A stretch of 40,179 bases of DNA, taken from the IMG/VR virus record IMGVR_UViG_3300028792_000002, positions 1-40,179 of that record; one strand, written 5' to 3'. Of the stretch, positions 1-40,179 are shown piece after piece (positions within the stretch are counted from its first letter, which is position 1; the number at the start of each line of letters is the position of its first letter). A program made the translations under genes and the position numbers. The stretch comes from a virus. The notes beneath the pieces are model-generated. The model saw only the letters and a program-made list of their open reading frames with translations, had not been told where the DNA came from and ran no database searches.

Positions 1-127
1 GGAGGCCATCGAACAAGCCATCCGGGACGGGAAGAAGCGGAACGAGATCGCCCGCGAGTTCGACGTGTCCGGCGCGACCGTCACCAACATCGGGAAGAAG
101 CTCGAAGCCACCGAAGGGCTTCGAGCC
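1..127. repeat. Terminal overlap copy 1 (identical to 40053..40179)
   Basis: Direct base-by-base comparison of both ends. The repeat lies inside one ORF that reads across the junction. Confidence 0.95.
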
Positions 128-478
128 TTTGACCGGTCGGCGACAAAACACGCGACTGAGGCTCGTGTGGCGGATCAGGCGGCGGAGCGGGCGCGGTTGC
201 GGGGGCTGCTGCTCGAGGACGCTCACCGGCTGCGGGCGCAGTTGTGGGAGCCGTGCACGTTGTTCAACTTCGGCGGCAAGGACAACACCCTGAACTCGGT
301 GGATCTGGCTGAGCCGACGTTCGAGCAGAAGGCGAAGATCATGACGTCGGTGGGGATCGCTGTGGACAAGATCGTGCGTCTGGATCAGGCGGGCGAGTCG
401 ACTGAGCAGGCGGCGACGCTGCTTGGGGCCCTGGTCGGGGAGATCCGGGCGCGTCGTACCCCGGAGGCGACGTCGTGA
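2..478 (+). CDS. terS: Terminase small subunit, C-terminal part (gene starts at 40024 across the circular junction; 168 aa in total)
   Basis: The frame of ORF 65..478 is open back to base 2 and continuous with the ATG at 40024 through the overlap. HTH-like KRNEIAREFDVSGATVTNIGKKL near the N-terminus. Lies directly upstream of terL. Confidence 0.75.
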   Translation, partial: EAIEQAIRDGKKRNEIAREFDVSGATVTNIGKKLEATEGLRAFDRSATKHATEARVADQAAERARLRGLLLEDAHRLRAQLWEPCTLFNFGGKDNTLNSVDLAEPTFEQKAKIMTSVGIAVDKIVRLDQAGESTEQAATLLGALVGEIRARRTPEATS

Positions 479-705
479 GCTGGTTGACGTTCGTCGAGGT
501 CCACGACACCGGCAAGACGAAGGTGTGGGACGTCCGGAACGCCGAGAACGGGTCGCTGCTCGGCCAGGTCCGCTGGCACGGGGCGTGGCGGCAGTACGTC
601 TACTCGACCGCGGCCGACGTCGTGTGGAACCCGGCGTGCCTCGACGAACTCGCTGCGTTCATCCGCGACCAGATGGCCGCGAGGCGTTCCCGTGCCGCTG
701 TCTGA
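475..705 (+). CDS. Hypothetical protein, 76 aa
   Basis: GTG start overlaps the terS stop (GTGA). Codon third positions are GC-rich. No motif recognised. Confidence 0.5.
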   Translation: MSWLTFVEVHDTGKTKVWDVRNAENGSLLGQVRWHGAWRQYVYSTAADVVWNPACLDELAAFIRDQMAARRSRAAV

Positions 706-1987
706 CAAGCAGGCCGACTCCCTCATCGAAGCCCTCGACGGTGACGACGCGATCCTGGTGTGGGAGGGCGCGGTCCGATCCGGAAAGACCATGAGCTCGA
801 TCCTCGCCTGGTGCGAGTACGTAAGGACGAAAGCCCCCCCGGGTCCGTTGCTGATGGTCGGCAAGACGAAAGACACGCTGCAGCGGAACGTGCTCGACGA
901 GATCGACGCCTACTTCGGCGACGCGTCACCGTTGCAGCACACGGCCGGCGCGAACGTCGGCACCCTGTTCGGTCGCAAGGTCCACATGGTCGGCGCGAAC
1001 GACGCCAAGGCAGAGTCCCGCATCCGTGGCCTCACGTTGGCCGGCGCCTACGTCGACGAGGGGACACTGCTGCCCAACGAGTCGTTCTGGTCCATGCTCC
1101 TCACCCGCCACGCCACCACGTTCTCCCGTGGGGCGAAGATCTTCGTCACCACCAACCCCGACTCCCCGGTGCACTGGTTCAAGAAGAAGGTCATCGACCG
1201 GGCGACGGAGATCCGGGCGCGGGTGTGGTCGTTCGTCCTGGACGACAACCCGATCCTTGACGAGGACGCGAAGGAGCAGCTGAAACGCAGCCTGTTCGGG
1301 TTGTTCTTCAAGCGGTTCATCCTCGGCCTGTGGGTGGCGGCTGAGGGCGCCATCTACGACATGCTCGACCTCGACGACGGCGGGAAACACCGCGTCACCT
1401 GGGACCAGGTGCCGATGCTCACCCGGTTCTGGCTCGGGGTCGACTACGGCGACCTGAACCCGTTCCACGCCGTCCTGTTGGCGTTGGGTGTGGATCAGCG
1501 GCTGTATGTGGTCGGGGAATGGCGGTACGACGGCCGCGCTAGGCAGAAGCAGATGGAACAGACCGAATACGAGGCCGCGCTCCGGGAGTGGCTGACGGGG
1601 CACGCCGGCATCCCCATCGAGGACATCCAGGTCGCCGGGGACACGTGGCCCGAACGCACCGCCGTCGACCCCTCTGCGGCCGGGTTCCGCAACGTGCTCG
1701 CCAACCGTGGCTGGACCGGCCTCACCGGCTCGGACGAGAAGATCAACGCCGTCCGGGACGGGATCCGCAACGTCGCCTCCCTGCTGGGTCGCGGCCGGTT
1801 GCGGTTCGTGAAGGACGCAGCCCCCGAGCTCGAACGGGAACTGCTGGGCTACGTGTGGGACGAGAAAGCGTCAGCGAAGGGTGAGGACACGCCGGTGAAG
1901 GTGGACGACCACGGCGCGGACGCCCTCCGCTACGTGGTGGCGGCGTGTCGTCTGGTGTGGCGGCCGTGGTTGGGTGAGGTGGGCTGA
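692..1987 (+). CDS. terL: Terminase large subunit
   Basis: 431 aa. Walker A-like GAVRSGKT, Walker B-like AYVDEG, C-terminal nuclease-type DDHGADALRY. Position upstream of the portal gene. Confidence 0.9.
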   Translation: MPLSDKQADSLIEALDGDDAILVWEGAVRSGKTMSSILAWCEYVRTKAPPGPLLMVGKTKDTLQRNVLDEIDAYFGDASPLQHTAGANVGTLFGRKVHMVGANDAKAESRIRGLTLAGAYVDEGTLLPNESFWSMLLTRHATTFSRGAKIFVTTNPDSPVHWFKKKVIDRATEIRARVWSFVLDDNPILDEDAKEQLKRSLFGLFFKRFILGLWVAAEGAIYDMLDLDDGGKHRVTWDQVPMLTRFWLGVDYGDLNPFHAVLLALGVDQRLYVVGEWRYDGRARQKQMEQTEYEAALREWLTGHAGIPIEDIQVAGDTWPERTAVDPSAAGFRNVLANRGWTGLTGSDEKINAVRDGIRNVASLLGRGRLRFVKDAAPELERELLGYVWDEKASAKGEDTPVKVDDHGADALRYVVAACRLVWRPWLGEVG

Positions 1988-2011
1988 CACCGGGGGCGTG
2001 ACCGTGCACAC

Positions 2012-2266
2012 ATGACTCAGCCCACCCCGTCTCTCGGTCGCATCGTCCTGATCGGCGTCGACCCCCTGTTCAACAACGGCGCCGACGTCGCCCCCGCGAT
2101 CATCACGCGCGTCTGGAACGACGCCTGCGTCAACGTCCGCGTGCTCGTGGACGGCCACAGCGCCCCGGACTGGCGGACCTCGGTGTACCTGCTCGCGGAC
2201 CGGGCGGCGTACGACGAGCACCACGGCGCGCCGTCGGTCAAGGCCTACTGGCCTCCGCGCGTCTGA
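2012..2266 (+). CDS. Hypothetical protein, 84 aa
   Basis: ORF with GC-rich third positions. First of five small ORFs between terL and portal. Confidence 0.55.
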   Translation: MTQPTPSLGRIVLIGVDPLFNNGADVAPAIITRVWNDACVNVRVLVDGHSAPDWRTSVYLLADRAAYDEHHGAPSVKAYWPPRV

Positions 2267-2334
2267 TGAGCGTCCTGGCGCTGGTGCTCCACGCCGTCAT
2301 CGAGCTCGCCCGCGACATCTGGACCAGCCGATGA
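2266..2334 (+). CDS. Possible 22-aa hydrophobic micro-ORF (MSVLALVLHAVIELARDIWTSR)
   Basis: ATG overlaps the upstream stop (TGATG) and its TGA overlaps the next ATG (ATGA). Very short, so weak. Confidence 0.3.
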   Translation: MSVLALVLHAVIELARDIWTSR

Positions 2335-2555
2335 TGGCCCTCGAGCAGATCGTCGACACCGAGACGATCCCCCCGATCATGCTCAACCCCGACCTGCTGG
2401 CCCCCGGTGAACCCTGGGAGCACACCTGCCGGCTCGTCATCACCGGCCACGACCGCCAGGGGGTGCACCGGACGATGTTCTGCTCGGTGCGGACGCAGGG
2501 TGGCCGGGCGGGGTTGGCGGCGCATCAGCGTGTCGTCCACGGGATCGAGCCGTGA
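2331..2555 (+). CDS. Hypothetical protein, 74 aa
   Basis: ORF with GC-rich third positions. Stop overlaps the next start (GTGA). Confidence 0.5.
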   Translation: MMALEQIVDTETIPPIMLNPDLLAPGEPWEHTCRLVITGHDRQGVHRTMFCSVRTQGGRAGLAAHQRVVHGIEP

Positions 2556-2869
2556 AGGTCTGCCGAGACTGCGGCGCCGAGTGGGTGCCGGTCCGCCGTG
2601 GCGAGTGCTCCCGTTGCGGCTCCGACGCCAGTCCACGGTCACCGCTGGAGGTGCTGGTGCTCGCCGACCTTCCCCCGCGGGAACGCCGCCACTGTAACCG
2701 CGGCCACCTGCTCGACGACCACGATGCACACGTGTGGCCCCAGGACATCGCCGAGCACCCGCTCGACGAGGAAGCGCCACGGGGTGCAGCGACCTCCTAC
2801 CCGCTCGGCTTCCAGGCACCCGAACCAGCCCCGTTCGAGTACGACGCCCTCGAACGCCCCAACTACTGA
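2552..2869 (+). CDS. Zinc-ribbon protein, 105 aa
   Basis: N-terminal CRDCG-x13-CSRCG double CxxC motif. GTGA coupling to the upstream ORF. Confidence 0.55.
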   Translation: MKVCRDCGAEWVPVRRGECSRCGSDASPRSPLEVLVLADLPPRERRHCNRGHLLDDHDAHVWPQDIAEHPLDEEAPRGAATSYPLGFQAPEPAPFEYDALERPNY

Positions 2870-2894
2870 CACCCGGCACCGGAACCTTGCGCCC

Positions 2895-3068
2895 ATGTAC
2901 GACGTGATCGTCCTCGCCCCCGGCGGCGGCTGGACCACCGACACCACCGGCCCCCTCACCCGCTGCCGCCAACGCGTCCGCGACCTCGCCCAGTCGAACC
3001 GCGGCCGCCGACAGATCACCCGCATCACCCACCGACCCACCGGCCACACCGTCGACAAGGACACCTGA
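2895..3068 (+). CDS. Hypothetical protein, 57 aa
   Basis: ATG at 2895. Stop overlaps the portal start (TGATG). Confidence 0.45.
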   Translation: MYDVIVLAPGGGWTTDTTGPLTRCRQRVRDLAQSNRGRRQITRITHRPTGHTVDKDT

Positions 3069-4636
3069 TGCCGCTCCCGCTCGACAACGCCGGGTTCTGG
3101 CCCCCCCTCGACATCCGCCCCTACATCGACCAGGCCGAAGCCGCTGCCGCCTGGTGGTCCGGTGACCGCGACGACCTCGCCGCCACGTCCCACAGCACCG
3201 GCACCGGTGCGTCACGACGGAAGTTCTGGCAGCGCCGGAAGACCGGCGACGCCACCACCACCACCCACCACGTCCACGCACCCCTCGCCGGCGACATCGC
3301 TGCTGTGAGTGCGGAGCTGCTGTACGGCGACTTCCCCAACCTCGTCACCGACGACACGGCCGCCCAGGCCCAGCTCGAAGAGACCGTCGAGACGATCGGC
3401 CTGCAGAACCTGATGCTCGAAGCCGCTGAGGTCGCCGCCGCCACGGGTGGCGTGTACCTGCGGCAGACGTGGGACACCCGGGTCGCTGACCATCCGCTGA
3501 TGCAGTCGTTCCCGCAGACGAACGCCGTCCCCGACTTCCGCTACGGCCGCCTGTTCGGCGTCAGCATGTGGGAGGAGGTCGACCGGGTCGGCGGCACCAT
3601 CTGGCGACACCTCGAACGCCACGAGCCCGGCCGAGTCCTCCACGGCCTCTACGTCGGCTCCGAGGTCAACCTCGGCACCAGCATCCCGCTGACCGAGCTG
3701 CCGGCGACGGCCGATTACCAGCCCGAGGTGCTCCTCCCCGGCCGGCTCCGGGACCGGATGCTCGTCCAGTACGTCCCCAACGCCCTCCCCAACCGGAAGC
3801 TGAAGTCCCGGCCGTTGGGTCGGGCGGACTGGGTGGGCTGTGAGGACTTCCTCGACGCGCTCGACGAGACGTGGACGTCGCTGATGCGGGACATCCGCAT
3901 CGGCCAGGCCCGCATCCTGCTCCCTGAGGAGTGGGTCACCAAGGGCGGCCGACCGGGCACCCAGTCCACGTTCGACGTCGACGACGAAGCGTTCATCAAG
4001 CTCCACGTCGCCCAGTCGGAGCAGCAGAAGCTGGAGACGTTCCAGCCGGACCTCCGGATCGATCAGCACCTTGCCGGCACCGTCGCGTTGATGGAACGCA
4101 TCGTCAGTGCGTGCGGGTACTCCCCCCAGACGTTCGGCATGGACATCAAGGGCTCCGCCCACTCCGGCACCGCCCTGCGGATCCGCGAAGGCAAGACGAA
4201 GAACACGATGGTGAAGAAGCAGGGCTACCACACCCCCGGCCTGCAGCAGGCCGTCGTCAACCTCCTCGACATCGGCTACGAAGTGTGGGGCACCCCCACC
4301 ATCGCCGACCCGAAGAAGAACCCGGCGAAGGTCGGGTGGGCGGCGATCTCGATGGACCCGGCGGAGAACGCCACCATGATCCAGACGCTCCGCACAGCGG
4401 AAGCCATCAGCATCCGGACGGCGGTGAAGATGGCGCAGCCGGACCTCGACGAGGACGACGTCGACGAGGAGGTCGCGTTGATCCAGTCGGAGACGGCGAT
4501 GGCGTCCCCGACCGACCCGTTCCACCCGGCCACCCCGGGCATGGAGCCGCCCGTGGCACCGATCGACGAGGCCCCGCCGCACGACCCCGCCACCGCCACC
4601 GACCTGACCCCTGACGACCAGCCTGCCGTGCCCTGA
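3068..4636 (+). CDS. Portal protein
   Basis: 522 aa. Lies between the terminase and the MuF-like gene. Acidic, Pro-rich C-terminal tail typical of portals. Confidence 0.85.
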   Translation: MPLPLDNAGFWPPLDIRPYIDQAEAAAAWWSGDRDDLAATSHSTGTGASRRKFWQRRKTGDATTTTHHVHAPLAGDIAAVSAELLYGDFPNLVTDDTAAQAQLEETVETIGLQNLMLEAAEVAAATGGVYLRQTWDTRVADHPLMQSFPQTNAVPDFRYGRLFGVSMWEEVDRVGGTIWRHLERHEPGRVLHGLYVGSEVNLGTSIPLTELPATADYQPEVLLPGRLRDRMLVQYVPNALPNRKLKSRPLGRADWVGCEDFLDALDETWTSLMRDIRIGQARILLPEEWVTKGGRPGTQSTFDVDDEAFIKLHVAQSEQQKLETFQPDLRIDQHLAGTVALMERIVSACGYSPQTFGMDIKGSAHSGTALRIREGKTKNTMVKKQGYHTPGLQQAVVNLLDIGYEVWGTPTIADPKKNPAKVGWAAISMDPAENATMIQTLRTAEAISIRTAVKMAQPDLDEDDVDEEVALIQSETAMASPTDPFHPATPGMEPPVAPIDEAPPHDPATATDLTPDDQPAVP

Positions 4637-4638
4637 CG

Positions 4639-5700
4639 ATGACCCCCGAGCAGGCGCTGAACCTCGCCAAGACCGTCGCCGACCTGTACGCCGAAGCCAC
4701 CGCCCGCATCCTCACCCTCATCGCCGCCACCGCAGCGAAGGGGATGGAGTCGCCTGCGTGGCAGCAGGAACGCCTCGCCGAACTCGTGATCCTCCGCCGC
4801 AACACGGCCCGGATCGTCGCCGCGATGCAGCAGCACGGCACCAGCCAGGTGCTGACCGCGCTCGAGGAGGCCTACCGTGGTGGCCGGCTCACCCCAGCCC
4901 TCACCCGCCCCGGCATGGTCGCCGTACCCCAACGAGCAGTGGTCACGTTGGCGGCGGACACCACCCGGGTCCTCGACTCCACGGGCCCGCGGGTGCTCCG
5001 CTGGGCTGAGGACGTGTACCGGCAGGTGATCGCCGAGGCCGTCGGCCCCACCATCGTCGGCGTCGAAACCAGGCGTGAAGCTGCTGCCCGGGCGATGGAC
5101 CGGTTCGCTGCCCGGGGCGTCACCGGGTTCACCGACAGCGCGGGCCGGAACTGGGCCCTCGACACCTATGCGGAGATGGCCACCAGGACCGCAGCCGGCA
5201 CCGCCTACCGGGTGGGGAAGGTCGACCGGTTCCGCGAATCCGGCGTCTCCCTCGTCGTCGTGTCGGACTCCCCGGAGGAGTGCGAGGTGTGCCGCCCCTG
5301 GGAAGGCATGGTGCTCTCCCTGGACGGTGGGGAACCGACCGCGGCCGAGTTGGGCGGCGCCGAGTTCGGCGGCACCGTCGCTGACGCTGAAGCGGCCGGG
5401 ATCGGGCACCCGAACTGCACCCACACCTACGAAGCGTTCACCCCCGGGTTGACGGACACCCCGACGCCGGAGGCGAACCCGGACGGCTACCAGGCGCGGC
5501 AACGGCAGCGGGAGCTCGAACGGCGGGTGCGGGAGTCGAAGCGGCGGGTCGCCGCCCTGAAGCCGCTCGGGAAGACACCGCAGTTGGCGCGGGCGCAGCA
5601 GCTGCTCGGCGCCCGCCGTACCGCGCTGCTCGAGCACAACACGGCGTTCGACCGGAAGCAGCACGTGTCCGACCGACGGGTCCAGTTGACCCACCGCTGA
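4639..5700 (+). CDS. MuF-like / SPP1 gp7-like minor capsid (head morphogenesis) protein
   Basis: 353 aa directly after the portal gene. GIGHPNCTHTY motif (Mu F-type HPNC) and a basic coiled C-terminus. Confidence 0.85.
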   Translation: MTPEQALNLAKTVADLYAEATARILTLIAATAAKGMESPAWQQERLAELVILRRNTARIVAAMQQHGTSQVLTALEEAYRGGRLTPALTRPGMVAVPQRAVVTLAADTTRVLDSTGPRVLRWAEDVYRQVIAEAVGPTIVGVETRREAAARAMDRFAARGVTGFTDSAGRNWALDTYAEMATRTAAGTAYRVGKVDRFRESGVSLVVVSDSPEECEVCRPWEGMVLSLDGGEPTAAELGGAEFGGTVADAEAAGIGHPNCTHTYEAFTPGLTDTPTPEANPDGYQARQRQRELERRVRESKRRVAALKPLGKTPQLARAQQLLGARRTALLEHNTAFDRKQHVSDRRVQLTHR

Positions 5701-5705
5701 CCGGT

Positions 5706-5981
5706 GTGGCGGCTGACACTCCGGCCCGGACCGTGGGCGTCATGCAACGGACTTGGCTGCCCACAGCCCTCACCTGTCCCGCCTGCGGCCACGGATGGCA
5801 CCCCACCGGCACCTGCCCCGACTACATCGCCGCCGGTGGCGTCGCGACAGCGTGCGCCTGCCGATCCACCGAACGGAGCGGAACCTTGCGTCGAGCCGAA
5901 CCCCGGGCCTGCTGCAACACCACAGTCGCCGACCACCACCGGAACGACTGCCACCAGGTCACGGCCCGGGTGCCACGATGA
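5706..5981 (+). CDS. Cysteine-rich small protein (alternative start ATG 5742)
   Basis: CPACGHGWHPTGTCPDY plus further Cys/His (ACAC, ACC, NDCH). Stop overlaps the next ATG (ATGA). Confidence 0.45.
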   Translation: MAADTPARTVGVMQRTWLPTALTCPACGHGWHPTGTCPDYIAAGGVATACACRSTERSGTLRRAEPRACCNTTVADHHRNDCHQVTARVPR

Positions 5982-6247
5982 GCCTCGACATCCTCGCAGC
6001 ACTCGAAGCCACCCCCGCGCGGGGCGCAGGACGCTGCGGGATCGCCACCTTCCTCAACGGCATCCCGGCGGAGACGCCCGGCCGGGACGAACTCGTCCGC
6101 CTCGTCGAAACCCCCCACGACCGCGGCGGCCGCGCCGACACCAGGTCCGGGCAGTCCATGGCCGTCGTACTCACCCAGCTCGGCTACGAGACGACCCAGA
6201 ACCCGATCCTGGACCACCGGAACAAGGCCTGTCGGTGCTACCGGTGA
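5978..6247 (+). CDS. Hypothetical protein, 89 aa
   Basis: ATG 5978 is coupled to the upstream stop. Its own stop overlaps the GTG of the next gene (GTGA). Confidence 0.5.
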   Translation: MSLDILAALEATPARGAGRCGIATFLNGIPAETPGRDELVRLVETPHDRGGRADTRSGQSMAVVLTQLGYETTQNPILDHRNKACRCYR

Positions 6248-7470
6248 CCCTCGACATCACCGGTGCGCTCGCAGCCACCCGCCACGTCGGCACCATCGAA
6301 CACGAGCAGGCCGCCCAGGCTGGCACCATCCAGGTCGGGTCCGACGGCGGCGAGTTCAAGGACGTCACCGTCGACTCGGAGATCCTCGACAACGACTGGT
6401 CCCGGATCTTCCGGATCTTCAAGCTCAACCCCGACGAGTTCGAGGTGGTCGACGACACCGTCAAGATCACCACCTGGCAGCAGTCCAAGCGTCTCGAGAA
6501 CGGCGATCGGGACACCGTCCAACTCTGGTCGTACTCGGGGCGGTTCACGCGCCGTACCAAGGACCGGATCTCGCCGGCCGTGGTGGCCGAGTGGCGGACC
6601 GCGCTACGGGTGAAGTCCCGGGCGAAGAAGCCCGACCCGGTCACCGGGGGTGGCACCTACCCGATCTTGATCGCCGACCCGCAGCTGGGGAAGAAGGGCA
6701 CCGAGGAGGCTGTCGAGAACTACAAGCGGGGCGTCTCTGCCCACATCGCGGCGGCCCGCTCGCTGGCCGATGAGGTGGCTGGCGTGCACGTCGCATGGAT
6801 GGGCGACGAGACCGAGAACGTCGTCAACTCCTACGGCAACCAGCCGCACACCATCGAGCTCAACCGGTCCGAGCAGCTCGCCCTCGACTACGACCTGCGC
6901 GTGTGGGCGCTCCGCGAAGCACTGTCGCTCGGGAAGCCGACATCGGCGTCGTCGGTGATCTCCAACCACGGCGAGTGGACTCGCAACGGCGGCAAGGACC
7001 CGGTCACCAGCCAGGGCGACAACGCGTCCACGTTCATCGCCCGTCAGGTCAAGTCCCTGTTCGATGAGCTCGCACCGTTCACCGGGCAGACCGTCGAGTG
7101 GCACATCGGCGGGGGCGACCCCGGCGTCACGATCAACCTGTCCGGGGTGGAGTGCTACTTCTCCCACGGCTACATCGAGAAGGGCAAGGGCGGCTCCACC
7201 GAGATCCGAACCCGGGCCGCGATCGAACGGCAGATCCTCGGCAAGACTGACCAGCTCGGTGCGACGGCGCTGTGGTTCATGGCGCACTACCACCACTTCT
7301 ACAGCCAGGAGTTCGAGGGCCGGACCCTGTTCGGGTGCCCAGCGATCGAGGCGGAGCGGTCGTCGGAGTACATGCTGAACCAGTTCGGGGTGTGGTCGCC
7401 GCCGGGCGTGCTGGGGATGCTGGTCGGCGAGCACCACTCGCGTGGCTGGTCGAACCTGAACGTGTTCTGA
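6244..7470 (+). CDS. Calcineurin-like metallophosphoesterase-family protein, 408 aa
   Basis: Ordered motif series LIADPQLG / WMGDETEN / SNHGEW / FSHGY / AHYHHF, resembling metallophosphoesterase motifs I-V. The upstream part of track ORF 5704..7470 is rejected as non-coding. Confidence 0.7.
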   Translation: MTLDITGALAATRHVGTIEHEQAAQAGTIQVGSDGGEFKDVTVDSEILDNDWSRIFRIFKLNPDEFEVVDDTVKITTWQQSKRLENGDRDTVQLWSYSGRFTRRTKDRISPAVVAEWRTALRVKSRAKKPDPVTGGGTYPILIADPQLGKKGTEEAVENYKRGVSAHIAAARSLADEVAGVHVAWMGDETENVVNSYGNQPHTIELNRSEQLALDYDLRVWALREALSLGKPTSASSVISNHGEWTRNGGKDPVTSQGDNASTFIARQVKSLFDELAPFTGQTVEWHIGGGDPGVTINLSGVECYFSHGYIEKGKGGSTEIRTRAAIERQILGKTDQLGATALWFMAHYHHFYSQEFEGRTLFGCPAIEAERSSEYMLNQFGVWSPPGVLGMLVGEHHSRGWSNLNVF

Positions 7471-7502
7471 CCCGCTGACACCGGCCGCCGCAACCTGCTG
7501 CC

Positions 7503-8258
7503 ATGACTCAGCCCACGGAGTACGCCACCTTCGGCGCCCCCATCACGCCCGACACCATCGGCGACCTCATCGCCTTCCACCGCGCCACCTTCGGCGGCTA
7601 CCGCATGGAGGGCGAGACCACGTCGACCGACACCGGTACGGCGACCACAGACAGCGGTGGCACCAGCACGGGAGCCACAACCACCACGACGAGCGACTCC
7701 ACGTCGACCGGTGCCACCGCCGAGGAGAAGAAGCTCGACCTCACCCAGGCCGGGCTGGACCGCATCATCGCGGAGCGGCTCGCCAAGGAGCGGAAGATGT
7801 TCGAGCAGCAGCTCGCCGAGGTCCAGGCGACCGCGGGGAAGACCGAGCTCGAAGCCGCACAGATCAAGGCCCAGCAGGCCGAGGAGCGCGTCGGGTCCGT
7901 CACGAAGGAGTCCGCGCAGCGCGTCGCCGGCGCCGAGGCCAAGCTGGCCGCCCACCTCGCGGGTGCGAAGAAGGACCGTCTCGAAGCCGTCCTGAAGCAG
8001 GCCGACCTCACCGACGCGGTTGCTGCTGACGGCACCGTGGACTCGGCGAAGGTGCAGACCGCGATCGACAAGGTGCTCGCCGACTACCCGGAGTGGAAGG
8101 GCACCACCATCACGACGCCGGGTGGTGAGCTGAAGCAGGGCGAGACGGGGAAGCGGGTGTGGTCGCGGTCGGAGATCGCGGCCCTGTCGGCGGCGGACCG
8201 GAAGGCGCACCTGGCGGACATCAACGCGGCGGCGGCCGAGGGCCGCATCAAGGACTGA
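7503..8258 (+). CDS. Scaffolding protein
   Basis: 251 aa, rich in Ala/Glu/Lys/Gln with helical character and a Thr/Ser/Gly-rich N-terminal linker. Position upstream of the major capsid gene. Confidence 0.75.
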   Translation: MTQPTEYATFGAPITPDTIGDLIAFHRATFGGYRMEGETTSTDTGTATTDSGGTSTGATTTTTSDSTSTGATAEEKKLDLTQAGLDRIIAERLAKERKMFEQQLAEVQATAGKTELEAAQIKAQQAEERVGSVTKESAQRVAGAEAKLAAHLAGAKKDRLEAVLKQADLTDAVAADGTVDSAKVQTAIDKVLADYPEWKGTTITTPGGELKQGETGKRVWSRSEIAALSAADRKAHLADINAAAAEGRIKD

Positions 8259-8260
8259 CG

Positions 8261-8410
8261 GTGCGCGACGACGTCGCCCGCTTCCACGGGACCACCATCG
8301 CCGAGCCCGAGGCCGGTCACCTGACCGTCCTCGAGGCCTCGTGCGACCCGGCCGCGCACCGTACGACGACCGACGGCTTCTGCTGCGGCGTCTGCAAGGC
8401 GTCGGTCTGA
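8261..8410 (+). CDS. Small Cys-containing protein, 49 aa
   Basis: GTG 8261 lies just after the scaffold stop. C-terminal CCGVC. Stop overlaps the next ATG. Confidence 0.4.
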   Translation: MRDDVARFHGTTIAEPEAGHLTVLEASCDPAAHRTTTDGFCCGVCKASV

Positions 8411-8679
8411 TGTCCGGCGCTCACCGGCGGGTCCTCACCCTCGAGGAGGAGTACCCCGAGGTCGACGTCGAGTCGTTCCACTGCCGCCACTGCGGAGCAC
8501 CGCGGCGGATGCGCGGCAAGACCAACGTCCCCGGGAAGCGGGTCATGGTGTGCGACACCTGCGACCCCGACGTGACGGTGCCGCTCCCGGGGCGGCACTG
8601 CACGGCCTGTGAGACGTACGAGCCGGACCCCACCCGGGCCATCTGCCTGGTGTGTGAGAGGCCACTCCCGACCGGCTGA
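8410..8679 (+). CDS. Zinc-ribbon protein, 89 aa
   Basis: Four CxxC pairs (CRHC, CDTC, CTAC, CLVC). ATG is coupled to the upstream stop. Confidence 0.5.
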   Translation: MSGAHRRVLTLEEEYPEVDVESFHCRHCGAPRRMRGKTNVPGKRVMVCDTCDPDVTVPLPGRHCTACETYEPDPTRAICLVCERPLPTG

Positions 8680-8737
8680 CACCGCACACCTCAACGTAGT
8701 CCTCGACCGGGTCAGCCGTCGAAAGCGCCGGTCCCCT

Positions 8738-8808
8738 ATCGCGGGTTCTGGGAACAGGTCGGCCTCCAAATCCGACCACGCGAGGTTCGACTCCTCGACG
8801 CGGTGCCA
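8738..8808 (+). tRNA. tRNA-Trp(CCA)-like element with truncated D-arm (non-canonical tRNA or tRNA 3'-half relic)
   Basis: Perfect T-arm CGAGG-TTCGACT-CCTCG (8781-8797). Anticodon loop CUCCAAA (8764-8770). 5-nt variable loop. Acceptor pairs 8738-8743 with 8799-8804, including A1-U72, followed by G73 and an encoded CCA (8806-8808). The D-arm is only CTG-GGAA-CAG. Mismatches at C31.U39 and G7.A66. Confidence 0.45.
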
Positions 8809-8948
8809 GCTCTACCCGTGGAGCCAAACACGGGGGCCGCAACGCGGCAGGGGATGAACCCCGCCCACCACCCAGGGCGGGCGCCGACGGGCGTCACACG
8901 GCAAGCACCACCCCCACCCGTCCGTACGTCCCCCAAGGAACCCCAGCG

Positions 8949-9797
8949 ATGACGCTCAACAACTTCATCCCCCAGGTCTGGTCCGCCAACCTGCTCCAGA
9001 ACATCGACGAGGCGCACGTCTACGCCCAGGACTCCGTGGTCAACCGCGACTACGAGGGCGAGATCAAGGGCGCCGGCGACACGGTGAAGATCAACTCGAT
9101 CGGTCGCGTCACCATCAGCGACTACACCAAGAACGTCGACCACGCGGGCCCCGAGACCCTCACCGACAGCCAGAAGACGCTGCTCATCGACCAGCAGAAG
9201 ATGTTCAACTTCCAGGTCGACGACATCGACAAGGCCCAGCAGACCCCGAAGGTCATGGCCGAGGCGATGCGTGAGTCGGCCTACGGTCTGGCGCGCGTCA
9301 CCGACCTGTTCCTCGGCGGCTTCCACACCGGAGCCGCCGCCGGCAACCTGATCGCCAACGACACGACCCCCCTGTCGGTCACCACGGCAGCTGCGGCCTA
9401 CGAGAACCTCGTCGACCTCGGCACCCTCCTCGACCAGCAGAACGCCCCCGCGGAGGGCCGCTCCGTGCGGATCCCGCCGTGGTTCTACGCGCTGCTGCTC
9501 AAGGACGACCGGTTCGTCCGCAACGGCGTCTCCACCGACGTCCTGCACAACGCCCAGGTCGGCGAGGCGGCCGGCTTCACCGTCATGAAGTCGAACAACG
9601 TCCCCGCCACCACCGGCGCGAAGTACAAGATCCAGGCGTCGGTCCGTCAGGCGATCTCGTTCGCCGAGCAGATCGTCTCCGTCGAGGGCTACCGGCCCGA
9701 GAAGCGGTTCGGTGACGCCGTCAAGGGTCTGCACGTGTACGGCGGCAAGCTGATCCGTCCGGAGTTCCTCGCGGTCCTCACCGCGAACCGCACCTGA
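8949..9797 (+). CDS. Major capsid protein
   Basis: 282 aa, preceded by AAGGAA RBS. Lies after the scaffold gene and is followed by a strong hairpin. Confidence 0.85.
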   Translation: MTLNNFIPQVWSANLLQNIDEAHVYAQDSVVNRDYEGEIKGAGDTVKINSIGRVTISDYTKNVDHAGPETLTDSQKTLLIDQQKMFNFQVDDIDKAQQTPKVMAEAMRESAYGLARVTDLFLGGFHTGAAAGNLIANDTTPLSVTTAAAAYENLVDLGTLLDQQNAPAEGRSVRIPPWFYALLLKDDRFVRNGVSTDVLHNAQVGEAAGFTVMKSNNVPATTGAKYKIQASVRQAISFAEQIVSVEGYRPEKRFGDAVKGLHVYGGKLIRPEFLAVLTANRT

Positions 9798-9826
9798 CGG
9801 CTGCTGCTCCACCCATGACCCCCGGT

Positions 9827-9861
9827 GGGTGGTGGTGGCGCGTGGGCAACCACCACCACCC
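9827..9861 (+). terminator. 12-bp stem hairpin after the capsid gene
   Basis: GGGTGGTGGTGG (9827-9838) pairs with CCACCACCACCC (9850-9861), with an 11-nt loop. Confidence 0.6.
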
Positions 9862-9915
9862 TCCGGGTTCGTCCAACCTCCTCCCGCGCACGTGACGCCC
9901 ACAGGGAGCACCACC

Positions 9916-10278
9916 ATGAGCAGCAACACCCCCGCCGAGACCGTCTGGTACCGGAACACTGAGCAGGACACCCTCCACGAGGTGGAGAAGGGGTCCCCGC
10001 TGGAGAAGCGGCTCCGCAAGGAGCAGCGTGAGGTTCTCGCCCTCGACGAGGACGGCAACCCGACCGGTGAGTCCGACTTCGAGTCGGCCTACGAGAAGGT
10101 GTCCGACTCCGAGCTGAAGAAGCTCCAGGCGAAGCCGGAGTCCCTCCCCGGGTACCCGGTCGCGCAGGAGCAGGCCAAGGCCGACGCGAAGGCGAAGGCC
10201 GACGCCGAGGCGTCGAAGCAGGCCCTGATCGACCAGGCCATCGCCGGCGGCCAGAACCCCGACCCGGGCAAGTCCTGA
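9916..10278 (+). CDS. Hypothetical head-associated protein, 120 aa
   Basis: ATG preceded by GGGAG. Ala/Lys/Asp-rich C-terminal segment (AKADAKAKADAEASKQA). Bracketed by two hairpins. Confidence 0.6.
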   Translation: MSSNTPAETVWYRNTEQDTLHEVEKGSPLEKRLRKEQREVLALDEDGNPTGESDFESAYEKVSDSELKKLQAKPESLPGYPVAQEQAKADAKAKADAEASKQALIDQAIAGGQNPDPGKS

Positions 10279-10292
10279 CCTGCCTGTGTCAC

Positions 10293-10326
10293 GCGGGGCG
10301 GCATCCTCTCGGGGGTGCCGCCCCGC
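10293..10326 (+). terminator. 11-bp stem hairpin
   Basis: GCGGGGCGGCA (10293-10303) pairs with TGCCGCCCCGC (10316-10326). Confidence 0.65.
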
Positions 10327-10353
10327 ACCACTTTCCCGGCACACTAGGAGACG

Positions 10354-10620
10354 ATGATGAGCTGGTTCCAGACCCGCGACGGGCACGTGGTGTACGCCGA
10401 AGGTGGCCTCGCGGACGTCTACCGTGCCCGGGGCGCCGTCGAGTCCGACGAGCGTCCCGACGACACCCCCGACGACGACGTCGAGTCGGGTGACTCCGGC
10501 TGGGAGCCCGTCCTCGAGGTCGAGCACCGCACCCACGCCGACCTGACCGAGCAGGAGCTGGCCGACGCCCGGCAGGTGACCGACGACGAGAGCCCGTCCG
10601 GTGTACGCGACGCGGACTGA
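10354..10620 (+). CDS. Highly acidic hypothetical protein, 88 aa
   Basis: ORF rich in Asp/Glu. Overlaps the next gene by 20 nt. Confidence 0.55.
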   Translation: MMSWFQTRDGHVVYAEGGLADVYRARGAVESDERPDDTPDDDVESGDSGWEPVLEVEHRTHADLTEQELADARQVTDDESPSGVRDAD

Positions 10621-10990
10621 CCTCGCCACCTGGGTCGGGGAGGACTCCCCCTACTTCGACGCCATCCCCGCCGACCCGACCCGGGTCCTGGACCGGGCGT
10701 GGCGGCGGATCCGCGCCAACGTGTGGGGTGCGTTCGACGTCGACGACCAGGGCCTCGCCACCGACCCGGTCATCGTGCAGGCGTTGAACGACGCCCAGTG
10801 CGCCCAGGTGGAGCAGTGGCTCGAGGTCGGCGAGGAGCACGACATCGCTGGCCTGCCCGCCGACACCGCCGTCTCCTCGCAGGGCCTGTCCGTGTCGAAG
10901 CAGCCGTCGCTGCTGGCGCCGCGGGCCCGCGACATCCTCGAGGAGGCTGGGCTGCTCGCGTCGTCCCCGGCCGGGGTCCGGCTCGTCTGA
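10601..10990 (+). CDS. Head-tail adaptor/connector protein
   Basis: 129 aa, first of four connector-sized genes between the capsid and major tail genes. Assigned by position and size. Confidence 0.6.
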   Translation: MYATRTDLATWVGEDSPYFDAIPADPTRVLDRAWRRIRANVWGAFDVDDQGLATDPVIVQALNDAQCAQVEQWLEVGEEHDIAGLPADTAVSSQGLSVSKQPSLLAPRARDILEEAGLLASSPAGVRLV

Positions 10991-11304
10991 TGCGTGTCCC
11001 CGGGCTCCTGCTCCGTACCCCCATCCTGCTCGAACGGCACACGGGGAACCGTGGCGACGGCGACACCTACGCCGCGGCCGTGCAGGTGATGGCGGACGTG
11101 AAGACGTCGGTGCGGGTCTCCAACGGCCCCGAGGGGCAGACGATCACAACGTGGGCGACCTGCACTGTCCGCCCCACCGTGACCGTCACGGCTGGTGACC
11201 GGGTGACCGTCCACGGGGTCGCCCGCAAGGTCGCCTCGGTGGCACCCATCCAGGGCGCCGGCCGCACCGTCGCCGGACTGCTGCTGACCGCCGGCGACGG
11301 CTGA
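10990..11304 (+). CDS. Head closure / head-tail joining protein
   Basis: 104 aa. ATG overlaps the upstream TGA. Synteny. Confidence 0.55.
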   Translation: MRVPGLLLRTPILLERHTGNRGDGDTYAAAVQVMADVKTSVRVSNGPEGQTITTWATCTVRPTVTVTAGDRVTVHGVARKVASVAPIQGAGRTVAGLLLTAGDG

Positions 11305-11660
11305 TGGCCGAGATCCGCGTCGTCGCCGACCGCCGGCACGCGTTCACCGCCGAGCTCGAGAAGATCCTCGAACGCACCCTCAACGAGATCGGGAACGACT
11401 GTCTCGCCGAGTCGAACAAGATCGTGCCGCTCGAGGAGGGCACCCTGCAGGGGTCCGGGTTCGTCGAGGTGCAGAAGACCGCGGCGGGGCACATCGAGGC
11501 GCAGGTGGCGTACGGCACCCCGTACGCGGTGAAGCAGCACGAGGACTCGACGTTGAAGCACGACAACGGCCGCGAGGACCACTACCTGGAGAAGACGGTG
11601 GCGGCGCGGACGTCGAAGTGGGAGCAGTACATGGCCGACAAGGTCCGCAACGCCACCTGA
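11304..11660 (+). CDS. HK97 gp10-like neck protein
   Basis: 118 aa. ATGA coupling. VPLEEGTLQGSGF resembles the gp10-family P-x-x-x-G-x-L-x-x-S core. Synteny. Confidence 0.6.
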   Translation: MAEIRVVADRRHAFTAELEKILERTLNEIGNDCLAESNKIVPLEEGTLQGSGFVEVQKTAAGHIEAQVAYGTPYAVKQHEDSTLKHDNGREDHYLEKTVAARTSKWEQYMADKVRNAT

Positions 11661-11691
11661 CGCCTGTCACTCGCCCCCGGATCGTGGGGGC

Positions 11692-12132
11692 GTGCTCACT
11701 GCTGCGATCGCCCGCCACCTCACCACCAGCCACCCCGAACTCGGCCTGGTGTACGACGCCGACGGCACCAACCAGTTCCTGCAGGAGCTCCCCAACGCTC
11801 CCACCGACGCCGTCGCCTGGCTGTTCTCCGTGTCACCGCCGGCCGACCTGTCCGACACCCGGGTGTCCGGGCTGCAGGCCATCGTCCGGTGGACTGCTGG
11901 CACCGGCCGGGCCCGGTCCGGCTACCAGGTGGCCCGCAGCATCCTCGACACCCTCCACGGCCTCCACGGGATCACCCTCGCCCCCGGCACCGAAGACGAG
12001 ACGGTCCTGGTGTCGCTGCTCGCCGACACTGCGGAGCCGATCAACCTCGGCGACGACACCAACGGCGTACCCCGCTGGTCGCTGCGGTTCCAGGCGCAGA
12101 CGGTGGCTGTCACCGCGCACACCATCCTCTGA
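11692..12132 (+). CDS. Tail terminator-like protein
   Basis: 146 aa, immediately upstream of the major tail gene. Confidence 0.55.
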   Translation: MLTAAIARHLTTSHPELGLVYDADGTNQFLQELPNAPTDAVAWLFSVSPPADLSDTRVSGLQAIVRWTAGTGRARSGYQVARSILDTLHGLHGITLAPGTEDETVLVSLLADTAEPINLGDDTNGVPRWSLRFQAQTVAVTAHTIL

Positions 12133-12175
12133 TCTGAGCCACACCCCCCGGCACCCTCGACGATAGGACCACGGC

Positions 12176-12631
12176 ATGACCTCGACCCCCGCGAACGTGC
12201 TCGCCCGCACGTTCCTGCTCTCCGTCAACACGGGCACGGTCGCGTCGCCGACCTGGACCCCCATCAAGGGCATCACCGGCATCAGCCCGGCCCAGTCGGC
12301 GCAGCGCACCGACAACAGCGACTTCGACACCAACGGCTGGGAGTCGCACGACGTCGTCATGCGCGGCCGGTCCCTGTCGGTGGCGATGAACTACAAGGCC
12401 GACCCGACCGACGGGTCCGAGGACCCCGGCCAGGCTGCCGTCATCGCCCTCGGTGACGCCACCGGTACCGCTGCGAAGAAGCAGTTCAAGTACGTCGCCC
12501 CCGGCACGGGCGGCAAGGGCCACACGTTCACGGCGTCCGCCGACATCGCTTGGCCGGGCGGCGACAAGGTCAACAACGCGGTCTTCACCGCGGACCTGAC
12601 CGTCGACGGGGCACCCACCCCGCTGCCGTAA
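12176..12631 (+). CDS. Major tail protein
   Basis: 151 aa, preceded by an RBS-like GATAGGA. Followed by a strong hairpin and the G/G-T chaperone pair. Confidence 0.8.
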   Translation: MTSTPANVLARTFLLSVNTGTVASPTWTPIKGITGISPAQSAQRTDNSDFDTNGWESHDVVMRGRSLSVAMNYKADPTDGSEDPGQAAVIALGDATGTAAKKQFKYVAPGTGGKGHTFTASADIAWPGGDKVNNAVFTADLTVDGAPTPLP

Positions 12632-12651
12632 CCCCGGCGCACCACCAGCTG

Positions 12652-12688
12652 CTGCGGCCCGCTCTCCCTCCCTCGGAGCGGGCCGCAG
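12652..12688 (+). terminator. 13-bp stem hairpin after the major tail gene
   Basis: CTGCGGCCCGCTC (12652-12664) pairs with GAGCGGGCCGCAG (12676-12688). Confidence 0.65.
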
Positions 12689-12731
12689 CCGTGTCTCCCG
12701 GGCTGACACCCGGCCGCTGATCGTTGGGCCC

Positions 12732-13202
12732 ATGAGCGAGCCCACCGCCCCCGAACGTCACGCCGACTACTACGACTTCGACGCCTGGTACGCCGAGAAC
12801 GTCGCCGCGACCATCCCGTTCCGCCTCCTCGGCAAGGTCTGGGACCTCCCCGGCGACGTCGACGCCGGCTACCTGCTGATGCTGCAGCGGTTCGAGCACT
12901 GGGTCGACGCGACCGCGCTCGCCGAGGCCCTCGGCGACCCGCCGCCGCCGCTGCCCGCCGGCGTCACCGACGACGACCTCGCCGCCCTCTCCTACGAGGG
13001 CATCTGTCGCCGTCTCGCCGGCGACGCCACCGTCGACGCCTGGTTGGCCGACGGGATCCCCGCGAAGCTGCTGAAGGCTGTGTCGCGGCGCCTGTTCGCC
13101 ATCCACACCGGCGGGCAGGTCGACCCGGCGGGAAAAGCATCGACCCCGGCGAAGAAGGCGAAGAAGAAGCCGTCGACGCGGACGGGCAGCCCGGGGGCCT
13201 GA
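12732..13202 (+). CDS. Tail assembly chaperone (G-like, 0-frame product)
   Basis: 156 aa between the major tail and tape measure genes. Contains the slip site 13130-13136. Confidence 0.8.
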   Translation: MSEPTAPERHADYYDFDAWYAENVAATIPFRLLGKVWDLPGDVDAGYLLMLQRFEHWVDATALAEALGDPPPPLPAGVTDDDLAALSYEGICRRLAGDATVDAWLADGIPAKLLKAVSRRLFAIHTGGQVDPAGKASTPAKKAKKKPSTRTGSPGA

Positions 13203-13489
13203 TCGGCTGGCTCCTCACCCACTGGGGACCGATCGAGGCCGACTGGGACGCCGTCTACGGACGCGACCTCGCCGACGACATCCACGGCCGCCGCTGCACG
13301 TGGCGGTGGCTACGGAACCGGCTCGAGCGTCTCCTCGCCACCGATGACACCTGGAGCGGCAGGCTGTACGCGACCGACCGATCCCCGATGCCCACTCGGG
13401 ACACCCAGCCGCGCAGCTTGACCCCGCAAGGGGTTTCGAACCTGCTCGACACCTGGGCCAAGACCGAGGAGAACCCGTCGTGGGGCTGA
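12732..13489 (+). CDS. Tail assembly chaperone G-T fusion via -1 frameshift at 13130-13136 (about 252 aa)
   Basis: The -1 frame is open from the slip site to TGA 13487-13489, which overlaps the tape-measure GTG at 13480. That frame has no start codon of its own. Confidence 0.7.
13130..13136 (+). promoter_or_regulatory. -1 programmed frameshift slippery heptamer G_GGA_AAA
   Basis: The 0-frame codons GCG GGA AAA (..PAGKA..) give X_XXY_YYZ in the correct phase. Confidence 0.7.
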
Positions 13490-16299
13490 CCGTCTCTGAG
13501 CTCGCCTTCGTGTTCGGGGCCGACTCCCGCAAGGTCGACAAGGCCCTCCTCGACGTAGACGCGAAGGCGAAGTCCACCGCGTCGTCCATGTCCCGGTCCA
13601 TGACCGCGTCGTGGAAGAAGACCGGTGAGCAGGCCTCCTCGATCTTCCGGAACGTCGAGAAGGGCGCCGCGGTCGCTGGTGTCGGCGCCGGCCGCCGGTT
13701 CGGGACCGCCCTGCACGAGACGCTCGGTGAGTACGCGAAGACCATCGGCGCCACCATGCTCGGGTTCTTCGCCTACGAGAAGGTGAAGGAATTCTTCACC
13801 GGCATGATCGAGGAAGGCCAGAAGGCCGGCGCGACTGCCCGCGTCACGGAACAGGTCATCAAGTCCACCGGTGAAGCCGCCGGGGTCACCGCCGCGCACG
13901 TCGAGGAGCTCTCTGCAGCGATCTCGAAGAAGGTCGGCGTCGACGCTGACTCTGTCCACTCCTCAGCGAACATGCTGCTGACGTTCAAGAACGTCCGCGA
14001 CGAGGTCGGCAAGGGCAACGACATCTTCGACCAGGCCACCCAGGCGGTCGTCGACATGTCGTCGGTGATGGCCGGTTCTGGTGGCTCTGGTGGCGGGGAC
14101 TCGTTGAAGGGTGCCGCGATCCAGATCGGCAAGGCCCTCAACGACCCCATCCGTGGCCTGACCGCGCTCCAGCGTGTTGGTGTCACGTTCGACGCGGACA
14201 CGAAGTCGCGGATCAAGTCGCTCGTCGCCGAGGGCAAGACGATGCAGGCGCAGAAGATCATCCTGCGTGAGCTGAAGTCGGAGTTCGGTGGCGCGGCCGC
14301 GGCCGCATCGGACCCGATCAAGCAGGCCAAGGCCGACTGGATGAACATGGAGGCCGAGCTCGGGCAGCACATGATGCCCACCCTCGGTGCCGTGGCCGGT
14401 GTGGTGACGAACGAAGTGATCCCCGGGTTCGAGGCTGCCGGTTCGGAGATCGGGGACCTGATCCACGACTTCCAGCAGCTGTCCCCGGAGGTGAAGGGGG
14501 CGATCGGCGGGTTCGTCGCGATGCGGACCGCTGCCGCCCTCGGGTTGACGGCGAACCTGCGGGCCAGCCTCGCCGGTGTCGGGTCACAGATGGTGTCGCT
14601 GCGGCTGCGGTCCATGTTCGCTGCCGACGCGTTCCGCACCTCCGTCGCGGGTGGCGCCGGCCGCGCGACCGCGGCCCTCGCAGGACTCCGCGCCGGTGCC
14701 GTCGGAGCCGGCGCAGGCCTGAAGGGCGCCCTCTCCGGGGCCCTCGGCATCGTCGGTGGCCCCTGGGGTGCCGCGTTCATCGGCGCCACGGCCGTCGCCG
14801 TGCACTTCTGGCACGCCCACCAGGACGCGAAGAAGTACGTCGACGACCTCACCCGGTCCCTGAACCAGCAGACCGGAGCCATCACCGAGAACACCACGAA
14901 GACGCAGCTCGCAGAGCTGCAGAAGAACGGTGCGATCGACCTGGCGAAGAAGTACGGCATCAGCCTCGACCTTGTCCGCCGTACGACCATGGGCGGTACG
15001 GCGGCGACCCGCGAGTTCAACCAGGCCCTCGACGTGCAGCTCGCAGCGTTGCAGGGCTCCGGCGTCGGGGTGCACCAGGCCGCCGACGACCTGCAGGGGC
15101 TGCGGTCGAAGGTCACCGGTGCAGCGGGTGCGCTGACCGACGCGCAGGGGAACATCGCGTCGGGTGCGAGCGACCTCGCCGAGTTCCAGGGGAAGGCGAA
15201 CGACGCCCTCAACGCCGGCGCCGACGCGACCGACGGCGCCACCCGCGGGCTCGGCACCTACGCCACCCAGCTGGAGAACGCCCGGACCGCGGTCGACAAG
15301 CTGCGGCTCGCCGAGGACAAGCGGCGTACAGCGCACCTGAAGAACCGTCGTGACCGGCTCGCCCTCGTGCAGTCGATGCAGGCCACCTCGGCGGAGGCGT
15401 CCAACACCACCGAGGTCGCCGACATCAACTCCCAGATCTCCGATGCCCGGAAGTCCGGCGCCGACGAGCGGGCGAACCTGCGCGACCAGTTGGCACACAC
15501 CAAGTCCGCGAAGGAACGGGCGAAGATCAGCCGCGAGATCGCCGCGTCGACCGCGGACGAGGCGAAGAAGGTCGCCGACCTCAACGGCCAGCTGAAGCAG
15601 TACACGAAGACCCTCGACATCCACACGAAGGCCGGGCAGGCGAACCTCTCCGCGCTCTACGACCTCGCGGACCAGTGGAACAACTCCTCGACCGCCGTAC
15701 GACGCTCGAAGGGCATGTACGAGCAGGTGCGGGCCGAGTTCATCAAGGACGCGATGACGATGGGCGACACGCGCGCCCAGGCGAAAAAGCTCGCCGACGA
15801 CATCCTGTCGGTGCCGAAGGGCCACGAGATCGACATCAAGACCCCCGGAATGAAGCAGGCCCTCGAGGACATCAAGAAGTTGCACGACGAGATCCGGGGG
15901 AACCGGAAGCTCGCGATCTCCGTGTCCGACCACATGGCCGGCGACCGACGCCTCGAGGGGCACGCCGGTGGCGGCTGGCTCGGCGGCCCGGGTGGCCCCC
16001 GCGACGACAAGGCTGGGGTCACCCGCTACAGCCGTGGCGAGTTCATGGTCAACGCTGCGGCGGCCAGCAAGCACGGGCGTCTGCTCGAGGCGGTCAACCG
16101 TGGTGAGGACCCGGGCATGTCACAGCGCGGTGGAGGCTACGGGAGTGGAACCGACATCGCTGCAGCCGTCGCTGCGGGCATCCAGGCCGCGGGCCACATC
16201 GCGCCGCTCATGCAGGTCGGGACCCTCACGCACACCGACATGCGGGAGACCGAGCGGCACCTGCAGACCCTCGGTGTCCTCGCCGCTGCGGGGGGCTGA
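13480..16299 (+). CDS. Tape measure protein
   Basis: 939 aa, the longest ORF. Directly after G/G-T. Ala/Gly-rich hydrophobic central segments and coiled regions. Confidence 0.9.
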   Translation: MGLTVSELAFVFGADSRKVDKALLDVDAKAKSTASSMSRSMTASWKKTGEQASSIFRNVEKGAAVAGVGAGRRFGTALHETLGEYAKTIGATMLGFFAYEKVKEFFTGMIEEGQKAGATARVTEQVIKSTGEAAGVTAAHVEELSAAISKKVGVDADSVHSSANMLLTFKNVRDEVGKGNDIFDQATQAVVDMSSVMAGSGGSGGGDSLKGAAIQIGKALNDPIRGLTALQRVGVTFDADTKSRIKSLVAEGKTMQAQKIILRELKSEFGGAAAAASDPIKQAKADWMNMEAELGQHMMPTLGAVAGVVTNEVIPGFEAAGSEIGDLIHDFQQLSPEVKGAIGGFVAMRTAAALGLTANLRASLAGVGSQMVSLRLRSMFAADAFRTSVAGGAGRATAALAGLRAGAVGAGAGLKGALSGALGIVGGPWGAAFIGATAVAVHFWHAHQDAKKYVDDLTRSLNQQTGAITENTTKTQLAELQKNGAIDLAKKYGISLDLVRRTTMGGTAATREFNQALDVQLAALQGSGVGVHQAADDLQGLRSKVTGAAGALTDAQGNIASGASDLAEFQGKANDALNAGADATDGATRGLGTYATQLENARTAVDKLRLAEDKRRTAHLKNRRDRLALVQSMQATSAEASNTTEVADINSQISDARKSGADERANLRDQLAHTKSAKERAKISREIAASTADEAKKVADLNGQLKQYTKTLDIHTKAGQANLSALYDLADQWNNSSTAVRRSKGMYEQVRAEFIKDAMTMGDTRAQAKKLADDILSVPKGHEIDIKTPGMKQALEDIKKLHDEIRGNRKLAISVSDHMAGDRRLEGHAGGGWLGGPGGPRDDKAGVTRYSRGEFMVNAAAASKHGRLLEAVNRGEDPGMSQRGGGYGSGTDIAAAVAAGIQAAGHIAPLMQVGTLTHTDMRETERHLQTLGVLAAAGG

Positions 16300-16302
16300 C
16301 CG

Positions 16303-16758
16303 GTGACACAGGTCAACATCACCCGTGCTTCCCCGTTGCCGACCAGCGACCTGGTCGTGACCGGCGCGAAGGCTGACGGCACCCCGTCCCTGATCCGTGG
16401 TGGCCTGCAGCTGCCGCAGCCCGTCGCCGACGTCGCGTATGCGCCGGCGCCGCCGTGGCTGCACGGCGACGTGCCCACGTCGAAGCGGTTCCCGAACGCC
16501 ATCCTCGCGATGCGGGTCCGCATCGAGGCGGCGACCGAGGACGCCCACCGCGACATCGTCGACGCCTGGCGCAAAGCCCTCTCCGACCAGATGACCTACA
16601 CGGCCACGGTCGTCGTCGGGGACCGGACCGACGTGTGGAAGTGCTACCCCGGGTCCATCGTGGTCACGAACGGGGACCGGACGTCCTGGCCTGTCGGGCA
16701 GCCCGTCGTCGACTGGTACACGATCACCATCCCCGTCCACCCGATCCAGGTGAGCTGA
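16303..16758 (+). CDS. Minor tail protein (distal-tail position), 151 aa
   Basis: First gene after the tape measure gene. Assigned by synteny only. Confidence 0.55.
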   Translation: MTQVNITRASPLPTSDLVVTGAKADGTPSLIRGGLQLPQPVADVAYAPAPPWLHGDVPTSKRFPNAILAMRVRIEAATEDAHRDIVDAWRKALSDQMTYTATVVVGDRTDVWKCYPGSIVVTNGDRTSWPVGQPVVDWYTITIPVHPIQVS

Positions 16759-16761
16759 CCC

Positions 16762-17184
16762 ATGGCGAAGACTCTGACCGCGGCCATCGCGGCGTTGAAG
16801 ACGCAGTACGGCGACGCTCACGCTGCGGTGTGGCCGTCCACCTGGCAGACGCGGCTCTACCAGGGCGACCCGCGGGACGGTGGGGTGGAGCTCGACACCA
16901 CCAACTATCCCGGCTATGCGGCTGGGACGGTGGGGAACACGTCGGCGAACTTCCCTGACCCGGACGGTACGAGCGGGGTGATGACGTCCGCGGTGCTCAC
17001 GTTCGCGACTCCGACGGGCGACTGGGATGACGTCCCGTCCCACGTCGGACTCTGTGACCCGACCGGTGGGGTGCTGTTGGAGGTGTTCGCTGTGGACTTC
17101 GGGGTGTACGCGGACGGCACCCCGGGTGCTGGGGAGGCGGTCACGGGGCAGATCCAGGTGACCTATCCGTGGCAGGTGGCCTGA
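16762..17184 (+). CDS. Minor tail protein, 140 aa
   Basis: Synteny. Shares a loose motif pattern with the N-terminal half of 17244..17834. Confidence 0.55.
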   Translation: MAKTLTAAIAALKTQYGDAHAAVWPSTWQTRLYQGDPRDGGVELDTTNYPGYAAGTVGNTSANFPDPDGTSGVMTSAVLTFATPTGDWDDVPSHVGLCDPTGGVLLEVFAVDFGVYADGTPGAGEAVTGQIQVTYPWQVA

Positions 17185-17243
17185 CACGGGTGGCCGCATG
17201 CTTTCGACGCACGCCCACCATACGCAGCGCGAGGAGACCGTAG

Positions 17244-17834
17244 ATGCCCGGGAACTTGACGGACTACGAGGAGAACCGACTCCTCGACCTGTCGTGGTTG
17301 ACGACCGACAAGGCTGCGTTGATGGCGGTGCTGGGCACGGACTCGACGACCGGCACCGAGGTGACCGGGGGCTCGTACGCCCGACAGACCACCAGTTCGC
17401 TGGCGTCCGCGTCCGCCGGGTCGAAGTCCACGTCGGCTGCGCTGTCGTTCACCGGGATGCCGGTGACGGACGTGCAGGGCTGGGCCCTGTTCGACTCGGC
17501 GGGGACGAACCGGAAGTGGTACGGCCTGTTCGCGGAGACCACCGGCACCGCCCAGGCGACCGGTGACACGGTCACCGCGACCGCGCACGGGCTGTCGAAC
17601 GGGCAGAAGGTCGTGTTCCTCACCGGCTACGTCCCGGCGGGCCTGTCGGCGTCGACGACGTACTTCGTGGTGGGTGCGACGACGAACACGTTCCAGGTGG
17701 CCGCCACCTCTGGCGGCAGCGCCATCGACATCACCGCGGACGCGGCGAAGGTCGTGTTCGGGAAGGTGCAGGCCGTGACCGTGGGGCAGACGTTGCAGAT
17801 CGCGTCGGGCCAGCTGACGATCTCGATGGACTGA
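17244..17834 (+). CDS. Minor tail protein, 196 aa
   Basis: GAGGAG RBS. N-terminal NLTDYEENRLLD..GGSYARQ pattern, which I recall from uncharacterised phage tail-region proteins. Confidence 0.6.
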   Translation: MPGNLTDYEENRLLDLSWLTTDKAALMAVLGTDSTTGTEVTGGSYARQTTSSLASASAGSKSTSAALSFTGMPVTDVQGWALFDSAGTNRKWYGLFAETTGTAQATGDTVTATAHGLSNGQKVVFLTGYVPAGLSASTTYFVVGATTNTFQVAATSGGSAIDITADAAKVVFGKVQAVTVGQTLQIASGQLTISMD

Positions 17835-17847
17835 CGGGGTCTCCCTG

Positions 17848-18651
17848 ATGGCTCGTCTGCGGTACAACGGCCTCACGGCTGCCCTGGGTGCTTCCCTGAC
17901 GTCGTCGGCGACGTCGGTGACGTTCGCGGCTGCCCTGACCCACAGCAACGGTGTGGCGGTCCCGACGTTGTCGGGTGGTGACTACATCCCGTTGACGATC
18001 CTCGACTCGTCGGGGAACGTGTCGGAGATCGTCTACTTGACGGCGTACACGTCGGGTGGGACGACGGGGACGATCACGCGGGCGTGTGAGACGACGGTGA
18101 CGGGGGTTGCGCATTCGTCGGGCGACAAGGTGGTACATGGGGCCACGGTTGCGGACATTGCACCAGGGATCGTCTTGCTCAAGAAGATCACGCTGGCATC
18201 CGACGCCGCGTCCCTCGCGTTCACCAGCACCGACATTCCCACCACCGGCTACTCCCACCTACGGCTACAGATTCTCGGGCGCACGACGCTGAACGACGTC
18301 GACGAGAGCCTGAGCCTCACGATCAACGGCGACACGACGACGGCCAACTACCGACACAAGTACTGGTACGGCTCAACGAACAGCAACGCGACGGGTCCGG
18401 ATGCGATGTTCCTCGCTGCGGTGAACGCGCCCGCCGCCCGCCCGGGCCTTTCGGATCTTGACTTCTTCGACTTCCTGGGGAGCTGGCAGAAACTCGTCAA
18501 GACGAGCTACTACTCGCCCGGCAGTCAGACCGAGGGCCTTGGTGCCATCGAGTGGTTCAACACCGCAGCCATCACCAGCATCTCGCTCGCCCCCGCCACC
18601 GGGTCGAACTTCGTGGCTGGGACGAAGGCGTGGCTCTACGGCATCGTGTGA
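17848..18651 (+). CDS. Minor tail protein, 267 aa
   Basis: Synteny. The 3' 279 nt are overlapped antisense by the acyltransferase ORF. Confidence 0.6.
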   Translation: MARLRYNGLTAALGASLTSSATSVTFAAALTHSNGVAVPTLSGGDYIPLTILDSSGNVSEIVYLTAYTSGGTTGTITRACETTVTGVAHSSGDKVVHGATVADIAPGIVLLKKITLASDAASLAFTSTDIPTTGYSHLRLQILGRTTLNDVDESLSLTINGDTTTANYRHKYWYGSTNSNATGPDAMFLAAVNAPAARPGLSDLDFFDFLGSWQKLVKTSYYSPGSQTEGLGAIEWFNTAAITSISLAPATGSNFVAGTKAWLYGIV

Positions 18652-19653
18652 CGCACCACGTCGCGAATGCTCGAGCAACGGTCGTTCCGCGTAGCGCCAG
18701 GAAAGCCAAGCGATCAGCACCGACAGTCCCACCAAAACGCTTCGGCCCAACAGGTTGAAGTCGACGACGTTGAGTAACAGCCCGTGCCATAGGTACAGGC
18801 CGTATGAGAGTCGCCCAAACCAACCCAGCGACGGTGACGCAAGGGGGCCGGCCTCCACCGTCCGGGCGGCGGTCACCAGAACCGCGGCCAGCACGGCCGC
18901 CACCATCGATCCCCACAGCACGCCGCGGTCACCGGGGAGGACCACGGTGATCGCAAGGCCGCCGAGTGCGAGCGCGACTGCGCGCCGACCGAGTTGCGGA
19001 AGCCGACCGTCACGTTCGAGCGAAGCCAGCAGGCACCCGAGCAGCAACGCGTAGGCGTTGGTGTCCGGCGCAAAGTACACCCGCGTGAAGCCGAAGGTGA
19101 GGATCGCGGCGCCCCGCCAGGCCACTGCCACGGCAAGCATCGCAGCCAGGATGCGAGTCGCGGAAGGGCGTCGCCGAACCACGAGCGTCAACAGCAGCGG
19201 CCACACGAGGTAGAACTGCTCCTCGACCGCCAGCGACCACGTCCCGCCCAACGGGCTATTCAGTCCATGCGCGACGGCGAAGTCCATCATGTAGCCACCA
19301 GACAGAATGACGTCGCGCAGCGTCGAGAGCGGTGACCCGCCGCCGAGCATCACCAGCACGGGCAGCGCCACCAGGACCGACACGAGCGCCGGGAGCAATC
19401 GCGCAGCACGGCGCAGATAGAACCGCCGGTACGAAACCTGGCCGTCCCGGTCGAGGTCACGCAGAAGGATGCCGCTGATCAGGTAGCCGGAGAGCACGAA
19501 GAAGACGGTCACGCCTACGGCGCCCGGGCGATTGATCCACGGGACGCTGCCGAGCAGCACGTGGTGAGCGAGCACAAGCAGGATCGCGATGCCTCGCAGT
19601 CCGTCCAGCGCGGGCCTACGCCCGAGCCGCCACGTATCCCCCGTGTGGTCCAT
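18373..19653 (-). CDS. Acyltransferase family 3 (OafA/Oac-like) integral membrane protein
   Basis: N-terminal RRPALDGLRGIAILLVLAHH..VTVFFVLSGYLISG signature and multiple hydrophobic helices. ATG at 19653 is preceded by GGAGG. No stop codon until 18373. Confidence 0.85.
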   Translation of the reverse strand: MDHTGDTWRLGRRPALDGLRGIAILLVLAHHVLLGSVPWINRPGAVGVTVFFVLSGYLISGILLRDLDRDGQVSYRRFYLRRAARLLPALVSVLVALPVLVMLGGGSPLSTLRDVILSGGYMMDFAVAHGLNSPLGGTWSLAVEEQFYLVWPLLLTLVVRRRPSATRILAAMLAVAVAWRGAAILTFGFTRVYFAPDTNAYALLLGCLLASLERDGRLPQLGRRAVALALGGLAITVVLPGDRGVLWGSMVAAVLAAVLVTAARTVEAGPLASPSLGWFGRLSYGLYLWHGLLLNVVDFNLLGRSVLVGLSVLIAWLSWRYAERPLLEHSRRGASHDAVEPRLRPSHEVRPGGGGERDAGDGCGVEPLDGTKALGLTAGRVVARLDEFLPAPQEVEEVKIRKARAGGGRVHRSEEHRIRTRRVAVR

Positions 19654-19756
19654 GCCTCCGAGTGTGCGGCACCCCACCCCCGATTAACAGTCAAATCCGT
19701 GCCCTGACAGCCGGCACCCCACACTTTCGGCGGGATCCCGACGCAGGAGGTAGTGC

Positions 19757-22468
19757 ATGTACGCCGGATCGGCTTACGCTGCCGCCCCCTACGCGGGCGA
19801 GACGTCGACCGGTCCCGCGCCCCTCATCGCCGACCCTGCCGCCGGGGAGGGCGCCGGCGACAGCACCGCCACCCCGACGATCGTCCCCGTCCTGGTCACC
19901 GACCCCGGGACCGGTACAGGCACCGGCGACGGGACCGCGACGCCCACCCTGATCGACGCGATCCTCACCGACCCCGCCACCGGTGCTGGTTCCTCCGACG
20001 CCACAGCGGCCGCGGACCTGTCCGGCGGCACCGCCACTGCACCCCCCGCAACCGGCACAGGTAGCAGCGACGGCACCGCCGGCACACCCACCATGAGCGG
20101 CGGACTCGTCACCTCCGACCCCGCCAGCGGCACCGCGTCCTCCGATGGCACTGGTGCCGCGACCCGCTCCTACCCACCGCCCACCCCACTCGTCAACTAC
20201 GAGCTCGAGGACAGCCGCGTCCTCCTCTCCACCGACAGTGGCCTCGACGACGACGCATCCCTCTCCCGGGAACCGCTCCGCACGGTCGCGATCTCCGTAC
20301 CGGCCGCCAACTTCAACACCACCACCGGCCTCCCCGCCACCGCCTACGTGAACGGGCGTGCCGTCTTCCACGACACGTGGGCCGACAGCGTGCACCTCGT
20401 CGTCGACGGGGTCGACGTGACCCGGTTCCGTGGCCAGCCCGCCGACATCGTGCAGTGGCCGTTGCTGTCGCAGGACCCCCTCGGCTACGGCGGCGCGATC
20501 TTCGGTTTCCCCGGGTTCAACGCCGGGGAACTCCGGTCCACCCCGTCGGCGATGCCGCGGGGGCTGCGGTGGGCTAGGAACCACGCCCGTGCCGCCCTGG
20601 TGCCCGTGGTCGGTGGGGTACGGCAGGACCCGATCTGGCGTGGCCGCCTGTCCCGGTTCCAGTTCACCAGCGACCGTAAGGTGCAGGCCGTCTTCGACGG
20701 CGACGCCGTCGGCGCACTGGCCACCGACCAGCGGCAGCAGCAGATCTTCCACCGGAAGAAGGACGCCGGGATCTGGCTCTACGACGCGTTCGTCTCCCAC
20801 AACCTGCGCCTCACCCCCTACCTCGGTGCCACCACCGGCATCGTCCTCCCCGAACGCGGCTCCGGAGAGACCTACCTCGAGTACGTGCAGTCCCTGCTCG
20901 CCGACCAGGTGCACGTCGACGGCTCCTGCTACACCGTGATGCCCACCTCTGATGGGTCGTCGTACCACCATCAGCTGCGGGACACGACGACCGTCCACTA
21001 CACCGTGTTCGCCGAGGCCGACGGTGTCGACCTGACCGGCCTCGTCCGTGACGGCAACGAGGAACCGAACACGTTCTACGGGTACGGGCAGGACCCGGAC
21101 GGCCGGATCTGGATGAAGGCCGTCCTCCCCGGCCTCACCTCCCAAGGCACCCCGCCGGACTACCCGATCGCCGCCGGCACCCCCTTCGGGATCGGGACGA
21201 CGAACGCAGCGTTCGACGACCCGGCCGCCGACATGCTCGCGGCGATGATCTGGAAGCTCGTCGGCATCAACCGGCTGTCCCGGAAGGACGCGCCGGGCGG
21301 GTACGACGACGACGTCGCCGAGGCCGTGAAGGACGTCCAGGAAGCCGCCGGACTCACCGTGACCGGGGTGATGAACCCGGCGACGTGGGACGCGATGTAC
21401 TCCCACGGCGTGACCGGGTTCAACATCAACAACGCCCGGGTGACGCCGCTGGTGCAGAAGCCGTCGGTGTCGAAGTGGCTGTTCGACACGAACGGTGACC
21501 TGGTCGGCCGGAACCCGGCGTTCGACCCGCGCACCCAGATCGTCGCCCGGACCATCCAGCACGGCAACCTCCCCCAGGATGCGGCGACCCGCTGGTCCCG
21601 TGGGGAGATGGCTCGGCAGGACGGCCCGAACTGGGCCGGCACCATCAACCTGAACCGGGTGGACGTATTCGCCGGCGACTACAACCATGGCGACCCCGAC
21701 CCGGTCATCGTGTCCCGGTTCGCGATCAAGGCGAACCGGAACATCAAGGTCGTCGGCCACGACGGGGACACCCTGTTCCACATCGCCGCGAACCAACCCC
21801 AGTCCTGGGACTCGACCACGTTGACGGTGGACACGCAGGCCCGGGACCGGAAGACCATCGGGGAGATCCGAGCCCGCAACGTCGAGTCCCGTCGCAACCG
21901 TGGCCGCATCTGGAAGCAGGAGCACGGCCAGTCGGGGATGGCGAAGGACGGCCGCATCCCGTTCTGGGGCCCCGCGGGTGTCGTCGACACCCCCATCCAC
22001 CTCACCGGGGGCCGGTGGAACGAGTTCTTCGTGCTCGCCGGCGACGAGGGCACCATCGGGAAGCTGCGGCTGCACGTCGCCACCTCAGCGTTCTACGCGG
22101 CCGTGTTCGCACAACGCCCGGGTGTGGGCTGGTTGCAACGCCACATCGGGGACCCGTCGGCGGTCGACCACGACAAGAACCCGGTGTGGATGAAGGAGTC
22201 GGTGCAGGCCCGCCTGTTCGAGCAGCGGACCCTGCTGCACGCCCAGGGCACCGCCGCGGAGCCCCTCGGCTACGCCCCGCGAACCCATCAGAAGGCCGAC
22301 GGGTCCGGGGTGACCGACGCCCCCGTCACAGGCCTCCACGTCGACGACAGTGGGTTCCCGTTCCACGCCTACGGGCAGCCGTTGCTGTGGGTGGCGATCT
22401 GGCCCCTCGCGGACTCGGTGGTCCGGCCGGGCCGGATCATGTGGGACCAGCTCGCGAGCATGTCGTGA
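19757..22468 (+). CDS. Large minor tail protein with N-terminal repeats and a peptidoglycan-binding-like segment
   Basis: 903 aa, AGGAGG RBS. About five degenerate DPxxGxGxxDxTAxPT units. GYDDDVAEAVKDVQEAAGLTVTGVMNPATWDAMY resembles a PG_binding_1 repeat. Confidence 0.8.
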   Translation: MYAGSAYAAAPYAGETSTGPAPLIADPAAGEGAGDSTATPTIVPVLVTDPGTGTGTGDGTATPTLIDAILTDPATGAGSSDATAAADLSGGTATAPPATGTGSSDGTAGTPTMSGGLVTSDPASGTASSDGTGAATRSYPPPTPLVNYELEDSRVLLSTDSGLDDDASLSREPLRTVAISVPAANFNTTTGLPATAYVNGRAVFHDTWADSVHLVVDGVDVTRFRGQPADIVQWPLLSQDPLGYGGAIFGFPGFNAGELRSTPSAMPRGLRWARNHARAALVPVVGGVRQDPIWRGRLSRFQFTSDRKVQAVFDGDAVGALATDQRQQQIFHRKKDAGIWLYDAFVSHNLRLTPYLGATTGIVLPERGSGETYLEYVQSLLADQVHVDGSCYTVMPTSDGSSYHHQLRDTTTVHYTVFAEADGVDLTGLVRDGNEEPNTFYGYGQDPDGRIWMKAVLPGLTSQGTPPDYPIAAGTPFGIGTTNAAFDDPAADMLAAMIWKLVGINRLSRKDAPGGYDDDVAEAVKDVQEAAGLTVTGVMNPATWDAMYSHGVTGFNINNARVTPLVQKPSVSKWLFDTNGDLVGRNPAFDPRTQIVARTIQHGNLPQDAATRWSRGEMARQDGPNWAGTINLNRVDVFAGDYNHGDPDPVIVSRFAIKANRNIKVVGHDGDTLFHIAANQPQSWDSTTLTVDTQARDRKTIGEIRARNVESRRNRGRIWKQEHGQSGMAKDGRIPFWGPAGVVDTPIHLTGGRWNEFFVLAGDEGTIGKLRLHVATSAFYAAVFAQRPGVGWLQRHIGDPSAVDHDKNPVWMKESVQARLFEQRTLLHAQGTAAEPLGYAPRTHQKADGSGVTDAPVTGLHVDDSGFPFHAYGQPLLWVAIWPLADSVVRPGRIMWDQLASMS

Positions 22469-23694
22469 GCAACGACCTGCGCGCCGACGCCCACCCCCTC
22501 ACCTTCGGGGTGACCGGTGGACCGGTGAACAACACGGGCTTCACCCTCGAGTCCGGAGAGACGCCCTGCTCCTACGGGATCGGGTCGACGGCCTGGTGGA
22601 CGTTCACCACCGGCCCCGACGACGCCGGCCGCAAAGTCGTGGTCGACACGTACTGGACCGGCGCCCCCACGTCGCTGGCCGTCTGGCACGGCTCCACCTC
22701 CCTGAACGCTCAAGCGTCCTTCAGTGGCCCGGCCGCCGCCACCATCACGGTCGCCGCGAACACCACCTACCACGTGCAGGTCGACTCCATCGGCGCCACT
22801 GCCGACCTCGCCGTCTCCGTCGCCTTCCACATCGAGCACACAGCCGAGATCCCGTTCGGCGGTGCCGAGGCGTTCTACCTGGGCGTCGACGAGTTCCACC
22901 ACGTCTCGGTGGGCATGACCGAGCACTTCCAATCGAACACCAGCATCGACGACGGCGCCGGCACACCGTTCGATCAGCGATCCATCGCCTACGCCAACAC
23001 CATCACCCCCAGCGGCGCCCTCGCTGACCCGTCGACCAGCAACTACTTCACCGCCGACAGCCAGCAGTTCGCCGCCGACGTATATGCCGGCGCCCACGGC
23101 GACTACTACGAGCAGCTCTGGCTGCATGCCGGGCTCTCGGACGGTGCCGACGTCGTCCCGGCCGACGCGCTCGAGATCGACTTCGCCGTCAAGCTCACCG
23201 CGAAGTCCGATACCGGGGCGCACGGCTACTGGTGGGAGATCGACTTCTTCTGCGCGGGCGCGAACGCCTACTCGTCCACCGACCCATCTTGGCCCGGCGG
23301 GCGGCCGTGGATCACCTTCACTGGCCTCGACCTGTCCGGTGGCAGTTCGTGGACCACGTCGACGACTTCGTGGACCGAGCTCTACAACATCAACCCCGAC
23401 GTGCTCACCGCGGCGATCGCGAACCTGCGGGCCGGCCGGGTCACCGCGCTGATCCAGCCCGCCGTGGTGTACGGATCGATCGTCTCGGACTGGGTGGACT
23501 TCTACGCCTACCTGGCGCTGATGGTGCGGTGGTTCACCTACGACCGTCCCGGCCCGCCCAACCCGCTGGTCCCACCGCATCAGCGCGTGTTCCCCCGTGG
23601 CAACGACAGCCGCGGCGTCCGCTCCGGCGCCCGCGTGTTCCCCCGCCCCACCACCCGGATCGGCTCCAACAGGACCGGGCACGTCATCTACTGA
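22465..23694 (+). CDS. Minor tail / candidate receptor-binding protein, 409 aa
   Basis: GTG overlaps the upstream stop (GTGA). Last tail gene before the lysis cassette. Confidence 0.65.
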   Translation: MSNDLRADAHPLTFGVTGGPVNNTGFTLESGETPCSYGIGSTAWWTFTTGPDDAGRKVVVDTYWTGAPTSLAVWHGSTSLNAQASFSGPAAATITVAANTTYHVQVDSIGATADLAVSVAFHIEHTAEIPFGGAEAFYLGVDEFHHVSVGMTEHFQSNTSIDDGAGTPFDQRSIAYANTITPSGALADPSTSNYFTADSQQFAADVYAGAHGDYYEQLWLHAGLSDGADVVPADALEIDFAVKLTAKSDTGAHGYWWEIDFFCAGANAYSSTDPSWPGGRPWITFTGLDLSGGSSWTTSTTSWTELYNINPDVLTAAIANLRAGRVTALIQPAVVYGSIVSDWVDFYAYLALMVRWFTYDRPGPPNPLVPPHQRVFPRGNDSRGVRSGARVFPRPTTRIGSNRTGHVIY

Positions 23695-23718
23695 CACCCG
23701 GCCGCGCACCCTCACGGC

Positions 23719-24564
23719 ATGAACGCACGCATCGACGGGATCGACCTGTCCCACTGGCAGGGCGGCGCCCTCGACTTCGGCACCGCCAAGCGCGCCGGCG
23801 TCCGGTTCGTGTTCCACAAGGCCACCGAGGGCACCGGCAGCAAGGACCCGAACTACGGCCACCGTCGTGACGAGGTCGCCGCCGCAGGGATCCCGTTCGG
23901 CGCCTACCACTTCGCCAGGCCCGCCGCGTCCGACGGCAAGACCCAGGCCCGCTACTTCCTGTCCGTCGCCAGGCCCCGGCCGGGCGACATGCGGCCCATG
24001 CTCGACCTCGAGGACGCGGGCGGCCTGCAGACGGGGCGGCTCACCGTCTGGGTGCGGGACTTCGTCGCCGAGGTCGCCAAGGAGACCGGCGTCAAGCCGA
24101 TCATCTACACGTCGTTCACCCTCGAGGACCACTGGGACTGTGCCCTCTGGGTGGCCCGATACTCCGACGCCATGAACCCGCCCCGGGTCCCGATGCCGTG
24201 GCGGCAGTGGACGATCTGGCAGTTCTCCAACGGCGAGTTCGGCCACCCGTCCACCGTGCCGGGCATCGGGCGCTGCGACATCAACACGATCAACAGCCAC
24301 GACCCCGGCCGCGTCGTCGAGGCCCTGCGCATCGGGCACACCGATGCGCCGCCGGAGCCGCAGCCGAAGCCGCTCGAGCGGCCGGCCACCCCGACCCGCG
24401 TGCTCCGCGCCCGGGACCAGCTGCACGTCGCGCTCAACGCCACGAACACGGCGCTCGCGCTCTGTACCGCCTCGAAGCGACCGCGGGCCCTGCTCGCGGC
24501 CGTCGTACTCCGCCGCGCCGTGAAGCTGCTGCAGCGCAGCCTCACCACCCTCCCGCCCGACTGA
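23719..24564 (+). CDS. Endolysin, glycoside hydrolase family 25 muramidase
   Basis: GIDLSHWQG, FVFHKATEG and FGAYHFARP motifs typical of GH25. About 80 aa of unassigned C-terminus. Confidence 0.85.
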   Translation: MNARIDGIDLSHWQGGALDFGTAKRAGVRFVFHKATEGTGSKDPNYGHRRDEVAAAGIPFGAYHFARPAASDGKTQARYFLSVARPRPGDMRPMLDLEDAGGLQTGRLTVWVRDFVAEVAKETGVKPIIYTSFTLEDHWDCALWVARYSDAMNPPRVPMPWRQWTIWQFSNGEFGHPSTVPGIGRCDINTINSHDPGRVVEALRIGHTDAPPEPQPKPLERPATPTRVLRARDQLHVALNATNTALALCTASKRPRALLAAVVLRRAVKLLQRSLTTLPPD

Positions 24565-24578
24565 CCCCTGGAGCACCC

Positions 24579-24770
24579 ATGATCCCGTCCTCCGTCGCCC
24601 GCACCGCCAAGGCCGTCGCCGCCCTGCTCGTCTGCGCGGCCGCGTACCTCGTCGGCATCCTGTCCGGCAACCAGACCCTCGGTGACGTCACCACCGTCCA
24701 GTGGCTCGGCCTCGTCGTGTTCATGGGCGGCGCCTACGGCATCACGTACGCCGTCCCGAACCGCCGCTGA
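24579..24770 (+). CDS. Holin-like membrane protein, 63 aa
   Basis: Two hydrophobic helices (AVAALLVCAAAYLVGIL, WLGLVVFMGGAYGITYA). Immediately after the endolysin gene. Confidence 0.6.
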   Translation: MIPSSVARTAKAVAALLVCAAAYLVGILSGNQTLGDVTTVQWLGLVVFMGGAYGITYAVPNRR

Positions 24771-24822
24771 CACACGGCCCCCGACTCTGGGGGTCCAGCA
24801 CCCGCGACCGACAAGGCCACCC

Positions 24823-25290
24823 ATGGTCCACTTCCTGACCTCCACCGCCGGCATCATCACCAGCGTGGGAGCCGCCTGCCTGCTGCTGGCGGGACTCGGG
24901 AAGTGGCTGTACGGCACCAAGAAGCAGCCCGGCGTCTTCCGCAAGCTGGGCGCCGACGGCCGCGCCATCCGCGACACCCTCGTCGGCCGCGACGCCATCC
25001 ACGACAGCATCACCGGCGAGGAACTCTCCCCAGCGATCCTCGGTGTCGGCGCACGCATGGCCCACCAGGAGTCCGAGACCAGCGAGATCAAGGACGCCGT
25101 CACTTCCCTCGCCTCGTCCGTCGCCACCCTCGTTGACCTGCGCACCGAGATCACCGACCTGACCGGCCGGGTGGCGCACATCGAGACGGCGATCGGGATG
25201 GAGCGTCACCTGAAGGGCCTCGAGTCGGTGCAGCTGCTGCGGACCATCGAGTCCGTCGCGACCGGCGAACCACCCACTGTCGGCGACTGA
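24823..25290 (+). CDS. Membrane-anchored coiled protein, 155 aa (lysis accessory candidate)
   Basis: N-terminal TM helix (IITSVGAACLLLAGLG) followed by a helical region. Last gene of the late operon. Confidence 0.55.
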   Translation: MVHFLTSTAGIITSVGAACLLLAGLGKWLYGTKKQPGVFRKLGADGRAIRDTLVGRDAIHDSITGEELSPAILGVGARMAHQESETSEIKDAVTSLASSVATLVDLRTEITDLTGRVAHIETAIGMERHLKGLESVQLLRTIESVATGEPPTVGD

Positions 25291-25384
25291 TGCCCGGCCG
25301 GCAGCTCCCCTGCGGAGCGTGTCGGCATGACCACGGCTGCCTGCCCTGCGACTGGTGTCCCTGTCCCGCCGCACCCGTCCCTGG

Positions 25385-25406
25385 TGGGGCAGCCCATGGG
25401 GCAGCC
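25385..25406 (+). repeat. Two direct TGGGGCAGCC copies (candidate arm-type Int sites, P arm)
   Basis: TGGGGCAGCC at 25385 and 25397. Confidence 0.5.
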
Positions 25407-25518
25407 ACCGGTCCCACGAGGTCCCCAGGCACCCCCAGCCGACACCCCCGAAACACGGGCTGACCTGCACGAACAGCCCTCGCGTCACCTCGGGCCCTAC
25501 TATGCCCTGAGCGCCCGA

Positions 25519-25568
25519 TCAGACTTCTAATCTGTTGGTCGCAGGTTCGAATCCTGCCGGGGGCGCCC
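25519..25568 (+). other. attP core: 3' half of a tRNA-Arg(TCT)
   Basis: Anticodon stem-loop with CTTCTAA loop (25524-25530), variable loop, T-arm GCAGG-TTCGAAT-CCTGC and 3' acceptor strand CGGGGGC. No matching 5' acceptor strand or D-arm upstream. Confidence 0.75.
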
Positions 25569-26771
25569 TGTTTCAGTCGCCCACTGGGGCAGATCTGGGG
25601 CAGCGGGCAGCAGACTGCTGACGCTGGCGCTGCTCTTCTTCCGCTCCAGGTGGGCGTACCGCTCCGTGGTCACGATCGATGCGTGGCCGAGCAGGTCCCG
25701 CACCTCCTCGAGCGTCTTCCCGCCCTGCAGCAGCCACGACGCGTACGTGTGCCGCAGGTCGTGCACTCGCGGTCGGGGGTGCACCCCGGACCGGCAGTCC
25801 GGGCATCCCGGGACGGGTACGGCCTGCTCGAGCTCACGATGCTTGCGGCAGACCATCGGGGACACGGCAGGCAGCCACACCCGGTTCGTCCAGTTGGTGT
25901 CCCGCAGCACCGCGCCCCCGGCGGTGGTGAACAGCAGCGGCCCCCGGCAGCGACCGACCGCGTGCGGCACCGGGCACGGCCCGGGCGGCCGGTCCACCTC
26001 GAGCAGCACCTTCATCAACCACGCCGGGACCGGGACGGTGCGCGCGCTCCGCGACTTCGGGTACGCCTTGATCCGGTGGGACTTCTCGTCGTACGTCTCG
26101 ATGATCCGGACGGCCTGCAGGTCGGGGATCAGCCGGTCCACGTGCATGCCGGCCATCTCCCCCCACCGGACCCCGGTGTTGGCGAGGAACTGGGCGACCA
26201 GCCAGTCGAGCAGGCTTGGCAGGTCGTCGACGATGCTCTCGAACTCGGGGACGGTCAGGTACCGCTCGACGGCCTGGGCGCCCTTCGGCAGCTTGATCCG
26301 GGCGGCCGGGTTCGCGTCGAGGATCTCGGCGTCGACGGCCGCGGCGAGGCTGGCCGACAGCAGGTGCACCTGCCGCTGCACGGTCGACGGCGACAGGCCG
26401 GTGCGGAGCAGTCCGGCGGCCCACGCCTTCACGTCGTGGCGACGGATCGACCCGATCGGTACGGCACCCCACCGGGGCCGCAGGTGGTGGTCCCGGTTCG
26501 AGGACTGGGTGACCAGGGTGGACGCTTCGACGGTGCGGGTGGGCCACCACTCGTCGACCCACTCACCCCAGGTGCGGCGGCCGGCGTCCGGGTCGGCCCA
26601 GATCGACTTCCGGGCGTCGGTCTCCTTCGACCCGGCTTCGCGGACCGCCTCGGCCTTGTGGGTGAACAGGCGGGTCTTCCCGGCGGTGTCCTTGACGGTG
26701 TGCTTGCGGCCGTGGTGGTCGCGGTAGAGGCCGCGGTACTTGCCGGACGGCAGCTTCTCGGACCACGCCAT
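25527..26771 (-). CDS. int: Tyrosine integrase
   Basis: 414 aa from MAWSEKLPSGKYRGLYRD. Catalytic-type motifs GVRWGE, HDLRHTYASW and LGHASIVTTERYAHL. Adjacent to the tRNA-derived attP. Confidence 0.9.
   Translation of the reverse strand: MAWSEKLPSGKYRGLYRDHHGRKHTVKDTAGKTRLFTHKAEAVREAGSKETDARKSIWADPDAGRRTWGEWVDEWWPTRTVEASTLVTQSSNRDHHLRPRWGAVPIGSIRRHDVKAWAAGLLRTGLSPSTVQRQVHLLSASLAAAVDAEILDANPAARIKLPKGAQAVERYLTVPEFESIVDDLPSLLDWLVAQFLANTGVRWGEMAGMHVDRLIPDLQAVRIIETYDEKSHRIKAYPKSRSARTVPVPAWLMKVLLEVDRPPGPCPVPHAVGRCRGPLLFTTAGGAVLRDTNWTNRVWLPAVSPMVCRKHRELEQAVPVPGCPDCRSGVHPRPRVHDLRHTYASWLLQGGKTLEEVRDLLGHASIVTTERYAHLERKKSSASVSSLLPAAPDLPQWATETGRPRQDSNLRPTD
25584..25603 (+). repeat. Two direct CTGGGGCAG copies (candidate arm-type Int sites, P' arm)
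   Basis: CTGGGGCAG at 25584 and 25595, in the same orientation as the left pair and 200 bp away from it. Confidence 0.5.
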
Positions 26772-27130
26772 CAGCAGTCCATGAAGGCGGCGTAGTCGCG
26801 TTGACCGCTGGTCCGCTGGTCGGCGGGCACGTAGCAGCCGTCGACGTCGAGGGCCCGGGGCTTGCCGCCGTTGCAGCCGGCCGCGGTCATCGAGTCGCCG
26901 ATGTAGCCCATCAGGTCGGCGTTGGACCCGTTCTTCCCGACCCGGTCGGCGGTGTCGAACGCGAGCTGCAGGGTGTCGCAGTCCCGGCCGGCGCGGGCCT
27001 GGTCGATGTGCGTGTGGATGCTGTGTGAGTAGCGGGACCAGTCGACCTTGGTGAGGCCGTTGTCGTCGCGGCTGCTCGAGCAGCCCGCCAGCAGGAGTAC
27101 GGCGGCGGCGACCGCGATCAGGGGGCGCAT
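26771..27130 (-). CDS. Secreted lipoprotein, 119 aa
   Basis: Signal peptide MRPLIAVAAAVLLLAGC with lipobox LAGC. Four further Cys. Its TGA overlaps the int ATG. Confidence 0.75.
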   Translation of the reverse strand: MRPLIAVAAAVLLLAGCSSSRDDNGLTKVDWSRYSHSIHTHIDQARAGRDCDTLQLAFDTADRVGKNGSNADLMGYIGDSMTAAGCNGGKPRALDVDGCYVPADQRTSGQRDYAAFMDC

Positions 27131-27390
27131 CAGATCTGGGACAGCTTGGAGGCGGAGTCGAGCAGGGCAACCTTGCGGACGATGGCAGCGACCATCGCCT
27201 GCCGGCCGAGCCGGAGCGACACGATGACGGTCCAGCAGGCGGCCGCTGCGGCGAGCAGGATCGCCCAGCCGAGGCCGACGATGCTGGGCCTGGTGATCGT
27301 CAGCCAGATCATGCCGCCGACGGCTGCACCCCACAGGAGTACGGCGCCGATGGCGATGGCCGGGAACTGGACTCGCTTGCACTCGTTCAC
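27130..27390 (-). CDS. Small two-helix membrane protein, 86 aa
   Basis: GTG preceded by GAGGGAG. Hydrophobic helices AIAIGAVLLWGAAVGGMIWLTI and IVGLGWAILLAAAAACWTVIVSL. Its TGA overlaps the lipoprotein ATG. Confidence 0.6.
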   Translation of the reverse strand: MNECKRVQFPAIAIGAVLLWGAAVGGMIWLTITRPSIVGLGWAILLAAAAACWTVIVSLRLGRQAMVAAIVRKVALLDSASKLSQI

Positions 27391-27494
27391 TGGTGAATCT
27401 CCCTCGTGGTCGTGAACGTGCCCTCCCCCGTGGATGGGCAACGGCAAGGAGTCTTTACCGTTCCGGGTGGGTTTGTCGGTGCTTCGGGTGACGA

Positions 27495-27530
27495 TGGTCC
27501 GAAGGGACCAGTTCGAACACCTGTTCGAAC
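27495..27530 (-). promoter_or_regulatory. Twin GTTCGAAC palindromes plus a short hairpin just after the repressor stop
   Basis: GTTCGAAC at 27511-27518 and 27523-27530, 4 nt apart. TGGTCC-n4-GGACCA at 27495-27510. Confidence 0.5.
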
Positions 27531-28129
27531 TATGAGCCCGTCGCACGGCCCTGCCCACCCTCTCCGTTGATGGCCCGCTCGAGGCGTTGAACCTCGCCGC
27601 GGTGGACGTCCACAGCGGGTTGCAGGAGCGGGTCGTCGCCGGCCGCTTCGATCGCGTCGGCGAGCCGTCGGCGGGCGACGTCGAGTTCCCGTTCGAGCTG
27701 GCGCCGCGACTGGGGCCGGAGCCGGGTTGCTCCTTCGACGTCCTCGACCTCGCGGCGTACGACGTCCGGCGATGCCGCGGCGGCGTGGTGGCGGGTGAGT
27801 TGCCGGATCAGGGAGTCGACCAGCTTCCGCTGTTCGGCGTCGAGCAGGGACGCCGCCGCCGGGGGTTCGTAGGCGGCGTCGATAGCCAGTGCCCGGCCGG
27901 CCCATGCGGCGACCTGGGCGACGTCGACGTTGAGCACCTGGGCGGTGCGTTCGATGGTGGGCAGGTCAGTCTCCCGTTCCCCCCAGATCATCGAGGTGAT
28001 GGTGGAGGTGTGGACACCTACGTGTTGGGCGAGCTGGCTCATGGATGGCCGGGGGTCTGTGTACCTCGGGTCGACCATGCCAGCGGTCACCATCGCTGAT
28101 GCCCACGGCTCGGGAACTTCACGTTTCAT
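27530..28129 (-). CDS. CI-like repressor (XRE-type HTH)
   Basis: 199 aa. HTH segment MSQLAQHVGVHTSTITSMIWGERETDLPTIERTAQVLNV. Divergent from the cro-like gene. Confidence 0.8.
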   Translation of the reverse strand: MKREVPEPWASAMVTAGMVDPRYTDPRPSMSQLAQHVGVHTSTITSMIWGERETDLPTIERTAQVLNVDVAQVAAWAGRALAIDAAYEPPAAASLLDAEQRKLVDSLIRQLTRHHAAAASPDVVRREVEDVEGATRLRPQSRRQLERELDVARRRLADAIEAAGDDPLLQPAVDVHRGEVQRLERAINGEGGQGRATGS

Positions 28130-28321
28130 GTCACTGACTCTCTAGCGGCATTACACAACGCACAAGGCAGCAGCGTAGACGGGTCGTACACAACTTCCAC
28201 GGTTGTAATGGGGGACTGAGCGGGAAAAAGGTTCGGGAAGTAGTAGACAGACCCATGTACGTGTGTCTAATGTCTACTCCAACGCACAACGACCCACCTG
28301 ACACCCCAGAAGGAGCAGCAC
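28130..28321. promoter_or_regulatory. Divergent genetic-switch region with repeated motifs and a candidate rightward promoter
   Basis: TACACAAC at 28152 and 28187, with GTTGTAAT at 28203 as an imperfect inverted copy. CAACGCACAA at 28156 and 28280. Inverted repeat AGTAGACA (28242) / TGTCTACT (28271). TAGACA-N18-TAATGT at 28244-28273. Confidence 0.6.
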
Positions 28322-28618
28322 ATGATCCGAACCGAAGGGAGGTTGGACTGCCGGCTGGCGGTGTCGCACGACATCCTGGCGGCCGAGATGGAGTTCAAGG
28401 ACTTCTCCGTGACCACGCTCTACCGGGCGGTCCGTGACCGGCTCCCGAAGACCACTCCCCTCTCCCGGGCCACCATCGGGCACCTGCGTTCCGGTCACCG
28501 CCGGAACGTGCGGGCCGACGTGGCCCGCGAGATCGAGAAGGTTCTGCAGGTCCGCCGCGGAAGCTTGTTCGAGACGCGTGTTTCTAACGTCTCGCGCGAG
28601 GTTGGACGCACGTCGTGA
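28322..28618 (+). CDS. Cro-like HTH regulator, 98 aa
   Basis: AAGGAG RBS. HTH-like LSRATIGHLRSGHRRNVRADVAREIEKVL. First rightward gene. Confidence 0.7.
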   Translation: MIRTEGRLDCRLAVSHDILAAEMEFKDFSVTTLYRAVRDRLPKTTPLSRATIGHLRSGHRRNVRADVAREIEKVLQVRRGSLFETRVSNVSREVGRTS

Positions 28619-28845
28619 CGACCACGGTCGTGAACCCGCACCAGGTGCTGCAGGTGCTCGACACCACCCAGGCCGCGGTCGCGGCGGGGCGGCACCGGGA
28701 CACCATCAAGCGGGCCCTGGAGTCGGGTGACCTGCACGGGTCGCAGCGGTGCAAGGGCGGCCGGTGGTGGATCCGGGCCGAGTGCTTCAACGCGTGGTTG
28801 TCGGGTGGCCGGTGCGTGCACCAGATCGCTGAGGCCGCGTCGTGA
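28615..28845 (+). CDS. xis: Excisionase-like (MerR/HTH_17-type) DNA-binding protein, 76 aa
   Basis: LDTTQAAVAAGRHRDTIKRALESGDLHG...WWIRAECFNAWL is typical of the Xis-type winged HTH. GTGA coupling. Confidence 0.6.
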   Translation: MTTTVVNPHQVLQVLDTTQAAVAAGRHRDTIKRALESGDLHGSQRCKGGRWWIRAECFNAWLSGGRCVHQIAEAAS

Positions 28846-29258
28846 CCGCGGTCGACACGATCCGTAGGGCAGCGGCCATGATCCGCGAGCGGGCGAACCT
28901 GCCCTACGCGGGCGGCAACGTCCGGTGGGAGGCCCGCGGCCTGTACGTCGCGAAGACGTCGTCCAGCCGCAGGGTCACCTACCCGGCGCACGCCGAGGGC
29001 GGCATCGAGCTCTGGGACCAGGCCGACTCGCTGTTGTGCAGCGAGCTCGTCGCCGAGTACATCGCCTCCTGGTGCCCGGCCGTGGCGCTGGCCGTAGCCG
29101 CATGGCTGGATGTGGCTGGCGCCGACCTCTGGGCGCACGGCATCCCCGACGGATGCGAGTCCTGCGGTGGCTGCGAGACCTGCGACGACGACCCGTGGGC
29201 CGGGCACATCCGCAGCGCCCTGACCGTCGCCCGGGCGTACCTCGGGGAGCAGTCGTGA
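28842..29258 (+). CDS. Hypothetical protein, 138 aa (C-terminal CESCGGCETC)
   Basis: GTGA-coupled ORF with GC-rich third positions. Confidence 0.6.
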   Translation: MTAVDTIRRAAAMIRERANLPYAGGNVRWEARGLYVAKTSSSRRVTYPAHAEGGIELWDQADSLLCSELVAEYIASWCPAVALAVAAWLDVAGADLWAHGIPDGCESCGGCETCDDDPWAGHIRSALTVARAYLGEQS

Positions 29259-29521
29259 GCGGCGTCGTCCTCATGACCCGCCGCGGCACCCGCATCGAGC
29301 ACCTCGGCACCTGGGCCTACGACCGCGACCAGCACGGTGCCCCCTGGGCCTCCGGCCGCTGGATCGCGTTGTGCGGCGCCGACGACGGCCAGCCCATCGC
29401 CTGGCACGTCACCGAGTACCCCGAGGGCCCGGCCGACGGGACGACGCGGCGGCCGCTGTGCAGCAAGTGCCGGCGTCGTCTCGCCGAGCTCAACGACCTC
29501 GCCGCAAGGAGGACGCCGTGA
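29255..29521 (+). CDS. Hypothetical protein, 88 aa
   Basis: GTGA-coupled start (alternative ATG 29273). C-terminal CSKC. Confidence 0.5.
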   Translation: MSGVVLMTRRGTRIEHLGTWAYDRDQHGAPWASGRWIALCGADDGQPIAWHVTEYPEGPADGTTRRPLCSKCRRRLAELNDLAARRTP

Positions 29522-29715
29522 AGTTCTTCGACGTCACCCACACGAACGGCACCGACTGGTTCGAGGCTCCCCTGCCGCGGCGGTTCCACCGCTGCCGGCC
29601 CTGGACCTTCGGCTTCGGCGGCGGCCTCACCTACGTCGAGCGGTGCGCCTGCGGCGCCATCCGCCTCGACCACCGCGTGTGGCTGGAGCGCAACAGCCGA
29701 CGCCGCACCCCCTAG
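29518..29715 (+). CDS. Hypothetical protein, 65 aa
   Basis: GTG preceded by AAGGAGGA. GTGA coupling. Confidence 0.5.
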   Translation: MKFFDVTHTNGTDWFEAPLPRRFHRCRPWTFGFGGGLTYVERCACGAIRLDHRVWLERNSRRRTP

Positions 29716-29718
29716 ACC

Positions 29719-29784
29719 CCGGTCGGGTCAGGCCGGTACCGCGCCCCGCTCCCCCAGCCCACCGCGAGCCCCTGACCCGACCGG
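29719..29784. repeat. Perfect 14-bp inverted repeat with 38-nt spacer
   Basis: CCGGTCGGGTCAGG (29719-29732) and CCTGACCCGACCGG (29771-29784), in a 114-bp intergenic gap. Confidence 0.8.
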
Positions 29785-29829
29785 CACCAACAACCAGACC
29801 ACCCGCACCACCAGATCGGAGCCCACACC

Positions 29830-30147
29830 GTGAAGTACAAGACCCTCACCGCAGCGAAGGCCGCGGTCCTCATCCTCGAACAGGCCACCGCCGCCGAGCT
29901 GACCGAGCCGTTCCAGGTCCGCGTCGACGAGTACGGCCACGTCGAGGCGCAGTTCCACAACCCGCAGCACGTCGTCGACTGGGCCCGCTGGATCCAGGCC
30001 GACAGCCCCGCCCCCGCCGTGTCCACGACCACCGACCACAACGGCGCCGAGTGGGTGCACTACGACTGGGACGGGACGCTGTTCGAGCAGCCCATCCGGC
30101 TCGTGTGCGCCAACAAGCTCCCCTCCGTCGACGAGGTGTCGGCGTGA
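29830..30147 (+). CDS. Hypothetical protein, 105 aa
   Basis: ORF with a GTG start after the intergenic gap. Coupled to the next gene. Confidence 0.6.
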   Translation: MKYKTLTAAKAAVLILEQATAAELTEPFQVRVDEYGHVEAQFHNPQHVVDWARWIQADSPAPAVSTTTDHNGAEWVHYDWDGTLFEQPIRLVCANKLPSVDEVSA

Positions 30148-31049
30148 GCATCTTCCAGCCCGCCACCCGCGCCGCCACCAAGGCACGCATCGCGCTCTCC
30201 GGCCCCTCCGGCGCCGGCAAGACCTACACCGCCCTCGCCCTGGCCCACGGCCTCGGCAAGCGGATCGCGGTCATCGACACCGAACGGGGCTCCGCGTCGA
30301 AGTACGTCGGCGAGCACGGCTGGCAGTTCGACACCGTCGCTCCCGGTTCGTTCTCCCCCGACTCCCTGGCGCAGCTGCTCGCGGCCGCCGCCGGCGAGGG
30401 GTACGAGGTCGTCGTCATCGACTCCCTGTCCCACTACTGGATGGGGGTCGACGGGATGCTCGAGCAGGCCGACAAGCTGAAGCACGGATCGAACTCCTTC
30501 TCCGGCTGGAAGGAGGCCCGGCCCGCGGAACGTCGCATGATCGACGGCCTCATCGCCTACCCCGGTCACGTCATCGTCACGATGCGCACCAAGACCGAGT
30601 ACGTGATCGAGGAGGACCAGCGGGGCAAGAAGGTGCCCCGCAAGGTCGGCTTGAAGCCGGAGCAGCGCGAGGGCATCGAGTACGAGTTCGACCTGGTCGG
30701 CGACATGGACCTCGACAACACGATGTCTGTGTCGAAGTCCCGCATCACCGCCCTCACCCGGGCCGTGATCCCGAACCCGGGGCCGGACCTGGCGCAGCAG
30801 ATCGCCGACTGGCTGTCCCAGGGCGTCGAGATCGAGGACGCCAACGCGGTCCGCGACGAGGTGCTCTCCGACGGTGTGACCGTCGATCGGCTGGCCGAGC
30901 TCGGCGGCCGGGTGAACCACATCGGTATCGCACAGGCGTCCGTCACGGACGCGGCCGGCACCGCCATGCCGCTGGTGCAGCTGATCCGCAACCGGTGGCA
31001 CGAGATCAACGACAAGAGCAACACCACGGGATCCGAGGGGGACCAGTGA
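30144..31049 (+). CDS. AAA_24 / Sak4-like RecA-fold ATPase
   Basis: 301 aa. Walker A GPSGAGKT, Walker B VVVIDSLSH. Size and context match phage recombination ATPases. Confidence 0.75.
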   Translation: MSIFQPATRAATKARIALSGPSGAGKTYTALALAHGLGKRIAVIDTERGSASKYVGEHGWQFDTVAPGSFSPDSLAQLLAAAAGEGYEVVVIDSLSHYWMGVDGMLEQADKLKHGSNSFSGWKEARPAERRMIDGLIAYPGHVIVTMRTKTEYVIEEDQRGKKVPRKVGLKPEQREGIEYEFDLVGDMDLDNTMSVSKSRITALTRAVIPNPGPDLAQQIADWLSQGVEIEDANAVRDEVLSDGVTVDRLAELGGRVNHIGIAQASVTDAAGTAMPLVQLIRNRWHEINDKSNTTGSEGDQ

Positions 31050-31873
31050 ACGTGAAGGACAAGAACCTGCGGCTGGCGCTGCTCAAGGCGATGGCCGACG
31101 CCATCGCCGAGGAGATGGCCGCCGAGCGGGCGGAGCACACGGCGATGCTCCGCGCCCAGTACGACGAGTCGGGCGTGAAGAGCTTCGACGTGAAGCTGCC
31201 GGGTGGCGGGAAGGTCGGCACGATCAGCCTGTCGATCCCGAAGCCGTCCACGGCCGTCGTCAACACGGACGCGTTCGTCGAGTGGTGCCGGGAGAACCTG
31301 CCGACCGCCGTCACGGCGACGGTGATCCCGGCGATGCCGGAGCGCACGGAGACCATCGTCATCCCTGCCACTCCCGAGCGGACGGTCTACACCGTGGACG
31401 ACAAGATGACCGACGCCCTGTTGAAGGGTGCCCGGCCGGTGGACCCGGCTGGGGGGATGGTGGTCGACGAGGACGGCACCGTGATCGACGGTGTCGAGTA
31501 CCGGCCGGCTGGTGACCCGAAGTCGTTCAGCGTCCGGTACGAGGCGGGGGGCCGGGACGCGTTGGCGGTGGCGTACCGCGGTGGCGAGCTCGACCACCTG
31601 GTCGGCGGCAGCATCCTCCCGGCGCTCGAGGTGTCGCACGCGATCCCGATGCCCTCGACGGCCGACGAGATGGTCGCGAACGCGCTGGAGCACCTCGCGG
31701 CCGAGCCGGAGGTCGAGCACGACGAGGACTGCGACAGCCTCAAGTCCGGCGGTGACGGCATCAACACCCCCGAGATGATCCCCGGCGACCTGGACTGCAA
31801 CTGCCCCGCCGGAGCCGCCACGGTCCTCACCTGGGACTTCGAGCCCGCCACGTGGGACGGGGACCAGTCGTGA
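31046..31873 (+). CDS. Hypothetical protein, 275 aa (partner of the ATPase)
   Basis: GTGA coupled on both sides. No motif recognised. Confidence 0.6.
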   Translation: MNVKDKNLRLALLKAMADAIAEEMAAERAEHTAMLRAQYDESGVKSFDVKLPGGGKVGTISLSIPKPSTAVVNTDAFVEWCRENLPTAVTATVIPAMPERTETIVIPATPERTVYTVDDKMTDALLKGARPVDPAGGMVVDEDGTVIDGVEYRPAGDPKSFSVRYEAGGRDALAVAYRGGELDHLVGGSILPALEVSHAIPMPSTADEMVANALEHLAAEPEVEHDEDCDSLKSGGDGINTPEMIPGDLDCNCPAGAATVLTWDFEPATWDGDQS

Positions 31874-32082
31874 CCGGCCCGCAGCACTACCGCGAGGCCG
31901 AGCACATCCTGGACCACGCCGAGGAGAACGCGCTCGAGCACAGCAGCGAGTGGTACGCCAACGCAGTCGCTGCGGCTCAGGTGCACGCGACCCTCGCGCT
32001 CGCCGCCGCAACAGCCGAGCAGCACGCCACCGAGTGGACCGGCACCCCCGCCGGCCGCGAGTGGGCGGCGGCGATCTCATGA
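31870..32082 (+). CDS. Hypothetical protein, 70 aa
   Basis: GTGA-coupled ORF. Confidence 0.5.
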   Translation: MTGPQHYREAEHILDHAEENALEHSSEWYANAVAAAQVHATLALAAATAEQHATEWTGTPAGREWAAAIS

Positions 32083-32402
32083 GCACCGAGACTGTCGTGT
32101 CCCGTCTCCACGACGCGGTCACCAACATCCACGGCCCCGCCGCCGTACAGCGCGGCCTCATCCTGTCGGCTGCCGACGCTGTCGCCCTCGACAAGCTCAT
32201 CGCGTCCCTCTGCGAGGAGGAGGCGTCCTGCACCTACTGCACGACCCGGCTGTGCCACGTCTGCGGCATCGGGGAGCGTGGTGACGCTGACGACTGCCCG
32301 GAGACGCACTGCATGGCTTGTGCGGACCGGTGCCAGGAGTGCCGGGACCTGATCGGTGACGACGCCGCTCTCGCGTCGGTGCTCGACGGCAGGTGGTCCT
32401 GA
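32079..32402 (+). CDS. Cys-rich hypothetical protein, 107 aa
   Basis: ATGA coupling. CTYCTTRLCHVC...CPETHCMACADRCQEC. Confidence 0.55.
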   Translation: MSTETVVSRLHDAVTNIHGPAAVQRGLILSAADAVALDKLIASLCEEEASCTYCTTRLCHVCGIGERGDADDCPETHCMACADRCQECRDLIGDDAALASVLDGRWS

Positions 32403-32587
32403 TGTGGGGCCGCATGGTCGAGGGCCTCGAGCACGTGTGGGGCCCGTACGTTGCCGTCGCCGTCATGGCCTACGTCGCGTTCCTGCTGGTGCGTGCCGCC
32501 GACCGGCGGGCACACCGCAAGGCGCAGCAGCAGCTGCGTCACGCCCTGGACCTCCACGAGTCGCTGCGCCGCCGGAGCCACCAGTGA
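32402..32587 (+). CDS. Single-pass membrane protein, 61 aa
   Basis: TGATG coupling. Hydrophobic helix YVAVAVMAYVAFLLV. Confidence 0.45.
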   Translation: MWGRMVEGLEHVWGPYVAVAVMAYVAFLLVRAADRRAHRKAQQQLRHALDLHESLRRRSHQ

Positions 32588-32736
32588 CCGGGCTGCCCGC
32601 CGGGTGGCGGGAGTGCCCCGCCTGCCTGGGTGGTGGCGAGGTGGCGGCCCCGAACCAGACGGCGACCCACGCGAACGACCCGGCGTTGCGGCTGATGCCG
32701 TGCCCCCGCTGCAAGGGCGAAGGGAGCATCCGATGA
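32584..32736 (+). CDS. DnaJ-type zinc-finger mini-protein, 50 aa
   Basis: Two CxxCxGxG motifs (CPACLGGG, CPRCKGEG). GTGA coupling. Confidence 0.5.
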   Translation: MTGLPAGWRECPACLGGGEVAAPNQTATHANDPALRLMPCPRCKGEGSIR

Positions 32737-32972
32737 ACGCGCCCGACCTGACCCACATCGTGCTCGACGAGGCCAACGGCAAGGCGGACTGCACCGTCTG
32801 CGGGACCGGAGTCACGGCGCCCGTCTCGTTCGGCGGCATCCCTCGCTCGGACCTGCTGGCCGCGTTCATCGTGCAGCACTCCGTCCACACGAAAGCCGGT
32901 AACCCGAACGGGCTGACCGCCGGCGGCCGTGCGACCAAGGCCGCCCGCGCTGCCATCGGTGGCGCGTCGTGA
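32733..32972 (+). CDS. Hypothetical protein, 79 aa
   Basis: ATGA-coupled ORF. Confidence 0.5.
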   Translation: MNAPDLTHIVLDEANGKADCTVCGTGVTAPVSFGGIPRSDLLAAFIVQHSVHTKAGNPNGLTAGGRATKAARAAIGGAS

Positions 32973-33097
32973 GCGCCGTACTCCGCTGGCCCGTCCTCGC
33001 CGCCGTCACCATCCTCGACGCCCTGGCCGCCGCCGTCCGCGCCATCGACGACGCCATCGCCGAACTCCCCGACACCGAAGGGACCCCGACATGGTGA
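32969..33097 (+). CDS. Possible 42-aa ORF
   Basis: GTGA coupling to the upstream ORF. Overlaps the next ATG. Short. Confidence 0.35.
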   Translation: MSAVLRWPVLAAVTILDALAAAVRAIDDAIAELPDTEGTPTW

Positions 33098-33207
33098 CCA
33101 CCACCGACCCCATCGACTGGGACAGCCCGCGTTGGGGCGGCGTGGTGCACGAGTCCACCGACGGATCCAGCGTCGACGACCGCCACGCAGACAAGGGCCA
33201 CGGCTGA
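33091..33207 (+). CDS. Possible 38-aa ORF
   Basis: ATG 33091. Stop overlaps the next ATG (TGATG). Short. Confidence 0.35.
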   Translation: MVTTTDPIDWDSPRWGGVVHESTDGSSVDDRHADKGHG

Positions 33208-33437
33208 TGCAGTTCACCGCCGGCACCGCCCAGATCCCCGCCCAGCGCCTCGAACCGTGGAAGCCGCCACCCCGCTGGTGGACCTGCACCGGCCCCGACT
33301 GCGAAGACGTCACCTGGCACGGCGACCCAATCTGCTGGTGCTGCGGTGCTGGCACCCACGTCACGTTCGGGGCACGCCCCCTCGTGCACAACCTCTGGCT
33401 TCCTCTCCGACGCCCCGACTGGAGCAACCACGCATGA
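33207..33437 (+). CDS. Cys-rich hypothetical protein, 76 aa
   Basis: WTCTGPDCEDVTWHGDPICWCC. Stop overlaps the methyltransferase ATG. Confidence 0.5.
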   Translation: MQFTAGTAQIPAQRLEPWKPPPRWWTCTGPDCEDVTWHGDPICWCCGAGTHVTFGARPLVHNLWLPLRRPDWSNHA

Positions 33438-35263
33438 CCCTCACCATCACCGACCTGTTCTGCGGAGGAGGTGGGAGCTCGACCGGCGCCATCCAGGTGC
33501 CCGGCGTCGAGATCCGCATCGCCGCGAACCACTGGGACCTCGCCGTCCAGGTCCACAACCAGAACCACCCGACCGCCGACCACGCCGCCGTCGACCTCCA
33601 CGAGGAAGACCCCCGCTACTTCCCGAAGACCGACATCCTGTGGGCGTCCCCGGAGTGCACGAAGTGGTCGCAGGCGTCCGGCGGGAAGTACCGGTCCGTG
33701 TCGTTCGAGGACGACCTGCTGTCCCTGCTCGACTCCGACCTGGTCGACGAGGACCCCGAGACGGCGATCGTGCAACGGTCCCGGCTGCTGATGTTCGACG
33801 TCCTCCGGTTCGCCGAGCACCACAAGTACGCCGCCATGGTCATCGAGAACGTCGTCGACATCGCGACGAACCCGAAGTTCGCGGAGGCGTGGGCGCTGTG
33901 GAAGAAGTCGCTGGGCCGGCTCGGCTACGACTTCCGTGTCGTCTCCCTGAACAGCATGCACGCGCAGGCGCACGGCGACCCGGCACCCCAGTCCCGGGAC
34001 CGGCTCTACATCGTCTGCTGGCTCAAGGGCAACCGGGCCCCTGACGTCGACAAGGTGATGCGACCGCTCGCCTGGTGCCCGACCTGTCAGGCGGTCGTGG
34101 AGTCGCAGCAGGTGTGGAAGAACGGCCGCACCGTCGGCAAGTACCGGAGCCAGTACGTCTACCTTCACGGCGGCTGCGGGACGACGGTCGAGCCGGGCTA
34201 CCTCCCGGCGGCCGCGGCGATCGACTGGACGATGCGGGGCAGCCGCATCGGGGACCGGGCGAAGCCGCTCGCGGACAAGACCCGGCGTCGGATCGCGGCC
34301 GGGATCGCGAAGTATTGGTCCCCGTTCCACATGGAGTCGGGTGGCAACCAGTACGACGCGGCTGACCCGAAGCACGTGGCGTTCGGCGACCCGAACGGCT
34401 ACTACCGGGCCTGGTCGATGCTCGACACGTTGAAGACCCTGCACACGCAGGAGACGAAGGCGCTGGTGGTGCCGCTCGAGGGCCGCGCCGGCGACCGGAT
34501 CAGCACGGCGGACGTCCCGCTGCGGACGCAGACGAGTCGTCACCTCGACGCGGTGGCCATGCCGCCGTTCCTGACGCAGTTCCGGGAGCGCGTCCGCGAC
34601 CTCGACCCCACCGAGAAGCCGTTCCCGACGATCGTGGCGGATGGGGCCAGCCATGGACTGGTGTCGCCGCCGTTCATCGCCGAGCTGCGCGGCGGCGGAT
34701 CCACCGCCCGGCCGGTCTCGGAGCCCGCCTCGACGTTCACCGCGTCCGGCAACCACCACGGCCTCGTCGTACCGGCCGGCGGCACCTGGAACGACGACGC
34801 GCGGCCGACCGACGAGGTGCACCGCACGATGACGACCAGGGAGACGTCTGCGCTCGTCATGCCGTACTACGGCGCCACCGCGTCCGCGCAGCCCGACAGC
34901 AAGCCGCTGGGCACCGTCACCACGGTCGACCGGCACGCGCTCATCCAGCGGCACAACTCCAGCAAGGGCGACGGCGCCGAGATGGTCACCCCCGCCCACG
35001 AGGTCCTCCGGACGCTCACCACCACCGCGCAGCAGTCGATCCTCACCCCCGGCGACATCAAGGCCGCCGAGGCCCAGGTCGACGACTGCCTCTTCCGGAT
35101 GCTCGAGCCCCACGAGGTCGCAGCCGGGATGGCGTTCCCCGCCGACTACATCTGGGGCGGCACCCGCCGTGAGCGGGTCAAGCTCTGCGGCAACGCGGTC
35201 ACCCCGCCGGCCGCCCGGGACCTGATCGCCGCCGTGGTCGAGTCGCTCGGCGGTGCGGCGTGA
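33434..35263 (+). CDS. DNA (cytosine-5) methyltransferase, 609 aa, no adjacent restriction enzyme recognised
   Basis: Motif I DLFCGGGG, motif IV SPECTKWS, motif VI VIENV, motif VIII QSRDRLYIV, motif X GNAVTPPAA. Confidence 0.85.
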   Translation: MTLTITDLFCGGGGSSTGAIQVPGVEIRIAANHWDLAVQVHNQNHPTADHAAVDLHEEDPRYFPKTDILWASPECTKWSQASGGKYRSVSFEDDLLSLLDSDLVDEDPETAIVQRSRLLMFDVLRFAEHHKYAAMVIENVVDIATNPKFAEAWALWKKSLGRLGYDFRVVSLNSMHAQAHGDPAPQSRDRLYIVCWLKGNRAPDVDKVMRPLAWCPTCQAVVESQQVWKNGRTVGKYRSQYVYLHGGCGTTVEPGYLPAAAAIDWTMRGSRIGDRAKPLADKTRRRIAAGIAKYWSPFHMESGGNQYDAADPKHVAFGDPNGYYRAWSMLDTLKTLHTQETKALVVPLEGRAGDRISTADVPLRTQTSRHLDAVAMPPFLTQFRERVRDLDPTEKPFPTIVADGASHGLVSPPFIAELRGGGSTARPVSEPASTFTASGNHHGLVVPAGGTWNDDARPTDEVHRTMTTRETSALVMPYYGATASAQPDSKPLGTVTTVDRHALIQRHNSSKGDGAEMVTPAHEVLRTLTTTAQQSILTPGDIKAAEAQVDDCLFRMLEPHEVAAGMAFPADYIWGGTRRERVKLCGNAVTPPAARDLIAAVVESLGGAA

Positions 35264-35631
35264 CCCACCTGCTGCAACTGCCGTACACCTCCCCGCCGCT
35301 GTCGCTGAACAGCCGGGACCACTGGCGTACGACAGCCCGGAAGAAGTCCCGGCTGCGCGGCGAGGTACTCGTCCTCGCGCGCGCCGCGAAGATCCCCGCG
35401 CTGGACCGGTGCGCCGTCCGCCTGATCTGGCAGCCCCGCGACCGTCGCCGCCGCGACGGCGACAACCCGTTCCCGACCATCAAGTCCGCCGTCGACGGCC
35501 TCGTCGATGCCGGCGTCCTGGTCGACGACGACTCCACCCGGGTCCGTCACGACGGGGTTCACTTCCTGCCCCCGGACCCCGGGCAGAAGACGGGGCGGCT
35601 GTGGCTGGAAGTCGTCCCCCTTTCCGGGTGA
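35260..35631 (+). CDS. rusA: RusA-like Holliday junction resolvase
   Basis: 123 aa. RDGDNPFPTIKSAVDGLVDAGVLVDDD matches the RusA acidic catalytic core pattern. Confidence 0.75.
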   Translation: MTHLLQLPYTSPPLSLNSRDHWRTTARKKSRLRGEVLVLARAAKIPALDRCAVRLIWQPRDRRRRDGDNPFPTIKSAVDGLVDAGVLVDDDSTRVRHDGVHFLPPDPGQKTGRLWLEVVPLSG

Positions 35632-35720
35632 CATATGCCGATCTTTACCCACGACCCCAGTCTCTAATCTCTCATCCGACAGTTAGACTCACCTCACACG
35701 CTACGGAGGGGACACACAGC

Positions 35721-36407
35721 GTGAACACCTTGGCAACAACCCAGATCAACCCCGGCAACGCCCCCCAGCACCCGTCCCGGCTCGCCTATAACCGAGGCTG
35801 CCGCTGCGAGGGATGCAGGGCCGCCGCCGCACGCTACGAGCGCGGCCGCCAGTGGGACCTCATCAAGGGCACCCCCCGCACGGTCGACAAGACCGGCACC
35901 CAACGCCGCCTCCAGGCCCTCGTCGCCCTCGGCTGGAACTGGCACCTCCTGTCCGGACACCTCGGCTGCTCGGCCGAGTACGTCCGGACCGTCGCGACGG
36001 ACAAGAAGTTCGTGTACGCCTCCACCGCCTCCAAGATCGCCGCCCTGTACGACGAGCTGTCGATGCGGTTCCCGCCCGAGGACACGCCCGGCCAGAAGAA
36101 CGCTGCGACTCGTGCCCGGATGAGGGCGAAGCGGAAGGGCTGGGCGCCGCCGCTCGCCTGGGACAACATCGACGACCCGAAGGAGCGCCCGAAGTTCGGC
36201 AACGCCCCCGGGTCGCGCCCGAAGACCGACGTCGACCCGGCCGTGGTGGACCGGGTCATCGGCGGCGAGCGGCTCCGCATGACGACCGCCGAGCGGGTGA
36301 TCGTCGTCCAGAGGCTCCGGGCCCGTGGCCTGTCCCTGCTCGAGATCGAGGCGCACACCGGGATCAGCAAGGTCGAGCGGTACGTCCGGGACGGCGAGGC
36401 CGCCTGA
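35721..36407 (+). CDS. DNA-binding protein with GCRCxxC motif and C-terminal HTH, 228 aa
   Basis: GGAGGGG RBS. AYNRGCRCEGCRAAAARYE near the N-terminus. C-terminal TAERVIVVQRLRARGLSLLEIEAHTGISKVERYV resembles a sigma-70 region-4/LuxR-type HTH. Confidence 0.7.
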   Translation: MNTLATTQINPGNAPQHPSRLAYNRGCRCEGCRAAAARYERGRQWDLIKGTPRTVDKTGTQRRLQALVALGWNWHLLSGHLGCSAEYVRTVATDKKFVYASTASKIAALYDELSMRFPPEDTPGQKNAATRARMRAKRKGWAPPLAWDNIDDPKERPKFGNAPGSRPKTDVDPAVVDRVIGGERLRMTTAERVIVVQRLRARGLSLLEIEAHTGISKVERYVRDGEAA

Positions 36408-36408
36408 C

Positions 36409-37158
36409 ATGCCGTGGTTCAAGGTGGACGACAAGCTGCACGACCACGTGAAGGCCCGCCGGGCCGGCATCGAGGCCATGGGGCTGTGGGTGCTCTCGGG
36501 GTCGTACGCCGCGGACAACCTCACCGACGGGTTCGTGCCTGAGCACACCCTGACCCGGTGGGCTACGTCGATGGCGAAGGGCCGCAAGCTCGCGGCGGCC
36601 CTCGTCGAGGCAGGCCTGTGGCACCCGGCCGCCCAGGACGGGGAGGACGGGTGGCGGTTCCACGAGTGGGAGCAGCGGCAGCCGACGCGGGCGAAGACGA
36701 TGGCGGTCAGGGAGGCGCGTGCGGAGGCTGGCCGTAGTGGCGGTGTCGCTTCTGGTGCTTCCCGTCGAGGTGAAGCAAACCCGAACCAAAATGCTTCGGG
36801 TTTGGTTGAACCCCCGTCCCGTCCCGACCCGTCCCGACCCGATATGGGTACGTCCAGTCGTCCCCTCACGTCTGTTCCGGCCGGCCTGAACGACGACGAC
36901 CTGACGAAGATCGCAGCAGCGACCGGCGGGGACATCGACCACGCCGTCCGCGTCGCCGCCGACATCCTCGGCCGCGCCACCGGCACCCCCTCGCGACCCC
37001 TGGCCTACGTCCTCCGTGCCGTCGGCGACGACGTCGACCGGTACCGGCCCACCCGCCGCCCGCCCCGCAAGGGCGAGGAGTGCCCGACCCACGTGGGCCA
37101 GTGGGCCCACAACTGCAGCGGTTGTGCTGCGGACCGTCTCGCTGGAGGTGTCTTGTGA
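36409..37158 (+). CDS. Replication-organiser-like / winged-helix DNA-binding protein, 249 aa
   Basis: The MPWFKVDDKLHDH N-terminus resembles, from memory, actinophage replication-initiator-like proteins. C-terminal CPTH..HNCSGC. The functional call is tentative. Confidence 0.5.
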   Translation: MPWFKVDDKLHDHVKARRAGIEAMGLWVLSGSYAADNLTDGFVPEHTLTRWATSMAKGRKLAAALVEAGLWHPAAQDGEDGWRFHEWEQRQPTRAKTMAVREARAEAGRSGGVASGASRRGEANPNQNASGLVEPPSRPDPSRPDMGTSSRPLTSVPAGLNDDDLTKIAAATGGDIDHAVRVAADILGRATGTPSRPLAYVLRAVGDDVDRYRPTRRPPRKGEECPTHVGQWAHNCSGCAADRLAGGVL

Positions 37159-37433
37159 CCCGGAACCCGGATGTGGCGTTCGCTGAGGCGATCGCGGAGC
37201 TGGCGAGGCGGCTGCAGGGCTGGGGTGTGGCGGAGCCGCAGCGTGAGGCGCAGGACTTCGTGCAGGGGATGGTGCATCAGGGGTGGCGGCCGAACGGGAT
37301 GCGGCTCGAGCAGCCCCCGGCCGTGGACCCCAGGTACGACCGGAAGCCGGATGAGGTGCCGGAGTACCTCGCCGCGAAGGCCGCTCTCCGCGGCGTGCGG
37401 CCGGCCGAGGAGGACCCGGTGGGGTCCCGGTGA
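37155..37433 (+). CDS. Hypothetical protein, 92 aa
   Basis: GTGA coupled on both sides. Confidence 0.5.
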   Translation: MTRNPDVAFAEAIAELARRLQGWGVAEPQREAQDFVQGMVHQGWRPNGMRLEQPPAVDPRYDRKPDEVPEYLAAKAALRGVRPAEEDPVGSR

Positions 37434-37876
37434 AGCGCACCACGCTCTCGCGTCGTACGCCGATGCGCCGGCAGGCACTCAAGTCCACCGGCCGCACCCG
37501 CCCGAAGCCGCGCCGCCAGCCCGCCCCCGACCGGGAGTTCTGGCAGCAGCAGCGGGAGGCCCTGTACGCCCGCGCCCGCGGCCGGTGCGAGCACTGCGGG
37601 ACCAGCCTCGACGACTCGGGGATGGAAGCACACCACCGGAAGCTGCGGTCGGCGGGCGGCGGCCACGGCCTCGAGAACCTCGCCGCGCTCTGCCCCACGT
37701 CGCACAAGTACATGCACGAGCACCCGGCACACGCCCGGATGCTCGGGTTCATCGTCTCGGCCTACGGCGACCCATCCCAGCGGGTCGTCACTCTCCACGA
37801 CCGCAGCACCGTCCGGCTCACCGCCGACGGCAGCTACGACGTCATCTTCGACAGCAACGGAAGGCCAGCAGCATGA
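37430..37876 (+). CDS. HNH endonuclease
   Basis: CEHCG...EAHHRKLRSAGG...NLAALCPTSHKYMH (HNH core flanked by Cys pairs). Confidence 0.8.
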   Translation: MKRTTLSRRTPMRRQALKSTGRTRPKPRRQPAPDREFWQQQREALYARARGRCEHCGTSLDDSGMEAHHRKLRSAGGGHGLENLAALCPTSHKYMHEHPAHARMLGFIVSAYGDPSQRVVTLHDRSTVRLTADGSYDVIFDSNGRPAA

Positions 37877-38442
37877 AGCGTTACCGCAGCCTCCGTCCGG
37901 GGGAGCAGATCCCGGAGGGGGAGCCCTACCGCTACCCGAACGACCGTGGGTACATCCGACTCAGGTGGAAGATCGGTCCGAAGCAGTATGTCGAGTGCTA
38001 CGAGCACCGCGTCATCGACGGTCGAGTCACCACGGCCGAGCACGTTCACCACATGAACCACGTTCGCGACGACAACCGGCCGGAGAACCTCGAGCACCTG
38101 ACCCAGGCCGAGCACTCCGAGCGGCACGCGTCCGAAGTCGAGGGCGAGGCGGTCCGCCTGTACCTCGCCGGCCACTCGACGCTCACCGTCGGGGAGCGCG
38201 TCGGCATCACCGCTGGCGCCGTGTCCCGACTCCTTGCCCGCTGTGGAGTGACGGCGCGGCCGAACAGCGCCTACTACCCGGACGTGGACCTCGACCGTCT
38301 CCGCTCGCTGCACGCGTCCGGGGTGAAGATGGGCCCGATGGCCCGCGAGCTGGGTGTGGGCCACACCCGGGTCCGTGACGCGCTGATCGACCTCGGCCTG
38401 CCGTTGCCCGGTCCGGGCCGGCCCCGGAAGGCGGTGGCCTGA
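37873..38442 (+). CDS. HNH endonuclease (HNH_3-type) with C-terminal HTH repeats
   Basis: EHVHHMNHVRDDNRPENLEHLTQAEHSERH. Two HTH-like segments follow. Confidence 0.8.
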   Translation: MKRYRSLRPGEQIPEGEPYRYPNDRGYIRLRWKIGPKQYVECYEHRVIDGRVTTAEHVHHMNHVRDDNRPENLEHLTQAEHSERHASEVEGEAVRLYLAGHSTLTVGERVGITAGAVSRLLARCGVTARPNSAYYPDVDLDRLRSLHASGVKMGPMARELGVGHTRVRDALIDLGLPLPGPGRPRKAVA

Positions 38443-38443
38443 G

Positions 38444-38620
38444 ATGGCCGAGGTCAAGACGAGGCGGCCGTGGCGGTCGGGGTTCTGTGGGATCGGGAAC
38501 CCGCGGCAGGGCCACACGCACTGTCGGATGTGGAACGACCAGGGGTCGGCGTGCTGCTGTGAGTGCCACACGTCGCCGTGGCCGGTGGAGCCGTTGGTGT
38601 GGGACGGAGACAGCGCATGA
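38444..38620 (+). CDS. Cys/His/Trp-rich small protein, 58 aa (below the ORF-track size cutoff)
   Basis: ATG 38444 lies 2 nt after the upstream stop. FCG..HTHC..ACCCECH. Stop overlaps the next ATG. Confidence 0.45.
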   Translation: MAEVKTRRPWRSGFCGIGNPRQGHTHCRMWNDQGSACCCECHTSPWPVEPLVWDGDSA

Positions 38621-38922
38621 GCGCCGACGCCCTGTCCTTCATGCCGCTGGCCTACAACGACCGTCCCGTCCTGCAACCGCCGACCGCGCGGGCAACCGAC
38701 CAACTCGTCCTGGAGACCCGGGTCGCACTGGAGGAGACCGGCGCGGACCCGGTCCGCATGGCCGACTGGATCGCGGAGCGCATCGAGGAGTTCGGAGCCA
38801 TCCAGGCCGCGCCGACCTTCGACATGGAGGGCAACGGCCCGATGTGCTCCTGGTGCGGGTCGTTGTGGCCGCTCTGTGGACACGGCCGCCGCTCCGAGGT
38901 GCTCGGGGATGAGGACCTGTGA
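38617..38922 (+). CDS. Hypothetical protein, 101 aa
   Basis: ATGA coupling. C-terminal CSWCGSLWPLCGH. Confidence 0.55.
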   Translation: MSADALSFMPLAYNDRPVLQPPTARATDQLVLETRVALEETGADPVRMADWIAERIEEFGAIQAAPTFDMEGNGPMCSWCGSLWPLCGHGRRSEVLGDEDL

Positions 38923-39461
38923 CCGGGCTCGCACACAGGCCGCCCGACTGGACGTCCCAGGCGGCGTGCGACGGCCTCGTCACCCGCCAACGCGACATCT
39001 GGACGCCCGGGGACCACCTGTCCCCGGAGGAGAAGGCGCAGGAGTGGCACTACGCCCGCCAGATCTGCGCCCGCTGCCCCGTGAGGTTGGACTGCGCCGT
39101 CGACGCCCTCCGCGATCTCCCCCGGGCGGAGGCGCACTCCATGCGCGGCGGCCTCACCCCCGACGAGTTGACGGACCTCGCCCGTGGGATGGGGATGCGG
39201 TGGCGCCGCGAAGCCCAACACGGGGACCGGTCCAAGTACGTCGCCGGCTGCCGCTGTGACCTGTGCCGGGACGCGCACCGGATCTACGAGCACGAACGGC
39301 GCCTGCACGCACGACCTGGTCGTCGTACGACCGTGGCGGCGGTGTACGCCCACCTCACTCGTCCGGTCGGCCGCGGTAAGCGTCGTGCCGGTGTTGGGCA
39401 GCTGTTGCTGTTCACGGACGGACTCCCTTCGAACGCCCACAACACCCTGGAGGCAGCATGA
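38919..39461 (+). CDS. whiB: WhiB-like Fe-S regulator fused to a GCRCxxC module, 180 aa
   Basis: AACDG..x..ICARCPVRLDC four-Cys pattern followed by MRGGLTPDE (WhiB turn), then YVAGCRCDLCRDAHRIYE. Confidence 0.75.
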   Translation: MTGLAHRPPDWTSQAACDGLVTRQRDIWTPGDHLSPEEKAQEWHYARQICARCPVRLDCAVDALRDLPRAEAHSMRGGLTPDELTDLARGMGMRWRREAQHGDRSKYVAGCRCDLCRDAHRIYEHERRLHARPGRRTTVAAVYAHLTRPVGRGKRRAGVGQLLLFTDGLPSNAHNTLEAA

Positions 39462-39700
39462 GCACCGAGATCACCTACGGCCCCGGCGCGGTCGGTGCCG
39501 CCGAGCACGACGTGAACCGCGTCCGCACCGGCAAGGTGCACGCCACGGCATCCGGGAGCACCCCAGTCGCCCGCCGGAACCGCTCCCGCTACAGGACTAG
39601 GTGCGGCCGGGTCATCGCCCGGGGTCTGCCCGTCCGAGTGGTCGACGTCCACTCCATCGACGTGTGTCGGCACTGCTTCCCCCGGACGTTCGGGCCCTGA
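39458..39700 (+). CDS. Hypothetical protein, 80 aa
   Basis: ATGA coupling. Basic, with C-terminal CRHC. Last gene before the strong hairpin. Confidence 0.5.
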   Translation: MSTEITYGPGAVGAAEHDVNRVRTGKVHATASGSTPVARRNRSRYRTRCGRVIARGLPVRVVDVHSIDVCRHCFPRTFGP

Positions 39701-39727
39701 GCCTGACACCACCTCACCCAACATGGT

Positions 39728-39775
39728 CTCAGCCCGTCCTCTGGTTCCGTCCCCCCGGCCAGAGGACGGGCTGAG
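39728..39775 (+). terminator. 17-bp perfect-stem hairpin at the end of the early operon
   Basis: CTCAGCCCGTCCTCTGG (39728-39744) pairs with CCAGAGGACGGGCTGAG (39759-39775), with a 14-nt loop. Confidence 0.75.
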
Positions 39776-39818
39776 CCGTCTCTGCGACCACTGACACCAC
39801 CGGTCGCACCCTCAGCCC

Positions 39819-40019
39819 ATGACCCACGCCTTCCTGTCCGGTCTCTACTGGACCGCGTACGCCGTGGCCACCCTCACCGGGGTCGCCGTTGTACTCGGCG
39901 CTGCGTGGCTCCTCGCCTACGGCCTCGCGCTCCTCGTCGGCCTCCCCGCGATCGCCGTACACCGCCGCTGGACCACCTACCGGGCCCGACGAGCACACCG
40001 CCGCTCCGGGAGAGCCTGA
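39819..40019 (+). CDS. Two-helix membrane protein, 66 aa
   Basis: Hydrophobic helices YAVATLTGVAVVLGAAWLLAY and LALLVGLPAIAV, with a basic tail. Lies between the terminator and terS. Confidence 0.5.
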   Translation: MTHAFLSGLYWTAYAVATLTGVAVVLGAAWLLAYGLALLVGLPAIAVHRRWTTYRARRAHRRSGRA

Positions 40020-40023
40020 ACCC

Positions 40024-40179
40024 ATGCCCAAGCCTCTCGACCCCGAGAAGCGGGAGGCCATCGAACAAGCCATCCGGGACGGGAAGAAGCGGAACGAGAT
40101 CGCCCGCGAGTTCGACGTGTCCGGCGCGACCGTCACCAACATCGGGAAGAAGCTCGAAGCCACCGAAGGGCTTCGAGCC
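40024..40179 (+). CDS. terS: Terminase small subunit, N-terminal part (continues at base 1 of the circle)
   Basis: ATG 40024. The frame runs to the window end and continues into 2..478 through the 127-bp overlap. Confidence 0.75.
   Translation, partial: MPKPLDPEKREAIEQAIRDGKKRNEIAREFDVSGATVTNIGKKLEATEGLRA
40053..40179. repeat. Terminal overlap copy 2 (identical to 1..127)
   Basis: Direct comparison with bases 1-127. Confidence 0.95.

Follow-up and report, generated by a model that had tools for sequence, protein, structure and literature searches.

A probable exonuclease cassette of actinophages, a metallophosphoesterase with a small upstream partner, among the head genes of a temperate phage

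Introduction

Why should a metallophosphoesterase be encoded between two head-assembly genes? The question is raised by a temperate high-GC phage, of which we analysed the window, a stretch of 40,179 nucleotides (IMG/VR record IMGVR_UViG_3300028792_000002, positions 1 to 40,179). A two-gene unit, made of a small partner (orf89) and a metallophosphoesterase of 408 aa, lies there between two head-assembly genes (Table 1); the enzyme is of a known kind, and its location within head genes is unusual. An earlier, sequence-only reading had suggested a late-expressed or virion-packaged enzyme, for example a nuclease or a degrader of nucleotide signals, rather than a structural protein. Our analysis leads us to propose that positions 5978-7470 probably hold a two-gene cassette of actinophages, which would encode a DNA exonuclease and an HTH-type partner, be read late and not be a component of the capsid.

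Organization of the locus

Three open reading frames lie between the MuF-like and the scaffolding gene: a Cys-rich ORF (cys91), orf89 and the gene of the 408-aa protein. They are coupled by stop/start overlaps, as had been described from the sequence: the stop of cys91 overlaps the start of orf89 in ATGA (5978-5981), and the stop of orf89 overlaps the start of the enzyme in GTGA (6244-7). The absence of a prohead protease, also noticed before, was borne out between the portal and capsid genes in searches of Pfam and PHROG. Megablast of positions 5000-9000 against phage genomes returned no match.

Table 1. Genes, repeats, domain and active-site motifs at the locus (positions in the window)
Feature	Position	Strand	Remarks
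MuF-like minor capsid protein	4639..5700	+	PF06152 5.3e-57, phrog_581 4.9e-78; left flank of presumed insertion
Cys-rich ORF (cys91)	5706..5981	+	91 aa from GTG, 79 aa from ATG 5742
Direct repeat copy 1, 39 nt	5976..6014	+	encodes orf89 N-terminal peptide MSLDILAALEAT
orf89, small partner	5978..6247	+	89 aa; GC3 0.89
Direct repeat copy 2, 39 nt	6242..6280	+	encodes enzyme N-terminal peptide VTLDITGALAAT
408-aa metallophosphoesterase (predicted)	6244..7470	+	phrog_284 4.7e-30; AF2 model and Foldseek
Beta-rich N-terminal domain of the enzyme	6313..6633	+	~residues 24-130; family-specific, conserved across the family
Motif I, D145-P-Q147	6676..6684	+	D and Q each in 118/119 representatives; Gln replaces canonical His
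Motif II, G187-D-E-T-E191	6802..6816	+	D188 118/119, E191 117/119
Motif III, N241-H-G-E244	6964..6975	+	N and H each 119/119
Motif IV, H308-G309	7165..7170	+	H308 119/119
Motif V, H348-Y-H350-H351	7285..7296	+	H348 and H350 each 118/119
Head scaffolding protein	7503..8258	+	phrog_2303 3.5e-12; right flank of presumed insertion
Capsid gene	8949..9797		

Fold and active site of the 408-aa protein

The series DPQ / GDETE / NHGE / HG / HYHH, with Gln in motif I, had been recognized in the letters of this protein, and the recognition stood. All five motifs occur in order, and in the AF2 model (408 aa, pLDDT 77.5) each coincides with a predicted beta-strand or immediately follows one. Their conservation was counted over 119 diverse representatives of the family, reaching ~25% identity, and since they are invariant or nearly invariant in 117-119 of these the series is far beyond chance. 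As the catalytic residues are invariant, the protein looks like an active enzyme and the Gln like a signature of the family. Relatives that carry an intein have it 6-7 residues downstream of motif II, at the conserved loop Y197-G-N-Q200. To our knowledge no characterised nuclease with this fold has been reported to carry Gln in motif I, and metal use or chemistry could therefore differ.

We based the fold assignment on structural matches and on HMM matches at the level of the family, and not on an HMM match of the window protein itself. Foldseek placed the model with PolD DP1, Mre11, GpdQ, Rv0805 and LpxH at probability 1.0 (best E 2.5e-7, to DP1), with low TM-scores to the solved structures (0.3-0.4), and relatives found by structure search in BFVD bear the labels 'metallophosphatase' or 'DNA polymerase II small subunit'. 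An HMM search had been suggested as a check, and its outcome was mixed. The window protein had no Pfam match at E<=1, Metallophos families included, and no NCBIfam, PADLOC or PDB sequence match; its match to phrog_284, 'exonuclease', covers enzyme residues 42-398 and positions 31-384 of the 398 in the profile. Weak Pfam matches were found in relatives, to Metallophos_2 (PF12850) in 31 of 83 (best 4.6e-4) and to Metallophos (PF00149) in 17 of 83 (best 4.1e-5), and the family profile matched Vps29 at 3.9e-4 across motifs IV-V. Neither Pfam nor PHROG connected the protein with a capsid protease or decoration family, nor did any such protein appear among the best 50 structural matches listed per search. 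The supported assignment is a predicted calcineurin-like metallophosphoesterase, neither a structural protein nor a protease, in agreement with what the motifs had suggested.

The region of ~130 residues that precedes the phosphoesterase core had been left without assignment, and it stayed so. It is conserved in the family (W78 is present in 109 of 119 representatives); modelled alone (pLDDT 75) it had no fold match in the PDB (best E 0.039), and no OB-fold protein was among the top matches. An OB fold, which long DP1 alignments had suggested, was dropped as the domain alone had no PDB match.

With Mre11/SbcD, T4 gp47 included, the enzyme shares the phosphoesterase core (Foldseek E ~1e-6, ~305 aligned columns) and motifs II-V. 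It differs in motif I, which is DxQ instead of DxH, in the position of the extra domain, which is N-terminal whereas Mre11/SbcD have a C-terminal capping domain, and in its partner, an ~80-aa protein of predicted HTH type in place of the Rad50/SbcC ATPase. A gene for the latter was adjacent neither in the window nor in the loci examined, where the downstream neighbours vary by locus. The best structural matches, PolD DP1 (the archaeal 3'-5' proofreading exonuclease) and eukaryotic polymerase B-subunits, aligned over up to 436 columns, and in DP1 too the extra domain is N-terminal to the core; the TM-scores, however, were 0.37-0.41, and the OB-fold N-terminal domain of these proteins was not found in the window enzyme. 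The window genes scanned included neither a DP2-like polymerase nor a phage DNA polymerase.

The enzyme family in actinophages

The closest known system is the actinophage MRE11-like family (PHROG 284), whose members include TM4 gp36, Adephagia gp35 and the 'MRE11' genes of Streptomyces phages. The window enzyme shares with it homology over the full length, the same N-terminal domain, the signature DxQ / GDxxE / NH / H / HxH and a small upstream partner with a matching N-terminus; the family profile aligned with Adephagia gp35 over 357 columns (hhalign 100%, 6e-41). To the annotated phage members it is only ~25-33% identical, and its own subfamily (59-79% identity), known from metagenomes and from prophages of Nocardia and Rhodococcus, is labelled only 'hypothetical protein'. 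The family as a whole comprises 495 clusters at 50% identity. One relative matches 867 phage records, the enzyme matches 337 Mycobacterium records, many from cluster K, and a profile scan of genome contigs with the alignment of close relatives yielded 9 loci. This very common actinophage family is routinely labelled 'MRE11 exonuclease', where 'exonuclease' is an annotation label, and DxQ now gives it a precise signature.

Bxb1 gp47 and A10ZJ24 gp48 are also calcineurin-like phosphoesterases of actinophages. They have weak nuclease or phosphodiesterase activity and resemble Mre11 and DP1 structurally, and their reported roles are excision directionality factor, a need in phage DNA replication and host-DNA damage (PMC11795197, PMC12287305). 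We rejected their membership in the family, as hhalign gave a probability of 7.7% over 37 columns around motifs IV-V. They differ from the window enzyme in having ~255 aa, no N-terminal domain, canonical motifs and early expression, and a small tagged partner has not been described for them.

Adephagia gp35, annotated as MRE11/exonuclease and confirmed here as a member of the family, is strongly toxic when overexpressed, as are Hammy gp34 and Amelie gp31, homologues by annotation only (PMC10700055, PMC11797047, PMC11373665). The pair is carried by TM4, Adephagia, Fruitloop and Girr, and in published screens one or other component was toxic to Mycobacterium smegmatis. In the literature on TM4 and Streptomyces phages we did not find functional data for the cassette genes.

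These findings bear on the possibility that the enzyme is directed against the host, serving takeover or counter-defence by degrading bacterial or competing phage DNA in the way of the unrelated gp48. The latter, a metallophosphoesterase from a cluster A mycobacteriophage, disrupts the host genomic DNA and silences defence genes, and the phage needs it to replicate in M. tuberculosis (PMC12287305). The cluster K homologues of the enzyme are among the most toxic phage proteins when overexpressed, and at locus L029 the cassette stands alongside a YqaJ/RecT recombination pair and is therefore not simply the recombination exonuclease there. However, gp48 and Bxb1 gp47 belong to another family and are expressed early, unlike the cassette, whose late-operon setting is common to the window, Nocardia prophages and Adephagia, and toxicity upon overexpression is expected of any nuclease. 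We regard a host-directed role as unlikely.

The upstream partner and its DnaQ-type cassettes

Nearly every locus encodes a homologue of orf89 directly in front of the enzyme. Such homologues were found in TM4 (gp35/36), Adephagia (gp34/35), Janus (gp43/44), Footloose (gp64/65) and PAD20 (gp28/27), and in ~25 metagenomic or prophage loci. Profile search detected relatives of orf89 at 60-74% identity, although tblastn of orf89 against phage genomes was empty. In some relatives partner and enzyme are naturally fused, and the free-standing partner resembles the N-terminal extension of the fused enzymes (hhalign 95.9%, 5e-9). Of the two small ORFs noted at this locus, orf89 is a conserved and presumably functional partner of the enzyme. 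Weak Pfam matches in relatives hint at an HTH-type protein, and C20...H-x4-C-x-C forms a putative zinc site. The partner, identified here as the obligate one of the family, goes by 'hypothetical protein' in current annotations.

The same partner family also precedes a different enzyme. At locus L049 a partner 70% identical to orf89 lies in front of a DnaQ-like exonuclease, and Fruitloop gp33 and Gaia gp128, both upstream of DnaQ-like genes, are partner homologues (hhalign 90.6% and 96.5%, respectively). In these cassettes of cluster F/X mycobacteriophages (Fruitloop gp33-gp34, Girr gp36-gp37, Gaia gp128-gp129) the catalytic subunit has the unrelated DEDD fold (phrog_403). The Fruitloop cassette follows the lysis cassette, in the slot that the enzyme occupies in cluster K, and the DnaQ-type pair is present in 349 cluster F records. 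The DnaQ-like subunit seems to have taken the place of the phosphoesterase by non-orthologous replacement. That the same partner serves DnaQ-like exonucleases supports an exonuclease role of the window enzyme and suggests how phages exchange catalytic modules.

A metallophosphoesterase fold by itself cannot tell DNA from nucleotide or other phosphoester substrates. Its class includes cyclic-nucleotide phosphodiesterases, and with Rv0805 and GpdQ among the structural matches one could imagine an enzyme that destroys the cyclic oligonucleotides or other second messengers on which CBASS, Thoeris, Pycsar or type III CRISPR rely. Against it, the nearest structural neighbours of the enzyme are DNA nucleases, the 408-aa protein has no match in PADLOC or NCBIfam, and DNA is indicated both by the HTH-type partner and by the exchange of the enzyme for a DnaQ-like exonuclease within the same cassette. 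Such a function seems to us extremely improbable. The nuclease role appears to be the better-supported option, because the family is annotated as exonuclease, the partner is of predicted HTH type and the same partner pairs with DnaQ-like exonucleases; DNA as the substrate and the exonuclease polarity are inferred. Of the two activities that the sequence-only reading had offered, the nuclease gained support and the signal degrader did not.

A shared N-terminal peptide

The partner and the enzyme start with the same ~7-12 residues, which in the window are encoded by the two copies of a 39-nt direct repeat (family D1), 79% identical to each other and the longest repeat in 5400-7800. The similarity co-varies genome by genome. 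When N-termini were compared anchored at their start codons, partner and enzyme scored 18.3 within their own locus vs 9.9 across loci, and none of 20,000 permutations reached the observed value, a result that overstates independence because the loci are mutually related. Locus L036 combines a partner of 74% identity to orf89 with an enzyme of only 27% identity to that of the window, yet this enzyme keeps the partner-like tag. The pairs of Fruitloop gp33/gp34 and of L049 likewise share an N-terminal peptide (MSLLADL / MSLTSDL), and six-frame scans of seven loci found the tag on no further ORF. Partner and enzyme copies of the start differ at 76 third codon positions vs 43 and 44 elsewhere. An explanation at the DNA level, by an operator or gene conversion, was dropped, since the differences are mainly at third positions and the upstream regions are unalike.

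Through this peptide the two proteins presumably dock, either with one another or with a single partner that both share. A further, tentative possibility is that the ~80-aa HTH/zinc family acts as a modular adaptor, which would recruit either a metallophosphoesterase or a DnaQ-like exonuclease via the shared, co-evolving peptide; we would sooner doubt this than assume it. If true, it would constitute a previously undescribed docking tag, with unrelated nucleases swappable under one adaptor. TM4, Adephagia, Fruitloop and Girr carry the pair, and both the tag and its role are directly testable there.

Genomic placement and expression

The T4 capsid-targeting sequence formally resembles an N-terminal tag common to two proteins. 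By this likeness, the shared peptide could load both proteins into proheads beside MuF and portal, for ejection with the virion's contents. In this phage group the cassette is always in the packaging/head block, between MuF and scaffold here and between TerL and portal in seven Nocardia prophages. However, the same cassette shows the same tag behaviour in phages with unrelated head modules and away from head genes, as at locus L028 with its HK97-type capsid and S78 protease, and further at L029, L031 and L036 and in Janus and Footloose, and no other ORF carries the tag in the scans of seven loci. Even the relatives closest to the enzyme (75-79% identity) are found in unrelated phages, in regions of DNA/nucleotide metabolism. 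Packaging in the virion is thus very unlikely, and the connection with MuF drawn in the sequence-only reading found no support; a gene may lie within a head operon without encoding part of the head.

The nearest relative of the head module, L033 (41-45% identity), has MuF directly followed by a scaffold-like gene, and the segment between MuF and scaffold in the window therefore looks inserted. A closer head-module relative with an exact empty site was not found in the viral collection. The position of the cassette varies among phages: other members of PHROG 284 follow the lysis cassette or are placed with replication genes, in contrast to the window enzyme, which is inside the head-gene block. 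Among phages with TerL, portal and MuF proteins that share only 30-43% identity or come from other families, the enzyme keeps 60-79% identity.

This pattern would also suit a selfish cassette, in which an HTH targeting subunit and a nuclease spread like free-standing homing endonucleases, the more so as the cassette is often wedged between conserved essential genes (TerL and portal, MuF and scaffold). Yet the family is old and diverse, with invariant catalytic residues, and it hosts inteins of its own. Across phage clusters, moreover, the cassette keeps a fixed syntenic slot, in the cluster F records with the DnaQ-type pair and in many cluster K records, and no target-site-like repeats flank the insertion, the only repeat being the internal one of 39 nt. 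We consider a selfish element improbable to a high degree.

For the exonuclease cassette that we prefer, the events at this locus would be as follows. An orphan stretch of ~280 bp that holds the Cys-rich ORF and the cassette itself would have entered between the genes for MuF and scaffold, and the cassette would therefore be read with the late head operon. The 408-aa protein, of the Mre11/SbcD/PolD-DP1 fold class, would be a phosphodiesterase with a binuclear metal centre, most likely a DNA exonuclease and possibly an endonuclease too, and orf89, small, HTH-type and probably zinc-stabilised, would be its DNA-binding or regulatory subunit. They would have a late role in DNA metabolism, plausibly in processing replicated or recombining phage DNA or in degrading other DNA.

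A scan of 4500-9000 predicted no promoter-like site at all and no terminator-like site on the gene strand; it gave one terminator-like site on the minus strand, with no excess over shuffled sequence. The late transcript of Adephagia runs through gene 35, the homologue of the enzyme, and ends behind it (PMC11373665). With this precedent and the position of the cassette, late expression in this phage, as had been suggested, is plausible.

The Cys-rich ORF

The first of the three coupled ORFs stands apart from the conserved pair. It has no homologue among 5.8 billion proteins, no relative at E<=1 by tblastn against phage genomes, and no match in Pfam, PHROG, NCBIfam or PADLOC. With GC3 of 0.79 and GC2 of 0.70, vs ~0.9 and ~0.5 in the neighbouring genes, its coding statistics are weak. 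Judged by these comparisons it would be an orphan of doubtful coding status, and grouping it with orf89 as a second small gene of the module was not upheld. Its role may consist only of carrying ribosomes to orf89.

The 408-aa protein belongs to an actinophage exonuclease family

The sequence-only reading had taken the 408-aa protein for a calcineurin-like phosphoesterase, and this identification was right. Its ordered motifs (D145-P-Q147, G187-D-E-T-E191, N241-H-G-E244, H308-G309 and H348-Y-H-H351) were correct as written, as were the three ORFs and their overlaps, and every motif lies at or just past a beta-strand in the AlphaFold model (pLDDT 77.5, pTM 0.65), as in metallophosphoesterases. 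The model matched the phosphoesterase cores of PolD DP1 (2.5e-7), Mre11, GpdQ, polymerase B-subunits, LpxH and Rv0805 with probability 1.0 and low TM-scores, and in BFVD the best matches were predicted structures of viral proteins, annotated as metallophosphatase or "DNA polymerase II small subunit". The proposed HMM search gave a divided answer: the protein sequence itself had no match in Pfam, NCBIfam, PADLOC or PDB, but 31 of 83 diverse relatives reached Metallophos_2 and 17 reached Metallophos, weakly, and a profile built from the 83 matched Vps29 at 3.9e-4. Over its full length the protein matched PHROG 284 ("exonuclease") at 4.7e-30. It is a divergent member of a known, uncharacterised actinophage exonuclease family, unusually placed.

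An exhaustive search collected 495 clusters of this family at 50% identity. When a relative from its other main branch (locus L036) was used as query, 867 phage records were matched, among them TM4 gp36, cluster K mycobacteriophages, Cutibacterium acnes phages and some Bacillus and Lactobacillus phages; Adephagia gp35 matched the family profile with 100% probability. Among actinophage phosphoesterases, experimental data exist only for Bxb1 gp47 and A10ZJ24 gp48, which belong to a different family. As D145, Q147, D188, E191, N241, H242, H308, H348 and H350 are each kept in 117-119 of the 119 full-length representatives, the Gln of motif I is a fixed family signature rather than decay; the active site is under strong selection. 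The N-terminal ~130 residues are also conserved across the family. An OB fold, the idea raised for them by the DP1 alignments, is unsupported, since this domain modelled alone matched nothing in PDB.

In some relatives (including P0048 and P0130), for example in Nocardia ignorata, an intein interrupts the conserved Y-G-N-Q loop that immediately follows motif II. Its first residues are CVGADE and its last SHN, and it includes a LAGLIDADG-like block, 'GLFDGEG'. An insertion at this place again marks a conserved gene that is hard to lose.

Coordinates of features in the window and in loci of relatives (L numbers)
Feature	Sequence	Coordinates
TerL (packaging)	window	692-1987
SPP1-type portal (head/packaging block)	window	3068-4636
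MuF-like minor capsid protein (head block)	window	4639-5700
Putative insertion	window	5701-7502
Orphan stretch	window	5701-5977
Cys-rich ORF	window	5706-5981
orf89	window	5978-6247
408-aa enzyme gene	window	6244-7470
Scaffold (head block)	window	7503-8258
112-aa ORF	window	8341-8679 (+)
P22/Phage_capsid_4-type coat (head block)	window	8949-9797
HNH endonuclease	window	37430-37876 (+)
Intein-split enzyme	L022	8849-10726
Intein-split enzyme	L045	3849-5726
Intein-split enzyme	L023	
DnaQ-type cassette	L049	4820-5296
DnaQ-type cassette	L050 (Fruitloop)	2260-3301
DnaQ-type cassette	L051 (Gaia)	2302-3331
YqaJ-RecT pair and cassette	L029	1-1528 with 6744-8215
Partner split from enzyme	L031	4103-6391
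Integrase-side fusion	L016	1-3843
Integrase-side fusion	L011/L013	5586-8974 (in L013)

A small partner protein precedes the enzyme

The three ORFs overlap by ATGA (Cys-rich ORF/orf89) and GTGA (orf89/enzyme), and they differ in credibility: the GC3 of orf89 and the 408-aa gene (0.89 and 0.93) is that of real genes in this genome, while the Cys-rich ORF (GC3 0.79, GC2 0.70) had no relative among 5.8 billion proteins or 50,697 phage genomes. Metagenomic relatives of orf89 share 60-74% identity with it. Directly upstream of the enzyme in nearly all fetched loci, mostly overlapping its start, there is a 60-95-aa ORF that can be aligned with orf89 (MSLAxxL ... C ... (W/L)L..L..D ... helical segment ... 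T(I/F)xxHRRxxCxC). Such a gene precedes the enzyme in Janus (gp43/44), Footloose (gp64/65), TM4 (gp35/36), PAD20 (gp28/27) and Adephagia (gp34/35; partner match 97.7%, 1.5e-12). Many relatives carry the small protein as an N-terminal fusion to the enzyme; the profiles of free-standing partners and N-terminal extensions match each other (95.9%, 5e-9), and the fusion P0127 retains a C...HRRGECEC pattern. These arrangements identify orf89 as the predicted partner of the enzyme.

Across these ORFs the lone Cys and the CxC motif are usually present or absent together, which suggests a putative zinc site in the partner family. Fused extensions and several free partners had weak matches to many HTH families; orf89 itself had none. 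In L031 the partner is separated from an enzyme 78% identical to that of the window by a YunG-like gene and a 158-aa ORF, so strict adjacency is not obligatory. In some prophages a partner-enzyme fusion adjoins an integrase, either a large serine recombinase (L016) or a tyrosine integrase (L013), recalling the unrelated Bxb1 phosphoesterase, which is used as an excision directionality factor.

Partner and enzyme share an N-terminal peptide

The longest repeat within 5400-7800 is a 39-nt direct repeat, 79% identical, at the starts of orf89 and the enzyme gene, where it encodes MSLDILAALEAT and VTLDITGALAAT, respectively. Other genomes repeat this pattern with lineage-specific variants common to both genes: partner and enzyme start alike in loci L006 (SLAATL), L018 (SIAADL) and L020 (GKLAELLK) and in TM4 (SLADRL), and similarly in L029 (ALVDR/TLVDR), Adephagia (SLAERL/SLSDRL) and Fruitloop (SLLADL, with SLTSDL on a DnaQ-type enzyme). 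In an automated comparison, each candidate enzyme start was scored against all starts of ORFs of 55-130 aa within 1.6 kb upstream. Pairs from one locus averaged 18.3 and pairs across loci 9.9, and none of 20,000 permutations reached the observed value (the loci are related, so independence is overstated). In most loci it was the adjacent partner that matched best. A six-frame scan of seven loci showed the motif at no other place.

The repeat copies differ mainly at third codon positions (76 differences, vs 43 and 44 at the others) and the DNA upstream of the two copies is not alike, so the constraint acts on the peptide. L036 combines a partner 74% identical to orf89 with an enzyme only 27% identical to that of the window, and yet this enzyme has a partner-like start (MTLDILAALEATP / MNISEALQATP); hence the tag travels with the partner. 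Residues 1-24 of the enzyme are disordered in the AlphaFold model, and the shared peptide may serve for docking, mutually or to one common site.

The same partner precedes a DnaQ-like exonuclease

L049 has a partner 70% identical to orf89, and the gene after it encodes a DnaQ-like DEDD exonuclease rather than a phosphoesterase. Fruitloop and Gaia also have a small gene directly upstream of a DnaQ-like gene, overlapping it in Fruitloop, and the partner profile matched these small proteins (Fruitloop gp33, 90.6%; Gaia gp128, 96.5%). Homologues of gp33 occur in 349 records, next to a DnaQ-like gene in almost all listed; about 350 mycobacteriophages have a member of the partner family ahead of a DnaQ-like exonuclease. 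That one exonuclease fold replaces another under the same partner is, among the indirect lines of evidence, the strongest for a DNA exonuclease role of the phosphoesterase. Of the two roles first suggested, a nuclease is the better supported; degradation of nucleotide signals found no support. The papers searched yielded no description of the obligate partner, its exchange across two exonuclease folds or the co-varying N-terminal tag, the three points that the analysis adds.

In phage L029 the partner-phosphoesterase cassette co-occurs with a YqaJ-RecT recombination pair, so it is not just the exonuclease component of a RecT-type system. In an overexpression screen, Girr gp36, a partner 87% identical to Fruitloop gp33, was severely toxic to M. 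smegmatis and Girr gp37 moderately so (PMC11075535). Adephagia gp35 is one of that phage's four most toxic proteins, and gp34 is non-toxic (PMC11373665).

The cassette is probably an insertion in the head block

The window covers the entire genome (40,179 bp, ~70% G+C, direct terminal repeats) of a temperate, siphovirus-type phage that also encodes a tyrosine integrase, a repressor, a Sak4-like ATPase, a C5 methyltransferase and WhiB. As first remarked, no prohead protease was found from portal to coat. The position of the cassette varies between phages. In Nocardia prophages (head genes 30-43% identical to those of the window) it lies between TerL and portal; several prophages and mycobacteriophages of clusters K and F carry it behind the lysis cassette; Janus, Footloose, L003, L028, L029, L031 and L036 have it amid genes for replication and nucleotide metabolism; and in L048 it immediately precedes the terminase. 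Because of this, and because in L033, the nearest head-module relative, MuF directly precedes a scaffold-like gene, followed by the coat gene, the stretch from MuF to scaffold is best interpreted as having been inserted into the late operon, the orphan stretch forming its putative left edge. The three closest enzyme relatives (75-79% identity) belong to phages with unrelated head modules, and the suggestion of virion packaging gained no support.

No promoter-like or terminator-like site was predicted on the gene strand near the cassette, the only terminator-like site there being on the minus strand. Late expression, which the cassette may share, has precedent in Adephagia, where a late transcript spans the virion and lysis genes and ends after gene 35 (PMC11373665).

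Scaffold and coat are separated by a 112-aa ORF with four CxxC pairs (CRHC, CDTC, CTAC, CLVC), a real-gene GC3 (0.88) and no PHROG match; it is another small insertion of zinc-ribbon-like character among the head genes. The HNH endonuclease gene lies shortly upstream of a small-terminase-like gene spanning the record ends, a layout typical of HNH-assisted cos packaging.

Follow-up and report, generated by a model that had tools for sequence, protein, structure and literature searches.

Morons of the lambda lom/bor type are known from temperate phages, and the closest known systems to the locus reported here include membrane acyltransferases of the AT3 family, among them phage-encoded ones. According to the sections of a 2022 review of this family drawn on here (PMC9558356), Oac of phage Sf6 acetylates the receptor glycan and blocks Sf6's own tailspike, OafB (GtrC family II, prophage BTP1) protects against the BTP1 tailspike, the phage AT3 acetyltransferases named (Sf6, SfII, BTP1 and PhiV10) all act on the LPS O-antigen of Gram-negative hosts, and the actinobacterial AT3 enzymes treated are antibiotic-tailoring. 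Here we describe an AT3-type acyltransferase gene (AT) that runs antisense to the late genes of a temperate phage, in a stretch of 40,179 nt that was analyzed as a whole (the window; IMG/VR record IMGVR_UViG_3300028792_000002, Table 1). To our knowledge, phage receptors and lysogenic-conversion functions in high-GC and actinobacterial hosts are largely uncharted, and the AT suggests that receptor masking of this kind may also be used by a temperate phage whose host is high-GC and probably actinobacterial.

Table 1. Features of the AT locus and of the lysogeny module (window coordinates)
Feature	Position	Strand	Basis
Tail-fibre-like protein, 267 aa, likely receptor-binding protein	17848..18651	plus	PHROG 8469/30299 'tail fiber protein'
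AT3-only acyltransferase CDS, 426 aa from ATG 19653	18373..19653	minus	ORF list, PF01757, PHROG 6705/3333
Probable read-through C-terminal extension of the AT ORF, 93 codons	18373..18651	minus	Antisense to fibre 3' end; composition, model
AT3 catalytic/transmembrane core	18706..19614	minus	Pfam coordinates; alignment with Sf6 Oac and 56 homologues; model
GGAGG, doubtful Shine-Dalgarno site	19655..19659	minus	1 nt upstream of ATG 19653
Conserved 5' block ahead of the AT start codon, including GGTGCCGCAC	19663..19693	minus	Ungapped five-phage comparison
Large tail protein, 903 aa, peptidoglycan-binding repeat	19757..22468	plus	PF01471, E = 1.2e-8
Lysogeny module	25510..28129	minus	ORFs, Pfam, tRNA-like sequence
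attP-like 3' part of tRNA-Arg(TCT), in lysogeny module	~25510-25565		Sequence read directly
Tyrosine integrase, in lysogeny module	25527 to ~26783		PF00589, E = 1.9e-15
HTH_3 repressor-like gene, in lysogeny module	27530-28129		PF01381, E = 2.7e-5
Lipoprotein-like and membrane ORFs	within 25510..28129	minus	ORF list

The AT is the sole supported minus-strand gene from ~65 to 25290, as an earlier sequence-only reading of the late block had proposed. GC3 frame analysis and the public gene calls agree on this point, the calls on the same contig being all plus-strand from window position 9757 to 25290, and the other minus-strand genes are confined to the lysogeny module at 25.5-28.1 kb. In four related phages the AT N-terminus aligns at the start codon at 19653; a public call made on Logan contig L002 begins the AT there too, and an in-frame GTG at 19677 provides an alternative start (ORF 18373..19677, 434 aa). 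The Pfam search that the sequence-only reading had recommended returned PF01757 (Acyl_transf_3, InterPro IPR002656) at 122.4 bits, against a curated gathering threshold of 31 (E = 2.7e-35), with residues 22-324 covering profile positions 2-322 of 326, and the protein also matches PHROG 6705 'O-antigen acetylase' (E = 6.7e-49). With residue 1 at ATG 19653, its motifs are R20-X10-H31, V48xxFFxLSGY57 (present as V48-T-V-F-F-V-L-S-G-Y57), R82xxR85 (R82-A-A-R85), the TM6 glycine G206 and the post-TM10 glutamate E323; all are kept with Sf6 Oac and 56 homologues, and R20 and H31, which align with Sf6 Oac, are invariant in 57 sequences. The R/K-X10-H motif in TM helix 1 corresponds to R14/H25 of OafA (PMC7448272), and V-x-x-F-F-x-(I/V/L)-S-G-(F/W/Y) in TM2 and RxxR after TM2 are described as AT3 motifs in the cited parts of PMC9558356 and PMC7448272. 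The AlphaFold model has ten long helices, with pLDDT >90 over residues ~10-335 and hydropathy peaks that agree with it. Its best PDB fold matches, to acetyl-CoA-bound HGSNAT, are marginal (probability 0.98-0.99, but E ~0.05 and TM 0.32); a sequence search of the solved structures in the PDB gave no match to the AT, and no AT3 structure was found in this way. Judged by profiles, motifs and predicted fold, the gene encodes a bona fide AT3 membrane acyltransferase, and the multi-pass AT3 protein first read from the letters is upheld.

Pfam gives only Acyl_transf_3 and a partial OpgC_C match for the AT; it has no SGNH domain, lacking both an 11th helix and the periplasmic SGNH/GDSL domain that would follow it at the C-terminus. 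The best named NCBIfam match, mycobacterial SucT, scores 64 bits against a cut-off of 1275 and is therefore no equivalog, and the PADLOC defence-system models match neither the AT nor the lysogeny-module ORFs. Homologues match the core only (65-89% of the query) and leave the 3' extension uncovered. This last 279 nt of the ORF, which overlaps the fibre gene in antisense, has GC3 0.53 and GC1 0.85 in the AT frame versus GC3 0.85 in the fibre frame, and the corresponding residues 335-426 are hydrophilic, R/G/E-rich and modeled at pLDDT 41-67. In related phages the tails vary from 12 to 91 aa and differ in sequence. The extension is thus probably read-through and not selected coding sequence. If this 3' end were instead damage, the AT ORF would be in decay, a remnant without function or else a shadow ORF of high-GC DNA, as could be argued from the non-coding composition of 93 codons lying within the fibre gene, from a public annotation that left the gene uncalled and from a GC3 below that of the other phage genes. 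We regard this as very improbable, because the Pfam match is near full length, the motifs are intact and the model is of high confidence, because intact orthologous ATs (~41-46% identity) are found in at least eight other phages, and because variable tails after the final motif are also present in cellular AT homologues.

For the antisense AT, a 3' overlap is found in nine of nine cases, spanning 39-282 nt in eight and approximately 66 nt in contig L104, where the ORF is cut by the contig end. No terminator or strong hairpin was found at the fibre/AT junction, an inverted-repeat search of both gene ends returning trivial palindromes only. An overlap this constant at a junction without a terminator, where Sf6 has a spacer with an annotated one, could mean that the antisense transcript is the selected feature, instead of or besides the enzyme, such that in lysogens AT transcription would keep down leaky expression from the fibre and tail genes, and the AT would in turn be silenced by late transcription. 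However, stops are rare in the antisense frames of 70% GC DNA and the overlap may follow passively from zero intergenic spacing, and the AT motifs are under clear purifying selection, making this explanation highly improbable. The AT gene was missed by the public annotation of the same contig, possibly on account of the 279-nt read-through overlap, and this carries a practical lesson for annotation.

The sequence-only reading had also taken the AT for a foreign moron of lower GC, from hand counts of 33/60 and 43/60 GC in an AT line and a tail-gene line, both of which are correct. The GC of the gene is 67.6% versus 69.7% for the genome (14th percentile of sliding windows) and its GC3 is 0.81 versus 0.92 ± 0.03; GC3 is the real signal here, and the drop is modest. 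The genome's lowest-GC kilobase is not the AT but the adjacent fibre gene, whose GC is even lower, and the compositional island spans both genes; in L007 the GC3 of the AT (0.87) is the same as that of its neighbours. The absence of the AT from the same junction in related phages fits an accessory gene, and to this extent the moron proposal stands. Its foreign origin fares less well, since the island comprises fibre and AT together and the AT recurs in the phage lineage at ~41-46% pairwise identity, unlike a one-off recent insertion.

The fibre protein consists of a conserved N-terminal domain of ~105 aa and a variable C-terminal domain. Its N-terminus is common to at least 152 homologue clusters (~60-80% identity, lengths ~150-408 aa), the four C-terminal domains compared are unrelated, and lectin-type domains (Laminin_G_3, 3keto-disac_hyd, BclA_C) occur in part of the family. 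The model is all-beta, with fold matches that are not significant. From its family and domain layout the fibre is likely a receptor-binding protein. The 903-aa tail gene on the other side, a late gene divergent from the AT, has its own AGGAGG at 19745-19750, and its product is 31.6% identical to gp36 of Pseudanabaena phage Pam4, with which it is syntenic, both following a tape-measure gene and small tail genes. Homologues of it adjoin the fibre/AT module in L007, L109, L110 and L112. The N-terminus of the 903-aa protein is of low complexity, and one search with this protein returned two proteins only, probably for that reason.

The convergent arrangement of fibre and antisense AT3 with 3' overlap is found in seven phages or contigs (the window, L007, L102, L104, L109, L110 and L112), each with a fibre C-domain different from the others, and in L031 and L113 an antisense AT3 lies one slot on, after the next tail gene; Pfam or HMM confirmed all of these ATs as AT3. 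Fibre and antisense AT3 are thus a recurrent convergent pair, a finding that is new relative to the sequence-only reading and that bears out its proposed link to an adsorption gene, as the AT adjoins a PHROG tail-fibre match and the pair recurs in six other phages or contigs. In the seven with a fibre directly upstream and an AT of this clade, the AT lies exactly at the fibre stop codon (7/7). Identity is 41-46% among AT cores and 71-82% among fibre N-termini, with fibre C-domains mostly unrelated, a pattern consistent with long retention by selection. In L115 and L113 the large tail protein comes straight after the fibre with no AT between, and an HMM search found no AT3 in the examined stretches of 12 related loci.

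An active AT could also acylate an envelope target other than the phage's own receptor (peptidoglycan, exopolysaccharide or lipoglycan), with fibre adjacency reflecting a permissive insertion site and the lysogen gaining lysozyme or endolysin resistance, resistance to unrelated phages or an altered surface. This is consistent with the many acceptors of AT3 proteins (cited sections of PMC9558356), with SucT as the best named NCBIfam match, although far under its cut-off, and with the occurrence of the AT in two different tail-region slots and beside integrases in other phages. It would also be consistent with the lack of visible co-variation between AT and fibre C-domain among five complete pairs, all AT pairs being ~43% identical, including those with weakly related fibre C-domains. 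A permissive site alone hardly explains why seven of seven ATs sit exactly at the fibre stop codon. For peptidoglycan there is the further consideration that OatA, the Gram-positive peptidoglycan O-acetylase, is of the fused AT3-SGNH type. In fused AT3-SGNH enzymes the final transfer proceeds via the SGNH domain (AT3 literature, cited parts of PMC9558356 and PMC7448272), which the AT does not have. On balance we think an off-receptor target unlikely. The gene contexts of AT3 elsewhere speak for the receptor-masking explanation set out below: a 42%-identical cellular AT homologue adjoins a Wzx-type flippase and a nonulosonic-acid cluster, the antisense cassette of L116 consists of AT3 plus a PglD-like sugar acetyltransferase, and other high-GC viral contigs carry a lone antisense AT3 convergent with tail-spike, depolymerase-like or tail genes 0.1-1.2 kb apart.

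The A/T-rich island CGATTAACAGTCAAATC, proposed earlier as a possible promoter, lies exactly at 19681-19697, is one of 10 such 17-mers (at least 11 A/T) in 40 kb and overlaps the conserved 5' block. In the ungapped comparison of five phages, column conservation in this block is 0.70-0.82 at -40..-11 versus ~0.5 farther upstream, positions -33, -32 and -28 hold an invariant T-A...G, and the hexamer TAATCG (19686..19681) stands exactly 27 nt ahead of the AT start codon. We consider the block a candidate promoter, operator or leader. Neither a sigma-70-type promoter nor an intrinsic terminator was detected in 17500-20500; the promoter proposal keeps its position and conserved block but finds no sigma-70 consensus match. 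The GGAGG that had been read as the gene's own ribosome-binding site is likewise present, but its 1-nt spacing to the ATG makes it doubtful as a Shine-Dalgarno site; at this position L110 has GAAGG with the same 1-nt spacing, and L007 and L112 have no SD. A conserved RNA fold in the block was rejected (consensus energy -0.84 kcal/mol, one covarying pair). An N-terminal coding extension, for which the block is open in-frame in four relatives, was rejected as the main explanation because the window has an in-frame TAA at the conserved position, where its relatives have TAT, a rare codon, and because the proteins of other clade members begin 2-13 residues ahead of the WRLG motif. WRLG marks 40 AT clusters among the 120 best AT matches.

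The integrase, HTH repressor and tRNA-Arg-type attP mark the phage as temperate by gene content, in keeping with the sequence-only reading; a search for tRNA genes found only this partial tRNA-Arg attP. Searches of 50,697 GenBank phages with the region (megablast) and the AT core (tblastn) gave no match to a cultured relative, and the other cultured-phage matches are limited to a distant portal (~36%, Streptomyces phages) and the Pam4 tail protein. Species-representative genomes, scanned with the N-terminus of the fibre, yielded no related prophage and only weak Shimia matches, and one AT clade member is on a MAG labelled Nocardioidaceae, a weak, binning-based label. The host is probably high-GC and actinobacterial.

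The explanation that we find best, and as a whole only just probable, is that this is a siphophage whose AT, with ten predicted TM helices, is a functional AT3-only O-acyltransferase that forms a convergent unit with the fibre and masks the receptor in the lysogen, as suggested by sequence, model and analogy to Sf6. Its most likely function would then be the acylation of surface glycans in the lysogen, altering phage adsorption; we infer lysogen expression, donor, acceptor and adsorption effect alike. In such a model the late operon of the lysogen would be silent and the AT transcribed from its own conserved 5' element. The enzyme would transfer an acyl group (acetyl, with acetyl-CoA as donor, being the most likely) across the membrane to esterify an envelope glycopolymer (a wall polysaccharide, teichoic-type polymer or exopolysaccharide), altering the glycan epitope bound by members of this fibre family. 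Adsorption of the same or related phages would fall, amounting to lysogenic conversion and superinfection exclusion as for Sf6 Oac, while in lytic growth late transcription would run antisense through the AT and should suppress it. Several observations weigh against masking: the AT lies 6 kb from the lysogeny module and has to be transcribed counter to the late genes, several relatives lack AT3 in the stretches examined, AT and fibre type show no visible co-variation, no sigma-70-type promoter or terminator was detected, the SD spacing is poor and the fibre fold matches are insignificant.

The AT sits among the late genes, well away from the lysogeny module, and the genome was assembled as a 40,052-bp circle and is a free circle in two assemblies. 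These observations would suit an AT acting in productive infection, either by modifying receptors and so saving progeny from debris or by making an acylated epitope that the fibre needs, some phages such as G7C requiring O-acetylated receptors (bioRxiv 10.1101/2021.06.09.447823). However, an antisense AT collides with late transcription, it has a distinct conserved 5' block, and creating the phage's own receptor on an already infected cell brings no obvious gain, which leaves this role decidedly unlikely. The receptor-masking reading extends to a more speculative proposal, which taken whole we hold doubtful: across a large clade of uncultured soil actinophages, the variable fibre C-domain and the antisense AT3 might be exchanged together as one 'recognise-and-mask' cassette, in which the AT would modify the exact wall-glycan epitope of its partner fibre, the cassette would set host range and superinfection exclusion, and the obligatory 3' overlap, lacking a terminator, would couple the genes antisense, with the AT on in lysogens and off with late transcription. 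Were this so, the receptor glycan chemistry of Actinobacteria could be read from AT/fibre pairs. At least seven uncultured phages have the AT end to end with a hypervariable fibre, and this recurrence is a testable handle on wall-glycan receptors.

Compared with known systems, the AT is moron-like in being present or absent between neighbouring late genes, in its opposite orientation and, more tentatively, in its deviant GC3 and its likely own 5' signal, but unlike a moron it has no terminator, its island includes the fibre gene and it is a long-standing, diverged component of the lineage. SucT is a mycobacterial AT3 enzyme that succinylates arabinogalactan and lipoarabinomannan; it shares with the AT the AT3 domain and acts, as is proposed for the AT, on envelope polysaccharides in Actinobacteria, but it is chromosomal, has 723 aa and carries an extra C-terminal domain. 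OafA, OafB and OatA have the same AT3 membrane domain and motifs, with a fused periplasmic SGNH domain and 11th helix where the AT has a low-confidence read-through tail after helix 10. The closest analogue of the fibre/AT pair is Sf6 tailspike/oac. The Sf6 gene lies at the end of the late operon beside int, with a 33-nt spacer and an annotated terminator and promoter, whereas the AT lies within the late block, at least five late genes coming downstream of it, with a 279-nt fibre overlap and no terminator found. The two proteins are only 19% identical, and with a high-GC, probably Gram-positive host the acceptor of the AT cannot be LPS O-antigen. Nevertheless, Sf6 Oac (OacA) is likewise AT3-only, with a core of ~330 aa, no SGNH domain and the R-X10-H, FFxxSG and RxxR motifs kept, and its gene too belongs to a temperate phage, faces the gene of the receptor-binding protein in convergent orientation and runs antisense to the late genes.

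The minus-strand ORF that faces the 267-aa tail-fibre-like gene (hereafter the fibre gene) encodes an acyltransferase-3 (AT3) protein, as an earlier sequence-only reading had proposed from peptide motifs that are indeed present in the ORF. The Pfam search suggested there returns Acyl_transf_3 (PF01757) at 122.4 bits (cut-off 31, E = 2.7e-35) over profile positions 2-322 of 326, and the PHROGs matches are phrog_6705 ('O-antigen acetylase', E = 6.7e-49) and phrog_3333 ('O-acetyltransferase'). When the protein is aligned with Sf6 Oac, two other phage acyltransferases and cellular homologues, or separately with 56 database homologues, every residue known from the literature to be functionally important is kept, with one qualification for G206. 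The set consists of R20-X10-H31 (the counterpart of OafA R14/H25), V48xxFFxLSGY57, R82xxR85 (the counterpart of Oac R73/R75), E323 after helix 10, and in TM6 the glycine G206, which is conserved although alanine can replace it in OafA (numbered from the ATG; motif definitions from PMC7448272 and PMC9558356). The AlphaFold model contains ten long helices with pLDDT >90, and its best PDB fold matches, human HGSNAT with acetyl-CoA (probability 0.98-0.99, E ~0.05, TM 0.32), lend weak support to membership of the TmAT superfamily as proposed in PMC12423673. An SGNH domain is absent; in architecture the protein is AT3-only, like Oac, and not of the OafA/OatA type. That so intact an enzyme should be the product of a dead gene is hardly credible.

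Features of the phage genome discussed in the text (positions in the window)
Feature	Position	Strand	Remarks
AT3 ORF (ORF list)	18373..19677	minus	434 aa from GTG
AT3 ORF, in-frame ATG start	19653	minus	426 aa
Terminase, portal and capsid genes	within ~65-25290	plus	
Tape-measure protein	within ~65-25290	plus	939 aa
Small tail proteins	within ~65-25290; second 16762-17184, third 17244-17834	plus	151, 140, 196 aa; second and third with sub-threshold PF23140 matches ('podophage GP4 fiber I protein gp80')
Fibre gene, then two tail proteins	within ~65-25290	plus	267 aa, then 903 and 409 aa
GH25 lysin and holin-sized ORF	within ~65-25290	plus	
Lysogeny module	25.5-28.1 kb	minus	tyrosine integrase (PF00589), lipoprotein-like ORF, membrane ORF, HTH_3 repressor-like gene
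attP-like core	25510-25565		resembles 3' part of tRNA-Arg(TCT): anticodon arm, T-arm, acceptor end
Lipoprotein-like ORF	26771-27112	minus	signal peptide, then Cys; between integrase and repressor-like gene
Small multi-pass membrane ORF	27130-27558	minus	between integrase and repressor-like gene
184-aa ORF	2639-3193	minus	GC3 0.84; spans gap before portal gene, overlaps portal start

The functional protein ends ~10 residues past the last SWRYAERP motif, and the remainder is read-through to the first chance stop. The fibre gene stops at 18651 while the AT3 ORF continues to 18373, and these 93 further codons have a GC3 of 0.53 and a GC1 of 0.85 in the AT3 frame, the mirror image of the fibre codon bias. 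They are not covered by homologues of 340-390 aa, and the extension they encode is hydrophilic with a pLDDT of 41-67. Public gene calls on the identical ENA contig (L001) leave a 1.1-kb hole at 8896-10000 (window 18652-19756), where the 279-nt opposite-strand overlap with the fibre gene may be why the AT3 gene was missed; on the Logan contig it is called from the ATG at 19653. The claimed GGAGG is present, but lies 1 base from this ATG, a shorter spacing than canonical Shine-Dalgarno pairing allows.

The gene had also been described as lower in GC, and the hand counts behind this (33/60 and 43/60) are both correct. GC3 is lowered (0.81 versus 0.92 ± 0.03 in 20 phage genes), but the total GC of the AT3 core (67.6%, in a window of 69.7%) falls only at the 14th percentile of sliding windows; the meaningful deviation is one of GC3 and not of gene-level GC. 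No kilobase of the genome is lower in GC than the one beginning at 17800, which is the fibre gene (GC 64.2%, GC3 0.85), and the island of deviant composition thus comprises fibre and AT3 together.

Because window positions 1-127 and 40053-40179 are an identical direct repeat of 127 bp, the window represents a genome of 40,052 bp assembled as a circle, and the independent ENA contig (40,193 bp, i.e. 40,052 plus a 141-bp overlap) and a 6.3-kb Logan contig match it exactly. From ~65 to 25290 all genes lie on the plus strand with the AT3 gene as the only supported exception, in agreement with the initial description of a lone antisense gene; the 184-aa minus-strand ORF matches no family and is probably just a shadow ORF. 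The portal is ~36% identical to Streptomyces phages with no cultured phage close, and tblastn of the AT3 core against cultured phages gave no match. The attP-like core adjoins the integrase and overlaps the 3' end of its ORF; ARAGORN found no complete tRNA there, and the independent Logan contig ends within it, at window 25549. Together, the integrase, the HTH_3 repressor-like gene and the attP-type core indicate that the phage is temperate. Action of the enzyme during lytic growth, for which its place among late genes might speak, is unlikely for a gene antisense to late transcription. Two further prophage-expressed exclusion genes could be the lipoprotein-like and membrane ORFs at 26771-27558, which have no PADLOC match; the membrane ORF has only a sub-threshold Pfam match, to BPD_transp_2 (16.9 bits, cut-off 26.8).

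The fibre gene matches PHROG tail-fibre families. Its own family comprises at least 152 protein clusters, which have the first ~105 residues in common (~60-80% identity), while their C-terminal parts vary in length and sequence and in some members carry lectin-type domains (Laminin_G_3, 3keto-disac_hyd, BclA_C). As judged from sequence, the family is built in the manner of a modular receptor-binding protein. The contexts of its members fall into three groups by AT3 presence and slot. In the first (the window, L007 (IMG/VR UViG_3300013307_000029), L109 (ERZ27397410), L110 (JGI 3300039444), L112 (SRR31213973), and L102 and L104, two short contigs that show the junction alone), the fibre is followed by a convergent opposite-strand AT3, confirmed by PF01757 or HMM in all, and then by a 903-aa-type tail protein where the contig is long enough. 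The last conserved AT3 motif always lies 5-10 codons before the fibre stop codon, and the AT3 frame reads on into fibre antisense for 41-282 nt where its stop is on the contig (approximately 66 nt in L104, whose ORF runs off the contig), with tails unrelated in sequence. An overlap this obligatory could give the gene a primarily antisense-regulatory role, a reading we consider very improbable beside an intact enzyme. In the second group (L031, L113) the antisense AT3 is displaced by one slot and overlaps, in convergent orientation, the gene after the large tail protein. The L113 enzyme (9228-10316), invisible to tblastn with the window protein and matched by the HMM at only E = 1.6e-13, is a different AT3 lineage, which suggests independent capture in the same tail region. 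In the third group no AT3 was found in the stretches examined (L115, L111, L114, L008, L009, L106, L012, L013, L015, L003 and Pseudanabaena phage Pam4, a cyanophage syntenic with the window between the tape-measure gene and the large tail protein, both included). This pattern makes the gene accessory and moron-like, yet recurrent and tied to distal tail genes. In five complete pairs, AT3 cores are 41-46% identical, fibre N-termini 71-82%, and fibre C-domains mostly unrelated.

The N-terminus of the 903-aa tail protein (19757-20400) is a low-complexity, Pro/Thr/Gly/Ala-rich stretch of ~215 aa that does not align to relatives; L007 and L112 have separate ORFs (167 and 206 aa) in its place.

The phage clade to which this AT3 belongs is large, since its N-terminal signature W(R/K)LGxR(P/A) is common to 40 of the 120 best homologue clusters. 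In a broader view, relatives are encoded in 281 IMG/VR stretches. On several high-GC contigs a lone antisense AT3 is convergent with tail-spike, depolymerase-like or tail-protein genes 0.1-1.2 kb away. Contig L116 (3045-4767), from a MAG labelled Nocardioidaceae, the clade's only and weak host hint, carries between tail genes and an amidase (lysis) an antisense cassette of AT3 and a PglD-like hexapeptide-repeat sugar acetyltransferase. In L110, an extra 140-aa minus-strand ORF without family match (6785-7207) lies directly upstream of AT3 and would form a two-gene antisense unit with it.

The AT-rich string CGATTAACAGTCAAATC, noted earlier as a possible promoter, lies exactly at 19681-19697. 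The 40-kb window has only ten 17-mers of this kind, several of the others being at attP and in the repressor/early intergenic region. It coincides with a conserved element: in five phages anchored on the AT3 start codon, positions -40 to -11 are conserved at 0.70-0.82 against ~0.5 in the surroundings, and better than the coding region itself. A hexamer TA(T/A)(C/T)NG lies exactly 27 nt 5' of the start (TAATCG, 19686..19681, in the window), followed by a GGTGCCGCA-like block. The frame is open through the element in four relatives; a coding role was rejected because an in-frame TAA occupies the conserved position in the window, where relatives have a rare TAT codon, and because the proteins of other clade members begin shortly ahead of the WRLG motif. 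We therefore take the element for a signal at the DNA or RNA level. It neither fits the sigma-70 consensus nor has a conserved RNA fold, and the scans around the gene and its ends detected neither a sigma-70-type promoter nor an intrinsic terminator or junction hairpin; a promoter, an operator or a leader are the candidate roles for the element.

Beyond the observed family, motifs, architecture, synteny and presence/absence pattern, we infer expression, acyl donor, acceptor and phenotype as follows. The most likely function, which we favour with some reserve, is that in a lysogen the enzyme would acylate an envelope glycopolymer and thereby change phage adsorption, as for Sf6 Oac. This proposal draws on the intact enzyme, temperate lifestyle, antisense position, conserved 5' block and strict juxtaposition with a hypervariable fibre, and on a 42%-identical cellular homologue with glycan-biosynthesis neighbours (a Wzx flippase and NeuB-type cluster). 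Acylation of an envelope target other than the phage receptor is a possible but less probable role given the fibre juxtaposition. The arrangement offers a way to probe the receptors of actinophages by experiment.

Other phages are already known to encode an AT3-only acyltransferase that converges with a receptor-binding gene, and Sf6 is the closest such system. In its record the tailspike gene (13719-15590, plus) converges with oac (15624-16625, minus), with an annotated terminator between them and an annotated promoter of oac's own; according to PMC9558356, O-antigen acetylation by Oac blocks the endorhamnosidase tailspike and confers superinfection immunity. Unlike Sf6, the host here is probably Gram-positive and high-GC, so the acceptor would not be LPS O-antigen. 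The gene also lies inside the tail operon, five late genes being downstream of it, and has zero intergenic space to the fibre, so that the two ORFs overlap by read-through. Its arrangement recurs, moreover, in a sizeable lineage of uncultured phages whose fibre heads are swapped.

Follow-up and report, generated by a model that had tools for sequence, protein, structure and literature searches.

What do two small envelope-protein genes do when they lie between the repressor and the integrase gene of a temperate phage? The question is raised here by a phage of a high-GC bacterium, known from 40,179 nucleotides of DNA (positions 1 to 40,179 of the IMG/VR virus record IMGVR_UViG_3300028792_000002; the whole stretch is called the window below). 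On its minus strand, the genes follow each other in the order repressor, TM86 (a membrane protein), Lpp119 (a lipoprotein) and int (the integrase). The initial annotation regarded TM86 and Lpp119 as a possible pair acting in superinfection exclusion at the cell envelope.

The gene chain between repressor and integrase

The lysogeny module and its flanks contain the following features.

28322-28618, plus strand: cro-like gene, divergent from the repressor (phrog_14639)
27530..28129, minus strand: HTH immunity-repressor candidate, 199 aa (Pfam HTH_3; phrog_13730 "transcriptional repressor", 5e-19)
27496..27531, minus strand: double hairpin directly after the repressor stop, AGUUCGAAC-AGGU-GUUCGAACU, then GGUCC-CUUC-GGACC
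27391..27529, minus strand: 139-nt spacer from the repressor stop to TM86, taken from the sequence
27399..27405, minus strand: Shine-Dalgarno sequence GAGGGAG, 8 nt 5' of the TM86 GTG, read from the sequence
27130..27390, minus strand: TM86, an 86-aa two-helix membrane hairpin (GTG 27390, TGA 27132-27130; GC3 0.92)
27128..27132, minus strand: TGATG junction in which the TM86 stop and the Lpp119 start share one A (1-nt overlap)
26771..27130, minus strand: Lpp119, a 119-aa lipoprotein precursor (ATG 27130, TGA 26773-26771; GC3 0.97)
26769..26773, minus strand: TGATG junction in which the Lpp119 stop and the int start share one A (1-nt overlap)
25527..26771, minus strand: tyrosine integrase, 414 aa (ATG 26771, TAG 25529-25527; Pfam PF00589 Phage_integrase, phrog_1)
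25504..25565, plus strand: tRNA-like segment overlapping the int 3' end (Rfam tRNA, 30.2 bits; gathering threshold 29)

The chaining of membrane protein, lipoprotein and integrase by two TGATG overlaps, as initially annotated, is confirmed by the coordinates, the shared A and the third-position GC content. With GC3 values of 0.92 (TM86), 0.97 (Lpp119) and 0.93 (int), all three frames give a strong coding signal, and the high-GC3 frame changes exactly at both junctions; alternative long ORFs of the same region reach only 0.52-0.54. The start of int, MAWSEKLPSGKYRG, is conserved in the phage MinS1 and at the related loci L010, L022 and L023 (tblastn and locus comparison). The Shine-Dalgarno sequence of TM86 is the sole recognisable ribosome-binding site of the chain, and no GGAGG-like site occurs within 15 nt 5' of the Lpp119 or int start. 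TM86, Lpp119 and int are strongly predicted to be translated from a single message, the latter two each beginning on the preceding stop codon. The evidence equally supports the view that both small products are envelope proteins of the lysogeny module, encoded on the strand of repressor and integrase and translationally chained to int. However, at least eight four-nucleotide stop/start overlaps exist among the other genes of the window. Since short overlaps are ordinary in this genome, those of the chain are best read as operon packing with no special functional link. TM86 could also be read from 27558 as a 142-aa protein; this form was discarded, since the additional upstream part spans the hairpins with a GC3 of 0.71 and the Shine-Dalgarno sequence precedes 27390.

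The chain had also been described as lying downstream of the repressor and probably being expressed in the lysogen. Its downstream position stands, but co-transcription and lysogen expression are left unsupported by the 139-nt spacer and the strong hairpin pair within it. The double hairpin (dG -19.9 kcal/mol, z = -3.86; 0 of 200 shuffled sequences as stable) is a palindrome unique within the window, in a region that also holds the tandem 12-mers D4 and the inverted repeat I16. It has no U tract and is a candidate terminator or attenuator, or a candidate protein-binding palindrome. A consensus scan of the minus strand of the spacer returned neither a sigma-70-like promoter nor a U-tailed terminator, and no Rfam family matched the spacer. 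With the hairpin pair standing between repressor gene and operon, and no recognisable promoter in the scan, expression of Lpp119 in the lysogen is an assumption. The genes chained to int could instead be expressed mainly when lysogeny is established or during excision.

At the other end of int, the tRNA-like segment is probably the attP core. ARAGORN reports no full tRNA there, its identity as Arg(TCT) was read by eye, and 60 nt of it recur at 86.7% identity beside the int gene of MinS1.

The lipoprotein Lpp119 and its family

Three parts of Lpp119 can be told apart.

27080..27130, minus strand: signal peptide and lipobox, MRPLIAVAAAVLLLAG followed by C, with Cys17 as the lipid-attachment residue
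26867..27055, minus strand: conserved family domain of ~65 aa, residues 26-88, a predicted three-helix bundle (HMMER, alignments, AF2)
26774..26866, minus strand: C-terminal extension, residues 89-119, with the second Cys pair C99/C119 (alignment)

The N-terminus, MRPLIAVAAAVLLLAGC, ends in a canonical L-A-G-C lipobox at Cys17 and comprises a positive n-region, a hydrophobic h-region and a lipobox of the pattern [LVI][ASTVI][GAS]C (M-R-PLIAVAAAVLL-L-A-G-C17). A six-frame scan from every possible start found Lpp119 to be the sole canonical lipoprotein signal in the window; the one other hit is a pseudo-lipobox within TM86. Further cysteines are located at positions 51, 86, 99 and 119, so that the lipobox and four additional cysteines noted at the outset are all present. 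Lpp119 is therefore strongly predicted from its sequence to be exported and lipid-anchored via Cys17 on the outer face of the cytoplasmic membrane. The mature part is acidic (pI 5.07). Its AF2 model, based on a 52-sequence alignment, shows a three-helix bundle plus a C-terminal helix (pLDDT 83.7, pTM 0.72), with the extension modelled less confidently (pLDDT 67-74). A small acidic three-helix bundle is thus strongly predicted for the mature protein, in which a disulfide C51-C86 would hold the bundle and C99-C119 would form a second pair in the extension.

Named families offer no relative. Against Pfam, PHROGs and NCBIfam, both Lpp119 and 52 members of its family gave signal-peptide-level noise alone, and no PADLOC-DB 2.0 family matched Lpp119 at E<=1. 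Foldseek searches of the model against PDB and BFVD returned nothing below E ~3 (best PDB match E 4.6), and a PDB profile search gave one irrelevant match at E 2.1. A word-seeded homology search likewise recovered the query itself alone, a null result that reflects the sensitivity limit of this search, because an exhaustive HMMER scan did find a family. With mature Lpp119 as query, phmmer detected 60 sequences at E<=1e-3 among 1.84e9 representatives, that is, the query and 59 relatives, the best of which score 3e-17 and 3e-11. The family profile recovers Lpp119 at 1.1e-18. The profile and structure searches proposed with the initial annotation hence yielded no known fold and no Pfam or PADLOC relation, and HMMER gave an unnamed family instead.

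C51, F58 and C86 are invariant across the family alignment, and the domain is marked by the motifs VDW..Y, RID, DC..LQ..FD.AD, NADLM.YI and AGC(Y). The C-terminal extension is common only to Lpp119 and its two closest homologues, P0003 and P0004. A lipobox is present at the equivalent site in 38 of the 60 members (by regular expression), the others having an N-terminal TM anchor or a missing N-terminus. Judged by its sequences, the family, which has no name, consists of small proteins that combine a lipid or TM anchor with a predicted three-helix domain of ~65 aa and an invariant Cys pair. It is new, previously undescribed and without a Pfam, PHROG, NCBIfam or PADLOC model. The statement that neither protein has recognisable homology accordingly survives for TM86, for which only the query was found, and fails for the lipoprotein.

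Family genes occupy several kinds of genomic setting. They lie directly 5' of int in the window and at L010. Three loci, L016, L026 and L030, have them on the opposite strand, flanked on one side by the lysis cassette and on the other by attP/int or the end of the genome; at L028 the gene lies, likewise on the opposite strand, within a virion structural operon, and at L005 it is part of a phage early region. In MAGs and genomes, they adjoin integrases (L014, L019, L007), and L007 has divergent family paralogues side by side. Members at L004, L017 and L018 have ordinary-looking chromosomal surroundings, which implies that the domain may have a cellular role apart from phages. Neither Lpp119 nor a consensus-like family member matched any of 50,697 deposited phages by tblastn, nor did the latter match any of 72,556 plasmids. 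A metagenome contig scan for the int-adjacent subfamily produced 444 pattern matches, 0 of them confirmed, and two scans of viral contigs for the family returned a single contig, identical both times. In uncultured phages, family members are found repeatedly as add-on genes (morons). The best explanation of Lpp119 is that it is such a moron, dispensable for virion production and carried for its effect on the lysogen envelope.

The slot between repressor and int is itself variable among phages with related integrases and is mostly filled by envelope proteins. The integrase of the window is 49% identical to that of MinS1 and 35-39% identical to those of the Gordonia phages Catfish and Banquo. 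The slot holds an Lpp119 homologue at L010, a multi-TM protein of ~259 aa in Catfish/Banquo (phrog_18889) and a multi-TM protein of similar size (~240-260 aa) at L023. In MinS1, an unrelated 107-aa lipoprotein (phrog_13160) is found with a 3-nt gap to int, and an ImmA-type peptidase takes the place of TM86. Like Lpp119, the slot proteins of MinS1 and Catfish/Banquo are encoded on the repressor strand directly 5' of a homologous int, with the two genes closely spaced or overlapping, and none of them has an assigned function; their sequences, however, are unrelated to those of the window. The MinS1 lipoprotein was rejected as a distant family member (hhalign probability 0.3% against the family).

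TM86 and the possible functions of the locus

TM86 has two TM segments in Kyte-Doolittle windows, a pI of 10.9 and an amphipathic basic C-terminal tail; its AF2 model consists of two long helices, residues 8-33 and 35-84 (pLDDT 72.7). From the charges, both termini are predicted to be cytoplasmic, leaving only ~4 residues (TRPS) outside. Among 5.8e9 proteins, a word-seeded search, of the type that also missed the Lpp119 family, found only TM86 itself. No homologue was matched in any related locus fetched; Pfam, PHROGs and NCBIfam gave signal-peptide-level noise at most, and PADLOC-DB 2.0 no family at E<=1.

The pairing of TM86 with Lpp119 proves not to be conserved. The nearest Lpp119 homologue (51% identity) is coupled to a related int without any TM gene. 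In comparison with its locus, the Lpp-int module is colinear: nucleotide identity is 66% over a stretch that begins within the Lpp gene and continues through int, with no identity upstream. At L010, the end of the Lpp homologue and the start of the next gene share position 1471, the same 1-nt type of junction as in the window. No TM86-like neighbour was present at the other ~15 family loci, nor was a conserved, homologous small TM partner found beside family members. L019/L020 has an upstream 134-aa 3-TM ORF that overlaps the family gene; it was rejected as a TM partner for its doubtful coding signal (GC3 0.67 < GC1 0.71). TM86 would thus be a membrane hairpin specific to this lineage, added in front of an Lpp-int module that already existed, and not an obligate partner of Lpp119. 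It might act as a block within the membrane in the manner of T4 Imm, or have an unrelated role.

For Lpp119, the reading tentatively preferred, and possible rather than probable, is that of a moron acting in superinfection exclusion at the level of the envelope. Lpp119 would then act within the wall zone, where it would bind a tail-tip component of the incoming phage (its tape measure protein or a cell-wall hydrolase associated with the tail) and so exclude superinfecting phages at the DNA-entry step. The genome of the rival phage would remain undelivered, as with Ltp of TP-J34 and Spackle of T4. A wider version of this reading is doubtful: the family would be a widespread new exclusion class in phages infecting Actinomycetota and neighbouring phyla, unrelated in sequence and fold to Ltp, Spackle, Cor and Llp, whose members bind the tail lysin or tape measure protein of incoming phages from the outer face of the cytoplasmic membrane. 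In this phage, TM86, a unique hairpin, would have been recruited to it as a second, in-membrane block, giving a convergent actinobacterial counterpart of Imm plus Spackle.

It is somewhat unlikely that Lpp119 serves lysogenic conversion or immunity apart from phages, as an orphan extracytoplasmic immunity protein against a toxin or wall hydrolase that competing bacteria secrete or deliver by contact, or as a modulator of a host envelope process; the phage would carry it because of the gain in fitness of the lysogen. The apparently non-mobile chromosomal members (L004, L017, L018) and the adjacent divergent paralogues of L007 speak for such a factor, and a small acidic, disulfide-bonded binder suits an inhibitor of basic extracellular enzymes in general. 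Moreover, several immunity proteins of prophage-borne polymorphic toxins of Mycobacterium abscessus are predicted lipoproteins (PMC8092301). However, no toxin, WXG/LXG or secretion gene adjoins the family genes in the window or the examined phage loci, and the strong bias towards phage and integrase neighbourhoods, together with the Ltp-like slot, favours a phage-directed role. A lysis accessory function as holin, antiholin or spanin-like protein was rejected as scarcely credible, because a separate lysis cassette of the phage lies on the plus strand at 23719-25290:

23719-24564, plus strand: GH25 endolysin
24579-24770, plus strand: holin-like protein, 63 aa (one Kyte-Doolittle TM window; second helix read by eye)
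24823-25290, plus strand: TM protein, 155 aa

A small membrane protein with a lipoprotein superficially resembles an i-spanin/o-spanin pair, and there are weak PHROG matches to Rz-like spanin and Cor families, but these are confined to the signal peptide (for the spanins, residues 1-23, E 0.04-0.2). The two genes, moreover, lie in the lysogeny operon with int, and the relatives found are actinobacterial phages, whose hosts would not be expected to have an outer membrane that requires spanins.

The gene chain itself suggests two further explanations. An obligate two-component exclusion system, in which the hairpin docks or activates the lipoprotein or the reverse, would agree with adjacent, translationally coupled genes served by one ribosome-binding site, with the complementary locations of the products within the membrane and on its outer face, with the 3-TM ORF of L019/L020 and with the precedent of T4 Imm and Spackle (PMC7677548). 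It is nonetheless improbable, as TM86 lacks homologues, the nearest Lpp homologue is coupled to int without a TM gene, the other loci lack a TM86-like neighbour, the L019 ORF is weakly coding, and stop/start overlaps are routine in this genome. With only ~4 residues of TM86 outside the membrane, there is also little surface for contact with Lpp119. Alternatively, the two ORFs could be translated leaders that set the integrase level, with ribosomes from the TM86 Shine-Dalgarno sequence reinitiating on int. Lpp119 and int indeed start on the preceding stops without Shine-Dalgarno sequences of their own, and the 1-nt overlap with int is kept at L010 (MinS1 has a 3-nt gap). This is highly improbable, since the protein sequence of Lpp119 is maintained throughout a large family found in many settings that lack int, and GC3 values of 0.92-0.97, together with a signal, lipobox and Cys pattern that are all intact, show that the products are under selection; a protein function is in any case compatible with coupling.

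Lpp119 is therefore a plausible candidate exclusion protein, not a demonstrated one. As the family stands outside Pfam, PHROGs, NCBIfam and PADLOC yet at classic moron positions, it offers a concrete and cheap target: the proteins are short (~100 aa), the model is confident and the phenotype to look for is simple. If the entry block is true, a gene family in many metagenomic phages would become annotated, and the identity of the target would inform how siphophage tails cross the actinobacterial envelope, which is relevant to the prediction of phage host range. If Lpp119 is an immunity or conversion factor instead, it still represents a new extracytoplasmic domain.

Comparison with known exclusion and defence systems

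To our knowledge, only a handful of entry-level exclusion proteins have been described in Gram-positive phages, mainly Ltp and the lactococcal Sie proteins. We know of none established for high-GC actinobacterial phages, whose described prophage defences are mostly intracellular. Gram-negative hosts are protected by Cor (phi80/HK022-type) and Llp (T5), lipoproteins of coliphages that reside in the outer membrane and inactivate the receptor FhuA. Like Lpp119, they are small phage-encoded lipoproteins, and they protect from superinfection at the entry step; the sole likeness of Lpp119 to Cor is a signal-peptide-level match to phrog_1119 (E 0.037, residues 1-21). Lpp119 showed no relation in fold or sequence to Ltp or Spackle, nor to any defence protein in PADLOC.

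Lysogens of actinophages express genes that lie beside the repressor or are co-transcribed with it, and these genes confer defence (PMC6426606). The RexAB-like systems of Gordonia phage CarolAnn (gp43/gp44) and Mycobacterium phage Sbash (gp30/gp31) act by abortive infection and consist of a four-TM protein and a cytoplasmic DUF4747-like protein (PMC6426606). They share with the window a temperate actinobacterial siphophage, a variable central region, repressor-linked genes and one membrane-protein partner. The RexAB-like architecture, however, is absent from the window: TM86 contains only two TM helices, the adjacent gene encodes an exported lipoprotein, and neither protein shows homology to those proteins or a Pfam or PADLOC hit.

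Imm of phage T4 is, in size and topology, a small inner-membrane protein. Structures of Spackle have been in the PDB since 2020, and Spackle is absent from the Foldseek (PDB) and profile match lists for Lpp119. T4 excludes other phages by the joint action of the membrane protein Imm and the periplasmic Spackle (gp61.3), an extracytoplasmic alpha-helical bundle of ~75 aa that contains one disulfide and attaches to a basic surface on the tail lysozyme (PMC7677548). The family domain of Lpp119, a predicted helical bundle of ~65 aa whose Cys pair is invariant and whose pI is acidic, is in its predicted shape reminiscent of Spackle (PMC7677548), and the combination of a membrane protein with an extracytoplasmic protein parallels TM86 and Lpp119. 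In contrast to Lpp119, which is predicted to be lipid-anchored, Spackle is soluble after signal-peptide cleavage; T4 is lytic, produces Spackle and Imm early in infection and does not encode them beside an integrase.

The closest parallel in position is provided by Ltp. Pfam has a model of the Ltp lipoprotein; for Lpp119, no Pfam hit at E<=1 was obtained beyond signal-peptide noise, and none for 52 relatives, nor did the PDB profile and Foldseek searches of Lpp119 match an Ltp-like fold. The window further differs from TP-J34 in the stop/start overlap with int and in the additional membrane-protein gene upstream. Ltp of the Streptococcus thermophilus phage TP-J34 is a lipoprotein that blocks DNA injection, and its active part is a repeat domain of tandem helical repeats (PMC3952083). 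Lpp119, unlike Ltp, has one three-helix domain and a Cys-containing extension with conserved, inferred disulfides. On the other hand, both proteins, Lpp119 by prediction, are lipoproteins anchored to the cytoplasmic membrane, on its outer face, in a Gram-positive host, both carry a short Ser-rich stretch after the lipidated Cys (CSSS), and the active part is small and helical in both, again by prediction for Lpp119. The gene order of TP-J34 is int, ltp, metalloproteinase and cI-like repressor (PMC3952083), and the order repressor, (ImmA), lipoprotein, int is equal to it (PMC3952083). The comparison with Ltp drawn in the initial annotation thus holds as far as position is concerned: in both phages, the lipoprotein gene is a member of the lysogeny module and lies between int and the repressor, directly 5' of int and on the repressor strand (PMC3952083).

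The lysogeny module and the TM86-Lpp119-int operon

The window, of 40,179 bases and with a G+C content of 69.7%, looks like a complete temperate siphophage genome. The same genome is carried by a 40,193-bp metagenome contig and is absent from the deposited-phage collection; its portal protein is 36% identical to Streptomyces phage portals. The features are as follows.

Up to about 23.7 kb, plus strand: terminase, portal, tape measure and tail genes
23719-24564: GH25-type endolysin of the lysis cassette
24579-24770: holin-like protein, 63 aa (one Kyte-Doolittle transmembrane window, second helix by eye)
24823-25290: transmembrane protein, 155 aa, after the holin-like gene
3' of the attP-core region and before the cro-like gene, minus strand: lysogeny genes
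ATG 26771 to 25527, minus strand: int, tyrosine integrase of 414 aa
ATG 27130 to TGA 26773-26771, minus strand: Lpp119, lipoprotein of 119 aa
GTG 27390 to TGA 27132-27130, minus strand: TM86, membrane protein of 86 aa
28129-27530, minus strand: repressor gene, upstream of the operon
Beyond the minus-strand lysogeny genes: divergent cro-like gene, then early genes

The early region also encodes a 668-aa DNA methyltransferase (33257-35263, plus strand; phrog_116 match, 6e-65), possibly for anti-restriction self-methylation.

The motif TGATG occurs at both the TM86/Lpp119 and the Lpp119/int junction. The GC3 values of TM86, Lpp119 and int are 0.92, 0.97 and 0.93, respectively, against about 0.53 for rival long ORFs in the same region, and in a sliding frame plot the high-GC3 frame changes precisely at the two junctions. 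A GAGGGAG site lies 8 nt upstream of the TM86 start. Lpp119 and int have no such Shine-Dalgarno-like site of their own and start on the preceding stops, which is consistent with translational coupling. The initial annotation had described these genes and their overlaps and proposed co-translation of all three; every element is present, and the single GAGGGAG and the TGATG junctions fit that proposal. Synthesis of Lpp119 from one message with TM86 and int is strongly predicted. Since 4-nt stop/start overlaps are routine in this genome (at least eight elsewhere, from gene coordinates), the junctions point to an operon and not to a special bond between the genes.

Between the repressor gene and the operon lies a spacer of 139 nt. 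It opens, directly 3' of the repressor stop, with a double hairpin (27496-27531, minus strand; dG -19.9 kcal/mol, z -3.9, 0/200 shuffles as stable). It consists of the tandem 12-mers ACCAGTTCGAAC and ACCTGTTCGAAC, each containing the palindrome GTTCGAAC, of which the window has no other copy, followed by GGUCC-CUUC-GGACC. No U tract follows; a consensus scan of the spacer gave neither a promoter nor a U-tailed terminator, and an Rfam scan gave no element. The double hairpin could be a U-less terminator or attenuator, or a protein-binding site governing read-through into the operon, and co-transcription of the repressor with the operon is possible. In the divergent repressor/cro intergenic region, an exact 10-nt direct repeat, CAACGCACAA, occurs at 28156-28165 and 28280-28289 (spacing 124 nt). 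A 12-nt inverted repeat has its arms at 28053-28064 and 28243-28254. Both repeats are candidate operator sites.

At the other end of the module, a tRNA-like segment (25504-25565, plus strand) overlaps the 3' end of int, whose last approximately 13 codons lie on its complement. It scores 30.2 bits with the Rfam tRNA model, just above gathering, and ARAGORN calls no complete tRNA there. The segment is probably the attP core, with a tRNA gene as target, Arg-TCT when judged by eye.

The Lpp119 family

Lpp119, which begins with MRPLIAVAAAVLLLAGC, is by its sequence a bacterial lipoprotein, and its signal is the sole canonical one in a scan of all frames of the window; export and lipid anchoring are strongly predicted. 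Its cysteines are Cys17, followed by Cys51, 86, 99 and 119. The helical domain is small and acidic (pI 5.07), and its conserved cysteine pairs are typical of extracytoplasmic disulfides.

No homology had been recognised for the lipoprotein in the initial annotation, which called for profile and structure searches. Curated libraries (Pfam, PHROGs, NCBIfam, PADLOC) gave no match to Lpp119, nor did a word-seeded search of 5.8 billion proteins. An exhaustive phmmer search with mature Lpp119 as query, covering 1.84 billion representatives, however, returned 60 hits at E<=1e-3, revealing a family to which Lpp119 belongs, here called the Lpp family. Its members measure 67-239 aa, mostly 80-130 aa; 38 of the 60 have a lipobox by regular expression, and most others an N-terminal transmembrane anchor. 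All share a domain of about 65 aa, VDW..Y...V..RID.....DC..LQ.EFD.AD.N...NADLM.YID..M..AGCY, in which C51, F58 and C86 (Lpp119 numbering) are invariant. The C-terminal extension with its second cysteine pair recurs only in the two closest relatives, P0003 (51% identity) and P0004.

Of the 51 proteins that a family profile search retrieved, none carries an informative name or a Pfam domain, and no meaningful Pfam or PHROGs match was found in any of 52 members. Genome matches include two from Actinomycetota, Demequina sediminis and a Nanopelagicales MAG, as well as a MAG of the Limnocylindrales; the family was not found in 50,697 deposited phages or 72,556 plasmids. An AlphaFold2 model of Lpp119 from a 52-sequence alignment is confident (pLDDT 83.7, pTM 0.72), with three helices (20-31, 35-48 and 55-67, numbered on the mature protein) and a less confident extension with a terminal helix at 92-101. 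Foldseek found no PDB or BFVD match to the model (best E 3-5), and a profile search of the PDB was likewise empty. The Lpp family, phage-borne lipoproteins not described before, has a confident model that is unmatched in the two structure libraries searched.

Genomic placement of the family and the repressor-int slot

About 16 distinct Lpp family loci were inspected. The P0003 gene (L010/L011) immediately precedes, with the same 1-nt overlap, the gene for a close relative of the window integrase. In L016 (an IMG/VR contig of 38.6 kb), L026 (a prophage within an NCBI MAG) and L030 (a phage contig), the member is on the opposite strand just past the lysis cassette, beside attP/int or the genome end. 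P0093 (L028/L029, 6001-6312), which is present on 11 contigs, interrupts a virion structural operon midway, with head-tail genes on one side and tail genes on the other, and is encoded on the strand opposite to them, which is a textbook moron arrangement. Another member lies within a phage early region (L005), and others adjoin integrases or mobile-element-like genes (L014, L019/L020, L007 and, by eye only, L015 and L013). The flanks of L004, L017 and L018 show no sign of a mobile element. This distribution is as expected for a cargo gene picked up and shuffled by phages, possibly derived from a cellular ancestor. The chromosomal island in L007 (5537-7563), beside an integrase fragment, is a small cluster of envelope-protein genes: two divergent, divergently transcribed Lpp family paralogues (91 and 110 aa), an 85-aa protein with two transmembrane segments and another lipoprotein of 176 aa.

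Among phages with related integrases, the repressor-int slot is variable and mostly occupied by envelope proteins. 'Microcystis phage' MinS1, with an integrase 49% identical to that of the window, has the order repressor-like HTH, ImmA/IrrE peptidase, 107-aa lipoprotein (phrog_13160), int. This matches TP-J34, in which int, ltp, a metalloproteinase and a cI-like repressor follow one another (PMC3952083). The MinS1 lipoprotein was rejected as an Lpp family member (hhalign probability 0.3%). In Gordonia phages Catfish and Banquo and an IMG/VR contig (L023), the repressor is followed by a multi-TM protein of about 240-260 aa overlapping int (phrog_18889 in the two phages); Gordonia phage TinaLin has the same content by annotation only, and the slot of another locus (L022) holds an HTH gene alone.

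MinS1 (L001, MZ923504.1) also has the closest integrase and a 60-nt attP/tRNA-like match to the window. Its recorded host is Microcystis aeruginosa, which seems questionable; the fetched 9-kb region has 72% G+C and a lysogeny module of actinophage type (HTH, ImmA peptidase, lipoprotein, int, second tyrosine recombinase).

TM86 has two hydrophobic helices and, from its charge distribution, both ends would be cytoplasmic, with about four residues outside. An internal ATG (Met27) gives its second helix (27235-27312) a weak lipoprotein-like signal, …LLAAAAAC52, the only other regular-expression match in the window besides Lpp119 and probably a coincidence.

Possible roles and relation to known systems

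Lpp119 would act at the envelope to the lysogen's benefit. The best-supported reading, a tentative one, is superinfection exclusion at DNA entry, suggested by the Ltp-like position (PMC3952083), by the moron distribution together with the precedent of repressor-linked actinophage genes, which are expressed in lysogens and have a defence role (PMC6426606), and by a likeness in kind to T4 Spackle (PMC7677548). A conversion or immunity factor not aimed at phages is rather unlikely; in its favour, lipoproteins occur among prophage-borne toxin-immunity proteins (PMC8092301), and some Lpp family members are chromosomal. There is a slight chance that the small ORFs are leaders for int, and a similarly slight one of a role in lysis.

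The initial annotation had put TM86 and Lpp119 forward as a candidate pair. The two are not conserved together, and an obligate two-component system appears improbable. Among 5.8 billion proteins the sole match to TM86 is TM86 itself, and none of the fetched loci gave a match. By blastn, L010 is colinear with the window at 66% identity over a stretch that starts within the Lpp gene and extends across int, with no similarity upstream of that stretch; in L010, the Lpp homologue is preceded by a gene for a 166-aa HTH protein and then a 143-nt gap. The inherited module is thus Lpp-int, and TM86 is specific to the window phage. One other locus (L019/L020) has an overlapping upstream 3-TM ORF with a weak coding signal. 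The L010 integrase (1471-2397) loses similarity and frame after about 300 aa relative to the 414-aa int, either because assembly of this low-coverage Logan contig introduced a frameshift or because the element is decaying. T4 Imm exerts its block to entry within the membrane, and TM86, which adjacency alone ties to Lpp119, might contribute a block of this type.

Exclusion, as put forward in the initial annotation, is a reasonable candidate function for Lpp119. The protein fits neither RexAB-like systems nor any PADLOC model. It resembles Ltp in location and anchoring and differs from it in domain architecture, with no sequence homology. Spackle is a 75-aa disulfide-bonded helical bundle that binds the basic surface of the tail lysozyme and blocks it (PMC7677548); as predicted, Lpp119 answers to its general description only, with no similarity in sequence or fold. 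Its mode of action may thus resemble that of Ltp or Spackle, although Lpp119 belongs to neither of their families.
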